64,000 nt of DNA from Candidatus Binatia bacterium. GTDB lineage: Bacteria; Desulfobacterota; Binatia; Bin18. The stretch covers positions 2,444,538-2,508,537 of the forward strand of contig OZ246887.1 of the NCBI GenBank assembly GCA_965231765.1, in the 5' to 3' direction. Below are positions 1-64,000 of this stretch, in pieces. A program made the translations under genes and the position numbers. The notes beneath the pieces are model-generated. The model did no database searches and had not been told where the DNA came from. It saw only the letters and a program-made list of their open reading frames with translations. How positions within the stretch are numbered: the stretch's first letter is position 1; each line of letters opens with the position of its first letter.

Positions 1-1085
1 ACCTGGCCGTCCGTCTGATGCAAAACAACAAGGTTCGTGTTTGCATCCGCCTGAACCATCAAGGGACTATGGGAAGTGACAATGAATTGCGCATTGGGAA
101 AGTGTTGAGACAGGTCTGCCATAATCTGACGTTGCCAACGTGGATGGAGGTGAAGGTCAATCTCATCGACGAGGACGATAGCTGGTTTAGCCAAAGGATT
201 CGGGCTGCGAGGATAACGTTCATAGAGACGCGAAGCCAAGTCAACCGTCCAGGCTAGTGTTGTTTGGTAGCCGAGACTGAGGCCTGAAAGCGGAACACGC
301 CCATAGGGCGTTTTGAATCGGACTCCGCTTGGTTCGTCGGGGAGTCCCAAGACTTTTGGTCCTAAGATATGGATGTCTTCTTCATTTTGAATATCAGGTA
401 GGATAGCGGCAAGGATTCGTTCAATCCGTTGTAAGCGTTTCTCATTCCGCGGCTTCTTACTTTTCTTCGCGAGATAGTCAAGGTTTAGCAAGATTTTCTC
501 AGCATCGTAAAGTTCTGTTGAATCCGAGAACAGTGAAGCCAGGGGATCGGAAAGATCAGCATTCTCCAGATTTGAGAAGCCCATGCGACGGGCGGCACCG
601 TAGGCGAATATCGGAAGATCGAGAAAAGGTGCATCTGGGAGAAGATTGTCCGTTGGTACCCGTTCTTGAAGCACTCCATTGCTGCCCAACATTCGGACGC
701 TGGTCTCTATCTTTTGGACCCCGTGTTTGTGTCGTGTTCCTAATGTTTGACCCGTACTGAGGGTTGCCTTGAGATCAAGTTGGACTTCCGCGCCTATCCG
801 AAGAAGCGAATTCCACACCTCATTTTCTTCAGAATCTAAGGCTGGTGCGATAGTATCGAGTTCGCTACTGTCTGGAGAATTTGAAGCTAGCACAGGCCGC
901 ATCCAGGCCAAACATTGCAGCAGCGTTGTCTTACCAACACCATTATCTCCAAGGATTAATGTCCATTGAGCAAGCCTGCCCTCATCATCTGTGAGGTCGA
1001 GAATCTGGCGTTCTCCAAAGCAGCGGACATTTTCCAGCTCAAGGGAGCTAAAATAGATAGGCGGTTGCTGTGGAGAACTGGCCAT
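1..1085 (-). CDS. AAA_21/ABC-type ATPase (SMC/RecF-like), partial. The N-terminus is in the window; the C-terminus runs past the window start.
   Basis: My manual reverse-complement translation of 1085..1 has no stop codons, at least 361 aa. Motifs are Walker A GDNGVGKTTLLQ, Walker B/D-loop IVLVDEIDLHLHP, and H-loop TSHSP. A GGAGGAG Shine-Dalgarno sits about 10 nt upstream of the ATG at 1085. The ORF track did not list it because the stop is outside the window. Confidence 0.6.
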   Translation of the reverse strand, partial: MASSPQQPPIYFSSLELENVRCFGERQILDLTDDEGRLAQWTLILGDNGVGKTTLLQCLAWMRPVLASNSPDSSELDTIAPALDSEENEVWNSLLRIGAEVQLDLKATLSTGQTLGTRHKHGVQKIETSVRMLGSNGVLQERVPTDNLLPDAPFLDLPIFAYGAARRMGFSNLENADLSDPLASLFSDSTELYDAEKILLNLDYLAKKSKKPRNEKRLQRIERILAAILPDIQNEEDIHILGPKVLGLPDEPSGVRFKTPYGRVPLSGLSLGYQTTLAWTVDLASRLYERYPRSPNPLAKPAIVLVDEIDLHLHPRWQRQIMADLSQHFPNAQFIVTSHSPLMVQADANTNLVVLHQTDGQ

Positions 1086-1104
1086 GGACTTTTATCTCCT
1101 CCCC

Positions 1105-2220
1105 CTACTCCACCGCAAACCCATACAGCCTGGCCGCATTTTCGTACACAATCTTCCGTTTGTCCTCTTCCGGAATGCCTTGGAACTCGCGGGCAATAAA
1201 TTCCTGGGTATGGGGAAAGGTCGAAGCCTGGTGCGGGTAGTCGGTGGACCACATGAAATTATTGGCCCCGTCAATATGGTGATAGGTCTTGAGGCCGAGC
1301 GGGTCATCAATAAAAGTCGCATACACCTGGCGCTGGAAGTATTCACTTGGCTTGAGCGACAGAGTCACCTCATAGCCTTGCTTAAAACGTCGGTAGTATT
1401 TATCGGCCCGCTCTAACAGATGCGGGACCCAGGCTAAATCATTCTCGGCTGAGACAAGTTTCAGATGGGGATAACGCTCCAGGACGCCGGAAAAGATCAG
1501 CGTCAGCAACGACTCTTGAATCTCATGCGGCCGAACAATCATACGCACATACAGTTCGGCCAAGTTCGATTCGTCTTGCTGGCTGTTCTTGCCGCGACCA
1601 GTCGCCAAATGCAAGGACAGCGGCATTTCCAATTCCTGGGCTGCAGCCCAGAAGGACTCGTACAACGGTGAACTATACGGCTGCTCCTCTGGTGGCGAGG
1701 CCCAAATCATGCCGCCTTTCAGGCCCATTTTTTTGCAACGCTCAAGCTCCTGGCGGCCGCGCTCGGGATCAAACAGCGGAATCAGTCCCAGACCGGCAAA
1801 CCGGCTGGGATCATAACTGCAAAACTCAGCTAACCAGTCATTGTAGACCCGAAAGCTGGCCTCCTGGAGCGCAGCATCTTTCAGCCAGAAAAGGACAAAC
1901 GCGCAGGTTGTGTACAGGACCTCAGCGTGCACTCCATCTCGTTCAATGTCTTTGATGCGTTCAGCCGGGTCCCAGCCGCCGGGTAAGGCACTTTCCATGC
2001 CGGCTTCCAGAAACTTCTGATCAAACGTCTGACCAGCGGCAAACGCTCCAGACACCCGAAATGGAGGCAGATCTTCACACACAAAGAATGCGCCTTTTTT
2101 GCCGTCAGGATCTTTGACTACACGTGGAGCACGGTCGCGAAACTGTTTGTCAATTCGCTCGACCCACAGTTGGGGCGGCTCACACATATGCGAGTCGGCA
2201 GAAATGATTTTCTGGGACAT
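1105..2220 (-). CDS. amidohydrolase-2 family (ACMSD-like metal-dependent hydrolase/decarboxylase)
   Basis: 371 aa. It has the N-terminal ISADSHM metal-binding motif and overall amidohydrolase_2-like (PF04909) sequence. It ends 19 nt upstream of the ATPase start on the same strand. Confidence 0.75.
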   Translation of the reverse strand: MSQKIISADSHMCEPPQLWVERIDKQFRDRAPRVVKDPDGKKGAFFVCEDLPPFRVSGAFAAGQTFDQKFLEAGMESALPGGWDPAERIKDIERDGVHAEVLYTTCAFVLFWLKDAALQEASFRVYNDWLAEFCSYDPSRFAGLGLIPLFDPERGRQELERCKKMGLKGGMIWASPPEEQPYSSPLYESFWAAAQELEMPLSLHLATGRGKNSQQDESNLAELYVRMIVRPHEIQESLLTLIFSGVLERYPHLKLVSAENDLAWVPHLLERADKYYRRFKQGYEVTLSLKPSEYFQRQVYATFIDDPLGLKTYHHIDGANNFMWSTDYPHQASTFPHTQEFIAREFQGIPEEDKRKIVYENAARLYGFAVE

Positions 2221-2328
2221 CGGCAGTTCTCCTTACATCAGCTAGTCGTCGTCGGCTCTCAGCCGTCAGCCAAAACAGGAACTGCTCGAAACAGTCTTTG
2301 CTGAAGCTGACGGCTGAGAGCTATCTTT

Positions 2329-2868
2329 TCAGACTTCCAGTTCGATGACCTTGTCGTCACGTTTACTCATGTTGATGTTTTCAACATACGGCCGCACGGC
2401 ACTGGCCCGCTCGATCTTGCCTTCGAGTTCTTCGGCTGGGCTGGTTCCCTCACCGGTATCTTTACGGGTGACATTAATAAACTGGCACTCTGATCCGAGC
2501 GTCAGCGCATTGTGCCAGGTGCCTTTGTAGATAAACGCAGCTTGACCGGGGTCAACCACGAATGCCGCAATTTTGTCGTAGTCGAGTTCATACCCCGCGG
2601 GACCGGCTTCGCGGTTCGTCGGCGGTGGGGCGACAACCAGGACCATCGAACCCTGGACCGGAATAAAGGTCTGATTATAGGAGAAATGGATCGCCATCTG
2701 GTCCATACGATTGGCGTTGGCCCGATATTTAAAGCGCAGCAGCTCCATTGCCACCTTGCCTTTTTCGGTTTCTGGATAGATGAGCTTTTTGCTTTGGAGC
2801 AGTTTACCGTAGGGTTCAAAGGATTCCGACGTAAGGGGCTGAAGTTTGACTTTGATCGTTTGTTCCAT
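2329..2868 (-). CDS. ureidoglycolate lyase-like cupin protein
   Basis: The internal ATG at 2868 is preceded by AGGAGGA. The product aligns by eye to AllA: LTSESFEPYG, NQTFIPVQGSMVLVV, YKGTWHNAL. Confidence 0.55.
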   Translation of the reverse strand: MEQTIKVKLQPLTSESFEPYGKLLQSKKLIYPETEKGKVAMELLRFKYRANANRMDQMAIHFSYNQTFIPVQGSMVLVVAPPPTNREAGPAGYELDYDKIAAFVVDPGQAAFIYKGTWHNALTLGSECQFINVTRKDTGEGTSPAEELEGKIERASAVRPYVENINMSKRDDKVIELEV

Positions 2869-3106
2869 GCTGTTCCTCCTGCCCTCCCCGGCTATCACTG
2901 GGGAGGCGAGACTGTCAAGACATTCAGGCAGGAGGAGACAAGGACCACGCAGAGACACGTGAGACAGGGTTATTTCGTGAGCGTGGTAACGTCGTACGGC
3001 CGCAAAAAACCAGACGGTCGGGTGGGTGGCGAGGCTGAATCTGAGGCCCTAGACAGCAAAAGCGGGTGCTGACAATATAGCCGCCGGCACTTAGGAGGAG
3101 ATTGAG

Positions 3107-4309
3107 ATGTCTTGCTTATTACGTCTGAGTTTCATTGGGCTCCTCGTCCTGGGCCCGGTTCTCGCGCACGCCCAGCGAGGGGTTCTGGAGAGTCCAGGTG
3201 CCGGGGCCAAACTGTCGGGCATAGGGTTTATCGCGGGTTGGAAGTGTGACGCCGGGACCCTCACCGTCACCCTCAACGATGGCGACTCCATACCTCTGGC
3301 GTCCGGGCTGTCGCGGGCCGATACCAGCTCCGTTTGCGGAACGCCGCTCACCGGCTTTATCACCCAAATCAACTGGGCGACCCTCGGCAATGGCACCCAT
3401 ACAGCAAAAGTCTACGATAACGGGGTCCTGTTTGCCCAGAGCACCTTTGAAGTCGCGACCCTGGGGGAAGAGTTTGTGCGTGGAGCCCGGGCGCGGGTGC
3501 AGGTCCCGAACTTCCCGTCGCCTGGGGAGAGCATGATCTTTGAGTGGAATGAGAGTACCCAACACCTGGAGCTGGTCCAGGAGCCAATGCCCCCACCCCT
3601 CGCGGTGGAGACGCTGCAGAACAGCTTCGGGATGAACTTCGTGCTGATCGAGGCGGGGACCTTCCTGATGGGGTCGAATGATGCAGCCTCTGATCCCGAT
3701 GAACGGCCTGTCCATCAGGTAGAGATCAGCCAGCCGTTTTACCTCGGGCAGCACGAAGTCACCCAAGAGCAATGGCACGCGGTGATGGGGGACCGGCCGT
3801 CACTGTTCTCCTCCTGTGGCTTTGACTGCCCAGTGGAGCATATCTCCTGGAACGAGGTGCAGACCTTTATCCAGCGGCTGAACGCGCTGGCGGGGGGCTT
3901 CATCTACCGGCTGCCGACCGAAGCCGAGTGGGAGTATGCGGCCCGAGCGGGGACGCAGACGGCGTACAGTTTTGGAGATGAGGTGGACGATTTGGAGACG
4001 TATGCCTGGTACGACGACAATGCGGGGGATGAGACCCATCCGGTGGGGCAGAAGCAACCGAATGGGTGGGGGCTGTACGACATGCACGGCAACGTGTGGG
4101 AGTGGGTGTCGGACAAGTATGGGAGGGATACCTACTCCGCTGACCCGGTCATCGACCCGACCGGCCCTTCCGAGGGCTTCTGGCAGATCATGCGCGGCGG
4201 GAGCTGGCGCAGCCCCGCCCGCACGTGCCGCTCTGCGTATCGCGACGTCGGTTCGCAAGACTATCGCTCCGTCACCGTCGGCTTTCGCCTGGTGATAGCG
4301 TTCCCCTGA
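3107..4309 (+). CDS. secreted FGE-sulfatase (SUMF1/EgtB/PvdO) domain protein with an uncharacterised ~150-aa N-terminal domain
   Basis: Signal peptide MSCLLRLSFIGLLVLGPVLAHA. The C-terminal half carries FGE-sulfatase hallmarks (RLPTEAEWEYAARAG, GNVWEWVSD, RGGSWRS). GGAGGAG lies upstream of the ATG. Confidence 0.8.
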   Translation: MSCLLRLSFIGLLVLGPVLAHAQRGVLESPGAGAKLSGIGFIAGWKCDAGTLTVTLNDGDSIPLASGLSRADTSSVCGTPLTGFITQINWATLGNGTHTAKVYDNGVLFAQSTFEVATLGEEFVRGARARVQVPNFPSPGESMIFEWNESTQHLELVQEPMPPPLAVETLQNSFGMNFVLIEAGTFLMGSNDAASDPDERPVHQVEISQPFYLGQHEVTQEQWHAVMGDRPSLFSSCGFDCPVEHISWNEVQTFIQRLNALAGGFIYRLPTEAEWEYAARAGTQTAYSFGDEVDDLETYAWYDDNAGDETHPVGQKQPNGWGLYDMHGNVWEWVSDKYGRDTYSADPVIDPTGPSEGFWQIMRGGSWRSPARTCRSAYRDVGSQDYRSVTVGFRLVIAFP

Positions 4310-4459
4310 GCATTGGGGCTGTGTGAGGCTGTGTGGTATTGGGGTGTGAGCAGCCTGAGGACGAGGCCGCCGAGCATGGCGTCCCCGTAAGCGCGGGTCC
4401 GGTAATATGGTGAAACCACGCAAACCGAGCTTGTTTTGAGGCTGACGCGAAACCACGCT

Positions 4460-4800
4460 ACCCATACGTGGTCGAAAAAACCGTATCAGTCAGCCAGCGC
4501 CGAAAGCTTTCGTTGTCACTAAACTGTTTAAACAGCTCGGTGTCATCTCTCATCAGCTCGGTGATTACCCGCCCCAGCGCTTTATCATGTTCGATCCGGG
4601 CCAAAAAACTGGTAGGTCGCGTAATCCTTTGGCACCGGACCTCGTCGGCTCTTCTCTGGTGCGTAGAGGGGCGGAATCTCTTCCGCCATCATGGCCTTAC
4701 CTCACATCTCCGATAATCTCATCCAACAACCCCTCGGTTTCCTTCTCCAGGGCCAGGATGTCGGCGCGAATCTCCTCTAGCGTGCAGAGTTCCGTGTCTC
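4460..4800 (-). pseudogene. frameshifted relic of a type I restriction enzyme R-subunit C-terminus (second hsdR)
   Basis: On the minus strand, one frame gives ...TELCTLEEIRADILALEKETEGLLDEIIGDVR* and another gives ...IEHDKALGRVITELMRDDTELFKQFSDNESFRRWLTDTVFSTTYG*. Both resemble the HsdR C-terminal (DUF3387-like) tail motif F..WL.D.VF. There is no start codon, and stops/frameshifts separate the pieces. Confidence 0.35.
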
Positions 4801-5675
4801 TACTCAGCCGTCGGCCCAATCCCTATCACGGTCGTGCGATGCATGACCCGGCGGTAGGTGGCTTTGTCCCACGGTCGGCCACGGTGCAGACAGCAGCGAT
4901 TATCCCAAATGACAAAGTCCTTGGGCTGCCACTTGTGCGTATACGTGTATGGCGCTTGCACGGAGAATGCTGTCAGCTGTTTCAGAAGAGCCCGGCCTTC
5001 CTCAACGGGTAGACCTCGGATGCATGAGGCATGCGCTCCGGTGTAAAAGTTCTTTCGGCCATTAGCCGGATTGGTCCGGACGACGGCTTGCGGAACGGGC
5101 GGGGTCTCACGTTTTTGCTCTTCTGTCATCGCGGTCGGGTCAATCAAACTGCGCGAATAAGCAAAGTCGTGGATCGCGACATAGTGTTCAATGCGCCGCT
5201 TCAACTCTGCGGCTAAATCAACGTAGGCTGCGCGTTGACTCGCAAACTCAGTATCGCCACCGCTGAGTGGAACTTCTCGACCGGATAACATGGAAGCGGT
5301 GGCCGGTACACGTTTGAAGGAGCTGTCGGTGTGCCACATTTCATTGCCGGAGTTAAAGATCATGCGTGTATCGGTCGGGGGGATAATGACGCCCTGTCGA
5401 TCGAGATTGGAGAGAACAGCGATGGGGGTACCTGCTCCGGGATTTTGCACAACAGTTTTTTCGAGTCCAGGGAAATCGCCTAACTCTGCGAAGCGCTGGC
5501 TAAACCGAATCTGCTGCTCGTCAGTCATGTCCTGACCGTGGAACACCAGGACGGAGTACTCGTTGAAGAGCTTGACGACCTGGGTGATGTCCTCGTCATT
5601 GACTCCAGCTGCGATATCAATGCCGGAGATTTCTGCGGCAAATGCGTCGGTGAGTTGGCTAAACGTGACAGTCAT
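4800..5675 (-). CDS. TauD/TfdA family Fe(II)/2-oxoglutarate-dependent dioxygenase
   Basis: 291 aa. Typical TauD N-terminus (FAAEISGIDIA) and HTDSSF iron-binding region. Confidence 0.85.
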   Translation of the reverse strand: MTVTFSQLTDAFAAEISGIDIAAGVNDEDITQVVKLFNEYSVLVFHGQDMTDEQQIRFSQRFAELGDFPGLEKTVVQNPGAGTPIAVLSNLDRQGVIIPPTDTRMIFNSGNEMWHTDSSFKRVPATASMLSGREVPLSGGDTEFASQRAAYVDLAAELKRRIEHYVAIHDFAYSRSLIDPTAMTEEQKRETPPVPQAVVRTNPANGRKNFYTGAHASCIRGLPVEEGRALLKQLTAFSVQAPYTYTHKWQPKDFVIWDNRCCLHRGRPWDKATYRRVMHRTTVIGIGPTAE

Positions 5676-5787
5676 ACCGTGTGTCCTCGCTCGCGTCTTT
5701 TGGGCCTATATATACCGGATTGCGCATGCTGGGTACATGGGCGTGAGAGGAGCCCCGTCTATCGGTCTCTCGGAAAATCTGTAAGAC

Positions 5788-6216
5788 TTGGACGCGAAAT
5801 CTGCTACGGAGACGTCACCTTTGAAAAAAACATACATTCGGTCCCTCGTTGTATGGCTCCTGCTGTGCTGGCCTGCGGCGGGATTTGGGCAGCCTCAGAG
5901 ACCACAGGATTTTTTGGCCATACCTGAGCCAACGTCAGAGTATGTGAAGTATGAGGGAACGCTGATCTGCTTTCGGTGCGATGTCGCAGCAACGCCCGGG
6001 AGCCGTGCGCGATGTGACAGAGAAGGCCATGCCGCATTGCTGAAAAGAGAAGGCGCGCATACGCAGAAGCTGTATGGCAGTAAACATTCCATCACCGAAA
6101 AACTCAGCTCGGAAGAATTGCACGGCAAAAAGGTAAAGATCGAAGGGATCTATGACAGCGAGAACAATTGGCTCATGGTAGACAAGGTCGAGCTGGCAGA
6201 ACGCGAAGACAACTGA
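5788..6216 (+). CDS. small secreted Cys-containing hypothetical protein
   Basis: Signal-peptide-like KKTYIRSLVVWLLLCWPAAGFG. The start is a TTG at 5788, or a TTG at about 5821 with GGAG upstream. No family recognised. Confidence 0.4.
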   Translation: MDAKSATETSPLKKTYIRSLVVWLLLCWPAAGFGQPQRPQDFLAIPEPTSEYVKYEGTLICFRCDVAATPGSRARCDREGHAALLKREGAHTQKLYGSKHSITEKLSSEELHGKKVKIEGIYDSENNWLMVDKVELAEREDN

Positions 6217-6408
6217 CTCAAGACCGCCCAAGACCGCTCTCTTGTGAGCCGCCAGGAGCCATAAGCGTTACACAAATTGCAATATTTGTCTGCAAAAATC
6301 ATCCGCAAAATCGGTTGTCACCGATGCCAGCGATGCCAACGCCGTTGAAGCTTTGGCGAACCAAGCCCGGGCGGTGTTCGGCGGCGTCATCGAATGGTCA
6401 GGAGCACT

Positions 6409-7356
6409 ATGAATGAGCTGATTTTGCATCATTACGACATCTCCAACTTCTCCGAAAAAGTGCGCTTGATCTTAGGCTTCAAGGAGCTGAGTTGGTCCTC
6501 CGTTCAGATTCCGGCCACCGCCCCGAAACCGGACTATACACCCTTGACGGGCGGCTACCGCCGTACACCGGCCTTGCAAATTGGCGCCGACATCTATTGT
6601 GACACCCGTTTAATCGCCGATATCTTGGAAGAGATCGAACCGACTCCAAGCCTCTTCCCCGGTCCCAATCCCGCCTATACACGGGCACTCAGCGATGGCC
6701 TGGCCGCTTGGGCGGAGAGCCAACTGCTCTGGCCGCTCGCGCTGTATATCACTGGTATCAATGCAGATCGTTTCCCGACTCAATTCCACGCAGATCGTGC
6801 CCGCCTGCACGGCAAACCACCACCGAGCGTCGAACGGGTCACGGCCTCAGCTCGGAAAAATCTCGCTCAAATGCGGCCACATCTTTTGCGCCTGGGCGAC
6901 CTCTTGTCTGGGGGACAGGCGTTCCTTCTGGGCGACCAACCAGGTCTTGCCGACTTCACTGCGTACCACATAATGTGGTTTCTGGAGACAATTGGCGGCC
7001 CCAGTGATTTACTCGATCAGCAGCCACACACGTCACAGCTGCGCGCCTGGATGGAGCGGGTGAATGCAATCGGCCACGGCAATTCAACCGAAATGAGTCC
7101 ACGCCAAGCGCTCGACTGCGCGCTGAATGCGGCACCTGCGGAATTACCTGCTCCACCAGACTATGATGCGCCGGAGGGCGTCACGCTTGGCGACGCTGTT
7201 ACAGTCAGTCCGTTAGGCGAGGACTCACCCGCTACTGGCCGCCTGGTCTATCACGACGACGACCGCATTGTGTTGCGCTGTACACACCAGCGGGTTGGTG
7301 AAGTCAACGTGCATTTCCCCAGGATTGCCTATCGGGTTCGTCGTGGTATGCAATAG
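6409..7356 (+). CDS. glutathione S-transferase family protein
   Basis: GST N-terminal thioredoxin-like fold (LILHHYDISNFSEKVRLILGFKEL). CAGGAG lies 6 nt before the ATG at 6409. Confidence 0.7.
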   Translation: MNELILHHYDISNFSEKVRLILGFKELSWSSVQIPATAPKPDYTPLTGGYRRTPALQIGADIYCDTRLIADILEEIEPTPSLFPGPNPAYTRALSDGLAAWAESQLLWPLALYITGINADRFPTQFHADRARLHGKPPPSVERVTASARKNLAQMRPHLLRLGDLLSGGQAFLLGDQPGLADFTAYHIMWFLETIGGPSDLLDQQPHTSQLRAWMERVNAIGHGNSTEMSPRQALDCALNAAPAELPAPPDYDAPEGVTLGDAVTVSPLGEDSPATGRLVYHDDDRIVLRCTHQRVGEVNVHFPRIAYRVRRGMQ

Positions 7357-7410
7357 GCAAAAATCGGAGATTGGGTTGGCTATCCCGAAGACATTCATAA
7401 GGAGACTGAG

Positions 7411-8490
7411 ATGAAATTTGGCATCTGTGTTGCCACTAAAATTGACGACTGGCAGCTGATCAAAGAGGCTGAGGATCTTGGCTATGACTGCGCGTGGGTA
7501 CCGGACTCACAGATGATCTGGTCGGACTGCTATGCCACGCTGGCGTTGGCGGCTTACCATACGTCGCGGATTCAACTCGGCACCGGCGTTGCCATTCCAG
7601 GGACGCGGATTGCGCCGGTGACCGCTCATTCGATTGCGTCGATTAACCGCCTTGCGCCTGGCCGGGTCTTCCTTGGCGTTGGCACCGGGCATACGGCCAT
7701 GCGGGTGATGGGCATGGAGCCGATGAAAATTCGAGACTTTCGGGAATATCTCCGGGTTATCAAAACGCTCCTGAGCGGAGAAGAAGTTGACTACACCCGA
7801 GACGGAGAAACGCGGACGATCCGTTTCCTGCATCGTGATCTCGGCTTTATCAATCTTGATGATGCCATTCCAATCTATGTTGCGGCCAACGCGCCACGCG
7901 CACTCAAAGCCGTTGGAGAGTTTGGGGACGGTCTGGTCTTTTTTGGCGAACAACCGGACCGAGTCCATAGCTATCATCTCCCCTTAATACGAGAAGGCGC
8001 GCAACGGGTCGGACGCAGCCTGAATACAGATTTTCGTATGGCAACATTCAATACTGCCGTGGTGCTTCAGCCTGGGGAGGCGGTCAATTCAGAGCGGGTC
8101 ATTGACGAATGTGGCTCGATGGTGTCGTGCATTCTGCATTATGTCTACGAGATCTACACAAAAACACCGAGCGAAGAGGTCGTGCCCCAATATTTCAAGC
8201 CGATCTGGGAAGAGTATTGCGCCTATGTGGATGCCATGCAGACGCCACGAGAGAAGCGCTATATGCAGATACATAATGGCCACTGTACCTTCTTAGTCCC
8301 GGAAGAGCGGCGCTTCATCACCGCTGAGGCGATACAGGGTTCGTGCCTGGTCGGTGAGCCGGCCGAGATTATTAATAAGGTTCGGGAGGCGGAGAAAGCA
8401 GGCCTGCAAGAAATTACCCTGCTTCCACCCATGGCGTCTGCACGTAAGGTATTTGGAGACTTTGCTGAGCACGTGATCAAAGCCTATTAG
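7411..8490 (+). CDS. LLM-class (luciferase-like) flavin/F420-dependent oxidoreductase
   Basis: 359 aa with the MKFGICVATKIDDW...GYDCAWVPDSQ TIM-barrel N-terminus typical of LLM/F420 enzymes. AAGGAGA Shine-Dalgarno. Confidence 0.85.
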   Translation: MKFGICVATKIDDWQLIKEAEDLGYDCAWVPDSQMIWSDCYATLALAAYHTSRIQLGTGVAIPGTRIAPVTAHSIASINRLAPGRVFLGVGTGHTAMRVMGMEPMKIRDFREYLRVIKTLLSGEEVDYTRDGETRTIRFLHRDLGFINLDDAIPIYVAANAPRALKAVGEFGDGLVFFGEQPDRVHSYHLPLIREGAQRVGRSLNTDFRMATFNTAVVLQPGEAVNSERVIDECGSMVSCILHYVYEIYTKTPSEEVVPQYFKPIWEEYCAYVDAMQTPREKRYMQIHNGHCTFLVPEERRFITAEAIQGSCLVGEPAEIINKVREAEKAGLQEITLLPPMASARKVFGDFAEHVIKAY

Positions 8491-8598
8491 CGCTCTGACC
8501 GAAGAAAGACTAGGTCTACATGAAAAAATCAAAAGCAAAAACCCAGCGCTTAAGCGCCTATCAGCATATCATTTGGGACTGGAATGGAACTCTAGCAC

Positions 8599-8847
8599 TT
8601 ACTGATTCGCCCGCTTGATACGATTGATCGCCCGGCGACAGGCTGTTTGGTCGCTAATACCAGGAGCACGTTTCTTTTCGGCAGCGATGAGCCGAGCGAC
8701 TTGCTGACGATCGTTGAGGCACATGTTCAATAACGCCTTATACGTAGACGTGCTCCTCCCCCTAGACAATCCGAACCACTTGCGTCTGTTCCGAAATCCA
8801 AGATACGCAATCACAACCAAAAGGATGAACCCTAATTCAACAGGCAT
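8599..8847 (-). CDS. small membrane-anchored basic protein, unknown function
   Basis: One N-terminal TM helix (LGFILLVVIAYLGF) followed by a basic tail. The second ATG has AGAAGG at optimal spacing. Confidence 0.4.
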   Translation of the reverse strand: MPVELGFILLVVIAYLGFRNRRKWFGLSRGRSTSTYKALLNMCLNDRQQVARLIAAEKKRAPGISDQTACRRAINRIKRANQ

Positions 8848-8940
8848 GGGCATCCTTCTATTATGACCAGAGAACAGCCGACAACAAACAGAATCGGAGA
8901 AGAGAACAGATATTTTAGATTGATGAGAACCTATAATGCA

Positions 8941-10017
8941 TCAACGGGCCCATGATGCCTGGCGTAAAGCTGGCAACACTTCCTGGTTAAACAGCCGGTC
9001 ATGCAACGTCAAATGAAAACAATCGACCCCCAACTCGTGGAACTCGCGCATCCGCTGCAAAATCGTGTCGGGACTGCCGATCAAGCGACTAGCGAGACCT
9101 TCATTGCTATCCAAATGTGTCAGTGGATCATCACTCGGCTCCCACATGCCATGCGCTCCGCTGACTTTCTGCTGACGGCGGGCAACCATGGCTGTATCTT
9201 GGGCATTGATCATGGCCTGAATTGCGGCATCGGCTTGCGCATCCGTCTCGCGACAGAGTGGAATCGAATATACGGCAAAACGCACGTTTCGCCCCGTTTC
9301 TGCCGTGCGTTTGCGGACGGTCTGAATGATCCGGCCTATCTTCTCCGGCCTGCCGCCATTCAGAAACATCCAATCCGAGTGCTGGGCGGCCATATTCATA
9401 GCGGCAGCTGATTGCCCGCCTTGAAAGACTTCTAGGTGCGACGAAACAGGCCGCGGCTCTAGTCGTAAACCCTGCACCTGATAAAAACGCCCCTCATACG
9501 TCAGCTCTTCCTGTCTCCACGCGCCTTGCAAAATCTCCAGGAACTCCGTGGTCCGGGCATACCGCTTATCGTGCTCAATGAGTTCGGCTCCGTACATGCC
9601 AAACTCCGCCTCGTGCCAGCCAGAGGTCACATTAATCGCCCAGCGTCCCCCCGTTAGCCGATCCAAGGTCGCGCCCCATTTGGCAATTGGTGCAGGCAGA
9701 AAAAATCCCGGATGAATCGCCGTAATCAAACGGATACGTTGGGTTTGGGCAGCGTAAAAAGCTGTCATCGCCAGACAGTCGTAGCTGGAACCCTCAATTT
9801 CCTGGCCACTGCCCCACCAACGCTGGGCAACCAGCAAGTAATCGATACCAAGCGCTTCAGCAGCTTGCACTGGAGTCAGGAGCTGATCGGTCAACGGTGT
9901 ACCGGAGAGTTCAGCCAGGCTGGGTCGGCTGAGATTGGACGCTGAGTCTTTTCTCATTGTCAGTTGGGGAATAGCTAGGGCGGTTGGCGCCCAGGTACAC
10001 GTCAGAATACAACCCAT
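8941..10017 (-). CDS. LLM-class flavin-dependent oxidoreductase
   Basis: LLM-like sequence (DYLLVAQRWWG...IRLITAIHPGF...). The ATG at 10017 is preceded by GAAGGAGA. Confidence 0.8.
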   Translation of the reverse strand: MGCILTCTWAPTALAIPQLTMRKDSASNLSRPSLAELSGTPLTDQLLTPVQAAEALGIDYLLVAQRWWGSGQEIEGSSYDCLAMTAFYAAQTQRIRLITAIHPGFFLPAPIAKWGATLDRLTGGRWAINVTSGWHEAEFGMYGAELIEHDKRYARTTEFLEILQGAWRQEELTYEGRFYQVQGLRLEPRPVSSHLEVFQGGQSAAAMNMAAQHSDWMFLNGGRPEKIGRIIQTVRKRTAETGRNVRFAVYSIPLCRETDAQADAAIQAMINAQDTAMVARRQQKVSGAHGMWEPSDDPLTHLDSNEGLASRLIGSPDTILQRMREFHELGVDCFHLTLHDRLFNQEVLPALRQASWAR

Positions 10018-10203
10018 GGCCTCTCCTTCAAACAGTTTCCTCACGAAACAAATCTGCCGAAATGCCCAGTCTGTATCTCTGCGGAATCGCATTTCCAGCA
10101 GTATTGCGGGGGATCATATCGCCAATTTCACCGTCGAGGACAGCCCCCATCGGACAGATCCTTTCAAATCCTTTTTTGCCAACCTGAGTCGACAAAATAT
10201 CCC

Positions 10204-13200
10204 CTACGCGGCCCACTTCCTATCCGTACTGGCATAGTCGAGCATCCGCTCAAAAACATTGTCACATTTCTCTTTGAATAAGACGCGATCGTAGGTCTCA
10301 GGCAGATTCTTATCTAACACTTGCTCAACAGCGGTGCGGACAATTTTTTGGCTTTGGGAATCCTTATACCAATCTTGGACCAAGACCTTGGGGGCTTCTT
10401 CCAATAGACGATGCAGCAATGATTTGGCTGCGAGTTTGACCTTTTGGGTTTCGTCTTGGGTCATGCGGTCTTTTTTTAACAAGTCAAAGAGTTCCAGCTC
10501 GTCTTCGCTTAAGCCTTCGCGGACGTGACGTTGGTCTTCCTCCTGCATCTCCTTGAGAAAATTCATGAGTTCTTCGTAGGCATTCTCGGCGGACGAACCA
10601 CCCGCATTATAGGCCTCAATGATCTGTTGCAGGCGCTGGGCAAAGTCGGCTCGGGTGATGTTTTGCTGGAGCATCTGTTCGAGCTTGCGTTCAATAAACG
10701 CCCGTAGGTCGGCTATTTCGATGTTCTTGTAGATCGCCTGCTGAAAATCTTCTTTCAATTTTTTGAAGTTGATTTTGCTGAGATCCCAGGTTTTGCCTTT
10801 TTGAACCATCTGGTACTCGGCACTGTGCTCTAGTACGGCAAACTTTTCAGCATTATCGACGACCACGCTTTCGTCCAACAGCTCACCAATGCGCAGGCTC
10901 AGCGCGCTGATATCCTGCTGGTCAATTTTGCTCTCAACGATGCCGCGCAGATACTGGAAAACAGCAACAGGCCGGACCGCATCTCGGCCGAGAATCTCTG
11001 GCTTGCAGGCTTCGTACAACGACGAGATGGTATTTTCATACACGTTAAATGCTTTGCGCCACTCGTCTTTGCTGAGCAAGATGTCCGCAAACGCTTCAAG
11101 TCGGCTGAGGTTCTCAAACACCTTCTGGCTACCGAGGACTTCGTCGAGCGCAATATCTTTCTCACGGCAGAAGGCCAACCCGTGCTGAATAGCTTCTTCG
11201 AGTAGCCGAAATAGTTCAGCTTTCTCCCTGACCGGTGGTGCGTCCAGCCCTTCCTCACCTTGAGCATAGTCTTTGAGCGCCTTCTTCATGTTGCGGAAGA
11301 CGTTGTAGTAGTCGATGATTTCGCCGTTGATTTTGGACTTGCCGTTGATTTGCCATGAAGTCACTCGGTTGGCGCGAGCGATGGTCTGCATCAGGGTGTG
11401 GTCTTTCTGGGGCTTATCCATATACAGGGTGGACACCGTCGGCGCGTCAAAGCCAGTCAGCCACATGGCGCACACAAATACGAGCTGGAGTGGATGGGCT
11501 GGGTCTTTAAAATTGTCCTCGACATCAGCAGTGTTCTTATCCAGGCGGTTCATACGCTCGCGGTGGGGTTTGATGTCGAGGCCGTGTTGTTTGAACGTGT
11601 CTTCTTCACCAGCGTCTTCGCTGATGACGACGGCCATCTCGACCGTTCGCATGTAGTCAACGATCTTTTTCAGGCGGGCTTTTTTAATATCGTTGCTGGA
11701 TTTTTGAATCTGTCTGCGTAGGTCTCTGAGCCGCGCTTTCCACAGCCGTTGGACTTTGTCATACATCCGGACAGCGGTGAATTTGTCCAGCGTAATGACT
11801 AGCCCTTTGCCCAGATAGCCGCGACGCGGGAAGTGGAAGACAATGTCTTTGGCGATCGTCTCTAGGCGGTCGTCGCGTTTGATGACTTCGATCTCACGGG
11901 CGAAACGTTTTTCGAGTTTGGCTTGCTGAGCATCGTCGAGATTTTCGTCTTCCAGAATCTCATAAAATTCTTCGCTCAGGTCTTCATTCTGAATTAAGAC
12001 TGAAGGCACACGCTTTTCATAGAACAGCGGCACGGTCGCGCCGTCATCCATTGACTGCTGAAAGTTGTATTCAGAGACGTAATCTCCGAACCAGGCATTC
12101 GTTTTACGGTCGCGGCCCAGCAACGGAGTGCCGGTAAAGGCCAAGTACTGCGCGTTGGGTAGACCCGCACGCATATTCTCAGCCAGCGATTTGTACTGGG
12201 TGCGGTGCGCCTCATCGACGATGACAATAATGTCGTCACGATCGGACAGCAGCGGATATGTCTTGCCTTTGGTATAGCGGAATTTGTGAATGAGGGTGAA
12301 GACCAGGCGCTTGTTCTGGCCCAGGAACTTGCGCATCTCGGCGCTGTCTTTGGGCTGGGCGGCTTCAGCTTTGGTGACTGTGCCAGTGTTGAGGAAGTTT
12401 TTGTAGATCTGGCCGTCGAGGTCTTCGCGGTCGGTAATGACGACAAAAGTAAAATTGCCCGGCTGTTTACGGAAGATTTTACGGGCATAGAAGATCATCG
12501 AAAAGCTTTTGCCCGAACCCTGGGTGTGCCAGAAGACGCCAAGTTTGCCCTGCTTCTGTTTGCGCTGCTGGAAGCCTGCATAGGCGGTATTCACGCCGAT
12601 GAACTGATGGTTTTGAGCAATGATCTTTTGGTGCTCCCCGTGGTACAGGACAAAGTTCTCAACATAATCGAGCAGCCGGGCTTGCGTACACACACCAGCA
12701 ACGGCACGTTCGAGGCTGGTCCCTTGTTCGCGGATTTTATCGCGGTCGATTTTTTCTTTTTCGTCATCTGCCCGTAGCCAGGTAAAGAAGTGCTCCCATT
12801 CTGAGGTGATGCTGCCAACACGCGTTTCCATCGCGTTGGACACAACGCAAAAGGCGTTGGTCAGAAACAGCTGTGGGATGTCGGCTTTGTAGTTGGTCAG
12901 GTTATCGTCAAAGGCGGTTTTGAGTTTGACGTTGGAGTTCTTGAGTTCAATGAACACCAGTGGGATGCCGTTGATGTACAGCAGGACATCCGGGCGACGA
13001 TAGCGGCGCTCGCCTTTGATCCACAGTTGGGAGACGGCCAGGTAACGGTTTTCATCGGGATTGTTGAAGTCGATCAGTCGCAGGCGTTCGTGTTGGTTTC
13101 GACCTACGGTATTCTCAAACTCGACTGGGATGCCGTCGCGAATCAAGCTGTCGATTTCACGGTTGGCGGCAATGAGCGACATGGCCTGGCGTTTGGCGGT

Positions 13201-13434
13201 GAACTTAGTCAGTGCTTCGTCTCTGGCGGATTCGGGAATGCTGGGATTGAGGCGGACGCTTGCTTCTTTGAGCCGGTCGGTGAAGATGACATCGTGTTTG
13301 TCGGTACGGCCTGATCCGTCGTTTAGATCGTCAGGATCTGCCGTGTAGCAGTCGAGCACGTCAAAACTGTGCAGATGTTGCAGGTTTTGGAGCAGGGCTT
13401 GCTCAATGTCGTCTTCGGAAATGAAATTAGGCAT
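10204..13434 (-). CDS. hsdR: type I restriction enzyme R subunit (HsdR), DEAD/SF2 helicase-nuclease
   Basis: 1076 aa from ATG 13434 (MPNFISEDDIEQALL). Helicase motifs GSGKS, DEAH (VIVDEAHRTQ). The start overlaps the hsdS stop by 8 nt. Confidence 0.9.
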   Translation of the reverse strand: MPNFISEDDIEQALLQNLQHLHSFDVLDCYTADPDDLNDGSGRTDKHDVIFTDRLKEASVRLNPSIPESARDEALTKFTAKRQAMSLIAANREIDSLIRDGIPVEFENTVGRNQHERLRLIDFNNPDENRYLAVSQLWIKGERRYRRPDVLLYINGIPLVFIELKNSNVKLKTAFDDNLTNYKADIPQLFLTNAFCVVSNAMETRVGSITSEWEHFFTWLRADDEKEKIDRDKIREQGTSLERAVAGVCTQARLLDYVENFVLYHGEHQKIIAQNHQFIGVNTAYAGFQQRKQKQGKLGVFWHTQGSGKSFSMIFYARKIFRKQPGNFTFVVITDREDLDGQIYKNFLNTGTVTKAEAAQPKDSAEMRKFLGQNKRLVFTLIHKFRYTKGKTYPLLSDRDDIIVIVDEAHRTQYKSLAENMRAGLPNAQYLAFTGTPLLGRDRKTNAWFGDYVSEYNFQQSMDDGATVPLFYEKRVPSVLIQNEDLSEEFYEILEDENLDDAQQAKLEKRFAREIEVIKRDDRLETIAKDIVFHFPRRGYLGKGLVITLDKFTAVRMYDKVQRLWKARLRDLRRQIQKSSNDIKKARLKKIVDYMRTVEMAVVISEDAGEEDTFKQHGLDIKPHRERMNRLDKNTADVEDNFKDPAHPLQLVFVCAMWLTGFDAPTVSTLYMDKPQKDHTLMQTIARANRVTSWQINGKSKINGEIIDYYNVFRNMKKALKDYAQGEEGLDAPPVREKAELFRLLEEAIQHGLAFCREKDIALDEVLGSQKVFENLSRLEAFADILLSKDEWRKAFNVYENTISSLYEACKPEILGRDAVRPVAVFQYLRGIVESKIDQQDISALSLRIGELLDESVVVDNAEKFAVLEHSAEYQMVQKGKTWDLSKINFKKLKEDFQQAIYKNIEIADLRAFIERKLEQMLQQNITRADFAQRLQQIIEAYNAGGSSAENAYEELMNFLKEMQEEDQRHVREGLSEDELELFDLLKKDRMTQDETQKVKLAAKSLLHRLLEEAPKVLVQDWYKDSQSQKIVRTAVEQVLDKNLPETYDRVLFKEKCDNVFERMLDYASTDRKWAA

Positions 13435-14731
13435 GGGTGAAGTCAAGTTCGAGTTGTTCGGTCGTTGTTTGCTCTTGCATGCTGGGTGGGAAGTGGATGT
13501 CGAGGTCTTCGACGGAGAGTTTGCCGGAGATGAGACGGGGGAGTAAGCGGTCACGACTTGCCGCCAGTATTTCGTTGGATTTCACCAGATTGATAATCTG
13601 AGTAAACGCTTTGTCGAAATGACGCTGAAACGCCTCCAGCAATTCGTCGTCCGGAATTTTTATTTCTAGCTTCTTCAGAAAATCCCAATCCGCACGAGGC
13701 ATCTTCGTTCCCTTTGAAGCGGTTGTAGCTAACTCAATGAAGGTTTTACTAAAAACTGTAAAGAGCAAGAAGCCTTCAAACTCTCTGCTTTTGGGTCTGA
13801 TGACGATGGCATCAGAGGAGCAGGCACCAGAAAAATGTACTAATGCTACCTTGTGCAAATATGGCCTAATCTTCGCAAAAAGGATGTCTCTTTCTTGAAA
13901 AAGAAGTTTATTGCTCTCTACTGAATCCCCCGTAGCCGATTCGATAATCGTTATTGATTCTCTGGGGATGTGCTCCAGACCTAAATATTTTTCACTATCG
14001 GAAAGATCCTTCTTCTTTACCCCTTTCCTTATTTCACCAGAAATGCTGGCAATTGGTCTAACCTCCCACCCCTCCGGCACTCCCTTCACAAACTTCACCT
14101 TTTCATGCCCCGGAAAGCGCATCCGCACAAACCATTCGCGGTAGATTTCCTCGGCCATTTTTTCCAGCAGCACGATGCGGCGTTTGTTGTTTTCGATTAG
14201 GTCGTCGTAGGCGGAGAGAATGGCGGCGATTTTTTTCTGGATATCGGGAGGCGGCAGATAAAACTCGTACCTGAAGATTGAATCTAAAGTGATGCTAGCC
14301 TGATTGGCTGCTCCCTGCGCAGTATTGATTATATATCCTTTAAAGCTTCCGTCTTTGAGTAGATAGAACAAAAAATCATTGTGGATTCCTTCCGTAGGCC
14401 GAACAATAACCGCATTTTGATTGAGGAGAGATCTGTCCAATACCTTTGGAATTCTTATGACCTTCCCTACTACTGATTCCGGATTATTTGGCCAAGATCC
14501 AACCGTTTGGATTACAATATCACCTTCGATTAGCTCGGTATCTTTTCTCTCCGCAGCAATATTTTCAGCCACATAAACCAAATTGTTCGCGTCGACAGAA
14601 CTCTCGGTAAAATTCGCAACCTTAACAACAGGAATCCCAGTTTCTTGGAACCATTCGCTTTTAAAAGCGAATCCTTTTTTATGGGAAACGGCACCTCCGA
14701 GTCCTCGTGTTGACCATTTACTCATTGTCAT
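13427..14731 (-). CDS. hsdS: type I restriction-modification specificity subunit (HsdS), two TRDs
   Basis: 434 aa with two target-recognition halves separated by a conserved central helix (IVLLEKMAEEIYREWFVRMRF) and a C-terminal repeat (LPRLISGKLSVEDL). Confidence 0.85.
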   Translation of the reverse strand: MTMSKWSTRGLGGAVSHKKGFAFKSEWFQETGIPVVKVANFTESSVDANNLVYVAENIAAERKDTELIEGDIVIQTVGSWPNNPESVVGKVIRIPKVLDRSLLNQNAVIVRPTEGIHNDFLFYLLKDGSFKGYIINTAQGAANQASITLDSIFRYEFYLPPPDIQKKIAAILSAYDDLIENNKRRIVLLEKMAEEIYREWFVRMRFPGHEKVKFVKGVPEGWEVRPIASISGEIRKGVKKKDLSDSEKYLGLEHIPRESITIIESATGDSVESNKLLFQERDILFAKIRPYLHKVALVHFSGACSSDAIVIRPKSREFEGFLLFTVFSKTFIELATTASKGTKMPRADWDFLKKLEIKIPDDELLEAFQRHFDKAFTQIINLVKSNEILAASRDRLLPRLISGKLSVEDLDIHFPPSMQEQTTTEQLELDFTHA

Positions 14732-16160
14732 CAGCCAAGATGCTCCGTAGCTTGTGTCCTTTTTCCGTCAACCGATATTGCTGCAACCGACTGGTGGGCT
14801 TTTCAGGAATCGTCCACTCAATCAAACCCTCTTGCAGCAGTATACGCACCTGCTTATTGAGTTCACCTGAAACAGTGGCATGCCCAAGGCTAGCAGCCAG
14901 GTTCGCTTTCCCCATAGGTGCCCTTTTTAACGCAACAAGAATCTTCTTACTAAGATATGACTCTGGCCGTGACTCTGGCCGTGACTCTGGCCGTGACTCT
15001 GGCCCCGCCGCCAAATCTCTCTGTTCCTCATCCGCCAATCCTGCCTTCACCGGATCACGAGGAAAGACCACATTCATCCAATGTTCTTGTGGTCTGATCT
15101 GTGGTTCTGGAACGCCGTAATCCCGACATAAGTCTCTGATCCGCTTGATACCAGTGCCGATCTGTTCAACCATGTCCATACGGTAAAAAATACCGAACAG
15201 CAGCGGGTTGCGGGGCACGCTCTTGATCCCTAATTCTTCTTCAGTCATCCCAGCAGGCAGCCCGCCTGGATTGATGATTTCCACTCGATCACGAAATATG
15301 TGGACCTGCACATTAGCAGTTGAGCGATAATCGCGGTGTGCTACCGCATTGACGATCGCTTCTCGTAGGGCATCAACGGGCAGCTCAGGACGCTCTTCGC
15401 GTGTGATTTGTGGTTTAATAATAAATTCGGTGTTGAGCTTAGAAACAACGTATGACACGACATCTCGACAGACCGTATACAAGTCGGCCGTAAAATCTTT
15501 CCGGTCAAGAATATAAACGTTGGTTTTCCCCTGGAATAATGCGCAGGATACATGTGCACGCAGACTGAACTTTTGAATATTCTCCGCTAGTAACCACGCC
15601 CCAGCATGGGTCATAGTCTTGCCCCGCAGCAAGCCCAGATTCTGCAAGGTTGATAACGGCTCCATACCGTCAGGAATAGAGGCGCGTTTGGAAAACCCCT
15701 TCCAAACGGTATCTGTCAAATCTTCTTCCAGACTGAAACGAGTACACGGCGTTTCATCAAAATGAATCACGCCCTCTTGAAAGAAGAACTCGCGGATCTC
15801 ATTTCGACTCAGCTGCTGCGAAGACGCGCCTTCTCTCAAATAGAACTTCCCAGCAAACGAGTAGGGTTTACCGTTTTGCGCGGGAATAGACACAACGAGA
15901 ACATCACTGACGCTTTCCACATCAATGACTAAGGGTGGGTCCACGGAGCGAGCCAGGCTTTGGACGATGGACTTGAGCTTATTATGGTCTTTAACCCCGT
16001 GAATTGTTCCATCGTCGGCCACGCCGATTAGCACAACTCCACCAGTTGCATTGGCAAACGCACACAGTTCTCGCCCCAAATCGCTCGTGCCAGAACGTTT
16101 GAACTCGCTTGTAAAGCCTTCACCGAGAGCAATGAGCGCGTTGAGAGTGTCTTGGGTCAT
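14718..16160 (-). CDS. AlbA_2 (Schlafen-like divergent AAA) + HATPase_c_4 (RecG-C-like) + winged-helix protein, embedded in the hsd operon
   Basis: The N-terminal AlbA_2 motif is LCAFANATGGVVLIGV. The middle HATPase_c_4 motif is AIVNAVAHRDY...IINPGG. The C-terminus has a wHTH. It lies between hsdM and hsdS and overlaps the hsdS start by 14 nt. Confidence 0.8.
   Translation of the reverse strand: MTQDTLNALIALGEGFTSEFKRSGTSDLGRELCAFANATGGVVLIGVADDGTIHGVKDHNKLKSIVQSLARSVDPPLVIDVESVSDVLVVSIPAQNGKPYSFAGKFYLREGASSQQLSRNEIREFFFQEGVIHFDETPCTRFSLEEDLTDTVWKGFSKRASIPDGMEPLSTLQNLGLLRGKTMTHAGAWLLAENIQKFSLRAHVSCALFQGKTNVYILDRKDFTADLYTVCRDVVSYVVSKLNTEFIIKPQITREERPELPVDALREAIVNAVAHRDYRSTANVQVHIFRDRVEIINPGGLPAGMTEEELGIKSVPRNPLLFGIFYRMDMVEQIGTGIKRIRDLCRDYGVPEPQIRPQEHWMNVVFPRDPVKAGLADEEQRDLAAGPESRPESRPESRPESYLSKKILVALKRAPMGKANLAASLGHATVSGELNKQVRILLQEGLIEWTIPEKPTSRLQQYRLTEKGHKLRSILADDNE
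14959..15004 (-). repeat. in-frame 12-bp tandem repeat (gactctggccgt x3.8) encoding (RPES)4 linker
   Basis: The direct repeat is visible in the sequence, inside the CDS 14718..16160 between the HATPase_c_4 and wHTH domains. Confidence 0.9.
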
Positions 16161-16188
16161 GATTTCTACGCGGCGTTGTTATTCAGCG

Positions 16189-18279
16189 TCAACTATCATC
16201 ACCAGCCAACTGCTTCACATTATGCGCAATGACGGACTCAAGCGCAGCAGCTTGCTTATTCAACTCCAGGAGTTCTGCATTGAGAGACAGAATTTCTTCA
16301 ATAAACTCCTCCTCAGTCTTGCCGTCCTCCTCAATCACCACACCCACATACCGGCCCGGATTGAGCGAATAATCTTGCTCCTTGACTTCCTCTAGCGTGG
16401 CCAGTTTGCACAGGCCAGTCACATCTTCGTATTCCGCCTTGGGGAAGCGTTCTTGGAGCCAATGGATATGGATGAAAAAGCTCTCGGCGGTTTTCACCTC
16501 GGTGTGCAGGGCTTCGAGCGCGGTTTTAAGGGCTTTGGTTTGGCGGTCTCCGCTACTGCGTTTGCCGTTGGTATTGGCCTGTTGCTTTTCGTGCTGGCGG
16601 ACAATGGTATCCAGCTGCTTTAGGCCGGCATGTAGAGCCATGAAAAAGGGATCAAAAGCCTGACGCAGTTGATGCTGAGCGTGATTCTTTTTGGCAACAT
16701 CTGTTTGGTCACTGTGCTTGTGTTGATACGCATCGTAGCGCGTCTGGAGCTGCGTCAGTCCCGCCCATTGCCTGACCAGCTCGGCGACTGCGTGTTTGCC
16801 GTTTGCGTCGTCCAACACCTCTAACAATTGCTCAGAGACCGGTTCGACTTGGGTTTTGTTCTCAATGAGTTTGTCCATGCCTTGCGCGAAATACGTATCA
16901 ATCAGCTGCACAAACGTGTCGCGCTTGCCTTTGTGCAAGTGGCTGATGATAGCGACGTTCTGAATCTGCTCTTCAGAAAACTCACGGTGGGCACGGTCGA
17001 TCGGAGTGAAGATATTCCGCGCATCGATAAACAGAATATGCTTGTCCGCCTTGGCCGTATCAAAGAACCATAGCGTCGCTGGCAAGGTGACGGTGTAGAA
17101 CATATTCGACGGCAAGGTCAGCATGCCGTAAATGAGATTCTTCTCAATCAGTGTCTGCCGGATATCAGCCTCAGAGTGCCGAGCATCTGAGGCCGAATTG
17201 GCCATGACCAGAGCCGCCCGGCCGTGCTCCTTGAGCGAAGAGGCAAACAGGTTGATCCACAGATAGTTGGCGTTTGGGACGGTCTCTTTGCCTTGGTCAC
17301 TCTTTTTGACCTTGCTTTTATTGCGCGGAATACCAAAGGTTTTGAAGCGCGCGTCTTTGCCGACACTGTCAAAGCTGACATCGTCTACATTAAACGGCGG
17401 ATTGGCCATCACATAGTCAAATTTGCCAAAGCTGCCGTAGGGATCTTCATAATAACTGTTGGCTTGGCGCACTTCCCCGCGCAGGCCATTCACCGCCAGG
17501 TTCATTTTGGCCAGCTTGACAGTCTCTAATGTTTTTTCCTGCCCATAGACATAGATATCGCCGTCAGGCGTATTCGGGCCATTTTTCCCATTCCGGCCTG
17601 CCAGGTCGTTACGATGTCGCTCAATGAACTGCGCCGACTGGACAAACATCCCACCTGAACCGCAAGCAGGGTCAAACACCGTGCCGCGATAGGGTTCGAT
17701 AATCTCTACCATCAGTCGCACAACCGAACGCGGGGTAAAGAACTCGCCACCCTTTTGGCCTTCGCTCTTGGCAAACTCGCCCAGAAAATACTCATAGATT
17801 TGCCCGAACATATCGCCGCTGGCGTCTGGCGGGATATCGGCAAAGTTTTTCAGCAACTGGTTGGGAATAGTTTTATCGGTCCGGGTCAGGCGGGTGTATT
17901 CATCCTGAGGCAGCACGCCTTGCAGCTCGGGTTTATACTTCTCAATTGCTTCCATCGCCTTTTTTATTGCCTTGGTGATGTTTTCCTGCTCTGGCAGGCT
18001 GAGCAAATAATCGTAGCGCGCATGATCCGGTAGATAGAAGCCACACTTTTCAATCGCAATCTCTGAAATCGGTTTCTCCCGACGAGTGTCTTTGAGCTTC
18101 TTGTATTCCTCTAAGATGTCAGGTTCGTGCCTGCGATAATTGTTGTCCGCAAACTTCAGAAAGATCAGCCCCAGCACTGGGGTTGAGTATTCACTGGCCT
18201 TCAAGTCCGAGTTTGCCCGCAGGTTATCTGCTGCCGCCCACAGGTTATTTTCGAGTTGTTTGAGTTGTTCTTTTGTCAT
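16189..18279 (-). CDS. hsdM: type I restriction-modification N6-adenine DNA methyltransferase (HsdM), with a long C-terminal extension
   Basis: HsdM N-terminal domain (NLWAAADNLR), SAM-binding DPACGSGGM, catalytic NPPF. At 696 aa it is about 150-200 aa longer than typical HsdM, and the tail is coiled-coil-like. Confidence 0.9.
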   Translation of the reverse strand: MTKEQLKQLENNLWAAADNLRANSDLKASEYSTPVLGLIFLKFADNNYRRHEPDILEEYKKLKDTRREKPISEIAIEKCGFYLPDHARYDYLLSLPEQENITKAIKKAMEAIEKYKPELQGVLPQDEYTRLTRTDKTIPNQLLKNFADIPPDASGDMFGQIYEYFLGEFAKSEGQKGGEFFTPRSVVRLMVEIIEPYRGTVFDPACGSGGMFVQSAQFIERHRNDLAGRNGKNGPNTPDGDIYVYGQEKTLETVKLAKMNLAVNGLRGEVRQANSYYEDPYGSFGKFDYVMANPPFNVDDVSFDSVGKDARFKTFGIPRNKSKVKKSDQGKETVPNANYLWINLFASSLKEHGRAALVMANSASDARHSEADIRQTLIEKNLIYGMLTLPSNMFYTVTLPATLWFFDTAKADKHILFIDARNIFTPIDRAHREFSEEQIQNVAIISHLHKGKRDTFVQLIDTYFAQGMDKLIENKTQVEPVSEQLLEVLDDANGKHAVAELVRQWAGLTQLQTRYDAYQHKHSDQTDVAKKNHAQHQLRQAFDPFFMALHAGLKQLDTIVRQHEKQQANTNGKRSSGDRQTKALKTALEALHTEVKTAESFFIHIHWLQERFPKAEYEDVTGLCKLATLEEVKEQDYSLNPGRYVGVVIEEDGKTEEEFIEEILSLNAELLELNKQAAALESVIAHNVKQLAGDDS

Positions 18280-18397
18280 TGAGAAGAAAAACGTCTATTG
18301 CTGCGTCATCGTCGTCGTACGGGTCAGTCAACTCGAAAGTTGCTTCGGGAAAGACTCTTGGAATCGCTGCTCGGACTCTTTGAGGGCTTGGTACACT

Positions 18398-19213
18398 TCA
18401 GCTTTCATCTTTTTCTCTTATAGCCTCTAACACTCCTTGTGCAATCGATCGAGGCCGCTCGGCAATACCGCTCACAAACTCTTCTTGCCCGCGTGGATCA
18501 ACTTCGGCAATCTTCGTGCCTTGGGCGACGGTAATCCCGTCTTTGGTAATCCCTCGGATAATCCCAGACACCTTGGCGTATACCTCTGCCTCGCCTACCC
18601 GTCCCAAGACTGCTCCTGCTTCGACCTGCGCTCCTACATCCAGCGTCGTTCGAAAAGTCCCACTGATTGGCGCATAGCTATACCGCTCACGCCCATAGCC
18701 CTGAATGGCAATCGGCTGACCGGTGTAGGCTTCCGCACTACCGCTGGTAATGACTTTGCCAAGATTGGGTCCCCGGCTGGTTTCAATAACGACGTGCACG
18801 GTCTCTCCAGCCCGAAATCCAGGTCCGAGGCCGACCACCAATACGGCCTGATCAATTTGTGATTCTGGAATGTCGCGTTTACGCATACGGGCGTCTATCA
18901 AAATGTTTGGCACAAGAGTTGTAAGAACGGTTTCTGCCGGACCGATATACACCGGAATATGCTCTCCCTGCTCAAGTACGTTGGTGAGCGCATCAATAGT
19001 CTCAACCCGTTCAGCCTGGACGCCTTCAAGTTCAATCGTGCCTTCGAAGACGGCTGTGGCAAAGGACATATTTCGGCGAGTAGTAGCAGGATTCGGACTT
19101 TCAACAATCACCGGCTGATAGCCGTTTGTGAAAAGCAGATGGGCCACGGCCGAGCCGACATCCCCCCCACCTTTAATTACAACCAGCCTCGGTGAGATGT
19201 CGTGTGCTGCCAT
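18398..19213 (-). CDS. XdhC/CoxI-like Rossmann-fold protein (possibly YqeB/EF2563-like molybdenum-hydroxylase maturation factor)
   Basis: N-terminal VVIKGGGDVGSAVAHLL dinucleotide-binding motif. 271 aa. The stop is 8 nt from the DUF2939 gene. Confidence 0.35.
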   Translation of the reverse strand: MAAHDISPRLVVIKGGGDVGSAVAHLLFTNGYQPVIVESPNPATTRRNMSFATAVFEGTIELEGVQAERVETIDALTNVLEQGEHIPVYIGPAETVLTTLVPNILIDARMRKRDIPESQIDQAVLVVGLGPGFRAGETVHVVIETSRGPNLGKVITSGSAEAYTGQPIAIQGYGRERYSYAPISGTFRTTLDVGAQVEAGAVLGRVGEAEVYAKVSGIIRGITKDGITVAQGTKIAEVDPRGQEEFVSGIAERPRSIAQGVLEAIREKDES

Positions 19214-19220
19214 GTTTTAT

Positions 19221-19835
19221 CTATTTGGAGCGGTCACGATCATAGCGCTTTTTGAGCTGGGCAATAAGTGCCTTGACATTCGTCACTTCGACGACGCGCC
19301 ACACGCCTTCGTCAGATTTCCGCATATTGACTTCAATCTCTTCCCCATTCTTTATCGGGACAGGAAAATGCCGCATGCCATCTTTCGTTTCTCCGGCAAA
19401 GATCGCTCCGATGATTGCCAAGGTCGGAATTTCGGGCAGATCACGATTGCGATCGGTGATCACTTGCTCAACCACAATGTCAGCCCCAGCCGAGACAACA
19501 TTCCGGATTTCGCCGCTCAAGCTTTTGAGCCCTTGGCGCAACAGGTCAGCTAGTGACCCTCCGGAACTCGGCTTGTCTTCCTTGTGTTGTTTGAACTGGC
19601 CTAATTCATCAAACGCATTCCCGGCCACACTTTCCACATCGACGTACTCGGCAAAGCGCGCGTAATCGTGCGTCTCTAATGCCTGCTTGATCTGATACAG
19701 CGAATAGGCAGGCGTAAATGTCCAAGCGATGCAACTGACAATAACGAATGCAACACCGACACCAGCACCGAGAATGAACTTGTTGAACCACCACGGTTTG
19801 GAAGATTGTCGAGATTGTGTTGAAGGCTGTTCCAT
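19221..19835 (-). CDS. DUF2939-like membrane-anchored protein
   Basis: One N-terminal TM helix, then AYSLYQIKQALETHDYARFAEYVDVESV, typical of DUF2939. Confidence 0.5.
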   Translation of the reverse strand: MEQPSTQSRQSSKPWWFNKFILGAGVGVAFVIVSCIAWTFTPAYSLYQIKQALETHDYARFAEYVDVESVAGNAFDELGQFKQHKEDKPSSGGSLADLLRQGLKSLSGEIRNVVSAGADIVVEQVITDRNRDLPEIPTLAIIGAIFAGETKDGMRHFPVPIKNGEEIEVNMRKSDEGVWRVVEVTNVKALIAQLKKRYDRDRSK

Positions 19836-19994
19836 AGCCCGTCATCATACATCATGCATCCCCTCACCGTCAGCCGTGCTTGGCTGCTTTTTTCGACTCC
19901 TATTCTTGACAGGATCAGGTGAGAAAGCGATAATGACAACATCTATGTTCATTATTGAAACTCATAAGTAAACTAAAATAAAGAGGAAGCTGTC

Positions 19995-20993
19995 ATGCAG
20001 AATTTGCCAGCCCATGCCCACCAAGTTACAGCGAATGGCCCTGCTGTTGTCACCCAGTTTCTCGATATTGAATCTCCAGACATGCGCAACCTGTACGAGA
20101 AGGCCAAGCGTGATCAGTGGAACGCGTCCACCGATATTGACTGGGACAGTGGCCTGGCTCCAGACAGCGGCATCCTGCCCGATGGTCTGATTGATATCTA
20201 CGGCACCAAATATTGGGATCGGCTGAGTGCTCACAAGCGAGTTGAGCTCAATCGCCATTTCTCGGCCTGGCGGATTAGCCAGCTGATGTATGGCGAGCAG
20301 TTTGCCCTGATGGTGTGTGGCCAGATTGCCAACGCCGTGCCGGGCATTGATTCTAAGTTTTTCATGGCTACTCAAGTGATGGATGAGGCGCGTCACTCTG
20401 AGGTGCTCGCCCGTTATCTGTATGAAAAAGTCGGCGTGACTTATCCATTGTCGAACAACCTGAACAAAATGTTCAACCGCGTGCTGGAAAGCCCGCTGTG
20501 GTACCTCAAAACAGTTGGGACTCAGCTAGTGGCTGAGACACTGGCGGTGTCTCTGTTCCGCATGTTAGCCGACCACAGCCCCGACCCGCTGATCAGCGAG
20601 ATCTGCAAGCGTATCCTGTCAGACGAATCGCGGCATATGGGTTTTGGCATGCTCAGCCTGCCCGAACAGGTCGCGGAGCTATCCGAAGAAGAGATCGAAG
20701 AAGCGGAAGACTTTGCTTGCGAAGCCACTGCTGGCTTATTACAGGGCCAGTTCCCCCAACCGGCCTACGAAACAGTTGGTTTTAGTCCCGACGAAATCGA
20801 CGACATCAAGAAGATGCGCTTCGAAGCCGCTCAGAAAAGCGAATATGTGGCCTTCCGTCAGTACTTCAAAAAAGACTTCCACGCTGCGCTGTGGAGCAAT
20901 ATGACTAAGGTCGGTCTGTTGGGTGAGCGGACCATCGGCAAGCTCGGCAAGATGGGTATTCGTGCGCCAGAGCAGAGCGCGGCAGCTGCGTAG
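19995..20993 (+). CDS. ferritin-like diiron oxygenase, AurF-like family
   Basis: Two E-x-x-H motifs (MDEARHSEV and SDESRHMGF) plus an earlier Glu. AAGAGGAAG Shine-Dalgarno. Confidence 0.55.
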   Translation: MQNLPAHAHQVTANGPAVVTQFLDIESPDMRNLYEKAKRDQWNASTDIDWDSGLAPDSGILPDGLIDIYGTKYWDRLSAHKRVELNRHFSAWRISQLMYGEQFALMVCGQIANAVPGIDSKFFMATQVMDEARHSEVLARYLYEKVGVTYPLSNNLNKMFNRVLESPLWYLKTVGTQLVAETLAVSLFRMLADHSPDPLISEICKRILSDESRHMGFGMLSLPEQVAELSEEEIEEAEDFACEATAGLLQGQFPQPAYETVGFSPDEIDDIKKMRFEAAQKSEYVAFRQYFKKDFHAALWSNMTKVGLLGERTIGKLGKMGIRAPEQSAAAA

Positions 20994-21018
20994 CATGTAT
21001 ATCCACTCATTCAGTTGA

Positions 21019-21060
21019 GGGCAGGAGGAATTGTCCAGAAACTGCCCCTTTTGTTTTTTG
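21019..21060 (+). terminator. rho-independent terminator after the AurF-like gene
   Basis: Stem GGGCAG...CTGCCC with a 17-nt loop, followed by CTTTTGTTTTTTG. Confidence 0.55.
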
Positions 21061-21074
21061 TCTTGCCCTTCCTG

Positions 21075-22487
21075 CTATCTTGTCTCCTGCATCGCAAAAA
21101 TATCAATCTCCCGCCACGTTCCCTGGGCAAACCGCCACCAAAATCCCAGCCCGAGTAAAATCACATTGACCGTCCCAGCCAACCACGGTCCAAGCGATTC
21201 AAGATTGGTATACGCCACAGATCCCAAACTGAGTGGGGTAAACACGGCAATTAAGACAAACACGGTCAATCCTGCTGGCCAGTGTGTATCGCCGGCCCCT
21301 CGCAAAGCTCCAAAAAAGGTAATGCCTAGACCGTCAAAGAGCTGGAACGCAACCGCGCACAGCAGAATGTTCGCGCCAAGCTGGATAACCAATGGCTCAG
21401 TACTAAACACCGCAATGAGCGAAAAGCGAAAGATAAAAAAGAACACCCCCATCAGGCCCACATACACCAGGCACAAAAAGAGTGTTTCAAATACACGCTG
21501 AACGGCGGTCTCCAATTTTCCCTCGCCAATATAGCGCCCGACCAGGGCGGACAGTGCCTGCGACAGTCCCATGGCTGGCATGAACGAAATCATCATATAT
21601 TGAATGGCGATATTACTCGCCGCTAAATGTTCCTTACCAAAACGGCCCACGAGCATGATAATCAGCAGCCCCCAGCCCAACACATCAATGGCACTCTGGG
21701 CTCCGGCTGGCCAGCCAATGTGTAACAGCTGACGCATTCGGGTCCAGTCAGGACGCCACGCTGTTCGAGTCGAAAATTCCGTGCAATACGAGGCCGACAG
21801 AAAAAAACTCAGTAACACCCCAATCTGCACCACAAAGCTCAAGACCATGGCCAGCCCAGCTCCAGCCAGCCCCAGCCGTGGAGCACCCCAGTTACCAAAG
21901 ATGAACACATAGTTCAGAACAACATTCGTCACATTGGCCGTGAGCACACCAATCAAAGAAATCCGAGGGCGGTGAATCCCATAGAAAAAGCCGCTCAGCG
22001 CTCCAATGATCACCGACAAGCCAATCCCCCACACTCGGACCCGGAAGTAGTCGACCTCTAACAGCACAACTTCCGGCTCATGCCCAAACAGGGAGAAAAA
22101 TATTGCCGCAAACGGCAACAGTAGTAAGCAGGCCATTCCTACAATCAGCCCAAAGTAGATTCCCTGCCAGGCAAACGCCGCCCCGCTCCGAGGATCGCCT
22201 CGGCCAATGGCCTGAGCTGCGAACGTACTCACACAACGAGTCATACCCAGCGGCAGCGCAGTAATGGTAAAGGCCATAACGCCACCCGGCATGGCTGCCG
22301 CAACTTCTGCAGTACCGACTAAGGACACCATCCAGGTATCGACAAAACCCATCACCGTAAACGAAGCCATAGAGGCAATGATGGGGGAGGCAAGGCCGAG
22401 AATTTCGCGCAGCCCAGCGCGGGTAGGAAATGTCATGCAGCGTCCGTGGAGAGAAAAGACAGGCGATAAGAGTTCTGAGAGCCCCAA
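21075..22487 (-). CDS. MATE family efflux transporter
   Basis: 12-TM MATE-like sequence (REILGLASPIIASMASFTVMGFVDTWMVS). The start is ambiguous: a non-ATG (TTG-type) codon at about 22487 or the ATG at 22436. Confidence 0.85.
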   Translation of the reverse strand: MGLSELLSPVFSLHGRCMTFPTRAGLREILGLASPIIASMASFTVMGFVDTWMVSLVGTAEVAAAMPGGVMAFTITALPLGMTRCVSTFAAQAIGRGDPRSGAAFAWQGIYFGLIVGMACLLLLPFAAIFFSLFGHEPEVVLLEVDYFRVRVWGIGLSVIIGALSGFFYGIHRPRISLIGVLTANVTNVVLNYVFIFGNWGAPRLGLAGAGLAMVLSFVVQIGVLLSFFLSASYCTEFSTRTAWRPDWTRMRQLLHIGWPAGAQSAIDVLGWGLLIIMLVGRFGKEHLAASNIAIQYMMISFMPAMGLSQALSALVGRYIGEGKLETAVQRVFETLFLCLVYVGLMGVFFFIFRFSLIAVFSTEPLVIQLGANILLCAVAFQLFDGLGITFFGALRGAGDTHWPAGLTVFVLIAVFTPLSLGSVAYTNLESLGPWLAGTVNVILLGLGFWWRFAQGTWREIDIFAMQETR

Positions 22488-22586
22488 GCTGACCAGAGGA
22501 ATGGCATACGATCTGGAGACAATATTCCTAAACAGCGCTTTTTATACTAGACTACACAGGAGCCTAAGACAAAGGAGGGTGCATCT

Positions 22587-23150
22587 ATGGCGGCATCGCA
22601 AGGAGCAAAAACGGCAAAAGCAGTCCGGAAGCCGACCACAGCCACTAAAAAACCTGCCCAGCGAACCCAAAATACGAGCCGCACAACATCGAAATCAGCA
22701 GCGGCGCGCGTCACGCCTATGGATGACTATGAAGGCGTTCGTCAGATCCTCAGCCGCTATTGCTTTGCGCTGGACAGTGGCCAGCTGGAAGCGCTCGGCC
22801 TCTTGTTTCATCGCGATGCGAGCTTCTCTGTCTCATTTGAGAGCGGGACCACACATCCTGGCCAGGCAGCGATCCAGGCCTGGTATGAGAAGTTCTTTGC
22901 TCAACAACCAGACCAGTTTCGTTTTATGCGGCATAAAATCTATGAGCCTCAGCTGACCATCGCTGGGAACCAGGCCACATCAGCCGTCTATTTCGACGCT
23001 GAATGGCTGCAGCCCGATGGCCGCGTGCATGTGGTTGCCGGTCGGTATGACGATACGCTGCTCAAGGAGCAAGGGCAGTGGTTTTTTAAGGACCGGGCAA
23101 TTACTGTCTTGTACAACTATACGCCGGGCAAAGGCCAAGAAGGCATGTAA
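22587..23150 (+). CDS. SnoaL-like/NTF2-fold protein with a Lys/Ala/Thr-rich histone-like N-terminal tail
   Basis: AAGGAGGG Shine-Dalgarno. The N-terminal 45 aa are KTAKAVRKPTTATKKPAQRT. The NTF2-like core is QILSRYCFALDSGQLEAL. Confidence 0.5.
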   Translation: MAASQGAKTAKAVRKPTTATKKPAQRTQNTSRTTSKSAAARVTPMDDYEGVRQILSRYCFALDSGQLEALGLLFHRDASFSVSFESGTTHPGQAAIQAWYEKFFAQQPDQFRFMRHKIYEPQLTIAGNQATSAVYFDAEWLQPDGRVHVVAGRYDDTLLKEQGQWFFKDRAITVLYNYTPGKGQEGM

Positions 23151-23181
23151 CAAGCATACAACAGGAAGGAATGTAAGTGAT

Positions 23182-23961
23182 ATGGCAAAATATATCAGTG
23201 TTGACGAAGCGCGGAAAATGTCCGGACTCAGAGTGGTTCTCTCACCAGGCGTGCCCGGTCCGTGGAGTGAGGCGGCCAAAGGCATCTTGCATGTGAAAAA
23301 GATTCCGTACGTACGTGTTGCCCAGGAGATTGGCGGCGCAAACAAAGAGCTGATTGAGTGGTCGGCCCAAGCCACGGCGCCCGTCGCTGTCTGGAACGAT
23401 GAGCCGCCTCGCTCAACCTGGGTAGAGCAGCTGTACTTAGCTGAGCGGCTCGGCCCTGAACCAGCCCTGATCCCAGCTCATATTGAGGACCGAGCGACGA
23501 TGTTCGGCTACTGTAACGAAGTGTGTGGAGAGACTGGGTTTGGCTGGTCAAAGCGCCTGATGTTAGTCCATCCAATCCTGACCGATTCAAACGCCAGCGC
23601 TGAAAATAGTGGCTTTGCCAAATACATTGGCGATAAATATGGCTATGAAACCTCAATCGCTGAAAACGCGCCGCACAAGACGGCAGAGATTATTCAGTTC
23701 CTGTGCAAGCGGCTTGAGGACCAGCGGGCCGCAGGCAGCAAGTTTTATATGGGCAATCAGCTAACCGCGCTTGATATTTACTCAGCCGCGTTTACCGCCC
23801 TGATCAAACCCCTACCAGACGAGCTGTGTCCGATGCCAGCCCCATTCCGAGCCATGTACACAAATGCGAATGAAGTGCTGCAAGCGGCGGTCAAGCCGAT
23901 CCTGTTTGAGCACAGAGATTTTATCTACAACGAGTACCTCGAACTGCCGATCGACTTATAA
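23182..23961 (+). CDS. GST-like (thioredoxin-fold plus helical domain) protein, tentative
   Basis: The ATG at 23182 has an AGGAAGGA Shine-Dalgarno. The N-terminal betaalphabeta motif is GLRVVLSPGVPGPWSEAAKGILHVKKIPY. Confidence 0.4.
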   Translation: MAKYISVDEARKMSGLRVVLSPGVPGPWSEAAKGILHVKKIPYVRVAQEIGGANKELIEWSAQATAPVAVWNDEPPRSTWVEQLYLAERLGPEPALIPAHIEDRATMFGYCNEVCGETGFGWSKRLMLVHPILTDSNASAENSGFAKYIGDKYGYETSIAENAPHKTAEIIQFLCKRLEDQRAAGSKFYMGNQLTALDIYSAAFTALIKPLPDELCPMPAPFRAMYTNANEVLQAAVKPILFEHRDFIYNEYLELPIDL

Positions 23962-24017
23962 AGCTCTCGACTCGTGTCGGGGCGGTTCATGAGCCACCCC
24001 GACTCAATCTCATCGCA

Positions 24018-24668
24018 TCAGTCTAAAAGCCCAAATAGCGTCGAGAAAGACCGAGATTTCGAAGCTTGCTTTTCTCTGGCAAGCGTCTCTTCCTTGTCAG
24101 GGGGAGCTTGAGCAGACATCGTTTCGGCAGGCGTCTCTTGCGTAGGATCGCTCTCTCTGACAAGCGCCTTGGTGGGATCGTCCTCTCTGACGATAGTCAC
24201 TTGCTCGACACTGAGCAGGGTAAGTTTGCGTCTGCGTTGCTGGAACATGGCCTCGATCTGGAGCGGCGTGCCTGGTTGGGCTTGGGAAATTTTAGACAGC
24301 AGATCGCTAGGGCCGATCACATTATAATCAACATTATATTTCCCGGCTTGTTGGAGAATCTGTCGAGAGTTTACAATATATTCGGGATGATTGACCGCTT
24401 TGGCCTCAATCACCTCAAATTGATACGTCTCGCTAAACTTCGCAATGCCAAGGCTGACTAAGGCGAGGCTATCGGGGTCAGGACGAGAATTAATAAACCC
24501 TTTAAACCGGACCTGAAAGGGAGTCCGCGCGTTTTCAGAGGCTGGGTTATCGCCTCCGATGCTAAAAGGCATAAGCGGAACTTGAGCGAGTGCTGACGCC
24601 GCAGTGCTGAGGCTGATCATCACCCCAAGCAGTAACACCACACCAGATTTCCATATTCTCTTCGGCAT
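24018..24668 (-). CDS. secreted hypothetical protein
   Basis: Signal peptide MPKRIWKSGVVLLLGVMISLSTAASALA. No recognised domain. Confidence 0.5.
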   Translation of the reverse strand: MPKRIWKSGVVLLLGVMISLSTAASALAQVPLMPFSIGGDNPASENARTPFQVRFKGFINSRPDPDSLALVSLGIAKFSETYQFEVIEAKAVNHPEYIVNSRQILQQAGKYNVDYNVIGPSDLLSKISQAQPGTPLQIEAMFQQRRRKLTLLSVEQVTIVREDDPTKALVRESDPTQETPAETMSAQAPPDKEETLAREKQASKSRSFSTLFGLLD

Positions 24669-24703
24669 TGCATTCCTCCTGACTTACCAGTCCCAACAGC
24701 TTC

Positions 24704-25192
24704 TTATTGCGTCCGGCGCAGATTTATCTCCAGGAGCTCAAGCGCCGCATGAGTAAACGTCCACATATTGGCTTCCCGGTTAGAGTGCCGAGTTTCGATA
24801 GTACGTGTTTGCTCGACTGGTCCGGCGATGGCGATACAGGCGTGGCCCGCTTCATCACCATACCGGTTACCTGTTGGACCGGTCGCTCCCGTTTCACTCA
24901 GGCCCCAGGTCGTTCCAACAAAATCCTTCACCCCTTGTGCCATCCGGAGCGCATATTGTTCGGTACTCGGCCGGATACCCTCAAATGCATCGTCTGAGAG
25001 GGAGAGGAGGGTCCGTCTCGCCTCCAAGGTGTAAATTACCCCCCCGCCCACGAAATATTCTGAGGCGCCAGGAACGGCGACTAATGCGGCAGAGATAAGT
25101 CCTCCGGCTGACGACTCGGCCACTGCAATCGTTTGCTTACGTTCTTTGAGCAGTTCACCAACAGCCTGTCCCAGAGAGGTCAAATCGTACAT
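24704..25192 (-). CDS. CinA C-terminal domain protein (PncC-like NMN deamidase family)
   Basis: Motif LKERKQTIAVAESSAGGLISAAL. Confidence 0.8.
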   Translation of the reverse strand: MYDLTSLGQAVGELLKERKQTIAVAESSAGGLISAALVAVPGASEYFVGGGVIYTLEARRTLLSLSDDAFEGIRPSTEQYALRMAQGVKDFVGTTWGLSETGATGPTGNRYGDEAGHACIAIAGPVEQTRTIETRHSNREANMWTFTHAALELLEINLRRTQ

Positions 25193-25567
25193 AACAGCTC
25201 CATCTTTTCTCTATGACTACGACCGAGGTCTATCCCATTACTCGTATCCAAACAAGGTGCGCGACACCACCTGGGCGGACGTCTCGACGGACGATTGCAA
25301 GAAAAGCCTTGCTCAGCGGCGAAAGAAAAGAAGTCCAAGATGCCAAATGCCATCCCGAATTTAATCATCAACGAAAAAAGATCAAGCCTGTTTGGTGTCG
25401 TATCATCCGTCCCCTGGTTATGAATTGTCCCCGGTCTGTTTTTCCTGCACGGAAGACCATGCCGAACGTTTCCCACTCCTCGCCCTCTGCCCCGGATTAT
25501 GGTAGACAGCCCGAATAGAAAAAAAGCAGGCAGTCTTCCAAAAGACCGCCCTCAAAGGAGAACGATT

Positions 25568-26350
25568 ATGGAAACACGGTACGGAGACCTTGCAGTTACC
25601 CTGGCAGACCATGTGGCAACGGCTGAGATTCAGCGCCCACCTAATAACTTTTTTGATACGGACCTGATTTGTTCTATCGCCGATGCGTTTGAGGCCTTAG
25701 ATACAGAGAATGATTGCCGCGCTATCGTGCTGGCGGCACAGGGCAAGCACTTCTGCGCGGGTGCAAACTTCCATACCGGTCAGGCAGAACGGGATTTGCG
25801 CGATACCGGAAGCCAGAATCCACTGTATGCCCAGGCCGTACGGCTGTTTGCGTGTAAAAAACCAGTTGTCGGAGCCATTCAAGGGGCTGCGATTGGCGGT
25901 GGCTTTGGGCTGTCGCTGATGCCCGACTTTCGAGTGATTTGCCCGGAAACACGTTTTGCAGCCAATTTTACGAAGCTCGGCTTTCATCCGGGTTTTGGCC
26001 TGACCTACACACTCCCGCATTTGATTGGCGAACAACGCGCAAACCTCATGTTTTACACCGGCCGCCGTATTGGTGGTGAGGAAGCATATGCATGGGGTAT
26101 GGGCGAAGTCCTGACTGAGCAGAGTAATGTACGCAATGCCGCTCTCACGCTTGCCAAGGAAATTGCCGAGAGCGCTCCGTTGGCTGTCCAGTCCGTGCGG
26201 GCGACCATGCGGGGTGATCTGGCGGCGGCAATTAGGACCGCGACGGATCATGAGTTTAAAGAGCAGCACTGGCTGCAGAAGACCGAAGATCACAAAGAGG
26301 GTTTGAAAGCGGTGGCGGAACGGCGGCCAGGGAACTTTGTGGGGAAGTAA
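25568..26350 (+). CDS. enoyl-CoA hydratase/isomerase (crotonase) family protein
   Basis: The ATG at 25568 has an AAAGGAGA Shine-Dalgarno. Crotonase oxyanion region AIVLAAQGKHFCAGANF. Confidence 0.85.
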   Translation: METRYGDLAVTLADHVATAEIQRPPNNFFDTDLICSIADAFEALDTENDCRAIVLAAQGKHFCAGANFHTGQAERDLRDTGSQNPLYAQAVRLFACKKPVVGAIQGAAIGGGFGLSLMPDFRVICPETRFAANFTKLGFHPGFGLTYTLPHLIGEQRANLMFYTGRRIGGEEAYAWGMGEVLTEQSNVRNAALTLAKEIAESAPLAVQSVRATMRGDLAAAIRTATDHEFKEQHWLQKTEDHKEGLKAVAERRPGNFVGK

Positions 26351-26373
26351 CAGATTATTTGTGGAGTAAGAAA

Positions 26374-26408
26374 GTCCCCCCTCGCCCCTCTTTTTCAAAG
26401 GGGGGGAC
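26374..26408 (+). terminator. GC-rich hairpin (8-bp G/C stem, 18-nt loop) after the crotonase gene; no U-tract, so possibly a regulatory rather than a terminator hairpin
   Basis: Inverted repeat gtcccccc ... ggggggac, visible in the sequence. Confidence 0.25.
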
Positions 26409-26554
26409 CAGACACGTTTAGCGTTGTGCACCAGCCCGGACGCTCCCGGATACTCCCGAATACATCCAGAGCGCTCGCTGAGGGAGAGCCGAGAGAGGCT
26501 CTTCTGCTCTCACGAGCCGCCATATATGGTGTCGTAAGTCGAACGGAGATTTGT

Positions 26555-27088
26555 ATGACAACACCCACCGCCCCCCACAATCCACTGACCTGGATTCTCC
26601 CCCTGAGTGCTGGGCTAGCCGCTTTCCTGCTGTGGCTTCCGTACGGAAAACCAGCGGCAACAACAGCAGCCGATTGGATGACAATGCTGCCTACCACCAA
26701 TGCCCTGTTTAATGCACTCAGCGCGTGTTGTTTAATCGGAGGATTGCTGAATATTCGGCGCGGGAACCGAGCCGTCCACATCCGGTTTATGCTGGCCGCA
26801 GTGATCTGCTCCACCTTCTTTTTGGTCGGCTATATCGTGCATCACCATTTTCACGGCGACACCCCATTTCCTGGCCAAGGCTTTATTCGACCAATCTACT
26901 TCACCATCCTGATCAGCCATATTGTCCTGTCCGTTATCGCCCTGCCTCTGGTGTTGACGACGCTCTACTATGCCGCGACAGCGCAGTACCAGACCCACCG
27001 CAAGATTGCCCGCTATACGTTTCCAATTTGGCTGTACGTCTCGGTCACCGGAGTGGCGGTGTTTCTCTTTCTGCAAGCCTACACCTAA
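26555..27088 (+). CDS. DUF420 family integral membrane protein
   Basis: The ATG at 26555 has GGAG upstream. 4-TM protein with the His-rich GYIVHHHFHG region typical of DUF420. Confidence 0.6.
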   Translation: MTTPTAPHNPLTWILPLSAGLAAFLLWLPYGKPAATTAADWMTMLPTTNALFNALSACCLIGGLLNIRRGNRAVHIRFMLAAVICSTFFLVGYIVHHHFHGDTPFPGQGFIRPIYFTILISHIVLSVIALPLVLTTLYYAATAQYQTHRKIARYTFPIWLYVSVTGVAVFLFLQAYT

Positions 27089-27108
27089 GAAGACCGACAG
27101 TAGCTGAG

Positions 27109-27594
27109 CTACAACGGGGTCACTAACAGAGAGTCAATCCGACACGTATCCACAATAACCAGACGCTCTTTGAACTTCGGCTGTTCATTTTCAAAGACAA
27201 TCTGATCTCGGTAGGTGCCGACACTATAGACTTCGGTTGAGCCGTATTGGACGACATCCGCCCAGGTACGAAAGACGACATAATTCGAACGCGCCGCAAT
27301 ACTGCCATCGGCCTGTGGTGTGAGCAGCAGACTACTGACCTGATGCCGATAAAAATGAGGGCCGTAAATATTGGCCTGGCGATGCGCAGTCACCCGGTCG
27401 CTGAGCATCCCTTGGCTGTCACACGATATCAGCGGAATCGGTAAGCCTTGGTCCAGGTTTTCACGCGGCATAACCGTATACAGACACTCCGTCGCAAAAA
27501 AACTCGGCCACTCCTCCAGCTCATCCTCATCAATACAGTGCACGTAGGCGTGGATCAGGTCTTCAACTGCGTAGCGAATCTCTGGTGTTAACAT
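27109..27594 (-). CDS. aromatic ring-hydroxylating dioxygenase beta (small) subunit
   Basis: NTF2-like beta subunit of about 160 aa. It ends 39 nt downstream of the Rieske alpha-subunit gene. Confidence 0.8.
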   Translation of the reverse strand: MLTPEIRYAVEDLIHAYVHCIDEDELEEWPSFFATECLYTVMPRENLDQGLPIPLISCDSQGMLSDRVTAHRQANIYGPHFYRHQVSSLLLTPQADGSIAARSNYVVFRTWADVVQYGSTEVYSVGTYRDQIVFENEQPKFKERLVIVDTCRIDSLLVTPL

Positions 27595-27633
27595 GGCCTC
27601 CCCCTCCCGTTTCGCTTTTCGCTGTCCTTAGTT

Positions 27634-28890
27634 TTATGCGGCGAAGCCCATGACATCACGATAATAGTGCCAAAAACCACGAATGGCGGTCTCGGTCAAT
27701 AAATTCTCTTGATCACTGACGTCATCTCCACCAAAACCAATATAGGATGATGCGTCCTTATCACGCCCAATGGCCTGCTGTACGATCTCAGCCGCATGGC
27801 CGTCTTCCATTGAGATTAAGCCAGCCGGACCAACAAAATTGGCCTGCTTGAGTCGAATTGCGCGCAAATCTTCGTCGTCATCTTGATAACCAAAGTAGGT
27901 AAAAATCAGCTCAAATTGGTCTGGCGCTTTGGGCAGGATCTGGCGGGTCGCTAGCGTATTCTGAATTTGCTGCAGCACCAAGCCTGGGAAGATCGTCTGA
28001 ATCTGGTTTGTGAGGTGTGGCTCCAGCTCTTGGCGCGATTGCAATAAAGAGGGATCAGCTAAGCCATAGCCCTTGTTATACGTCCGCAGACCAGCGTCTT
28101 TATATGCAGCGGTTTCTTGTTCTTCGGTGCGTTTATATGAACGCAGCATATCGTGTCGGCCTTCCTCATCCATAATCACCCCACCACCCATCGACGAGCG
28201 GTACAAACCAAACGTGGTGTGAAACAAATGGAGTAGGCTGGCGTGATACGGATCACGGACATTCTCAGCGTACAGTTTCCAGTTGGCCCGAATATACTGC
28301 CGAGAATATCCCAAGACTTGGATGGGCCGAGCAAACAGCCGATCGAGCCAGGGCCGCATTTGTGGTCCCAGGTAATCCTCGAGCGAGTGCAATTCGCGGG
28401 CAAAGGAGACAAATATGAGCCCCTGATACGAGGCAATATTGAGCTTGTGAAGAGAGTGCTGAGCGGTATCAAAGTCTGCTCCATAGCCGCCCTTGCCTTC
28501 AATACCTTTGCGGAACGGCACACCGATCAGATCACCTTCCAGATTATAGCTCCATTGATGATACACACATACGTGAGTGTGAGTGTTACCGCGTGGCTTA
28601 CGACACACCAAGGCGCCACGATGGGCACAGCGGTTCACAAACGCGTTTAAGCCGCCATCCTTGCCACGGGTAACAACGATAGGTGTATCGCCAATAAAAG
28701 TCGCCTTAAAATCGCCGACGTTAGGAATCTCGGCTTCCAAGCCAACATAGTTCCAGACCGGACCACGAAAAAGGCGTTCTTGTTCGCGTTCGTAAATGGC
28801 AGAATCGAGAAACACTTGATACGGTACGCGCGTTTCAGCTTCTTCAGGCCATTGGATCTCGATAGGCTGTTCGGCAGCTCCGGTCTGCAT
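27634..28890 (-). CDS. Rieske [2Fe-2S] aromatic ring-hydroxylating dioxygenase alpha subunit
   Basis: Rieske motif CAHRG...CVYHQW. The ATG at 28890 has a GGAGG Shine-Dalgarno. Confidence 0.85.
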   Translation of the reverse strand: MQTGAAEQPIEIQWPEEAETRVPYQVFLDSAIYEREQERLFRGPVWNYVGLEAEIPNVGDFKATFIGDTPIVVTRGKDGGLNAFVNRCAHRGALVCRKPRGNTHTHVCVYHQWSYNLEGDLIGVPFRKGIEGKGGYGADFDTAQHSLHKLNIASYQGLIFVSFARELHSLEDYLGPQMRPWLDRLFARPIQVLGYSRQYIRANWKLYAENVRDPYHASLLHLFHTTFGLYRSSMGGGVIMDEEGRHDMLRSYKRTEEQETAAYKDAGLRTYNKGYGLADPSLLQSRQELEPHLTNQIQTIFPGLVLQQIQNTLATRQILPKAPDQFELIFTYFGYQDDDEDLRAIRLKQANFVGPAGLISMEDGHAAEIVQQAIGRDKDASSYIGFGGDDVSDQENLLTETAIRGFWHYYRDVMGFAA

Positions 28891-29042
28891 GGTGCCCCTC
28901 CTTACGCTACGCTGAACGATATACTGGCAATCCAGCAACCCCGTCCAAGAACAGGCAAGAATAGACTGGATTACTTTCCCATCCTAACACTTTCGGAATA
29001 TCGGGCAATGGAAGAGAGAAAGGCGAGGAAGGTCCAGTTCAT

Positions 29043-29906
29043 TTAGCGTTCGCCCCAGCGCAGCTTTTTGCGCAGCACGTCAAAATAGGTCCGATTGGGC
29101 GATTTGATCAAGGACACGGTGATGTCAGAGCGTTTGATGCTGATTCGGTCCCCACCTTGCAGCGAGTGACCTTCTTGTCCGTCTAGGGTCAAGATGACAT
29201 CTTCTTCGGCCGTCCGCAGAATGACATGGATATCGGTTTGATCCGACAGAATAATCGGCCGGTTGGTCAGAGTATGCGGGCAGATGGGAGTCAAGACAAC
29301 CACGCCAACAGCAGGGTCAATGAGCGGACCACCAGCCGATAAGGAATACGCGGTCGAACCCGTTGGGGTGGCGACAATCAAGCCGTCGGCTTTATAGGTA
29401 CACAGGTATTGCTGATCGACCCAGGCCTCAAGATCAATGATACGAGCCAGCGCACTTTTATTGATCACAACGTCATTGAGAACTTGAAACAGGCCGATCT
29501 GTTCACCATCACGAGTCCACGTAGTCTCTAACAGGCTGCGCCGTTCGACCTCAAATTGCCCTTGCAACACCCGTTCCAGTGTGACCAGCAACTCACTTGT
29601 TGTTGTCTCAGTCAGGAAACCAAGCCCGCCCAGATTGACGCCCAGGATGGGGACCTCGCGTTGATTTGTCCGCCGGGCGACACTCAAAAGCGTGCCATCA
29701 CCGCCGAGCACAATAGTCAGGTCTGCGCGTTGCATGATTTCGACCTTGCGCCAGCCGCGATCAAGGCCCACATCATGACTGGTATCATCCTCAGCCAAAA
29801 TGGTCTTGTTACGCTGCTGAAGCCAAGCAACGACCTTACAGCCTAAAGCCGCGACTTCTGGCTGATTACGTTTGATGACAAGCCCGATGTTCTGCATATC
29901 TGCCAT
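29043..29906 (-). CDS. nadK: NAD(+) kinase
   Basis: GGDGTLL motif, 287 aa. Confidence 0.9.
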   Translation of the reverse strand: MADMQNIGLVIKRNQPEVAALGCKVVAWLQQRNKTILAEDDTSHDVGLDRGWRKVEIMQRADLTIVLGGDGTLLSVARRTNQREVPILGVNLGGLGFLTETTTSELLVTLERVLQGQFEVERRSLLETTWTRDGEQIGLFQVLNDVVINKSALARIIDLEAWVDQQYLCTYKADGLIVATPTGSTAYSLSAGGPLIDPAVGVVVLTPICPHTLTNRPIILSDQTDIHVILRTAEEDVILTLDGQEGHSLQGGDRISIKRSDITVSLIKSPNRTYFDVLRKKLRWGER

Positions 29907-30007
29907 GATGTTTGGTATGGTCTCTTGCCTACCGAATTATCTGCTGAATTGTGGCAACCGGCCCGCCCTTTTCTGTTGCTATCTCCCTCGCGTATAATAA
30001 GGCTGCC

Positions 30008-31357
30008 ATGCCGACACAGCACCCAGATTTATTTGCTCATAGTGCCGCAAAGGTGGCGGCCGAAAAAGCCCCTCTCGCCGAACGTATGCGGCCGCAAACG
30101 ATTGCAGAGTATGTGGGCCAAACCCAGCTGCTTGGCCAAGGCCGCCTGCTACGCCAAATGATTGAACGCCAGAGCCTATCCTCACTGATTCTGTGGGGCC
30201 CACCAGGCAGCGGTAAGACCACACTAGCAACCCTCTTGGCGCAGGCGATCAACACCCCTTTTGCATCGTTCTCAGCTGTCCTGTCAGGCGTCAAAGAACT
30301 GCGCCAGATTCTTGACGAAGCCCGCCGTCAGCAGCAAATCCATGGCAAGCCGACCGTCTTGTTCGTCGATGAAATCCACCGCTTTAATAAAGCTCAGCAA
30401 GACGCCTTTTTACCCCATGTGGAAAAAGGTCTGATCATCCTGCTCGGCGCAACGACGGAAAACCCTTCTTTTGAGGTGATCGCGCCGCTCTTATCTCGCG
30501 CCCGCGTTGTTGTCCTTGAGGCACTGAGCCTGGATGACCTCAAGAGTATCCTGATGCGTGCTCTTCAAGACACTGAACGCGGTCTAGGCTCCCTCGCGTT
30601 AACAGCCGCTGACGACGGCCTGGCCTTTCTCGCCGAGTATGCTCAAGGCGATGCCCGGATTGCCCTAGGTGCGCTCGAAGTCGCCGCGACACTGGCCAGC
30701 CAGAAGCAACTCAAGCACCTTGATCTGACCCTGGTTGAAGAAGCCGCTCAGCATAAAGCACTGCGCTACGACAAAGGCGGTGAAGAGCACTACAATGTCA
30801 TCTCAGCTTTTATCAAAAGCATGCGCGGGAGCGATCCGGATGCAGCCGTCTACTGGATGATGCGCATGTTAGAAGCCGGCGAAGATCCGCTCTTTATTGT
30901 CCGCCGGATGGTTATTTTTGCGGCAGAAGATATTGGTAATGCCGACCCGCAGGCTTTATCTTTCGCCCTAGCAGCAAAAGACGCAGTACATTTTGTCGGG
31001 CTGCCCGAAGCCCGCATTCCCCTCGCCCAAGCCGCAACCTACCTCGCCACCGCTCCGAAATCGAACGCTGCCTATACAGCAATGAAAGCTGCGCTCAAAG
31101 ACGTTAAACAACACGGTGCCCTCCCCGTGCCCTTACACCTGCGCAATGCGCCGACCAAGCTGATGAAGGGCCTTGGCTATAGTACAGGCTACCAATATGC
31201 CCATGACTACGAAGATGCGAGCATTGACCAGCAGCACCTGCCGGATGCGTTGGCCGAACGGCGCTACTATCAACCGGGCGACAGAGGATATGAGAAGGAT
31301 ATTCGAGAAAGAATGAAGAGGAAAGGACTGAGTAATGAGGAGAAAAAAAAGGAATAA
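30008..31357 (+). CDS. rarA: replication-associated recombination protein A (RarA/MgsA AAA+ ATPase)
   Basis: Walker [12 protein letters not shown], Walker [22 protein letters not shown]-terminal MgsA helical domain. Confidence 0.9.
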
Positions 31358-31407
31358 GCGGAGATCCTTTTCGCTCAGTCCTCATTACTCAGAAAGAGGA
31401 GATTCTT

Positions 31408-32580
31408 ATGCCGAACATTACCCCCCCAGAACCATTCACGATTGCCATCCCAGACGCAGCCCTCGCTGATTTACGCAACCGGCTGGACCAGGCTCGCTGG
31501 CCGGCGGGCGAAATCCCCGATTCGGACTGGGACTATGGGGCCAATATGGCCTATATCAAACAGCTGATTGAATACTGGCGTACCGAGTACGACTGGCGGG
31601 CGCAGGAACGTCGGATGAATCAATGGCCTCATTTTATGCTGACGATAGAAGGTCAACGCATCCATTTTCTGCACATCAAAGGCACAGGTCCCAAGCCGCT
31701 GCCGCTGATTGTCTCACATGGCTGGCCAGGTTCATTTTATGAATTTATGGAGGCCATTGGACCGCTCAGCGATCCAGCCGCCCATGGCGGCGACCCGGCG
31801 GATGCGTTTGATCTTGTTGTCCCATCTCTTCCAGGTTATGGCTTCTCGGCTCCGACCCAGCAACGCCAGGTCAATACCAGCCGTATCGCCGACTGGTTTG
31901 CGACGCTGATGACCGATGCCTTGGGCTATACCCAGTACGGTGCACAGGGCGGGGATTGGGGCGCGCTGGTCACGTCTCGTTTAGGTTTTGCCTATCCCCA
32001 AAATCTTGTTGGTATTCACCTCAATATGGTTGGGGTTGCGCCCCACCCAGCCAATCGCCAAGACCTATCTGCAGCAGAACAGGCCTGGATCAAAGAAATG
32101 GGCACCTGGCAACGCGATGAAACCGGTTATCAGGGGATTCAAGGCACCAAACCGCAGACTTTGGCCTTTGGCCTGAATGATTCTCCAGTTGGCTTGTGCG
32201 CGTGGATTGTCGAGAAATTTCGGACCTGGAGCGATTGCGACGGTGACCCCGAGCGTTCGTATAGCAAAGATCAGTTATTGACCAATGTCATGATCTACTG
32301 GCTGACCCAGACCATTCATTCTTCAACTCGTTTGTATTACGAAGAGCGCCATCATCCTTGGCGCTTAGGCAAGGAAGAAAAGATCAGCGTCCCGACTGGC
32401 TTCGCCGCATTTCCTAGGGAGCTGGCGCGGCCGCCCCGCGAGTGGGCCGAGCGGGCGTATAACGTCACGCATTGGACGGAGATGCCAGCTGGCGGCCATT
32501 TTGCTGCTATGGAGAAACCTGCACTGCTGGTTGAGGATATCCGGGCCTTTTTTCGAAAATTACGGGACGCACGCAGCTAG
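31408..32580 (+). CDS. epoxide hydrolase (microsomal-EH N-terminal domain plus alpha/beta hydrolase)
   Basis: EH N-terminal motif (RLDQARWP...DWDYG) and HGWPGSFYEF. AAGAGGAG Shine-Dalgarno. Confidence 0.8.
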   Translation: MPNITPPEPFTIAIPDAALADLRNRLDQARWPAGEIPDSDWDYGANMAYIKQLIEYWRTEYDWRAQERRMNQWPHFMLTIEGQRIHFLHIKGTGPKPLPLIVSHGWPGSFYEFMEAIGPLSDPAAHGGDPADAFDLVVPSLPGYGFSAPTQQRQVNTSRIADWFATLMTDALGYTQYGAQGGDWGALVTSRLGFAYPQNLVGIHLNMVGVAPHPANRQDLSAAEQAWIKEMGTWQRDETGYQGIQGTKPQTLAFGLNDSPVGLCAWIVEKFRTWSDCDGDPERSYSKDQLLTNVMIYWLTQTIHSSTRLYYEERHHPWRLGKEEKISVPTGFAAFPRELARPPREWAERAYNVTHWTEMPAGGHFAAMEKPALLVEDIRAFFRKLRDARS

Positions 32581-32591
32581 GAAGAGTAAGG

Positions 32592-33284
32592 ATGGCAATT
32601 ATTCTGTATGGAGCTCGGACCTCACCGTTTGTCGAAAAAGTCTATCGTGGCTTGCTCATCAAACAGCTTGCGTTTCAACTCCATCAGCCGCGGACGCTGC
32701 AAGATCTGCGTCGCAATAATCCGACGACGGGAAAAATGCCGGTGCTCGATCTTGAAGGACAGCAGTTGTTTGACTCAACGCTTATTCTCAGAGCACTCAA
32801 TGTCTATAAACCCGATCCGCCCTTCTTGGATGCAGATCCCGCTCGGGCAGTGCAACAGCAACTGCTTGAAGATTGGGCGGATGAATCGCTGTACTGGTAT
32901 GGTATGGCGTTTCGCTGGACTATCCCGGCCAATGCAGCTCGGACAATCACACTCTTTCAAGATGGTTTTCCAGTCCTGTTGCGACCGATTCTGAAGATGC
33001 TTGTGCCGCGAATAATGGCCGTTCAGGTCCGCGCCCAGGGGACTGGACGCCTGCCAGTTGAGGTTCTTCAGAGTGAACTTGACGGGCATTTGGCCAACTT
33101 GGTGTCCCTCTTGGGTCAAGGCCCCTTTTTTTTTGCTGCCGAACGGCCAAGCATGGCGGATCTGGCCATTTTTGGCCAGCTCAGCTCTCTTCGAGCGAAG
33201 GTAGTGCCCGAGACAAAAGCCGCGGTAGAGAGGGTACCAGCTTTGATGGATTTTTATCGGCGTTTGGAGCGGATGACAGCATAA
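32592..33284 (+). CDS. glutathione S-transferase family protein
   Basis: GST N-terminal motif MAIILYGARTSPFVEKV. Confidence 0.7.
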   Translation: MAIILYGARTSPFVEKVYRGLLIKQLAFQLHQPRTLQDLRRNNPTTGKMPVLDLEGQQLFDSTLILRALNVYKPDPPFLDADPARAVQQQLLEDWADESLYWYGMAFRWTIPANAARTITLFQDGFPVLLRPILKMLVPRIMAVQVRAQGTGRLPVEVLQSELDGHLANLVSLLGQGPFFFAAERPSMADLAIFGQLSSLRAKVVPETKAAVERVPALMDFYRRLERMTA

Positions 33285-33377
33285 AAAAGCGCTCTTATGC
33301 TCCAGCATTTATGAAAAAGAGCCGCAAGGTGCCCGGAAAATATGAGGGAGATCATCTGAAGATGGCCAGACAATTCT

Positions 33378-33779
33378 TTAAGAATGCGCCACAGGAGTGA
33401 TAGCGAAGGCAAACTTTTCTTTATACCAACCGCCAATCCAGCCCAGGATTCGAGCCAAAAAGTATTTTCGGAAAAAAAGTGGGAGGACTTCGGCCTCAAC
33501 CGTCGCTTCATCAAGCCACACGGCTGTGCCATGCAGTGCGGTGGTTCCAATTTGAAGCGCGACCTCGGGTTTGTTGCGCAGATTCTTCACCCAACTGGCG
33601 CTTGAACCGCGACCTGAGGTGACATAGATCTTGCCATTCCCGACAGCAAACCAGATCTTTACGGTATACGGCGTGTTGGTCTTTCGCCCCCTGACGGTCA
33701 GCGAGACGAGCGAGGTCCGATCCAGCTCTTGTAGCTCAGTCATGTTCGGCATATCAGGCATATCAGACACGTCAGGCAT
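33378..33779 (-). CDS. nitroreductase-family deazaflavin(F420)-dependent oxidoreductase (DUF385)
   Basis: Core LTVRGRKTNTPYTV...ASWVKNLRNKPEVALQIG. The start is ambiguous: MPDVSDMPDMPNM overlaps the purM stop, or MTELQ at 33743. Confidence 0.6.
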   Translation of the reverse strand: MPDVSDMPDMPNMTELQELDRTSLVSLTVRGRKTNTPYTVKIWFAVGNGKIYVTSGRGSSASWVKNLRNKPEVALQIGTTALHGTAVWLDEATVEAEVLPLFFRKYFLARILGWIGGWYKEKFAFAITPVAHS

Positions 33780-34887
33780 ACCGAGTGGCTTCCGACACGG
33801 GCATGAGCTGTCCAGCCCGGCTGGTCAAACCACGCGGCTCAATCGTGATAGTCCGCTCAGCCGAGGCGACGGCCGTCCCGATATGCCAGGCTTGGCTGCC
33901 ATGTTCGACGGCCACATCGATGATGCGTTCAACATCTTTTTCCGCCACAACAACACAAAATCCGACGCCCATATTATAGACCTGGAACATCTCAGCGTCG
34001 CTCAACTTTCCTCTCTCTTGCAGAACCACAAAAATCGGGGGAATATCGGGTAAAGTCTCAATCCGGAACCCAACCGGCGCCTCAACTCGAGACAAATTCA
34101 GAAAGCCATCGCCGGTCAGATGCATCAACGCCTTAATCTGCATATCCGCCGCCAGCATAGCCGTGACCTCGGGAACGTAAATCCGGGTCGGTTCGAGCAA
34201 CTCTTCGCCAACTGTTCGGCCACATTCGGGCAAATACGAATCAAAGCTCAATGAGGTATCAGCTAACAGCACCCGACGCGCCAAGGTCAGGCCATTGCTG
34301 TGAATACCACTACTGGCCAAGCCAATCAGGGCATCTCCAGGTTGCACATCTTGGCCAATAATCACTCGATCCAGCGGCACCGTACCGATGGCTGCCCCTG
34401 CTAAATCAAAGCCTGTTCCCGGCCGAGCCCCACGAATCATCTCTCGCAATTGAGCGATCTCTCCACCCGCAATACTGATGCGAGCCTGTTCCGCCCCACG
34501 GTGCAGTCCGTGTCCGATTGCGTCGAGGATATCGGGCTGTATCTCTTCGACCGCAAGATAATCAACAAAGGAGACTGGCGTCGCTCCAACACACAACAGA
34601 TCGTTGACATTCATTGCAATGCAATCAATGCCGACCGTATCGTATTTGCCGAGAACTTCAGCGACCAGCAGTTTGGTTCCGACCCCATCAGTGGTGAAGG
34701 CAATACCGAGGCTGAGCTGATCCAGACGAATAATATTGGCGAAGTATCCGAGCGGTAAAAGCGGACGTGCCAAGGCATTCAGGTCAAATGTCTGTTCAAC
34801 CCAGGTTCGTAAGCGACTCAAACCGCTTTCCGCTTTGGTGCTGTCTACACCGGAAGTAGCGTAAGGAGAGGATCTAGACTGATCCAT
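33772..34887 (-). CDS. purM: phosphoribosylformylglycinamidine cyclo-ligase (AIR synthase)
   Basis: Close by-eye match to PurM (TDGVGTKL, NDL..GA.P..F.DY, SSG.HSNG). Confidence 0.85.
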   Translation of the reverse strand: MDQSRSSPYATSGVDSTKAESGLSRLRTWVEQTFDLNALARPLLPLGYFANIIRLDQLSLGIAFTTDGVGTKLLVAEVLGKYDTVGIDCIAMNVNDLLCVGATPVSFVDYLAVEEIQPDILDAIGHGLHRGAEQARISIAGGEIAQLREMIRGARPGTGFDLAGAAIGTVPLDRVIIGQDVQPGDALIGLASSGIHSNGLTLARRVLLADTSLSFDSYLPECGRTVGEELLEPTRIYVPEVTAMLAADMQIKALMHLTGDGFLNLSRVEAPVGFRIETLPDIPPIFVVLQERGKLSDAEMFQVYNMGVGFCVVVAEKDVERIIDVAVEHGSQAWHIGTAVASAERTITIEPRGLTSRAGQLMPVSEATRYA

Positions 34888-35155
34888 ATGGCCCTGTGTT
34901 CTACCCAATCTCAGCCAGAAAGGCAATGTCAGGTCGTCTTACGCTGGTTGATACATCACCGCTTCTCAACGCTTGCTCCCTCTCACACACTCTTGACTCG
35001 CTCCTGAGTCCAGCCCATGATGTTTTTCAGGATGTCTGAGAGACATTCTAAAGCTGTTTTGAGCATTCTTATTCTTGCTGTCTTGGGGCTGCCTGTTTCT
35101 GAGGCTGTTTACCCCGCAGTGTAAATTGTGCTGCCATACCTCCTGTTAAACCTCT

Positions 35156-37054
35156 ATGTATGAAGCATTCTACGGTTTTCGAGAAAACCCATTTCGGCTC
35201 ACCCCGGACCCAGACTACCTCTTCCTAAGCGCCAATCACCAGGAAGCATTCGGTCACTTGCTGTTTGGTGCCAATGAGGGCAATGGAGTTGTTATTGTTA
35301 CGGGGGAAATTGGGACAGGCAAAACGACCCTGCTGCGTACCCTCGTGCGCAACCTTGGGCCTGATACGATTATTGCCTATATTTTTAATCCCGCCCTGTC
35401 TGCTGTGGAGCTCTTGCAGACTATTAATACCGATCTCAACCTGCCGGCTGCGTCAGACAGCAAAAAAGAGCTGATCGATACACTCAACCGTTTTCTCCTG
35501 ACCCAGCGCAGCGCCGGAAAACGGGTCGTCGTCATTATTGACGAGGCCCAAGATCTTGAGCCAAGCGTTTTGGAACAACTCCGGCTGCTCTCCAACTTGG
35601 AAACCGAACGCGAAAAATTGCTCCAGATCATTCTCGTGGGTCAGCCAGAACTGAGCGATTTACTGGCCCAGCCCACGTTAGCCCAGCTCGATCAACGCAT
35701 CACTTTGCGCTGGCACCTCGGACCGCTCAATGCCCAAGACACAGCCGCTTATGTCCGGCATCGCATTAGTGTCGCCACAGAAGGCCGAGAGCCAGTTTTC
35801 TTCAGTCCCAAGGCGTTGCAGTATATCTATCGCTTTTCAGGCGGCATTCCACGCGTCATCAATGTCCTGTGCCACCGCACCCTCCTCGTCGGCTATACTC
35901 TCGAGCAAAGCCAGATCGACCGCCCTATTGTTCGCCAAGCAGCCCAGGAACTACGCCAAGATAAACACAATAGTCCCCAGTACAAACACAGACGGCTGGT
36001 CGCCAGTGTGGGCATTGGTGGAACAGTAGTCCTGGCAATAGCCCTCTTTTTCCTCGCCTCTGTCACGCCTGTACGAGAATGGTGGTCAGGGCCTCTTTCT
36101 GCCTCAAACCAAACCCTTGTCCCTGCCTCTACGAGCAGCACGCAGGCAACAGCTCCTGAGCCGGCTTTCTCCTCAGCCGAGCCTGAACCTCGTGAACGAC
36201 CAAAAGGAGAAACGGCGGGCGAGACGCTCCTGACTGCAGACGTTCCGAATGCTGTACCCGTTTCTTCAGCTCCTCTCGAACAAGCGCAGCAGGCACCTGA
36301 ACGATCTGAACCAGATGGGACAATTCCAGATGAGCTCTTTTTACAGGCATTGCAACACAGTGATACCGTCGCCAGTGCTGTTCATGCCACCGGTGGCCTG
36401 TTACGCGCCTGGCAGGTTGAAGCCATAAAAGACCAGGAATGGCAAAATGGGACCTTAGATTTGACGTCAATTGCTCGTGCCCGGCAGCTTGAACATCTGG
36501 AATTTACCGGCAATTTGAACTTACTCTCGCTCCTTGACCTGCCTATCGTTATGGAGTTGGTCGTCCCTGAACAGCAGGAGATACGCTTTGTTTTAGTGGT
36601 CAAGGTTGCGCACGATCAGTGTCGTATCCTACTTGATCGTGAATATAACGTATCCAGACGAGTACTCAGTGAGAACTGGTTCGGCAAAGGACATGTATTC
36701 TGGAAAGATTTTGAAAAGCTGGGCGACCTCTTAGCCGTTGGCCATCAAGGGAAAGAAGTCAAACGCCTCCATTCGTTATTGTCAAAAGCACAAGTCTTGA
36801 GTCTGACAGGAACCCCAGCTGGCACGAGCCAGAATGTCTTTAGTCCAGCCATGGAAACAGCAGTCGCTCACTTTCAGAAAGGCAAGCGTCTGGCCTCAGA
36901 TGGGGTGGTTGGTCCGCTGACCATGATTTTACTCTACAATGCAGTGTCAGATTATCAGCATCCACATCTGAACGAGTCCACAGAAAGGCTGACTACTCTG
37001 CCCCAGTCTTCTCCAGAGCTGCCGCTTGAAGGGCCAAAACGAGAGACGAGGTAG
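35156..37054 (+). CDS. ExeA/GspA-like AAA ATPase with one TM segment and a C-terminal peptidoglycan-binding domain
   Basis: N-terminal FYGFRENPF and Walker A GEIGTGKTTL. A TM helix at about residue 300. The C-terminal PG_binding_1-like segment is AVAHFQKGKRLASDGVVGPLT. Confidence 0.8.
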   Translation: MYEAFYGFRENPFRLTPDPDYLFLSANHQEAFGHLLFGANEGNGVVIVTGEIGTGKTTLLRTLVRNLGPDTIIAYIFNPALSAVELLQTINTDLNLPAASDSKKELIDTLNRFLLTQRSAGKRVVVIIDEAQDLEPSVLEQLRLLSNLETEREKLLQIILVGQPELSDLLAQPTLAQLDQRITLRWHLGPLNAQDTAAYVRHRISVATEGREPVFFSPKALQYIYRFSGGIPRVINVLCHRTLLVGYTLEQSQIDRPIVRQAAQELRQDKHNSPQYKHRRLVASVGIGGTVVLAIALFFLASVTPVREWWSGPLSASNQTLVPASTSSTQATAPEPAFSSAEPEPRERPKGETAGETLLTADVPNAVPVSSAPLEQAQQAPERSEPDGTIPDELFLQALQHSDTVASAVHATGGLLRAWQVEAIKDQEWQNGTLDLTSIARARQLEHLEFTGNLNLLSLLDLPIVMELVVPEQQEIRFVLVVKVAHDQCRILLDREYNVSRRVLSENWFGKGHVFWKDFEKLGDLLAVGHQGKEVKRLHSLLSKAQVLSLTGTPAGTSQNVFSPAMETAVAHFQKGKRLASDGVVGPLTMILLYNAVSDYQHPHLNESTERLTTLPQSSPELPLEGPKRETR

Positions 37055-37076
37055 TCAAGGTGGGAAGGCAGAACGC

Positions 37077-37952
37077 ATGAGCACTATTCTTGATGCGTTG
37101 CGGAAAGTTGAGCAGGATCATCGAGCACAAAGCACGGATGTCCGTGTGCGCCTCCTGACGCTGCCCCCCCGCCCTCACTCCCGGGCTCCCCAAAAGAAAC
37201 TGCCGCCGTGGCTGATGAGCCTCGGATTGGCGGTAATCGGATTTCTGATTGGAGCCGGAATTATTGTGTACCGACCCTCACCTCTGATCACCTCGATGAC
37301 GGCAGAGTCAGCTGGATCGGCAGGAGCCGATAGTTCGTCGGCTTCAGCACGGACCGGGAAGGCCGTCGCGGAATCAGCCCCGGACAGACTGGCTGCGGCG
37401 CCTGTTGTGGAAGACACACCACCTGTCGAGCCCTCTCAACCTTTTGTTCCGATCCCGACGAGCCAAGAGCAATCCGCAACAGCCTTGGTCAGCGGGCAGC
37501 GCTCGCCTTTTATCTCCAGGCTGTCACCAGAATCTTCAAAATCTGCATATGCTGCAAGACCTGTCACCCCTGCCGCTTTGCCCGCAACGTCCCAAGATGA
37601 GTACATTATTGAGCCGCTGCCACAAGACTTGTGGGATAATGAGAATGAAACACTCCCCCCAGAAGACGAGGCGCATTTTATATCACCTTCGCCAGAATCT
37701 CTCCCAGCTCCAGTGATCAGTTCAGCTCCTTCGACGCCTCCGGTGCATCTTGACGCCTCCTTGAGCCTCGTGCAGTGGTCACCTAAAGCCACAGAGCGTT
37801 TTGTCTCAATCAAAGTTGCGGACGGACCGCTCACCATGGTCTATGAAGGTGATAGTGTCGGCGGGTTCACGATTCTTAAAATCCACAAAAGTAAAGTTGA
37901 CCTCCGCTCAAACGACGCAGATGGAGCGGATCTGACTCTTCATCTGCGCTAA
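37077..37952 (+). CDS. GspB-like protein (ExeB/GspB partner of ExeA), Pro/Ser/Ala-rich
   Basis: N-terminal MSTILDALRKVEQD is the signature of T2SS GspB. One TM segment, then a low-complexity periplasmic region. Confidence 0.55.
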   Translation: MSTILDALRKVEQDHRAQSTDVRVRLLTLPPRPHSRAPQKKLPPWLMSLGLAVIGFLIGAGIIVYRPSPLITSMTAESAGSAGADSSSASARTGKAVAESAPDRLAAAPVVEDTPPVEPSQPFVPIPTSQEQSATALVSGQRSPFISRLSPESSKSAYAARPVTPAALPATSQDEYIIEPLPQDLWDNENETLPPEDEAHFISPSPESLPAPVISSAPSTPPVHLDASLSLVQWSPKATERFVSIKVADGPLTMVYEGDSVGGFTILKIHKSKVDLRSNDADGADLTLHLR

Positions 37953-37983
37953 GGGCAACGCCCGCAGCAGAGGTCCGAACTGA

Positions 37984-38094
37984 TTAGGACCGTTTTTTCG
38001 CGGCTTCTGCTTTCAGCTCTTTAATCCGACGCTTGAGGGCTTTCAGACGCCGTTGGCGACGACGGCGAATCTCTTTTTCTCGTTCTCGGTGCAT
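37984..38094 (-). CDS. 36-aa highly basic coiled-coil micro-protein (MHREREKEIRRRRQRRLKALKRRIKELKAEAAKKRS)
   Basis: The minus-strand ATG has an AGGAGGAG Shine-Dalgarno at 5-nt spacing. It lies between gspB and minC and is not in the ORF track because it is under 60 aa. Confidence 0.3.
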   Translation of the reverse strand: MHREREKEIRRRRQRRLKALKRRIKELKAEAAKKRS

Positions 38095-38359
38095 ACGCTC
38101 TCCTCCTGTATACGAAGCTCGTGGGTCCTTGTCTACATCTGTAGCGCTTGTTACTGTACCCTGCTCAACTAACTCCGCAAGCGGGTCAGTACTGTCAACT
38201 GGACGGCATCAGCGGTAAGTCAGCTTATATCACGAAATGAGCCACTAGATGTTGTAGAGGCTCGTTTTTTCTGCTACTTGATGTTGCACCCTTTGAATTC
38301 ATGTCCTGAGCGACATTCTGAATACTGGAAAGAAAAGACTCTAAGTACGCGGGGGTAGT

Positions 38360-39061
38360 GTGTCTGGGGGAGATCTACAACTTTTCACCATAAAAGGGCT
38401 GAAGAGCGGACCAACTTTCCTATTCAACGACCAAGCAGCATTCCCAGATGTCATTGCTGCGGTAGATGAGGAACTTTCACGCGCCAATGGATTCTTTCGG
38501 GATTCTCCAGTCATCCTTCATTTCGGCAGCCGTCTGATTCAAGGGGAAGAATGGTGGAGTCTCAAAGAAATCTTGCACCGGGAAGAACTCTTACTCCGGT
38601 ATGCGGTAGCGACTGAACAAGCCAGCCGGGAACTCCTCTATAAAGAAGGCTTGCCCGTACGGGATAGCATCCCGCCACCAAAATCCGAGTCACGCCCTGC
38701 TCCGCCAGTCGCCCCAGACGGGAATGCCCTGTATCTGCGTCGCAACCTCCGCTCGGGCCAGAAACAGACCTTTGACGGTGATCTGGTGCTGGTTGGTGAT
38801 ATTAATCAGGGAGCAGAAATTCTTGCTGGGGGCGATGTGATCGTGTTTGGAACTGTCCGCGGCATGATCCACGCTGGCTACCCCGATAATAAAGATGCCG
38901 TTGTGATCGCTCTCAACCTGACCCCCTTACAGCTCCGTATTGGTCCTATTATCGCTCGTGCAGAGGATAATCCTAAAAAGCAGCGCCGTGCCCAGCAGCC
39001 GGAAATGGCCTGCGTCAAGGACGAACAAATTATGATTCTGCCCTACCAGGGGAGACTATAG
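38360..39061 (+). CDS. minC: septum site-determining protein MinC
   Basis: C-terminal beta-helix GDLVLVGDINQGAEILAGGDVIVFG. GTG start. Confidence 0.85.
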   Translation: MSGGDLQLFTIKGLKSGPTFLFNDQAAFPDVIAAVDEELSRANGFFRDSPVILHFGSRLIQGEEWWSLKEILHREELLLRYAVATEQASRELLYKEGLPVRDSIPPPKSESRPAPPVAPDGNALYLRRNLRSGQKQTFDGDLVLVGDINQGAEILAGGDVIVFGTVRGMIHAGYPDNKDAVVIALNLTPLQLRIGPIIARAEDNPKKQRRAQQPEMACVKDEQIMILPYQGRL

Positions 39062-39074
39062 GAGGCCGCGTGTC

Positions 39075-39869
39075 ATGAGTGGACGAGCAATTGTCATGAC
39101 CTCAGGCAAAGGCGGAGTGGGCAAAACTACCGCCACAGCCAATATCGGCCTCGGCCTGGCAAAACGCGGCAGTAAAGTTGTCTTGATCGACGGAGATATA
39201 GGCCTGCGCAATCTCGATATTATTTTAGGACTCGAGAATAGGATTGTGTACCACCTGGTAGACGTCATTCACGGTCGTTGCCAAGTCCGCCAGGCGCTGG
39301 TGAAAGATAAAAAGGTTCCTGAGTTGAGCTTACTCCCAGCCTCGCAAATCGACCAGAAAGAGGCAGTCAATCCCGACCAGATGCGCGACCTTATTGCGCA
39401 ACTCAAAGAAGACCATGATTTCATTCTGATTGACTGTCCGGCCGGAATCGAGCAGGGCTTCCGGAATGCGATTGCAGGCGCGGATGAGGCTATTGTCATC
39501 ACTACCCCAGATGTGTCGCCAGTCCGCGACGCGGACCGGGTCATCGGCCTCTTACAAAATGAGGTCGGCGAACCACAGCTGATTATTAACCGCATGTCAG
39601 CCGCAATGGTCAACCGTGGCGATATGTTAGATCAACAAGACGTGCTCGACATACTCGCGGTCCGCTTACTGGGTATTATTCCGGAAGATCAAGAAGTTGT
39701 GATCGCTGGTAATAGAGGTGTGCCGGTTATTCTTAATGAAAAAGCAGAGTCAGGCCAAGCCTATAACCGGATTGTCCGTCGGCTCCTTGGCGAGGACCTA
39801 CCTATTCCAGATCTGAATGGGAACCAAGGCGTCATGCGACGGCTCGGTAATCTTATCTTTAGGAGATGA
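39075..39869 (+). CDS. minD: septum site-determining ATPase MinD
   Basis: GKGGVGKTT deviant Walker A. GGAGG Shine-Dalgarno. Confidence 0.95.
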   Translation: MSGRAIVMTSGKGGVGKTTATANIGLGLAKRGSKVVLIDGDIGLRNLDIILGLENRIVYHLVDVIHGRCQVRQALVKDKKVPELSLLPASQIDQKEAVNPDQMRDLIAQLKEDHDFILIDCPAGIEQGFRNAIAGADEAIVITTPDVSPVRDADRVIGLLQNEVGEPQLIINRMSAAMVNRGDMLDQQDVLDILAVRLLGIIPEDQEVVIAGNRGVPVILNEKAESGQAYNRIVRRLLGEDLPIPDLNGNQGVMRRLGNLIFRR

Positions 39870-39872
39870 TTC

Positions 39873-40139
39873 ATGGCCTTCAGTGATCTCGTCCAGCGAT
39901 TTCTGGGAAGTAACGGGAGCAAGGAACAAGCAAAGCATCGGTTGTTGACGGTTCTCGTCTCCGACCGGCTCGGTCTGTCCTCAGAACAAATAGAAGCCTT
40001 ACGCCAGGATATCCTGGCCACCATCAGTCGTCATCTGCCTGTTGACTCCGAGAATATTCGCATCGATTTTGTGCATGAGAATAACCCGGCTGAGGTCGTG
40101 ATTAACGCCCCAATGCGGCGCCAGCCAAAGTCGTCCTAA
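39873..40139 (+). CDS. minE: cell division topological specificity factor MinE
   Basis: 88 aa, directly after minD. Confidence 0.9.
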   Translation: MAFSDLVQRFLGSNGSKEQAKHRLLTVLVSDRLGLSSEQIEALRQDILATISRHLPVDSENIRIDFVHENNPAEVVINAPMRRQPKSS

Positions 40140-40170
40140 GCAGAGAGACGGTAAGAGAGAGTGAGACAGT

Positions 40171-40200
40171 CGGAGGAGTGGTAGGCAAACCTCTCCTCCG
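40171..40200. terminator. bidirectional hairpin between convergent minE and TPR genes
   Basis: Perfect 8-bp stem CGGAGGAG/CTCCTCCG with a 14-nt loop, then a TTTTCTTCT run. Confidence 0.45.
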
Positions 40201-40203
40201 GAT

Positions 40204-40830
40204 CTAGGACTTTTCTTCTAATTCAGTAATCAACCGCCAGGCTTCCTTCCCTTCTGCCGCATCACGCTGCTCTATTTCACGCGCTTCAGCCTTCGCCTTG
40301 TCCCAGCTGCCGCCTAAGAAACGCGGTGCTTTCAGGTAATATTCCATCAGGTCCCACCGCGCGAGCACATTGTCGGCATCAAGGGCTACCGCTTTTTCAA
40401 ACTGTTTTCTCACTTTTCGAGCTAAAAACAGTTGTCGCCAGACAAACGCCTGCTCAGCTTGACGACCATAGGCTCGGCCCAACCACAGGTGAAAGTTGGC
40501 GTTCTGTTTTTCTAGCTCGGCCGATTTTTCAAACCACTCGACGGCGCTAGCGTAGTCTTCTTCACAAAATGCGATCCGCCCTAAATAAAAAGAGGCCAGG
40601 GCATTACCAGGATGGGTTTTCACTGTGGCTAAAAAAATCGTCCGAGCTTCAACCCAGTGCTCCTGTTCAAATAGGGCAATCCCATTTTGGACGAGCCCTT
40701 CGAGTCTTTCTTCAGCAGCAACAGAAGACAGACACAAAAGGCTCAGTAGGTTGAGACTGACGAGCAGCCCCAAGGGAGAGGCGATCAGTCTTCTCCTGCT
40801 TCCCCTTGGGCTGAAACAAGAGACTCGCAT
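40204..40830 (-). CDS. secreted TPR-repeat protein
   Basis: Signal peptide plus TPR motifs (WVEARTIF...ALASFYLGRIAF). Confidence 0.6.
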   Translation of the reverse strand: MRVSCFSPRGSRRRLIASPLGLLVSLNLLSLLCLSSVAAEERLEGLVQNGIALFEQEHWVEARTIFLATVKTHPGNALASFYLGRIAFCEEDYASAVEWFEKSAELEKQNANFHLWLGRAYGRQAEQAFVWRQLFLARKVRKQFEKAVALDADNVLARWDLMEYYLKAPRFLGGSWDKAKAEAREIEQRDAAEGKEAWRLITELEEKS

Positions 40831-41883
40831 TTAGAACGTAATCAGCGGCTTGATAATATTATCTGCCTTGGTCTCCATCATATGGAAAGCTTTTTCGACC
40901 TCAGCAAACGGAAAGCGGTGGGTGGTCAGCAGAGTCGGATCGATCCGACCAGTCTCCAACAGACGCAGCAAACGACCCATGACTTCTTTGCCACCTGGGC
41001 ACAACGCCGTCCGAATCGTCTTATCGCCCATGCCAAGACCAAACTCAGGTAAAGGAATACGGAGCGAATCACCGGCCTCGCCATGGTAGCCGATATTTGA
41101 AATCACGCCGCCTGGTTTGGTTACCTTAATACAGTTTTCAAATGTCACCGGCAGTCCAACAGCCTCAATGGCGGAGTCCACCCCGAGGCCATCAGTCAGA
41201 TCCATGATCTGTTCTACTGCGTCCCCCTGCGTGGGGTCTACAATACTATCTGCGCCCATACGTTTTGACAGTTCCTGACGGTCAGGTTTTGACTCGACGG
41301 CAATCACCAGACCGGCACCGACGAGCCGTGAGGCTGCCGTCGCACATAGTCCGACCGGCCCCTGGGCGAACACAGCGACTGTCCCACCAACGGGAATATC
41401 TGCATTCTCGGCTCCAGCTAAGCCGGTAGACATCATATCCGTGGTATACAAGGCTTGCTCATCGCTGAGCGAGGCTGGAATAGGGGCCAGATTATAGTCT
41501 GCGTTATTCACCAGGAAGTATTCGGCCATATTGCCATCACGCTCATTACTAAACTTATAGCCACCCAGCATGCCACCACACTGCGAGCTAAAGCCCCGTT
41601 GGCAGTAGCTACAGTGACCGCACGGCGTAATCGCATTCACCGCCACCCGGTCGCCTTCTTTGTGCCCGCGTACCTGCGCGCCGAGCGCATGGATCACCCC
41701 GACACTCTCATGTCCCAGTCCGCGGCCCTCGGGTAAGGGAATCACCCCTCGGACATTGTGGACATCCGAAGTACAAATCAGCGAGCCTGTCGTTTTAATG
41801 ACCGCGTCGTTCGGACCAGGATCGGGAATTGGTTTTTCCACGATGCCAATTTTTCCAACGCCCATAAAGGCAAGCACTTTCAT
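40831..41883 (-). CDS. zinc-dependent alcohol dehydrogenase (MDR family)
   Basis: Zn ligands GHESVG and CGHCSYC. Rossmann motif GPVGL. Confidence 0.85.
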   Translation of the reverse strand: MKVLAFMGVGKIGIVEKPIPDPGPNDAVIKTTGSLICTSDVHNVRGVIPLPEGRGLGHESVGVIHALGAQVRGHKEGDRVAVNAITPCGHCSYCQRGFSSQCGGMLGGYKFSNERDGNMAEYFLVNNADYNLAPIPASLSDEQALYTTDMMSTGLAGAENADIPVGGTVAVFAQGPVGLCATAASRLVGAGLVIAVESKPDRQELSKRMGADSIVDPTQGDAVEQIMDLTDGLGVDSAIEAVGLPVTFENCIKVTKPGGVISNIGYHGEAGDSLRIPLPEFGLGMGDKTIRTALCPGGKEVMGRLLRLLETGRIDPTLLTTHRFPFAEVEKAFHMMETKADNIIKPLITF

Positions 41884-41908
41884 ACAATCCCCCTGTCTAC
41901 TGTCCTAT

Positions 41909-42910
41909 TTAACGCCCGAGCATCCGATACAAATCCGAAAGACTATACGTCCCAGGCAACTCACGTCGTTCAGCCATGTCATCGACCACTGTAGGCAGTA
42001 ACGCATTCACCGGTGTCGCAATCGACAGGCGTTGGCCCAATTCGGCGACTCTGCCGTTTAAATAGCGCGCCTCAGTCCGACCTCGGCGGCAATACACATC
42101 TTGCCACATCGACGGAAATACATGTTGAGACCGCGCGGGTAAAGTCTGAAGCGTATACGCGCCCTGCAACCATTCAACCATCTCCGGGAGAGGCCGATCA
42201 CCCGGCAAGGTCTTCATCGGCGTCTCTGCCTTCGCAAAGACTTGATGGGCTTCGTCAAATACCTCAGCCAAGAAGTGGCGCGTCTCAATAGTATTCAACG
42301 CTTCCGCGCCAGACATGCCCAGAATAGCCAGCGGGCTGTTCAGCAGGTTGACGCAGAACTTGGCCCACTTAAACGGCACGATTGTGTCCGTCAGAATGCC
42401 TTCTCGCCCAGCCGTGTTCAACGCCTCAACGACCGCCTCAGCCACTTCGTCTTGTCCCTCAGGATAGCGGCCAATGACCAAGGTATTCCCACCCAAGTGG
42501 CTCACCTCGCCGGGGAAGACATACCGAGCCCCTAAATGCAGAGCAACTCCGTATACGCGGCTAAAATGCTCAGCGACCAGTTCTTCATTAGTCATTGTAT
42601 TCTGGAAACAGAAAATCGGTGCATCCGTCGGGACTTTGGTTTTGAGCTGTTCAATGGCAAGCGGTGTATCGTAGGTTTTAACGGCTAAGAAAATGACATC
42701 ATCGGGCTGGTAGTCCCAATCGTCGAGCCGAGAACACGCCGCAGGATGGCACACAAACTCGCCGTATTTGCCTAACAGTTTGAGTCCGTCAGACTGTATT
42801 TTATCCACATGCGGGCCATCACCAACTAGGAGCACATCAGCCCCAGCTTGGCTCAGGTGAGCGCCAACCACACTGCCGACCGCTCCAGCACCAAACATAA
42901 CAAAACGCAT
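41909..42910 (-). CDS. 2-dehydropantoate 2-reductase family (ApbA/PanE)
   Basis: N-terminal FGAGAVG Rossmann fold plus the KPR C-terminal domain. Confidence 0.8.
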   Translation of the reverse strand: MRFVMFGAGAVGSVVGAHLSQAGADVLLVGDGPHVDKIQSDGLKLLGKYGEFVCHPAACSRLDDWDYQPDDVIFLAVKTYDTPLAIEQLKTKVPTDAPIFCFQNTMTNEELVAEHFSRVYGVALHLGARYVFPGEVSHLGGNTLVIGRYPEGQDEVAEAVVEALNTAGREGILTDTIVPFKWAKFCVNLLNSPLAILGMSGAEALNTIETRHFLAEVFDEAHQVFAKAETPMKTLPGDRPLPEMVEWLQGAYTLQTLPARSQHVFPSMWQDVYCRRGRTEARYLNGRVAELGQRLSIATPVNALLPTVVDDMAERRELPGTYSLSDLYRMLGR

Positions 42911-42944
42911 AGGGGGTTCCTCCTTTTTCCTGGACGCTGTCTCC

Positions 42945-43538
42945 TTACCCGCGTCTTCGCCCTGCCCACTGACTCAGCGGCGGCGGTCCACCAGCGGCCG
43001 CTTGTACGCCTTGCTGTAAGCTCACCACCGCCTCGCCAAGCTGGCGCAAGTGCTCCTGAACCTGTTCATCCGTAATCTCTTTGCCCTGCATTTGATTTCC
43101 GCGCACGTACACACTGCCTGGCACGAGGTGCATATTAAACCACATCAGGACCGGTCGGATCTCTTGATCAATGCTCAGATAATGATGATCCGAGGCGGCA
43201 TTGCCGACCAATCCAGCGATTTTACCTGCCAAGGCTTCAACCGGAATATGGTCAATCAGATTCTTCAGCGCTCCAGTATACGAACCACGATAGATCGGCG
43301 TGCCAATGACGTACGCATCGGCGGCTTGAATCCGTTCAATCGCCTGGCCTGTGTCGTCGGAGTAATCGGCCGGCGGCCGACCATCACAAAAAGAGATCTT
43401 CATATCCCGGAGATCTAAAACGTCCGTCGTAATCTCCGGGAAGCGCGCCTGTGCCGCTTGGAGCGCATAATCGATAATGGCCCGCGTGCTGCCACCAGCG
43501 GTGAGGCTGCCAGAAATGCCTAGGACTGTTGTTGCCAT
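42945..43538 (-). CDS. NAD(P)H-dependent FMN reductase
   Basis: Motifs LGISGSLTAGGSTR and VIGTPIYRGSYTGALKN. Confidence 0.8.
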   Translation of the reverse strand: MATTVLGISGSLTAGGSTRAIIDYALQAAQARFPEITTDVLDLRDMKISFCDGRPPADYSDDTGQAIERIQAADAYVIGTPIYRGSYTGALKNLIDHIPVEALAGKIAGLVGNAASDHHYLSIDQEIRPVLMWFNMHLVPGSVYVRGNQMQGKEITDEQVQEHLRQLGEAVVSLQQGVQAAAGGPPPLSQWAGRRRG

Positions 43539-43573
43539 GTATACTCCTGTATGAATTCACATATAAAAGCTGC

Positions 43574-45247
43574 TCAGAACCGAGATGCACTGAGCTTGAC
43601 ATCTGCCCGTATCCAGATTTTCCGAAACTCTTCCTCCACCAGTTTTGCTTTGGCTGTCGCCCCTTGGGCGCGCAGACTCTGGGCGAGTCCATACAGTGAC
43701 CAGCCATTTCTAGGATTCTGCTTCAAATCTTCTTGATACACCGCTTCTGCCTCAGCTGCTTTGCCCGCTGTCAATAAAACGGCTCCAAGTGCTTGGCGCA
43801 CCGGATAATACCACGGCGGAGGCTCGCTATACCGCAGGTGGTCTTGGATGGCAACGGCTTTTTCCAGGTGTTGGACAGCCTCGGCCGACTTGTCTTGTTT
43901 TGCTGCAAGCTCGCCCGCCACAACCTGGGCAGCGATACCTAACAGATCACTGGCGGTATTTCTGCCCATCATTTCTCGTTCCGGATCAAAGCCTGTGACA
44001 ATCGTCTCCAGGGCTGCCTGTTCTTTTTTTGCGTCTTCCATCTGCTGAGTTGAAGCAAACGCCAAGGCCCGAGCATAATGCCAAATCCCAGTCATGTAGT
44101 GCAAATCTTCCGGTGGCTGAGGTTCCTTGAGAATCTCTTGCCACTTGCCAAAGCGGACCAAGGCGTACAGTGGCGTCGCCGTCCAGGCTTCCAAGAGTGG
44201 AAATTGGCGCGCCACAGCGGGGGGAGTTCGCTCGGCCAGCTTACGAGCGGTTTCAATCGCCTCAACACTACGCCCTTCCATCTGCTGAGCCGCCCACAAA
44301 AAGTCGATATTGTGGGGATAGTACATCATCCGATACAGACCCTGGGGTGCCTCGGCTTCAATATACTTCTCATCGGCTTCCACCGCCTTGATGTTGCTGA
44401 TTGCGGCCTCGTTGTACAGCCCAACCCGCAGATAAATATGCGACGGCATGTGGACCAGATGACCGGAGCCGGGAATCAATGCACTCAGCCTGCGGGCGTG
44501 GGGCAATGCCCGTTCGGGTTGAGACGAGGCTTCAATGGCATGAATATAATAGTGAATCGCTCCGATATGGTTGGGAAAGCGTTCCAACACACTTTCGAGT
44601 GCAGCAACCAGAGCAAGCGTGCCGGCTTTGGGCTGGCTATCAGGTGTCCAGTAATCCCACGGGCGCACATTCATAAGTGCAGCAGCAAACAGCGTTCTCG
44701 CATCCGGGTCGTCAGCATACCGCTCAGATAGTTGTCGCATGGCCTCGGCATAGGCCGTATCCAGCCCACCTCGATCAGCCGTCTCAGGATCAGCTGTATA
44801 GCGCGTCGCTAACGCCTCGATATAGGCGCGTTCAGGCTCACTCGCGTAGCGAGCCAAAGCGATGGCCTGCTGAATCGCAGCGTAGGCTTGTCTGCCCTGT
44901 GCCGCCGCCATGGGAGCGTTAATATTTGGCCCCAAGGCTAAGGCCAGACCCCAATGAGCCATAGCGCAATTGGGATCAATCCGGGCCACTTCTTTAAACG
45001 CCCGTATCGCCTCAGCATGGTTAAACGCATAGGTCAGGCGCAAGCCTTGGTTGAAATAACGTTGGGCTAATTCTGAGGTTGTGGTGATCGAGTGTTGGTA
45101 GCTCCCAAGATTTTCAAACAGGGGAACCGGAGCCGCGGCCGCGGCCGCGGCCGCTGCACCATTTTGCTCCTGGGCCACAACACAAACAATCCCCATACAT
45201 AGGCTCAGCACCATCACGCGGAAAAAGAATCCAGAACGTTTCTTCAT
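43574..45247 (-). CDS. secreted TPR-repeat protein with an N-terminal poly-Ala tract
   Basis: Signal peptide, an A9 run, then multiple TPRs. Confidence 0.65.
   Translation of the reverse strand: MKKRSGFFFRVMVLSLCMGIVCVVAQEQNGAAAAAAAAAPVPLFENLGSYQHSITTTSELAQRYFNQGLRLTYAFNHAEAIRAFKEVARIDPNCAMAHWGLALALGPNINAPMAAAQGRQAYAAIQQAIALARYASEPERAYIEALATRYTADPETADRGGLDTAYAEAMRQLSERYADDPDARTLFAAALMNVRPWDYWTPDSQPKAGTLALVAALESVLERFPNHIGAIHYYIHAIEASSQPERALPHARRLSALIPGSGHLVHMPSHIYLRVGLYNEAAISNIKAVEADEKYIEAEAPQGLYRMMYYPHNIDFLWAAQQMEGRSVEAIETARKLAERTPPAVARQFPLLEAWTATPLYALVRFGKWQEILKEPQPPEDLHYMTGIWHYARALAFASTQQMEDAKKEQAALETIVTGFDPEREMMGRNTASDLLGIAAQVVAGELAAKQDKSAEAVQHLEKAVAIQDHLRYSEPPPWYYPVRQALGAVLLTAGKAAEAEAVYQEDLKQNPRNGWSLYGLAQSLRAQGATAKAKLVEEEFRKIWIRADVKLSASRF
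45133..45156 (-). repeat. (GCCGCG)3-4 hexanucleotide repeat with three overlapping NotI sites, encoding poly-Ala
   Basis: Seen directly in the sequence. Confidence 0.9.
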
Positions 45248-45287
45248 AAGAGTCTCTCTATTTACCCAAGGCTACTTGTCATTTAGC

Positions 45288-46517
45288 CTACCCGCAGGCA
45301 TCTAAGGCCAGAGACAGCAGCTCGTTTGAAAACTGCATGAACTCGGCGTAGTCCTTTTGGCCGGTATTCAAAAAAGCAAACGACAAGCCCCGGTCCAAAT
45401 CCGCCACACAGGTCTGGCCGCCTTTGCCCGGATGCCCAAACGTGCGCAGCGATGCGCCACGGGCCAAGTGTCCTAACATCCAGCCTTGTGCGTAAATCAC
45501 CGGAATGCGCAAAGACCGATCGATCGCCCCATCTTCACTGGTTGGCACAATGCTCTTGTCCAAGGTCTCCTGCGAGAGGAATTGCTTGCCTTCCCACGTC
45601 CCACCTTGGGCAAGCATGGCATACACTTTGGCGATATCACGCGCAGAGGAAATTCCACCGCCGCCAGGCAGCACAACTCGATGGACTTCAGGCCGATTAA
45701 AGATATTATCCCATTCGGGGAATGGCAGATCCTTGGGGTCCAGCCCTTCTTCAAACATGATTGAGCGTTGGAAGCCAAAATACTCTTCATCTGGGGTAAA
45801 ACCCATGAGTTTGGCCATCCCAGTGATGGATTCCCGGTCAGCTGGTGCCTCATACACGCACGCAACCCGGTCTTCTTCTGACTCTGGTAAACCAATAAAC
45901 AAGCTGTCGAGTCCGAGCGGGGCAGCAACTTCTTCTTGGAAAAACTTGCCGCAGTCGCGTCCATCCGTTTGTTGCATGACCTCATTAATCATGAAGCCAT
46001 AATTGAGCGGGTGATAGCCGTTGGCTTCGCCCGGTGTCCAGCGAGGCGCAAGCTCCTCCATCGCTTTTGCACACTGCCGAAAATCGCCCCACTGTTTATA
46101 CGTCAGCCAGTCGGGACCAACGGTATTCCCAACCCGGTGACCCAGCATATGGGTGATGGTCGCCTGCTCTTTGCCATTCTGGGCAAACTTCGGCCAGTAG
46201 GTGCTGATCAGATCGTCATAATCGAACACCCCTCTGTCACGCAGCATATGCATACACAGCGCCGCCAAACCTTTGGTCGAAGAATACAGCACAAACATCG
46301 TCTCCGGCGTGACTGGCTTTTGATCACTGGCTCGCGCCCAACCGCCACCAAGGTCAACGACCTTCTTGCCATGCCGAAAGACAGCTAACTGAGCGCCCCA
46401 GAACAAGCGCTGCGCCTCAACCTCTGCACGGAATAAAGCAGTGAGTTTTGCCACCGTGTCCGCATTCATGCTGACGTCGTGCGGCGAGACCTGCGGATCT
46501 TTTTGATAAAACGACAT
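45288..46517 (-). CDS. serine hydrolase, beta-lactamase/esterase (class C-like) family
   Basis: SxxK motif YSSTKG. 409 aa. Confidence 0.8.
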   Translation of the reverse strand: MSFYQKDPQVSPHDVSMNADTVAKLTALFRAEVEAQRLFWGAQLAVFRHGKKVVDLGGGWARASDQKPVTPETMFVLYSSTKGLAALCMHMLRDRGVFDYDDLISTYWPKFAQNGKEQATITHMLGHRVGNTVGPDWLTYKQWGDFRQCAKAMEELAPRWTPGEANGYHPLNYGFMINEVMQQTDGRDCGKFFQEEVAAPLGLDSLFIGLPESEEDRVACVYEAPADRESITGMAKLMGFTPDEEYFGFQRSIMFEEGLDPKDLPFPEWDNIFNRPEVHRVVLPGGGGISSARDIAKVYAMLAQGGTWEGKQFLSQETLDKSIVPTSEDGAIDRSLRIPVIYAQGWMLGHLARGASLRTFGHPGKGGQTCVADLDRGLSFAFLNTGQKDYAEFMQFSNELLSLALDACG

Positions 46518-46821
46518 TGATTGTTACCCCCCCCCTTAAAAAATGCTGATTATGGGTCTGAAACGGCTTAGCAGCCATAGCCTCTACGATACTTAGCGTG
46601 CTGCGCCAGGACAAGGGGCAGGCTGGGCAGGACACTCGCGTTGTTCGTACCCGAAGGCTGATCCTGGCGCATATTGCCTTGATCTTGCAGATGCCGAAAG
46701 GGATGACTTCGGAATTACATTTTCGAACAGTGGGGCTCCAAGGGGTGAGGAAATTTTCTGAAAGAGTAGACACCTCAAACGGACGAGAGATACTATGCTC
46801 TTCCAAAAGAAGGAGACTCCC

Positions 46822-47973
46822 ATGAAACGCAGCACCGAACGCATTCTCACCACCCACACCGGCAGTTTGCCCCGCCCCGATGATCTGGTCAGTATGGTGT
46901 ATACCAAGGAGCGCGGTGAAAGCCTTGATCACGCAGCTTTTATCTCTCGCGTGCGGGAAGTCACGTCAGACGTCATCCGCAAGCAGCTGGAATGTGGAGT
47001 GGATGTCATTAACGATGGCGAAGTCAGTAAAGTCGGCTACTCGACCTACGTGAAAGATCGTTTAACCGGCTTTGAGGGTGAGGCATCACCGCTGCCGATT
47101 GCTGATTTAGAAGATTTCCCTACATACGGAAAAAAAGTTTTTGAGAACACACCACTCGAGGAGATGCGTCGGCCAGCGTGCACCGGCCCTATTGCCTACA
47201 GAGATAAAGCCGCACTCCAAGAGGATCTTGAAAATTTCAGAACGGCTCTACAGACGCACCCTGGCACGACTCCTGAAGACACTTTTCTGAGTGCGGCCTC
47301 TCCTGGAGTGATTTCGCTCTTTCTGAAAAACAATCATTACCCCAATCACGATGCATATTTATCCGCCTTGGCGGCTGCCATGAAGGAAGAGTACGACGCC
47401 ATTCATCAGGCTGGCTTTCTGCTTCAAATTGATTGTCCAGACTTGGCTATGGGCAAGCATATTCAGTTTACCGAATTGAGTTTGGAAGAGTTTCGCAAGA
47501 GTGCCGAGCTGCATGTTGAAGCGCTCAATCAGGCCGTGGCAGATATTCCACCGGAGCAGATGCGCTTACATTTATGCTGGGGCAACTATGAAGGCCCGCA
47601 CCATCTGGACGTTCCGCTCCAAGACATCGTTGATATTGTCCTCCGGGCGCGGCCGGCTGGTATTTCGTTTGAAGCCGCGAACCCACGTCATGCCCACGAG
47701 TGGAAAGTGTTTCACAATTTTACGCTGCCAGCGAGCAAGGTGTTGATTCCTGGTGTGATTGATTCAACGACGAATTATATTGAACACCCGGAGCTTGTTG
47801 CCGAGCGTATCTGTCGCTTTGCTGAGGTGGTCGGGCGAGAAAATGTTATGGCTGGCACCGATTGTGGGCTTTCAACCTTTGCTGGTTTAAAAACCGTTGA
47901 TCCGGATATTGCGTGGGCAAAACTCGGAGTTATGGCGGAAGGGGCACGGCTGGCATCGGCTGTCCTGTGGTAA
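46822..47973 (+). CDS. cobalamin-independent methionine synthase MetE C-terminal-domain-like methyltransferase (short form)
   Basis: The ATG at 46822 has an AAGGAGAC Shine-Dalgarno. UroD/MetE-like TIM barrel (HTGSLPRP). Confidence 0.7.
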   Translation: MKRSTERILTTHTGSLPRPDDLVSMVYTKERGESLDHAAFISRVREVTSDVIRKQLECGVDVINDGEVSKVGYSTYVKDRLTGFEGEASPLPIADLEDFPTYGKKVFENTPLEEMRRPACTGPIAYRDKAALQEDLENFRTALQTHPGTTPEDTFLSAASPGVISLFLKNNHYPNHDAYLSALAAAMKEEYDAIHQAGFLLQIDCPDLAMGKHIQFTELSLEEFRKSAELHVEALNQAVADIPPEQMRLHLCWGNYEGPHHLDVPLQDIVDIVLRARPAGISFEAANPRHAHEWKVFHNFTLPASKVLIPGVIDSTTNYIEHPELVAERICRFAEVVGRENVMAGTDCGLSTFAGLKTVDPDIAWAKLGVMAEGARLASAVLW

Positions 47974-48017
47974 GCCTATCTTTCGTCTACAGAAAAATCG
48001 GTGGGGCTGGCCCCATC

Positions 48018-48866
48018 CTACCTGAAATGTTGCCTGATAATCCGTGCGATCTCGTCTGGTTTTTCCATCGGAAGGAAATGACTGGTGTCTGGAACGGTGA
48101 CAAGTATTCCTTGGGGAATCTTTTGAGCGACTTTTTCGGCAACGAGAGAGAGGGGCGGATCGGTATTTTCTCCACGCAGAACGATTGCTGGACAGTCCAC
48201 CAGACCAAGCTGTGAGTAGATGTCTATGAGGGGAGCTTGAGCAAAGACGTGGGCTTCAACGGTAACTGGGCATTTCAGTTGAATCTGCCCGTTTGGCAAA
48301 TTGGCGGTGCCGTGGTTGATATAATCCCACAAGACCTCTTTCTGCCAGCCAGAAAAGGCAGCCTTCGTCTGATAGGCCTCATATAACTGCTGGCGAGAAT
48401 CCCACACTGCGCGTCGGCGCAGCGTCATTTCGACAAGGGGATGGTCGGTCGTAGAGAGCCGCTCTAAAAATGGCGGTTCGCGCGGAAAGGTGACGGGTTC
48501 GAGCAAGGCTAAGCTTTTGACTCGGCCAGTATGTGCGGCCGTGTAGCCTGCCAGCAAAGCTGCTCCACCGGAATGGCCGAGTCCGTAAAAATCTTGCAGA
48601 TGCAGCGCGTCGATAACCGCCTCCACATCGTTGGCCATATCTTGCCAGTGCCCCTCTCGGAGCGCCGGCTTGTCGCTATCACCTTGGCCACGTAGATCCA
48701 GGGTATACACATGATAGCCACCGCCGAGATGCCGAATCAGCTCGCGGTAGACCAGGCCGAGAAAACCGTTGGCATGCACGAGCAAGATATCCGCTCCACT
48801 CCCGCCCCAGTCGGCAACGTGGAGTTTGACTCCATCAACCTCAATAAATTGGCTACGTGGCTCCAT
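48018..48866 (-). CDS. alpha/beta hydrolase
   Basis: GHSGG nucleophile elbow. Confidence 0.7.
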   Translation of the reverse strand: MEPRSQFIEVDGVKLHVADWGGSGADILLVHANGFLGLVYRELIRHLGGGYHVYTLDLRGQGDSDKPALREGHWQDMANDVEAVIDALHLQDFYGLGHSGGAALLAGYTAAHTGRVKSLALLEPVTFPREPPFLERLSTTDHPLVEMTLRRRAVWDSRQQLYEAYQTKAAFSGWQKEVLWDYINHGTANLPNGQIQLKCPVTVEAHVFAQAPLIDIYSQLGLVDCPAIVLRGENTDPPLSLVAEKVAQKIPQGILVTVPDTSHFLPMEKPDEIARIIRQHFR

Positions 48867-48923
48867 GGCGTTCTGATGTAAACCACACACGGGCGTTTGT
48901 CTAGGCAGGATTTGATTGGGCGA

Positions 48924-49571
48924 TTACTCCTGAGCCATGAGCTCTCCCACTCCATCCCAGAAGAGCATCCCCCCAAAGAGAAGGAGTAAAACTCCACTCA
49001 CCTGCAAGGCAAACCGATATCCCCGCCCCTGCAGTCGTGCCCGCCCCGTGTGGATAAAGACGGCCAGCAAAATCTTTGATCCAATCAGACAGCTATAAAA
49101 TCCGGCCAAAAAGGCAAAAATCGCACTCCAAGCCGATTGCTGAGACAGGCGTGAAATCAGTGGCCCACCAACTGTCAACCAGAATAGATAAGGGTGAGGA
49201 TTCAACATATTGACTATCAGACCCTTGCGCAGACTAGACCAGGCGTTTCCTGCATTTTCCGCTTGTTCGGATGCCGCTACACTGACCTCTCTCGGAGTCT
49301 GCAACATCTCCCAGCCCAGAAAAAGGACGTAGCAACCGCCAACAATACCCAGCACAGGAAAAATGAAAGTCGGGAGTTGCAGGAACAAGGTAAACGTCAG
49401 CCCAATGATTGCGGCATCGGCAATGAGCGGCGCAATGGCAACCAATACCCCGGCTCGCCACCCGCCACGCAGAGTCTCACTGATAATCAAACCAAGCAAC
49501 GGTCCCGGCGTGATCCCCGCCCCGAGTCCAAGAACGATTGCTTGCAATAAAATGGACCAAATCGTGACCAC
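48924..49571 (-). CDS. LysE/RhtB family amino-acid exporter
   Basis: N-terminal GAGITPGP... typical of LysE. 6 TM segments. Confidence 0.8.
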   Translation of the reverse strand: MVTIWSILLQAIVLGLGAGITPGPLLGLIISETLRGGWRAGVLVAIAPLIADAAIIGLTFTLFLQLPTFIFPVLGIVGGCYVLFLGWEMLQTPREVSVAASEQAENAGNAWSSLRKGLIVNMLNPHPYLFWLTVGGPLISRLSQQSAWSAIFAFLAGFYSCLIGSKILLAVFIHTGRARLQGRGYRFALQVSGVLLLLFGGMLFWDGVGELMAQE

Positions 49572-49645
49572 TCCCGTTCCTCCCTATGCGCGCTCTGCCC
49601 GTCGTGTTAGGAAAACCCAAGGATTACAGATGAGGAGGACATGGC

Positions 49646-50194
49646 GTGGCAAACGACCATCATCACGGTCACCAGCATGGTCCAGGGTTTCGTTTCTGTC
49701 CGAAATGTGGCGGGCAGTTAGAACGGAAGCAGATCAAGGCCAATGAGCCGGAGCGGCGGGTGTGCAGCGCCTGCGCGTTTATCCTTTACGAAGATCCCAA
49801 AATCGCCGCATGCACCATCCCTATCATCGATAATAAAATCGTTCTCCTCAAACGCGGCATCGAACCGAATTATGGGCAATGGGTGTTTCCAGGCGGATTC
49901 ATGGATCGTGGCGAGCGTGTTGAGGACGCCGCGATTCGAGAAACGTGGGAAGAGGCCAATCTCGCAGTTGAAATCGACCACCTGCTGAATATCTACTCGT
50001 ATACAGGCCAGCCCGTCGTGATTGTTGTCTATCTTGTCAATGTCGTAGGGGGCGAGCTCAAAGCCATGGACGAAACGCTTGAGGCCGCGACTTTTGCCCC
50101 AGAGGAAATTCCCTGGGATGAGTTGGCGTTTGAAAGTACGAAAGAAGCGTTACGGGAGTATGTAGCATTGCAGGAGCCGGTTGCTAAAGGGTAG
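49646..50194 (+). CDS. NUDIX hydrolase with an N-terminal zinc ribbon
   Basis: Motifs CPKCGG...CSAC and NUDIX box GGFMDRGERVEDAAIRETWEEANL. The GTG start follows a GAGGAGGA Shine-Dalgarno. Confidence 0.8.
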   Translation: MANDHHHGHQHGPGFRFCPKCGGQLERKQIKANEPERRVCSACAFILYEDPKIAACTIPIIDNKIVLLKRGIEPNYGQWVFPGGFMDRGERVEDAAIRETWEEANLAVEIDHLLNIYSYTGQPVVIVVYLVNVVGGELKAMDETLEAATFAPEEIPWDELAFESTKEALREYVALQEPVAKG

Positions 50195-50246
50195 CGTGGG
50201 CGTCCCTGTCCGCTCCGAGCCAGGCACGGAGGCCTGACCTACCAAT

Positions 50247-51074
50247 TCATACCAGCCACTCCTGCTGGCCATTGATAAACCCACTCACCACATCCACCGT
50301 TGTCTCTGGCCGTTCCATATGGAACATATGGCTGGCGTTGGACAGAATGGCAAGCTCAGCATTTGGAATCTGCTGCGATAAAATCAGCGAGTTTTCCGGT
50401 GGTACCAAGCCGTCTTCTTTGCCGGTAATCACCAAGGTTGGCACGCTGATCTGCGGCAAACGCGCGTAGGTATCGTGCCCTTGCAAAGCGGCCATTTGGC
50501 TCACCATGCCATGTTTCGGCGTGGGATGAGCGGCCGACATTTGGTTCATCTCGATGAGCGTGGCCATATGCTTTTGTATAAACCAGGGAGTTACTGCCAC
50601 CTTCGTCATTGCTAATGCGGCTTCCTCGACACTCACCGATTCAATGTTGCCCAGCATATTGAGCACCTCGGGATCGCTCGACAGCGTCGTCTTTTCCCCG
50701 CCACAGTTTGTACAGCCGAGGATCAACGTTTTGACTCGCTGGGAATGACGCAGGGCAAACTCCTGGGCGATCATTCCGCCCATAGAAATCCCAAATATAT
50801 GAGCTTTATCGATGCCTAAGCCATCCAGCAGACCAGCAGTGTCGTCGGCAAACATCTGCATCGTATACGGCTCATCTGGCTTATCACTCTGGCCCACACC
50901 CCGATTATCAAAAGCAATGGTTCGGAAGGATTTGGCAAAGGATGGAATATTCCAATGCCAGCCGATCGAACTCACGGTAAAGCCCATAATCAAAATCAGC
51001 GGCTCAGCGTTGCTGTTTTCTTGACCGTGTTCTTCGTAGTACAGCGATATTCCGTTGGATTGGAGGTGTGGCAT
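50247..51074 (-). CDS. alpha/beta hydrolase
   Basis: GISMGG nucleophile elbow. Confidence 0.8.
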   Translation of the reverse strand: MPHLQSNGISLYYEEHGQENSNAEPLILIMGFTVSSIGWHWNIPSFAKSFRTIAFDNRGVGQSDKPDEPYTMQMFADDTAGLLDGLGIDKAHIFGISMGGMIAQEFALRHSQRVKTLILGCTNCGGEKTTLSSDPEVLNMLGNIESVSVEEAALAMTKVAVTPWFIQKHMATLIEMNQMSAAHPTPKHGMVSQMAALQGHDTYARLPQISVPTLVITGKEDGLVPPENSLILSQQIPNAELAILSNASHMFHMERPETTVDVVSGFINGQQEWLV

Positions 51075-51088
51075 AGGCAGCGTGCTCC

Positions 51089-51358
51089 TTACAAATAGTG
51101 AATAAAATTCTTCATCGCGGACAGCAAGGCTTCCAGATCCGCGTACCCTTGCAACTCGTCATACAGGAAATAATACTGGCTGCGGACTTCGGCTTCATCC
51201 TGTTCATCTTCGTCCACAGAGACGGCGGCGTCAAACTCCTTGAGCATCGCCTGGGTCTGCAGCTTGGTCTCCATCGGAATGGTATCGTCGGTGGCAATCA
51301 ATAGACGCGTCTGATGGATCAGCCGGCCAACGATGTATGCATCACTATGTTCGGCCAT
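51089..51358 (-). CDS. small acidic hypothetical protein
   Basis: 89-aa ORF between a hydrolase and a TPR gene. Confidence 0.3.
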   Translation of the reverse strand: MAEHSDAYIVGRLIHQTRLLIATDDTIPMETKLQTQAMLKEFDAAVSVDEDEQDEAEVRSQYYFLYDELQGYADLEALLSAMKNFIHYL

Positions 51359-51407
51359 ACGCGCCTCCCTGTTTTATTGGGCAGTGACAGTTGTATGGAC
51401 ACGCTGA

Positions 51408-51767
51408 TTACGAGCCCCCGCCGAGCTTCTTTTCTTTCAACTCCCGTTTCCAGTCCAGCACTCGGGCTTTGGCCGCTTCGGCCTCAGCCTCAGGAATCAT
51501 ATCCTTCTGCTGGTAGAAGCGAGATAAGATGGTAAAACCCATCGTATCATCCGGGGTCAATACAGTCAGCTGCTTCGCCGCCTCGATCGCCTCGTCGAGC
51601 ATATCCTTATCGGCATACGCATGGGCCAGATCGTGGACTGCATCAACGTATTTGGGATCAATGTCCAGAATCGCTTTATACGCTTCAATCGCCTGATCCG
51701 CTTCGCCGTCACATAACAGGTCGTACGCCTGATCGTAAAGGTCTCGGAGTTCTTCGCTAGATGCCAT
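51408..51767 (-). CDS. small TPR-repeat protein
   Basis: TPR-like motifs AIEAYKAILDIDPKY and HDLAHAY. Confidence 0.5.
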   Translation of the reverse strand: MASSEELRDLYDQAYDLLCDGEADQAIEAYKAILDIDPKYVDAVHDLAHAYADKDMLDEAIEAAKQLTVLTPDDTMGFTILSRFYQQKDMIPEAEAEAAKARVLDWKRELKEKKLGGGS

Positions 51768-51862
51768 GATTGGATCTCCTCTAAAAATAGCTTTTCAGAG
51801 CGAGGTGTAATGTGTGTATCCTCGTCTCACACAGCGTTTGCAACCTAGCCTATTTGCGCCTC

Positions 51863-52996
51863 ATGGCCAAGCCCGGTACAGTCTGGGCTATGGTGGAACC
51901 GGCACAATTGCCTCAGACGAGTGTTGAGGCCCAAGTCCAAGACTTCATCTCTGCTCCGGAAGGCAAAGATTTTCATACTATGGCGCTGGCTGTCTTTGCG
52001 CACCAGTTTCGTCTGAATGAGCCCTACCAGCGATTCTGTTTGGCGCGGGACTGTAGCCCCGAAACTGTGGCGCGCTGGCAGGACATTCCAGCCGTGCCAA
52101 CCGTCGCCTTTAAAGAGTTAGATCTCAGCTGTGGTCCACCCCAAAAGATCTTTCGGACCAGTGGCACTACCCGTGGCCAAGAAAAACGCGGCCGCCATCT
52201 TGTGCCTGACCTGAGTCTGTACCACGCTTCAGCTTTATCACACTTTGATCGCTGCGTACTGCCAGACAGCAGACGGTTGCGAGTCTTAGCACTGATCCCT
52301 TCACCGAGCGCCCGACCGGATTCCTCTTTGACCCAAATGGCTGAATGGATTATCGCTGAGCGGGGTGAACAGGGCAGTCAATTTTTCATTGACGAAACAG
52401 GCATTCACCTGGACGCGTTTGTTGCTGCAATCAGCCAAGCCCAGGACGAGGGAATACCGGTATGCATCCTGTCCATCACCGCAGCTCTGGTTGCCTTCTT
52501 CGACTGGTGTGCAGCCAATGCGACCCACTTTGCTTTGCCGGGCAGCAGCCGCATCATGGACACTGGCGGTAATAAGGGCCAAGGGCGGCCGATCTCTCGG
52601 AATGGCTTTTTTCAATCGTGCTGGAAATATTTAAAAGTCGCGGGTTATTATTGTGTCAACGAATACGGCATGACCGAAATGGCATCACAGTTTTATGACA
52701 ATGTGTTATGCAACCGGTTTTGCCGGAGTAACGAGCCACGCTACAAAATGGGACCGGCATGGACACGTACGTTGGTGGTAGATCCTGAGACATTAGCCGA
52801 AGTCCCAGCAGGACAGCCAGGCATACTGCGACACTTTGACTTGGCAAACTGTGGTTCTGTCATGGCGATTCAAACTGATGATATGGGGTATTTGACGCGG
52901 GCTGGGTTTGAGATTACCGGGCGCGTGCCAGGAGCAGAAGCACGCGGGTGTGCGCTGGCGCTGGATGAGTTTTTGGGAGCGATGAATAAGACCTAA
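51863..52996 (+). CDS. LuxE-family acyl-protein synthetase (fatty acid activating, acyl-AMP forming)
   Basis: Aligns by eye with Vibrio LuxE: FRTSGTTRG vs FTSSGTNG, MDTGGNKG vs ITGGGWKS, C-terminal GCALALDEF vs GCALSLTEAF. The start is uncertain (ATG 51863 or 51890). Confidence 0.8.
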   Translation: MAKPGTVWAMVEPAQLPQTSVEAQVQDFISAPEGKDFHTMALAVFAHQFRLNEPYQRFCLARDCSPETVARWQDIPAVPTVAFKELDLSCGPPQKIFRTSGTTRGQEKRGRHLVPDLSLYHASALSHFDRCVLPDSRRLRVLALIPSPSARPDSSLTQMAEWIIAERGEQGSQFFIDETGIHLDAFVAAISQAQDEGIPVCILSITAALVAFFDWCAANATHFALPGSSRIMDTGGNKGQGRPISRNGFFQSCWKYLKVAGYYCVNEYGMTEMASQFYDNVLCNRFCRSNEPRYKMGPAWTRTLVVDPETLAEVPAGQPGILRHFDLANCGSVMAIQTDDMGYLTRAGFEITGRVPGAEARGCALALDEFLGAMNKT

Positions 52997-53066
52997 AACG
53001 TGAAGCGTGGTGAAAAAATAAGAGGGCCTTTGTCTTTTTACGCTTCCCGTTTTACACTTTATCTGC

Positions 53067-54401
53067 ATGTCCTCCTTGACCCCCACCCAACTCCACACCA
53101 TCATCAACGACTTACTTGCCGCCCGCGAACGTCACCTTATCCATCGCCCAGTCCAAGACATTCTGACAAGTATTGACGCTGTTATCGCCCGGTTTCTTGA
53201 TCCCGCGTCGAGCGAACGCCAAGAAGCTGAGACGCTCCTGCCTGGAAAAACCGGCCTCTCATCGGAAATGATCCGGCATGCTCTGCCGCTTATTTTTCAG
53301 GAGTATCAACCTGAACGATTACAGAGTCTTTTCGCGACTGAACTCGGGACTTCCACTGTCCTTGATCAGTTTCAAGATGTCCAAAATACCCAAGACAGCG
53401 TGGATGGTTCTCTGAAAGCATACGGTCCACGTTTGATCACCCATGTCCTGGCTGGTAATCTACCTGGTGCCGGTATTGACGAAATAATCTTCTCACTCTT
53501 GGTCAAATCGGCCACACTCGTCAAAACCGCTTCTGCGGGTGCTTCTCTCCAGACCTTATTCACCAGCAGTCTGACTCAATGTGACTCTGAGCTGGGCTCT
53601 TGTCTCGCGCTTGTCAGCTGGCCGGGGGGCGAGACTGAGCTAGAGGACATTGCATTTTCCGAAGCCGAGATTGTCATGGCTGCGGGTTCAGATGAAAGCG
53701 TGGCTGCGATTCGCCAGCGCGTTCGCGGCAGATTCATCGGTTATGGTCATAAGATCAGCTTTAGCCTGATCACACATGAAGCACTGAGGGAAGCAGAGGC
53801 ATCAGCCAAACAAGCAGCCTACGATATTGCCCTATTTGACCAGCAAGGCTGCCTCTCCCCACAGCTCGTCTATGTCGAAGACAACGGACACGTGAGTCCC
53901 CAAGAGTTTGCCGCCCTCTTGGCCACGGCACTCGCATATTGGCAAACAACCCTACCACGGGGGCAGGTCAGCCCAGCAGTCAGCACCGAGATACGACGCG
54001 TCCGGGACGAAGCAGAATGGCGAGCCCTAGCCGGAAAAGAGACCGTCGTGCACGCAAGCTCGCAGGGAACGGAGTGGACGGTCATATATGAGGCCGATCC
54101 GACGTTTATTCCTTCACCTGTGTATCGCACGGTCCGAGTAAAACCGCTCGCATCCTTCGATCAAATCGATTCCCTCCTCATCGCTTGGCGTCCTTATCTC
54201 GAAGCCGTCGGGACTGTTGTTCCGACCGAGCAACATCGACGCCGGACGCTGCTTGATGTCCTCGGAGGCAGCGGCGTGAATCGCATATGTCCTATTGGCA
54301 TGATGCAAACTCCGCCTCTTAGCTGGCGCCACGGCGGGAGACCACGTATTGCTGATCTTGTTCACTGGGCTGGGGTTGAGAGATCAAGCAACGAGGACTG
54401 A
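53067..54401 (+). CDS. LuxC-family acyl-CoA/acyl-protein reductase (aldehyde-forming)
   Basis: Aldehyde-dehydrogenase-like fold with the QQGCLSPQ catalytic Cys region and LuxC-like VLAGNLPGAGIDEI. It starts 70 nt after luxE. Confidence 0.75.
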   Translation: MSSLTPTQLHTIINDLLAARERHLIHRPVQDILTSIDAVIARFLDPASSERQEAETLLPGKTGLSSEMIRHALPLIFQEYQPERLQSLFATELGTSTVLDQFQDVQNTQDSVDGSLKAYGPRLITHVLAGNLPGAGIDEIIFSLLVKSATLVKTASAGASLQTLFTSSLTQCDSELGSCLALVSWPGGETELEDIAFSEAEIVMAAGSDESVAAIRQRVRGRFIGYGHKISFSLITHEALREAEASAKQAAYDIALFDQQGCLSPQLVYVEDNGHVSPQEFAALLATALAYWQTTLPRGQVSPAVSTEIRRVRDEAEWRALAGKETVVHASSQGTEWTVIYEADPTFIPSPVYRTVRVKPLASFDQIDSLLIAWRPYLEAVGTVVPTEQHRRRTLLDVLGGSGVNRICPIGMMQTPPLSWRHGGRPRIADLVHWAGVERSSNED

Positions 54402-54465
54402 GTCCTCGTTGCTCAGTCCTTGTCCGAGTTGCCGAGGGAGAATCCCTCGCGTATGCTTTCCCCGT

Positions 54466-55677
54466 ATGAGCACCCTACGTGATGATTTTCTTCGCTTTGT
54501 GTGTCAAACCTCGCCTGAACCAATGGGTGTTGAAGTCGCCCATGCTCATGGCTGTGTTGTCGTGGACGAAAATGGCCGCGAATATCTGGATCTCTTATCG
54601 GGAATTGGCGTAGCGGGTATCGGTCATGCTCATCCGGCAGTTATCCAAGCCGTCCAAGACCAAGCCACTCGGTATCTCCATACGATGGTGTATGGGGAGT
54701 ATATCCAAGCGCCTCAAGTCCGACTGGCACGCCGCTTGGCGGAAATAACTCCCGACCCCTTATCGGTTACATATTTTACGAATAGCGGCACCGAAGCGGT
54801 CGAAGGGGCGCTCAAAACGGCACGTAAGTATACTGGCCGTTCGCATCTGGTCAGCTTTATTGGCAGCTTCCATGGCGATACCTTGGGATCTGTCTCAGTT
54901 GGTGGCAATCCTGTCTACCGCACGCCATTTGAGCCGCTGCTGCCAACGGTCACGTTTTTGCCGTTTAACGATACACAGGCGCTCAGCGCGATCGACGAAA
55001 CTGTAGCCGCCGTCATTATTGAGCCTATTCAAGGTGAGGGGGGAGTCCGGATTCCTGATACTGCCTTTCTGCCAGCCCTACGCCAGCGTTGCTCTGAGGT
55101 TGGGGCGCTACTGATTTTTGATGAAGTCATCACCGGGTTTGGCCGCACGGGGACAGTCTTTGCGTGTGAACACTGGCAGGTTGGGCCTGATATTCTGCTC
55201 CTGGCTAAGGCACTGGGCGGCGGCATGCCACTCGGGGCGTTTGTCAGTACTCCAGAGATCCTCGCAACCCTCTCAGTCGATCCGCCGCTTGCCCATGTGA
55301 CCACGTTTGGTGGACACCCCGTGTGCTGTGCGGCAGGGCTGGCTGCTCTGGATGTGATGTTTCAAGAGCAACTGCCACAGCGGGCGCAGAAAAAAGGCCA
55401 GGAATTTGTGACAAAGTTAGAGGCGCTGATCGGCCAAGGCGGAATGACGCAGGTACGCGGGCGCGGGTTATTAATCGGCCTCGACTTTGCTACTCCTGAA
55501 GCTACTCAGGGCTTTGTACAGCGCTGCTTTGCCGGAGGCGTAGTCCTGGGTTGGACGCTGCATGAAGATACCGTTGTGCGTTTGGCTCCGCCGTTGATCA
55601 TCTCATCTGCTGAGATTGACCAGGCTATTGATGTCATACGGAAAGCGCTTGCTACCGATTCGGCACAGAGCGGATAA
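54466..55677 (+). CDS. class III PLP-dependent aminotransferase
   Basis: 404 aa from ATG 54466 with the class III aminotransferase-fold N-terminus. It starts 64 nt after the luxC-like stop. Confidence 0.8.
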   Translation: MSTLRDDFLRFVCQTSPEPMGVEVAHAHGCVVVDENGREYLDLLSGIGVAGIGHAHPAVIQAVQDQATRYLHTMVYGEYIQAPQVRLARRLAEITPDPLSVTYFTNSGTEAVEGALKTARKYTGRSHLVSFIGSFHGDTLGSVSVGGNPVYRTPFEPLLPTVTFLPFNDTQALSAIDETVAAVIIEPIQGEGGVRIPDTAFLPALRQRCSEVGALLIFDEVITGFGRTGTVFACEHWQVGPDILLLAKALGGGMPLGAFVSTPEILATLSVDPPLAHVTTFGGHPVCCAAGLAALDVMFQEQLPQRAQKKGQEFVTKLEALIGQGGMTQVRGRGLLIGLDFATPEATQGFVQRCFAGGVVLGWTLHEDTVVRLAPPLIISSAEIDQAIDVIRKALATDSAQSG

Positions 55678-55698
55678 GACCTATACGGAGAGACCATC

Positions 55699-55954
55699 AT
55701 GGCAGAAGACAACACCGCCCCCACTGCTGATTCCCAACCTCTTACCCCAGAAGTCTTTTGTACCGAAAAGATTGCTCCACATCGGTGCCGGAGAACGGCC
55801 AGAGACGCCACAGACAGTATTGCCGGTGGAAGCTGAAGACGCGCCAAAGATGGCTCGCGGAGAAATGAACGCCCAGCAGGCGTTCATGGGCGGAGTTATG
55901 CAAGTGACGGGCGCTATGGCGCTGGCAATGCAGTTTGGGACGGCCATGATGTGA
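55699..55954 (+). other. SCP2 (sterol-carrier-protein-2)-like domain, apparently frameshifted/degenerate
   Basis: Frame 1 has ATG 55699 plus 45 codons. Frame 2 ends ...MARGEMNAQQAFMGGVMQVTGAMALAMQFG, matching the SCP2 C-terminal motif NPQ.AFM.GKLKI.G.M..AMKL. Confidence 0.25.
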
Positions 55955-55999
55955 GGATGGTTTCCAATGAGAGTACTGATTTCGACATCCTCACCCTAG

Positions 56000-56020
56000 C
56001 CCTCTCCCTGAGGGAGAGGG
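56000..56020. terminator. perfect 9-bp hairpin (CCCTCTCCC tga GGGAGAGGG) between convergent genes
   Basis: Seen in the sequence. Confidence 0.45.
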
Positions 56021-56037
56021 AACTGGCATCTCCCTTT

Positions 56038-56478
56038 TCACTCTCCGATTTTCCCCCATGCATTCACCTTCTTCGGTGTAATCCGCACCATACTATTGTG
56101 TCCAAAGATCAGTTCCATTTCCCGATACTGCGGATATCGCTCTCGGAGTAAGGCAAGCGAGCGATCATATTCGGCTTCGTCTTCAACCAGCGCCGATGTG
56201 CCCCGGACCATCACGTACGCCAGCTGGCTCCAATCATCAGAATAGTCATCAATGACCAGCGCGACTTGCGGATTCTCTAACATATTCTGAATCCGTTTGA
56301 GTGGTTTGCCAGTCTGTCGCTTGGGCTTTTGATCCACCACAAAATAGAAGTGTCGGCCGTCATAGGCGTAACAAAAGGGGATGAGATGGGGCTGCTTATC
56401 ATTCCCCGCCGTGGCCAAGCGAGCGACAAGATGGGCGTTAATAAACTGTTCGACAGAATCTGAAATCAGGTTGCTCAT
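56038..56478 (-). CDS. pyridoxamine 5'-phosphate oxidase-family (PPOX class, likely F420/FMN-binding) protein
   Basis: Split-barrel PPOX N-terminus (VARLATAGNDKQPHLIPFCYAYDG). Confidence 0.7.
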   Translation of the reverse strand: MSNLISDSVEQFINAHLVARLATAGNDKQPHLIPFCYAYDGRHFYFVVDQKPKRQTGKPLKRIQNMLENPQVALVIDDYSDDWSQLAYVMVRGTSALVEDEAEYDRSLALLRERYPQYREMELIFGHNSMVRITPKKVNAWGKIGE

Positions 56479-57533
56479 ACTGCTTCTTCCCTACTCGCCT
56501 GAAACGTTTCCTGCGCCTCTTGATACAAATCCTCGGCCTGGCCCGAGTAGCGTGGAGAAAAGTGAAACACAACCAGCTTTTGCACCTGGGCTGCGCGCCC
56601 CAGCAGCCCGGCCTGGCGGGCGGTCAAATGGTAGCGCTTGGTGGCCTGATCTTCGTCGCTATTCAGAAAAGGCGACTCACAAAAGAAAACATCTGACCCG
56701 TGCGCTAAGTCGGCAATACGCGCTGCATTATCCGGGCTATACAGTGTATCAACGACATAGGCCAACTTCTGCCCTCGGGTCTGTTTGACCAAGCAATTCC
56801 GGAGTTCGCCCAGGACAAAGGTTCGGGAATAGTGCTGCCCAGCGTGGCGCCATTCGGCACGAATGCCAAAATCATCCGGCTCCCCAGCCCGCAAGGCCCG
56901 CTTCACCTCCGCCAGCCAGGGTCCGGGACCGACCGCCAACTCTGATAACGCATCCGTATCCACATTCAGGTGAGTCTTTTCCGCTATGGCAAAGGCTAAT
57001 GAGTCAATCCGATGATCAAGATGAGTGGTTTGCACCAAAAAATTGGGCTCTTCGAGCAGTGTCCCAGTAAATGGCAGCGGTGACAGGACTTCAGGCAAAA
57101 AACCCGCCCCTGCCTGAAAGCGCGTGCGTTGCATGGTTTCACGACCAACTTGTGTGACCTCAATGGCAAAACTATAACCATCAACCAAATTCCAGGTATA
57201 GCCACGCAATTTTCCGGCAACACACTCAATAATCCCTGGCGGTCCGAACAAATGCAGGGTTTTGTCGCGAGCTAAGAACATTCGCAGCAACCGATCAAAG
57301 CCAAAAAAGTGATCCATATGGCAATGCGAGACAAACACATGGCTCACCCGCAGCATCTCCGTGGCTGACAGCGCCTCATTCTGGCCAAGATCAAAAACGA
57401 TAGCTCGCCCTTCTAAGCGGAGATGAATATACAGGCCAGGGTCCCCAAAAGGGCCATTGACCAGACGAGGAGCAAAGGCAGAAGTTGGCGGACTCGACAC
57501 GGGATTCGGTGTAGAATTTGCGGCAGGATTCAT
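56475..57533 (-). CDS. MBL-fold metallo-hydrolase, RNase Z/ElaC-like
   Basis: HCHMDH motif. Overlaps the PPOX gene start by 4 nt. Confidence 0.7.
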   Translation of the reverse strand: MNPAANSTPNPVSSPPTSAFAPRLVNGPFGDPGLYIHLRLEGRAIVFDLGQNEALSATEMLRVSHVFVSHCHMDHFFGFDRLLRMFLARDKTLHLFGPPGIIECVAGKLRGYTWNLVDGYSFAIEVTQVGRETMQRTRFQAGAGFLPEVLSPLPFTGTLLEEPNFLVQTTHLDHRIDSLAFAIAEKTHLNVDTDALSELAVGPGPWLAEVKRALRAGEPDDFGIRAEWRHAGQHYSRTFVLGELRNCLVKQTRGQKLAYVVDTLYSPDNAARIADLAHGSDVFFCESPFLNSDEDQATKRYHLTARQAGLLGRAAQVQKLVVFHFSPRYSGQAEDLYQEAQETFQASREEAV

Positions 57534-57731
57534 AACTGAGCAATATTATCTCGACTGCTCCGGCCCTTTGCAAGCCGGCCTATCCTCACCCACACTAGGA
57601 CGAGGGACATTGACAGCGTAGAATGGGAACGGTACCCAAGGACAGTCTAGCCAAAAAACTGCGGAAAAAGCTGTCAAAGAAGCGGTGAGAAAAGACTGCA
57701 TTGGAAGAGCCTGAATAGGGAGAAATGGCCT

Positions 57732-58553
57732 ATGGCAACAATGATTACGAGTGACTGTATTAATTGCGGAGCCTGCGAGCCAGAGTGCCCAAATACGGCG
57801 ATTTATCAGGGCGGTGTTGATTGGGATATGAATGGTGCGACCAGCCCTGCAATCTCAAACGATATTTTCTATATCGTGCCCCAGAAGTGCACCGAGTGTG
57901 TCGGGTTTTTTGATCAAGAAGCCTGTGCCGCTGTCTGTCCAGTAGACTGCTGCATCCCGAACCCAGACATTCCAGAAGCGGAATCCGTATTGATTGGGCG
58001 GGCAAAAGAATTACATCCAGAAGAGACTTTTGGAGACGGGTTTCCTTCGCGTTTCAAGGCGGGCGGTGCCGAAGCCGCTCCCACTGTCGCCCCAGCGGCA
58101 GAGGCCGCTCCAGTTGCTGCACCAGCCGTCGTCGCTGCTCCCATCTCTGCCCCTGCCCAAGACGGCCCGACGCTTGCCATCCCAGAGGTCAATGATTGGG
58201 ACGTCCCGCTCACTTGCTACCAGTGTGAAGAAAAATACGAGATATCTTTTGGACGCTTTCGGATTGGCACAGTCTTGAACTGCCCCAACCCTTACTGCAC
58301 GGCCAGCTTAACCGTCACCTCAACGGTGTATAAAAACGTCGCCAATGCCCTAGACAGTTTCCACGAACGGTGGAGTGCAGATTTTGACGCATTCCGCGAA
58401 AAACGACACCGGGAACTCGAAGCGTTTGAAGCAAAAAAGCAGGCACAGCTTGAAAACTTTGCGGCGACTCTTGAGGACGCCATTGCAGATGTCAAACCGG
58501 CCGGTAAACCATGGAGGCGACTGTCGATGTTCGGCTTTCAGCGAGTCGGGTAA
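57732..58553 (+). CDS. 4Fe-4S ferredoxin-domain protein with an Ala/Pro linker and a C-terminal Cys-ribbon + coiled-coil domain
   Basis: Ferredoxin CxxCxxCxxxCP motifs (CINCGACEPECP and CTECVG...CPVDC). The C-terminus has CYQCEE...CPNPYC and a helical tail. Confidence 0.6.
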   Translation: MATMITSDCINCGACEPECPNTAIYQGGVDWDMNGATSPAISNDIFYIVPQKCTECVGFFDQEACAAVCPVDCCIPNPDIPEAESVLIGRAKELHPEETFGDGFPSRFKAGGAEAAPTVAPAAEAAPVAAPAVVAAPISAPAQDGPTLAIPEVNDWDVPLTCYQCEEKYEISFGRFRIGTVLNCPNPYCTASLTVTSTVYKNVANALDSFHERWSADFDAFREKRHRELEAFEAKKQAQLENFAATLEDAIADVKPAGKPWRRLSMFGFQRVG

Positions 58554-58637
58554 AAAAATGATGAATGCAGAACGAGGCAATGCCGAATGATGAATGGGAG
58601 ATATCCCTTTTCTGCCGTTCATCATTCATAATTTTCT

Positions 58638-59477
58638 TCAGTCCTCATACTTCTTGCCAATCTCCATTGCCTCGGGCACACCCAGCAGGTTGGTCATCTC
58701 TTCAAAACAACCCCAGCCTGCATCTTTGGCAATACTGCCAGTCGTCTTGAGCTCGTGCATGGCATCCCGCATCTGGATGTAGGCAGCCATCAGCGTCGCC
58801 GAGTAAATCGTCAGTTTAAAGCCAAACTTCTGGATTTCCGGTACGGGCAGCAATTGTCCATTGTACAACAGCGGCAGATCGCCGAGTTCTTGAGTATAAC
58901 GCTTGATATCGTCAAGCGTTTTAATGCCATCGACAAAAAGTAGGTCTGCACCGGCTTCCCGATACGCTCGGGCACGGGTAATGACATCATCCCAACCATT
59001 GACGGCTAAAGCATCAGTACGAGCAATAATGACAAAATCCGCACTGCGGCGCGCATCACACGCGGCCTTTACTTTAGGGACCATCTCGTTCATCGGGATC
59101 ACTTGCTTGCCGGCCAGGAAACCACACCGTTTGGGCCAGACTTGGTCTTCGATGTGTAAGGCTGAGGCACCCGCAGACTCGTACTCGCGGACCGTGCGAT
59201 ACACATTGACCGGGTTGCCATAACCAGTATCCGCATCACAAACCAGCGGGAGGTCCACAGCATTGGCAATATAGCGCACGTTCTGGACCATCTCAGCCAT
59301 CGTCAACAGACCGACATCTGGAAACCCTCGGGCTGCGGCCGTTCCAAAACCAGTCATGTAGATAGCTTGAAAACCTGCAGATTGAGCAATCCGGGCTTGA
59401 AACGCATCGAAGATAAACGGGGCAACCACCATTTCGGAGCCATTCAACATTTGGCGGAGACGAGTAGCGTTCGACAT
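58638..59477 (-). CDS. isocitrate lyase/PEP mutase superfamily enzyme (methylisocitrate-lyase / oxaloacetate-decarboxylase-like)
   Basis: Motifs DADTGYG and EDQVWPKRCGF. Confidence 0.8.
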   Translation of the reverse strand: MSNATRLRQMLNGSEMVVAPFIFDAFQARIAQSAGFQAIYMTGFGTAAARGFPDVGLLTMAEMVQNVRYIANAVDLPLVCDADTGYGNPVNVYRTVREYESAGASALHIEDQVWPKRCGFLAGKQVIPMNEMVPKVKAACDARRSADFVIIARTDALAVNGWDDVITRARAYREAGADLLFVDGIKTLDDIKRYTQELGDLPLLYNGQLLPVPEIQKFGFKLTIYSATLMAAYIQMRDAMHELKTTGSIAKDAGWGCFEEMTNLLGVPEAMEIGKKYED

Positions 59478-59501
59478 AACAGACTCCTATGAGAGAATGA
59501 T

Positions 59502-60320
59502 CTACCTCAACGAACGGATAAACTTGAGCATGGCATCAATACAGTCTTGCGACGCGTCCACGTAGATCTCATGCCCACTGCCCTCAATCACTGCCATCTG
59601 GGCACCGGGAATACCAGTGCAGATCATGAGTTGTTCGCTTAAGGGGGTGAGCGGGCTCTTGGCGGGAGCTAAAACCAAAGTCGGCACACTGACTTGGGAC
59701 AACAAGGGCTCAACATCCACGCTCGGGACTAAGCGACATAGCCCTTGCAAGACATGGGTCGGGGTTTTTGTCCACTCATCAATCACCCAATTCAAATGCG
59801 GGGAATCTTCCGCTGTTAAGCCTGCGCCTTGCTCAATCAGCGCTTTGGCCCAGCCACCTGAGCCAAGCGTACCAAGGGCGGTTGGCCAGTCCTCATAGCC
59901 CAGCGCAAAGACCTTTTGAATAGGCGGCCGGATAGCTGTAGGCGAGGCACATAGGGTGAGGCTCTTGAATCTTTCCGGCCACTTGGTGGCAAAGGCAATA
60001 CCCAAAATACCGCCGACAGACTCGCCAATATAGTGGACCGAGTCGATCTCTAAAGCATCAAGGAAGCCCTTCATATCGTTCAGCAGGTCATCGACCGACC
60101 AGACATACTTCGCCCCAGGGTCGGCCGACTGACCATGTCCACGCATATCGCGCCGCACAACCCGGTACTGACCGGCAAGACGGGGAACCCAGTGGGACCA
60201 AAAGTTCAGGTTGCGGCCGAAACCGTGCTGTATCCATACCGTCTCAGGTGTTTGCCACGGGTCGGTGAAATCATCGACCTGATAGTGCATCTCATAGTTA
60301 TTGGCCGTAACCTTGGGCAT
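59502..60320 (-). CDS. alpha/beta hydrolase
   Basis: GESVGG nucleophile elbow. Confidence 0.75.
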   Translation of the reverse strand: MPKVTANNYEMHYQVDDFTDPWQTPETVWIQHGFGRNLNFWSHWVPRLAGQYRVVRRDMRGHGQSADPGAKYVWSVDDLLNDMKGFLDALEIDSVHYIGESVGGILGIAFATKWPERFKSLTLCASPTAIRPPIQKVFALGYEDWPTALGTLGSGGWAKALIEQGAGLTAEDSPHLNWVIDEWTKTPTHVLQGLCRLVPSVDVEPLLSQVSVPTLVLAPAKSPLTPLSEQLMICTGIPGAQMAVIEGSGHEIYVDASQDCIDAMLKFIRSLR

Positions 60321-60367
60321 GGCGTTCCTCTCTTTAGATGTGTCGCATGCAAATGGACGACGTCAGA

Positions 60368-61216
60368 TCACCACTCTGTCCGAGCAGGTGGCATAGCACC
60401 ACCTGGGCGGGGCGCATGAACAAGCTCCTCATTACTCACGATATCCTTCTCCAAATACTTTTGGAGGAGCTTCGGTGCGTGGCGCAAGAGTTCGTATTTG
60501 TCTCCATACACTTCCTCCCGCATCCATTCTTCCTGAATCCAACAGTCAAACGATGCCTCAGCAATGAAGTTAAATTCTAGCATCCGCTCATACATGGGCG
60601 TACCGGTCAGGATGACCCGGAGCGAGAAACCCGAATCGACGATCACTGCATACACATCAGCGGGAAGTGTAATCGCACGCTTGATTCGTTCGGCCTCTTT
60701 TGGAGGACAATGTTCTTCGGCAAGCGTCAGATAGGCCCACTCCCCAGGAGTCGGGTTGGCCTGTTTGATCAGTTTCACATTAAGATCGCTCAGAGACTCA
60801 AGCGCTTTTTCTTGGTCGTAATTCTCAACACTCCGAAAAAATGTTGCTCCGGCTGGTTCGCGTGGCTCCTCAGACAACGGCATGTCGTCACGTGGCAGAT
60901 CACTCGTACGGGGACTGTGCGTCTGCCGTCTGCTCTCAGCCGGAGACAGATATTTTCTCGCTTCCGGACTGGCTCGGCGCGATTCATTGCGTTGAGCGTT
61001 ACCTCGGCCCCGGTTTACGCCTCGTCGCTCCTCGCCCGGCCCCGATTTGGCCGCTTCGCTGTTTGGCTTGCGCCCTTGTCCTTCATCCCGGGGAGCGTTG
61101 CCCCGTACTCGTGCTGGGGGTCGATTCTCTCTCGATTTTGGACGTTCGCGTCCTTTTCCTCTTTCTCCCCCGGCACGAGGCTTCTCTCCAGAATTTTTTT
61201 TGTCTCTGTCGGCCAT
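60368..61216 (-). CDS. hypothetical protein with a ~110-aa Arg/Gly/Glu-rich disordered N-terminus and an uncharacterised C-terminal domain
   Basis: N-terminus GEKPRAGGERGKGRERPKSRENRPPARVRG... 19 nt after the PagL-like gene. Confidence 0.5.
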   Translation of the reverse strand: MADRDKKNSGEKPRAGGERGKGRERPKSRENRPPARVRGNAPRDEGQGRKPNSEAAKSGPGEERRGVNRGRGNAQRNESRRASPEARKYLSPAESRRQTHSPRTSDLPRDDMPLSEEPREPAGATFFRSVENYDQEKALESLSDLNVKLIKQANPTPGEWAYLTLAEEHCPPKEAERIKRAITLPADVYAVIVDSGFSLRVILTGTPMYERMLEFNFIAEASFDCWIQEEWMREEVYGDKYELLRHAPKLLQKYLEKDIVSNEELVHAPRPGGAMPPARTEW

Positions 61217-61235
61217 ACGCGTACCCTATGAATTC

Positions 61236-61850
61236 TTAGTTTTGGGGTAAGAAGTACGAAAAACCACCTAGGAAAGAATGCGCATTCAGCCCTCTATTTT
61301 CGTCATACAGGCTTGCATTCGACGAATGGCGGAAACGATAGCCGATATTGATAGAGAGATTTTCCTCCAAGAAATACGTCAGGCCAGCGCCAGCCATCTC
61401 AGTGAAATTAAGGCCACCGCCGAGATTATAGCCTGTGAAGTCGTGGTACAGGATACCTAATCCGCCCTCGATATACGGCGACAGGCGATAGCCAAGGTCA
61501 AAATGGTAGGTTAAGACTGGCAGCATCAGTCCAGCCTCAATCGAAGCGTCCCGGCTTGGAAGACCCGACTCAGCCGTGACCGGCGAAAAGAACGGTTCGG
61601 TTGCAATCTCAAACGCGCCTTCGGGAAAAATCCAGGGTTTGCCTTTGAACACTATATAGCCGATGTGCAAATTGACTGGCACCGTATCAATGGAACGTTG
61701 GCCAATCGAGTAACCGGATCGCACGCCGACATTCCACGACCCCTCTTGGGGTGCCGTAGGAACCGCACCTTGGGCCCAGACTGACGTGACTCCACACATC
61801 AGTACTCCTACAAAAAAGCCAAACAAACTCTGCATAATCCTCTGTGTCAT
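61236..61850 (-). CDS. PagL-like outer-membrane lipid A deacylase / acyloxyacyl hydrolase beta-barrel, tentative
   Basis: The ATG at 61850 has a GGAGGG Shine-Dalgarno. Signal peptide. C-terminal H-x-S-N motif (RHSSNA), beta-strand periodicity and a terminal aromatic. Confidence 0.5.
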   Translation of the reverse strand: MTQRIMQSLFGFFVGVLMCGVTSVWAQGAVPTAPQEGSWNVGVRSGYSIGQRSIDTVPVNLHIGYIVFKGKPWIFPEGAFEIATEPFFSPVTAESGLPSRDASIEAGLMLPVLTYHFDLGYRLSPYIEGGLGILYHDFTGYNLGGGLNFTEMAGAGLTYFLEENLSINIGYRFRHSSNASLYDENRGLNAHSFLGGFSYFLPQN

Positions 61851-61973
61851 GATCCCTCCCCGTATGGCGTCAGCAAGAGAGCTGATCCCCTGCCTCGCTC
61901 TCGCTCCTATCCTACCAGCTTTCCTTGCGCAAGTCGTTTGCATTGGCCTTTCTTCCCGTTTCCAGCCAGCCCC

Positions 61974-62432
61974 TCAAACGTCTGTACTCAGCTCGCTCTC
62001 CACAAAGTCCTTTTGCCCCTCGTCCCATTGAAAGGCGTTGATCGTACGGACTTCGCGGTCATAGACGGAAATAACGACATAGGCGGTATCAGGATAGGAT
62101 GGTTCATCACCAAACATGGCTTGGAGTTTGTCTTCGGCTGAGAAATACGCGTCATGATTTGGATGGGAATGATAGAAGGCAGTCAGTTTCGCATCTCCCC
62201 TATCGGTCTCTTGGATCACAGCCAGCAGCTCCTTCGACTCCATGAAGTAGGCAATCGTGGCGTCGCGTGGATAGGTTTCAGGGTCTTTGGCATGCATGGC
62301 GTTCTGAATATTGGTGATGCGGCGGACTTCGACCTCCTCGCCACGGGTCACAATCGCCCCGCAACACTCGTCCGGAAAGATCTCTTCGGCGTGCCGACAC
62401 AAGGCGTCCCACGTCTTTGCGTGTAAATGAAT
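61974..62432 (-). CDS. JAMM/MPN+ (Mov34) family metallopeptidase
   Basis: JAMM motif E...HSHPNHDAYFSAED. AAGGAGAG Shine-Dalgarno. Confidence 0.8.
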   Translation of the reverse strand: MHLHAKTWDALCRHAEEIFPDECCGAIVTRGEEVEVRRITNIQNAMHAKDPETYPRDATIAYFMESKELLAVIQETDRGDAKLTAFYHSHPNHDAYFSAEDKLQAMFGDEPSYPDTAYVVISVYDREVRTINAFQWDEGQKDFVESELSTDV

Positions 62433-62593
62433 CATGCTGCGTCTCTCCTTCTGATGTGGTAGCCTAGCCGGATTTGCGGATCCTGACCAGAGCGGCGGCG
62501 ATGTTGCGGACATTGCACTAGTGGGCAACCTCGCTATAGTGGCACGGAATGTGGAGACACCATTCGTACAAGCGCGTAAAGGAGCCCAGGCGT

Positions 62594-62923
62594 ATGATTA
62601 CAATAGATGAATTCGGCGCAATTGAACTGCGGGTGGCCACGGTGAAGGCGGCTGAGCCCCATCCGAATGCCGATCGGCTGCTGGTCCTCAAAATTGACAT
62701 CGGCGAACCAGAGGAGCGTCAACTGGTGGCTGGTATCCGAGCCCATTATCCACCACAAGAATTAGTTGGCAAGCAGATTATTGTGGTGGCGAACCTCCAA
62801 CCCGCAACGCTACGCGGTATGGAAAGTCAGGGCATGCTGCTGGCCGCAACAGACGGCAGTAACGGCAATGTCATTGTCTTAAGCCCGGAAAAGCAGGTCA
62901 CGCCGGGATCAAAGGTTGGTTGA
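62594..62923 (+). CDS. csaA: CsaA/EMAP-type tRNA-binding domain protein
   Basis: Myf/tRNA-binding OB fold (LRVATVKAAEPHPNADRLLVLKIDIG). AAAGGAG Shine-Dalgarno. Confidence 0.8.
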   Translation: MITIDEFGAIELRVATVKAAEPHPNADRLLVLKIDIGEPEERQLVAGIRAHYPPQELVGKQIIVVANLQPATLRGMESQGMLLAATDGSNGNVIVLSPEKQVTPGSKVG

Positions 62924-63093
62924 GGAGTAGGCGTGGGAGCCATCCAACCCTTGCTTGCTGGCCACTGTTTTCGATTGCTGGTTGGATTATCAGCAGGCAA
63001 GATATTAAGAGATAAAGAAGGGCAGGACACAACCTTACCCTTAAAAAGCTGTCATACAGCGTTGTTTTTGTCCTCTTTTGAAGACGTCCCTAC

Positions 63094-63477
63094 TCACTCC
63101 TTACCCGCAAACCGATCGATACTAATCACCGCCCGTTCGTGAAAGCCTTCACCAATCTTGGTCCCGTCTTCGTTAAACGCTTCAACCACGAACTTGAGAC
63201 GGCGGCCTTTAATTTCGTTCAGCGTGACTTTGCCCGTAACCTTCTGACCAATCGAGGTCGGAGCGAGGTGTTTGACATCCACATGAAAGCCAACCGTCTG
63301 TTCGCCTTCGTCCATATGCGGGGTCAGGAAATGCACGCACGTGCCCTCCATGAGCTGGATCATTGAGGGCGTCGAATACATCTGCGGGGCATCCGGCCCA
63401 AGATGAACAATGCCCATCTCCGGGGTGGTGGTAATCGTCTCTTCTGACGACATGCCAGGTTTCAAAGACTCTTTCAT
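63094..63477 (-). CDS. hotdog-fold thioesterase family protein
   Basis: 127 aa with the PaaI/FlK-like motif GTCVHF...VGFHVDVKH. Confidence 0.65.
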   Translation of the reverse strand: MKESLKPGMSSEETITTTPEMGIVHLGPDAPQMYSTPSMIQLMEGTCVHFLTPHMDEGEQTVGFHVDVKHLAPTSIGQKVTGKVTLNEIKGRRLKFVVEAFNEDGTKIGEGFHERAVISIDRFAGKE

Positions 63478-63516
63478 CGTTCGCTCCTCTTCCTCTTTAT
63501 GAAAGCTGGCGGCTTT

Positions 63517-64000
63517 TTATGGTACCAAAGCTGCCCGCGTAATCTCTTTGCGATCTGATTTCTCCATTGCTTCGGCCGCGTTTTTCAGCGGGAACTCGGC
63601 ATCGACCAGCTCATGATACGGATATGTGTCAATGTTCTCAGACAAGAACTGCAAGGATTTATGGAGATAATGCGGGTTATATGTCGCCACGCCAACAACT
63701 GAGATGGATTTAAACGTGATCAGCGACGGCGAGATGGTCGCCGTTAAGCCCATAGAAATATTGCCCAGCTCAGCAACTCGTCCGCCACTCCGAACCAGCT
63801 GGATAGCCTCTTCGAAGGCAGCCGGCACACCAGCCACTTCCAGCACGACATCTGGCCCAAGTCCATTCGTTAGTTCCCGAACACGCACCGTGCGGTCTTT
63901 GACTGAGGCGTATTCGCGCATGTCAATCACTTCGTCAGCGCCAAACGCCTTGGCCCGCTGCAAGCGCAAATCAACCCCATCAATGGCAATCACTCGCGCC
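63517..64000 (-). CDS. MDR zinc-binding dehydrogenase, C-terminal part (gene start beyond the window end)
   Basis: Rossmann portion of an MDR family enzyme (VLEVAGVPAAFEEAIQLVRSGGRV). Confidence 0.7.
   Translation of the reverse strand, partial: ARVIAIDGVDLRLQRAKAFGADEVIDMREYASVKDRTVRVRELTNGLGPDVVLEVAGVPAAFEEAIQLVRSGGRVAELGNISMGLTATISPSLITFKSISVVGVATYNPHYLHKSLQFLSENIDTYPYHELVDAEFPLKNAAEAMEKSDRKEITRAALVP

What the first reader, a model, noticed from the sequence alone, without database searches (positions are those of the whole stretch)
51768..56037. LuxE-like synthetase, LuxC-like reductase and class-III aminotransferase cluster with no luciferase: predicted fatty acid to aldehyde to amine route
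Three co-directional genes with 64-70 nt gaps encode (1) a LuxE-family acyl-protein synthetase, (2) a LuxC-family aldehyde-forming acyl reductase and (3) a PLP class-III aminotransferase. Divergent TPR/small genes bracket them upstream, and convergent PPOX/MBL genes plus a perfect hairpin at 56000-56020 bracket them downstream.

From established LuxCDE chemistry, LuxE and LuxC together convert a fatty acid to a fatty aldehyde. An omega-type transaminase placed directly downstream would convert that aldehyde into a primary alkylamine or another amino-lipid. No luxAB, luxD or other light-emission genes are in the window.

A degenerate SCP2-like lipid-carrier ORF immediately follows the aminotransferase, which suggests a lipidic substrate. 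I am not aware of this three-gene arrangement as a described pathway, but I cannot search the literature here.
Basis: partly seen in the sequence, partly recalled or inferred. Interest (0 to 1): 0.7.

Follow-up and report, generated by a model that had tools for sequence, protein, structure and literature searches.

The report
Possible alternative route to queuosine precursor
Three adjacent genes that look like a "fatty acid to amine" pathway are more likely a previously undescribed way of making preQ1, the precursor of the tRNA base queuosine, from its carboxylic-acid intermediate, in place of the two classical nitrile enzymes QueC and QueF.

Summary
The window (a Candidatus Binatia-type genome) carries three co-directional genes: a LuxE-like adenylating acyl-protein synthetase, a LuxC-like thioester reductase and a class-III aminotransferase. 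A small TPR gene and an 89-aa gene sit divergently upstream. There is no luxAB or luxD.

The carboxylate to aldehyde to amine logic holds, but the fatty-acid substrate is not supported.

I examined 168 related LuxC-like loci. The LuxE/LuxC pair, with or without the aminotransferase, sits directly beside queuosine-pathway genes in seven separate clades: QueE, QueD or QueG. The two clades closest to the window have QueG→AT→LuxE→LuxC and QueE→LuxE→LuxC→AT. QueC, QueF, Tgt and QueA never appear in 2.1 Mb of flanks. In a related QueE lineage, QueC occupies the slot that LuxE-LuxC-AT fills elsewhere.

Best reading (about 0.55): LuxE-like activates 7-carboxy-7-deazaguanine, LuxC-like reduces it to the 7-formyl compound, and the aminotransferase yields preQ1, bypassing QueC and QueF. 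This rests on gene neighbourhood and chemistry only. The window itself has no que gene nearby, and I could not test whether QueC and QueF are absent genome-wide. No paper in the searched library describes this.

The parts
51863..52996 (+). LuxE-like adenylate-forming acyl-protein synthetase, 377 aa (an alternative GTG start lies at 51812). Proposed role: ATP-dependent activation of 7-carboxy-7-deazaguanine (CDG) and self-acylation on the C-terminal Cys of the motif 'ARGCAL'.
   Evidence: PF04443 scores 50.6 bits against a cut-off of 24.9. The NCBIfam LuxE equivalog scores only 49 bits against a cut-off of 550. The only PDB sequence hit is LuxE of 7xc6; the equivalents of K238, R355 and C364 align (PMC9157457). 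The C-terminal RGC(S/A)(L/I) motif is present in 137 of 144 homologues.
53067..54401 (+). LuxC-like thioester reductase, 444 aa, ALDH fold. Proposed role: accepts the acyl group on Cys262 ('DQQGCLSP') and reduces it with NAD(P)H to 7-formyl-7-deazaguanine.
   Evidence: PF05893 scores 249 bits. The NCBIfam LuxC equivalog scores 77 bits against a cut-off of 750. The AF2 model (pLDDT 78.8) best matches 7xc6_A LuxC, with TM 0.76 and 21% identity. The Cys motif is present in 158 of 165 homologues. The protein ends about 27-40 residues before the C-terminal cleft-closing element of PpLuxC (PMC9157457).
54466..55677 (+). Class-III PLP aminotransferase, 403 aa, 'type A'. Proposed role: glutamate-dependent amination of the aldehyde to preQ1.
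   Evidence: PF00202 scores 369 bits. It falls below every NCBIfam cut-off (argD subfamily 384.5 against 410; putrescine AT 359 against 612). The closest solved structure is E. coli putrescine aminotransferase YgjG, followed by LysJ/ArgD. It is 56-85% identical across Binatia-type loci. It is 53% identical to the AT of the QueG->AT->LuxE->LuxC operon in L127 and 62% identical to the AT of the QueE->LuxE->LuxC->AT operon in L041.
51408..51767 (-). Small TPR protein, 119 aa, divergent from LuxE. A conserved accessory gene of unknown role.
   Evidence: Hits the TPR Pfam families. Found in 35 of 42 loci in the window's Binatia clade and in all 11 loci of the distant UTPRO1-like clade, with 55-60% identity to the UTPRO1-like copies. 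A 116-aa TPR gene with 33-37% identity also lies about 2 kb from LuxC in L085, L091 and L092.
51089..51358 (-). 89-aa acidic protein ('s89') with no family match. Co-conserved with the TPR gene and the triad in Binatia-type loci.
   Evidence: No Pfam or NCBIfam hit. Present in 31 of 42 loci in the window's clade and 6 of 11 in the UTPRO1-like clade, at about 62-64% identity to the UTPRO1-like copies. It is not related to the 80-aa gene found between QueE and AT in other clades (hhalign probability 0.8%).
55699..55954 (+). Remnant of a 210-aa SCP2-domain gene: an internal deletion of about 125 codons plus a frameshift. Probably non-functional here.
   Evidence: Three-frame translation. Full-length homologues lie directly after the AT in L025, L027, L028, L032, L033 and L039. 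The same deletion appears in two other assemblies, L001 and L002. The Pfam SCP2 match covers only positions 48-99 of the 101-position model.
56000..56020 (.). Perfect 9-bp stem / 3-nt loop hairpin (CCCTCTCCC-TGA-GGGAGAGGG) between the convergent gene sets. Possibly a bidirectional terminator.
   Evidence: Sequence and fold. It does not pass the T-run criterion of the terminator scan.

Best explanation
The triad is a QueC/QueF-independent branch of queuosine (7-deazaguanine) biosynthesis.

Proposed steps, all inferred:
1. QueD and QueE make 7-carboxy-7-deazaguanine (CDG).
2. The LuxE-like enzyme adenylates the CDG carboxylate and transfers it to its own C-terminal cysteine.
3. The flexible C-terminal tail delivers the acyl group to Cys262 of the LuxC-like reductase.
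4. NAD(P)H reduces the thioester to 7-formyl-7-deazaguanine.
5. The class-III aminotransferase, using glutamate and PLP, converts the aldehyde to 7-aminomethyl-7-deazaguanine (preQ1).
6. Tgt inserts preQ1 into tRNA.

What is shown: family membership, conserved catalytic residues, synteny of the triad, and repeated physical linkage of the LuxE/LuxC pair to QueE, QueD and QueG in independent clades.

What is inferred: the substrate (CDG), the product (preQ1), the replacement of QueC/QueF, and the transfer of all this to the window's clade by orthology.
For: 1. QueE linkage. QueE (TIGR04349, 285-310 bits, at or close to the cut-off of 300) sits directly upstream of the genes in four LuxC clades, in three gene orders:
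   - QueE-LuxE-LuxC-AT in L041.
   - QueE-AT-LuxE-LuxC in L066 and L084.
   - QueE-80aa-AT-LuxE-LuxC in L085, L086 and 13 metagenome loci.
2. QueD linkage. QueD is 56-62% identical to E. coli QueD, and TIGR03367 scores 109 against a cut-off of 89. It lies immediately after LuxC in 39 of 43 loci of another clade.
3. QueG linkage. QueG (TIGR00276, 385 bits against a cut-off of 200) is co-directional and adjacent in QueG-AT-LuxE-LuxC in L121 and L127. It also lies 2-3 kb away in the Chloroflexota loci L050 and L057.
4. Position of the window's clade. In an NJ tree it is sister to the QueG-linked clade and next to the QueE-linked L041 clade.
5. Counts. Of 168 loci, 64 carry QueD, QueE or QueG in the held flanks. 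Among 69 non-Binatia-type loci of at least 8 kb, 40 do. There is no QueC, QueF, Tgt or QueA hit at E<=0.1 in 2.1 Mb.
6. Slot replacement. In a QueE lineage 67% identical to L041's QueE, QueC follows QueE with overlapping stop and start. That is the slot taken by LuxE-LuxC-AT in L041.
7. Chemistry. CDG to preQ1 is exactly a carboxyl to aminomethyl conversion, and CDG and CPH4 are the only carboxylates in the pathway (established pathway knowledge).
8. Catalytic residues. The LuxE/LuxC catalytic Cys, Lys and Arg are conserved.
9. The LuxC-like protein lacks the long-chain cleft element (PMC9157457).
10. The neighbours are housekeeping genes (prfB, lnt, nuo, hem, suf), and conservation is phylum-wide and high.
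Against: - No que gene lies within the 64-kb window or within ±8 kb of any Binatia-type locus, so the link for this window rests on orthology.
- I could not test whether the genomes carrying the system lack QueC and QueF.
- No preQ1 riboswitch was found in the window or in four QueE-linked loci.
- The QueD-linked clade has no aminotransferase nearby.
- Several LuxE/LuxC clades show no que linkage: Eisenbacteria, L088, and L089 (next to aspartate kinase).
- Two different AT subfamilies are used, and no shared specificity residue was found.
- The closest solved AT acts on putrescine.
- A lipid-binding-type SCP2 gene follows the AT in one Binatia subclade.
Confidence: 0.55

Rival explanations
1. 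The triad converts a long-chain fatty acid to a fatty aldehyde and then to a primary alkylamine or amino-lipid, by LuxCE-type fatty acid reductase plus an omega-transaminase.
For: - Canonical LuxE/LuxC act on myristic acid (PMC9157457).
- A LuxC-like reductase (TabE) together with a transaminase (TabA) makes dodecylamine for tambjamine BE-18591.
- An SCP2-domain gene follows the AT in seven related loci.
- PigE-type AT similarity scores 322 bits.
Against: - The proteins are only about 20% identical to true LuxE/LuxC and fall far below the NCBIfam equivalog cut-offs.
- The C-terminal element that forms the 40 Å hydrophobic cleft is absent.
- No acyltransferase, ACP or lipid genes are co-conserved.
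- SCP2 is confined to one subclade and is a deletion remnant in this window.
- The recurrent partners are QueE, QueD and QueG.
Confidence: 0.08
2. The triad reduces and aminates another small polar carboxylate. Examples: GABA to 4-aminobutanal to putrescine, or an amino-acid side-chain carboxylate to a semialdehyde to a diamino acid, analogous to ArgB/ArgC/ArgD or LysZ/LysY/LysJ.
For: - The AT belongs to the ArgD/LysJ/putrescine-AT group. The best PDB hit is YgjG (301 bits), and it nearly reaches the argD subfamily cut-off.
- In the window's AT, Asp replaces the substrate-carboxylate-binding Arg/Lys ('FHGDT').
- L089 has LuxE-LuxC directly after hom-thrC-aspartate kinase.
Against: - That Asp is not conserved in the ATs of L041 ('YHGGT') or in type B ATs ('YHGLT').
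- No arg, lys or polyamine genes are linked in any of the 168 loci, whereas que genes are.
Confidence: 0.12
3. The genes do belong to 7-deazaguanine/pterin metabolism but perform a different step. They might reduce 6-carboxy-tetrahydropterin (CPH4), or make a 7-formyl or other 7-deazaguanine derivative for a purpose other than preQ1/tRNA-Q. In either case they would coexist with QueC and QueF.
For: - The same que-gene linkage applies.
- The QueD-linked clade has no AT nearby.
- Absence of QueC and QueF from the genomes was not shown.
Against: - QueE adjacency makes its product, CDG, the natural substrate.
- QueG adjacency ties the set to tRNA queuosine specifically.
- No DpdA/Tgt-type or nucleoside-antibiotic genes were seen in the flanks.
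Confidence: 0.17

Closest known systems
LuxC-LuxE fatty acid reductase of the lux operon (PDB 7xc6)
   Same: - Two-protein architecture.
- LuxE-type adenylating enzyme without the ANL C-terminal subdomain, carrying an acyl-accepting Cys in a short C-terminal tail.
- Equivalents of K238 and R355 are conserved.
- LuxC-type ALDH fold with a catalytic Cys (TM 0.76 to 7xc6_A).
   Different: - About 20% identity, far below the NCBIfam equivalog cut-offs.
- No luxA, luxB, luxD or luxG.
- The LuxC-like protein lacks the C-terminal segment (P460-P488) that closes the hydrophobic cleft.
- The gene partners are an aminotransferase and queuosine genes.
QueC (preQ0 synthase) + QueF (nitrile reductase), the canonical CDG to preQ0 to preQ1 route
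   Same: The proposed net conversion, CDG to preQ1, is the same. QueC also starts by adenylating the CDG carboxylate. QueC occupies the position next to QueE in a related lineage.
   Different: - The folds are unrelated: PP-loop ATPase and tunnel-fold reductase, against ANL and ALDH folds.
- The canonical route runs through an amide and a nitrile, using 2 ATP, NH3 and 2 NADPH. The proposed route runs through a thioester and an aldehyde, using 1 ATP, 1 NADPH and glutamate.
- There is no sequence similarity.
Reductase + class-III transaminase pairs that make amines from activated acids (TabE/TabA of tambjamine BE-18591; TamH; PigE)
   Same: The same thioester to aldehyde to primary amine logic. 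TabE is in the LuxC-containing ALDH cluster. PigE's AT domain scores 322 bits against the window's AT.
   Different: - Those act on fatty or polyketide chains inside secondary-metabolite clusters, and the acyl group arrives on ACP or CoA.
- Here a LuxE-type self-acylating ligase is used.
- The context is housekeeping and queuosine genes.
ArgB/ArgC/ArgD and LysZ/LysY/LysJ (carboxylate to semialdehyde to amine in arginine/lysine synthesis) and putrescine aminotransferase YgjG
   Same: - The AT is in this sequence group.
- It has the PLP lysine ('LAKALGGG').
- It has the Glu/Arg pair for glutamate/2-oxoglutarate ('EPIQGEGG', 'VRLAPPL').
   Different: - Below all curated cut-offs.
- Activation is by adenylation and thioester, not by acyl phosphate.
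- There is no linkage to arg or lys genes.

Membership tests
LuxE acyl-protein synthetase (PF04443 / NCBIfam NF052244) | Profile match above the curated threshold | tested here: inconclusive
   The Pfam family threshold is met (50.6 bits against 24.9). The NCBIfam equivalog is not met (49 against 550). The protein is a member of the broad family, not an equivalog of luminescence LuxE.
LuxE acyl-protein synthetase | C-terminal flexible motif with the acylated Cys (TRxxKGCxLS, Cys364), plus catalytic Lys238 and Arg355 | tested here: met
   'AEARGCALA' aligns with 'REQKGCSLS'. 'GGNK' aligns with 'GGWK238'. 'GR' aligns with R355 (PMC9157457). The motif is present in 137 of 144 homologues.
LuxC acyl-protein/acyl-CoA reductase (PF05893 / NF052251) | Profile match and ALDH-like fold with a catalytic Cys | tested here: met
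   Pfam scores 249 bits. 'DQQGCLSP' aligns with 'DQQACFST' of PpLuxC. The best PDB fold match is 7xc6_A, at TM 0.76. The NCBIfam equivalog scores 77 against 750, so the protein is not an equivalog.
LuxC acyl-protein/acyl-CoA reductase | C-terminal oligomerisation segment (P460-P488) closing a >40 Å hydrophobic cleft for a C14 chain | tested here: not met
   The protein ends at residue 444, aligned to about residue 448-453 of PpLuxC. The last 27 positions of the 478-position NCBIfam model are unmatched (PMC9157457).
Bacterial lux (bioluminescence) system | luxA/luxB luciferase and luxD acyltransferase in the same cluster | tested here: not met
   None is present within ±8 kb in the window or in related loci. 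The two PF00296 genes at 7.4-10.1 kb are F420-LLM/SfnG-like.
Class-III aminotransferase (PF00202) | Profile match, PLP-binding Lys, and the Glu/Arg pair for the dicarboxylate co-substrate | tested here: met
   Scores 369 bits. 'LAKALGGG', 'EPIQGEGG' and 'VRLAPPL' align with YgjG.
ArgD / putrescine aminotransferase / GabT / OAT equivalogs | Score above the NCBIfam curated cut-off | tested here: not met
   The argD subfamily scores 384.5 against 410. PRK03244 scores 375 against 457. Putrescine AT scores 359 against 612. All others are lower.
Queuosine / 7-deazaguanine biosynthesis pathway | Conserved physical clustering with established pathway genes | tested here: met
   This is met for the protein family: QueE, QueD or QueG is adjacent in 7 clades and 64 of 168 loci. 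It is not met for the window's own clade, which has no que gene within ±8 kb.
Queuosine / 7-deazaguanine biosynthesis pathway | Complementary phyletic distribution with QueC/QueF, and biochemical conversion of CDG to preQ1 | not testable with these tools
   Whole-genome gene content could not be queried. Only the flanks were examined: 2.1 Mb with no QueC or QueF.

The most novel reading that the evidence does not exclude
Bacteria of several phyla (Binatota, NC10-like, Verrucomicrobia-like, Chloroflexota and others) make preQ1 without nitrile chemistry. A LuxE/LuxC-type carboxylate reductase turns 7-carboxy-7-deazaguanine into 7-formyl-7-deazaguanine, and a class-III aminotransferase aminates it. 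This replaces QueC and QueF in a pathway that is regarded as fully worked out.
Probability: 0.5. Interest if true: 0.9.

Novelty: new variant of a known kind. Interest (0 to 1): 0.8.

Why it matters
Queuosine biosynthesis (FolE, QueD, QueE, QueC, QueF, Tgt, QueA, QueG/H) is treated as a closed pathway, and QueF is the only known biological nitrile reductase.

If the proposal holds, several things follow:
- There would be a second, cheaper route from CDG to preQ1: 1 ATP, 1 NADPH and glutamate, against 2 ATP, NH3 and 2 NADPH.
- It would close apparent Q-pathway gaps in poorly known phyla.
- It would give hundreds of 'acyl-CoA reductase / acyl-protein synthetase / aspartate aminotransferase family' annotations a function.
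- It would extend the LuxCE mechanism from fatty acids to a heteroaromatic acid.
- It would provide a self-contained three-enzyme carboxylate-to-amine module for biocatalysis.

The idea is directly testable by complementing E. coli ΔqueC or ΔqueF and by a simple coupled assay.

Tried and rejected
- **preQ1 riboswitch.** An Rfam search at a permissive E-value found none in the window or in L041, L084, L085 and L086.
- **Viral contigs.** No LuxC-like relatives were found, so there is no phage 7-deazaguanine cluster link.
- **Binatia QueE.** I tried to find the Binatia QueE and its neighbours by searching with L041's QueE and matching contig lengths. No Binatia chromosome appeared among the best 120 hits.
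- **s89 versus the 80-aa gene.** I tested whether the 89-aa gene and the 80-aa gene of QueE-linked loci are homologous. hhalign gave a probability of 0.8%, so they are not.
- **Asp in the AT motif.** I considered the Asp in 'FHGDT' (the position of GabT R141, OAT R180 and YgjG K183) as a specificity marker. I rejected it because L041 has Gly and type B ATs have Leu.
- **α/β-hydrolase as a LuxD analogue.** I considered the gene at 50247-51074. It is PcaD-like, not PF02273, and is absent from distant loci.
- **Luciferase-like monooxygenases as luxAB.** Rejected.
- **Literature.** Eight full-text searches covered LuxC/LuxE + aminotransferase, LuxC-like/LuxE-like, acyl-protein synthetase + acyl-CoA reductase + aminotransferase, 7-formyl-7-deazaguanine, QueC/E/F + carboxylic acid reductase, preQ1 + LuxC, CDG + aminotransferase, and queuosine + LuxE. 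None described the triad or a que link.
- **Naive ORF calling.** In the high-GC loci it gave spurious long ORFs, so I replaced it with tblastn-based mapping.

Full report
**1. Observation**

- Three co-directional genes are present:
  - A LuxE-like gene at 51812/51863-52996. Pfam PF04443 scores 50.6 bits.
  - A LuxC-like gene at 53067-54401. PF05893 scores 249 bits.
  - A class-III aminotransferase at 54466-55677. PF00202 scores 369 bits.
- The spacers are 70 and 64 nt.
- Divergent upstream lie a 119-aa TPR gene and an 89-aa gene with no family match.
- Convergent downstream lie an F420-type PPOX gene and an MBL gene that matches NCBIfam's 'ribonuclease Z' subfamily PRK02126.
- The 9-bp/3-nt hairpin at 56000-56020 is real.

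Two corrections apply.

- The SCP2 ORF is a deletion remnant. Its N-terminal ~28 codons (ATG 55699) and its C-terminal ~57 codons lie in different frames. About 125 codons are missing relative to the 210-aa gene that follows the aminotransferase in L025, L027 and L039. The same lesion is in two other assemblies of the organism.
- The window does contain two PF00296 'luciferase-like monooxygenase' genes, at 7411-8490 and 8941-10092. They are F420-LLM/SfnG-like, lie 42 kb away, and are not luxAB.

**2. Organism and synteny**

The identical LuxC-like protein occurs on multi-Mb metagenome-assembled contigs. Its relatives in species-representative genomes are almost all Candidatus Binatia MAGs.

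In about 50 Binatia-type loci the unit s89<-TPR<- ->LuxE->LuxC->AT is conserved. This includes a very distant branch (UTPRO1-like) where identities to the window are:
- LuxC: only about 30%.
- AT: 56-60%.
- TPR: about 56%.
- s89: about 64%.

Many Binatia carry a variable 1-3.4 kb insertion between LuxC and the AT, made of an antisense SDR gene plus small mobile or TA-like genes. The window lacks it. So the triad is not a chance juxtaposition.

**3. The enzymes**

- **LuxE-like.**
  - Its only PDB sequence hit is LuxE of the P. phosphoreum LuxC-LuxE complex (7xc6).
  - The catalytic Lys238 and Arg355 align, as does the acyl-accepting Cys364 in the C-terminal tail motif. The window has 'AEARGCALA'; LuxE has 'REQKGCSLS' (PMC9157457).
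  - The RGC(S/A)(L/I) motif sits 5-25 residues from the C-terminus in 137 of 144 homologues.
- **LuxC-like.**
  - It keeps the catalytic Cys ('DQQGCLSP'). The motif is present in 158 of 165 homologues.
  - Its AF2 model (pLDDT 78.8) matches 7xc6_A best, with TM 0.76 and 21% identity.
- **Not equivalogs of luminescence LuxE/LuxC.**
  - Both proteins fall far below NCBIfam's equivalog cut-offs: 49 against 550, and 77 against 750.
  - The LuxC-like protein stops before the C-terminal segment that closes the >40 Å hydrophobic cleft for the C14 chain in true LuxC (PMC9157457).
- **Aminotransferase.**
  - It has the PLP lysine and the Glu/Arg pair typical of glutamate/2-oxoglutarate-using class-III enzymes.
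  - It is closest to E. coli putrescine aminotransferase and then to LysJ/ArgD.
  - It is below every curated family cut-off.

The carboxylate to thioester to aldehyde to amine mechanism is therefore well founded. The identity of the acid is not.

**4. What the acid probably is**

Two distant loci had a radical-SAM gene directly upstream of the set, in different gene orders. NCBIfam identifies it as QueE, the 7-carboxy-7-deazaguanine synthase. Further contexts confirmed and extended this.

- **QueE.**
  - QueE->AT->LuxE->LuxC occurs in L084.
  - QueE->80aa->AT->...->LuxE->LuxC occurs in L085 and L086.
  - A metagenome scan seeded with this clade gave 13 more such operons.
- **QueD.** The same scan uncovered a large clade in which QueD follows LuxC immediately, in 39 of 43 loci.
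  - This QueD is 56-62% identical to E. coli QueD.
  - TIGR03367 scores above its cut-off.
- **QueG.** In another clade, QueG (TIGR00276, 385 bits) heads a tight QueG->AT->LuxE->LuxC operon (L121, L127). In the Chloroflexota loci L050 and L057, QueG lies 2-3 kb from LuxE-LuxC.

Counts:
- 64 of 168 LuxC-like loci have QueD, QueE or QueG in the held flanks.
- Among 69 non-Binatia-type loci of at least 8 kb, 40 do.
- A random gene would have a given que gene within 10 kb well under 1% of the time. This is my own estimate.

By contrast, none of the following gave a hit at E<=0.1 in the 2.1 Mb of flanks:
- E. coli QueC, QueF, Tgt and QueA.
- A phylogenetically closer QueC.

Sampling from the QueE side, a lineage whose QueE is 67% identical to that of L041 has QueC overlapping the QueE stop codon. 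That is the slot occupied by LuxE-LuxC-AT in L041.

**5. Inference**

- CDG and its precursor CPH4 are the only carboxylic acids in the queuosine pathway. This is established pathway knowledge.
- preQ1 is the only primary amine in the pathway, and it differs from CDG by exactly a COOH to CH2NH2 change.
- The canonical route uses QueC (amide, then nitrile) and QueF (nitrile reduction).
- A LuxE/LuxC-type reduction of CDG to 7-formyl-7-deazaguanine, followed by transamination, would give preQ1 directly.
- QueE adjacency points to CDG as the substrate.
- QueG adjacency points to tRNA queuosine as the end use.
- The absence of QueC and QueF from que-containing clusters fits non-orthologous displacement.

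Two aminotransferase subfamilies, 36-38% identical to each other, are each recruited next to QueE:
- Type A has 'EPIQGEGG' and occurs in the window, L041 and L127.
- Type B has 'EPIQGRGG' and occurs in L066 and L084-L086.

This argues that the aminotransferase step belongs to the same process.

**6. Relevance to this window**

- No que gene lies in the 64-kb window or beside any Binatia-type locus.
- The assignment rests on orthology. In an NJ tree of LuxC-like proteins, the window's clade is sister to the QueG-linked clade. Identities of that clade to the window are LuxC 45%, LuxE 47% and AT 53%.
- Next in the tree is the clade containing QueE-linked L041, with LuxC 47%, LuxE 52% and AT 62%.
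- All of these clades are far from true LuxC.
- This is good evidence but indirect. I put the CDG to preQ1 reading at about 0.55.

**7. Rivals**

- **Fatty-acid/alkylamine model.** Its support is family precedent, the TabE/TabA dodecylamine pathway, and the SCP2 gene in one subclade. No lipid genes are co-conserved, SCP2 is decayed here, and the long-chain cleft element is missing.
- **Polar carboxylate model** (GABA to putrescine, or an ArgBCD-like semialdehyde route). It fits the AT's nearest relatives and the Asp in 'FHGDT'. That residue is not conserved among the que-linked ATs, and no arg, lys or polyamine linkage exists.
- **Different step in 7-deazaguanine or pterin metabolism.** This cannot be excluded, especially for the AT-less QueD-linked clade.

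**8. Known or new**

Eight full-text searches found no description of this triad or of any link between LuxE/LuxC homologues and queuosine. The closest precedents are:
- LuxCE itself.
- Reductase-transaminase pairs in tambjamine and prodigiosin pathways.
- ArgBCD/LysZYJ logic.

The family is sizeable: 617 clusters at 50% identity with E<=1e-30. I rate it a new variant of a known kind: known enzyme families and chemistry, apparently applied to a new substrate in a pathway thought complete.

**9. Limits**

- Everything beyond family membership and synteny is inference.
- Whole-genome absence of QueC and QueF could not be tested with the tools.
- No riboswitch support was found.
- Several LuxE/LuxC clades show no que linkage.
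- The decisive tests are phyletic complementarity, ΔqueC/ΔqueF complementation, and an in vitro CDG to preQ1 assay. They are listed under next steps.

Noticed in passing
window 55699-55954: The SCP2-domain gene after the aminotransferase is a pseudogene remnant, with about 125 codons deleted and a frameshift. The full-length 210-aa version follows the AT in L025, L027, L028, L032, L033 and L039. The same lesion is in assemblies L001 and L002.
   Followed up: yes
window 7411-8490 (+) and 8941-10092 (-): Two luciferase-like monooxygenase (PF00296) genes. One is an F420-dependent LLM class member and one is SfnG/alkanesulfonate-monooxygenase-like. They are not LuxA/LuxB and lie 42 kb from the triad.
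   Followed up: partly
window 10204-18279 (-): A type I restriction-modification locus (hsdR 1116 aa, hsdS, hsdM). A Schlafen/AlbA_2 + HATPase_c_4 + Fic-like_C gene (14718-16160) is inserted between hsdS and hsdM.
   Followed up: no
L005-L043, between LuxC and AT (e.g. L008 9290-11297, L015 9293-12684): Most Binatia relatives carry a variable 0.7-3.4 kb insertion between LuxC and the aminotransferase. It holds a highly conserved antisense 364-aa SDR/epimerase-like gene plus differing small toxin-antitoxin-like or mobile genes. The window has no insertion.
   Followed up: partly
L143 7903-8637, L138 9162-9926, L145, L165, L170; L015 10747-11520, L017, L023: A YkuD/YafK-like L,D-transpeptidase-fold gene recurs right beside LuxC in two very distant clades. 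In the QueD-linked clade it lies between LuxE and LuxC. In three Binatia loci it lies just after LuxC. The two sets are 42-47% identical.
   Followed up: partly
window 49646-50194 (+); L050 3221-3667, L057 4710-5177: A zinc-ribbon NUDIX hydrolase lies about 1.6 kb upstream of the triad in Binatia. A 36-38% identical NUDIX gene lies between QueG and LuxE in two Chloroflexota loci. It may be another accessory gene, or a coincidence.
   Followed up: partly
L085 4802-5044, L086 3264-3506, L091, L092, L095-L097, L099, L104: An 80-aa protein with no family match is conserved between QueE and the type B aminotransferase. It is unrelated to the 89-aa gene of Binatia.
   Followed up: partly
L089 2860-9086: A shorter LuxC-like gene (361 aa) with LuxE directly follows homoserine dehydrogenase, threonine synthase and aspartate kinase. 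This is a different context that might reflect another substrate in that subfamily.
   Followed up: no
window 56475-57533 (-): An MBL-fold gene passes NCBIfam's 'ribonuclease Z' subfamily PRK02126 (389 bits against a cut-off of 315). It is conserved next to the PPOX gene downstream of the triad in most Binatia loci. Whether this is a tRNA-processing link is unclear.
   Followed up: no
window 54433-54449: A 7-bp GC-rich hairpin sits in the 64-nt LuxC-AT spacer. This is the same position where relatives carry insertions.
   Followed up: no
(representative library): The best hit for the LuxC-like protein in the 50%-identity representative library is only 44% identical, although many 60-96% relatives exist in the other protein collection. 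The window's own cluster seems to be missing there.
   Followed up: no
L001 5179-6008 and 11409-12505: In one low-coverage assembly of the same organism, the α/β-hydrolase and MBL genes are each split into two ORFs, while they are intact in the window and in L002. These are probably assembly errors, not biology.
   Followed up: no
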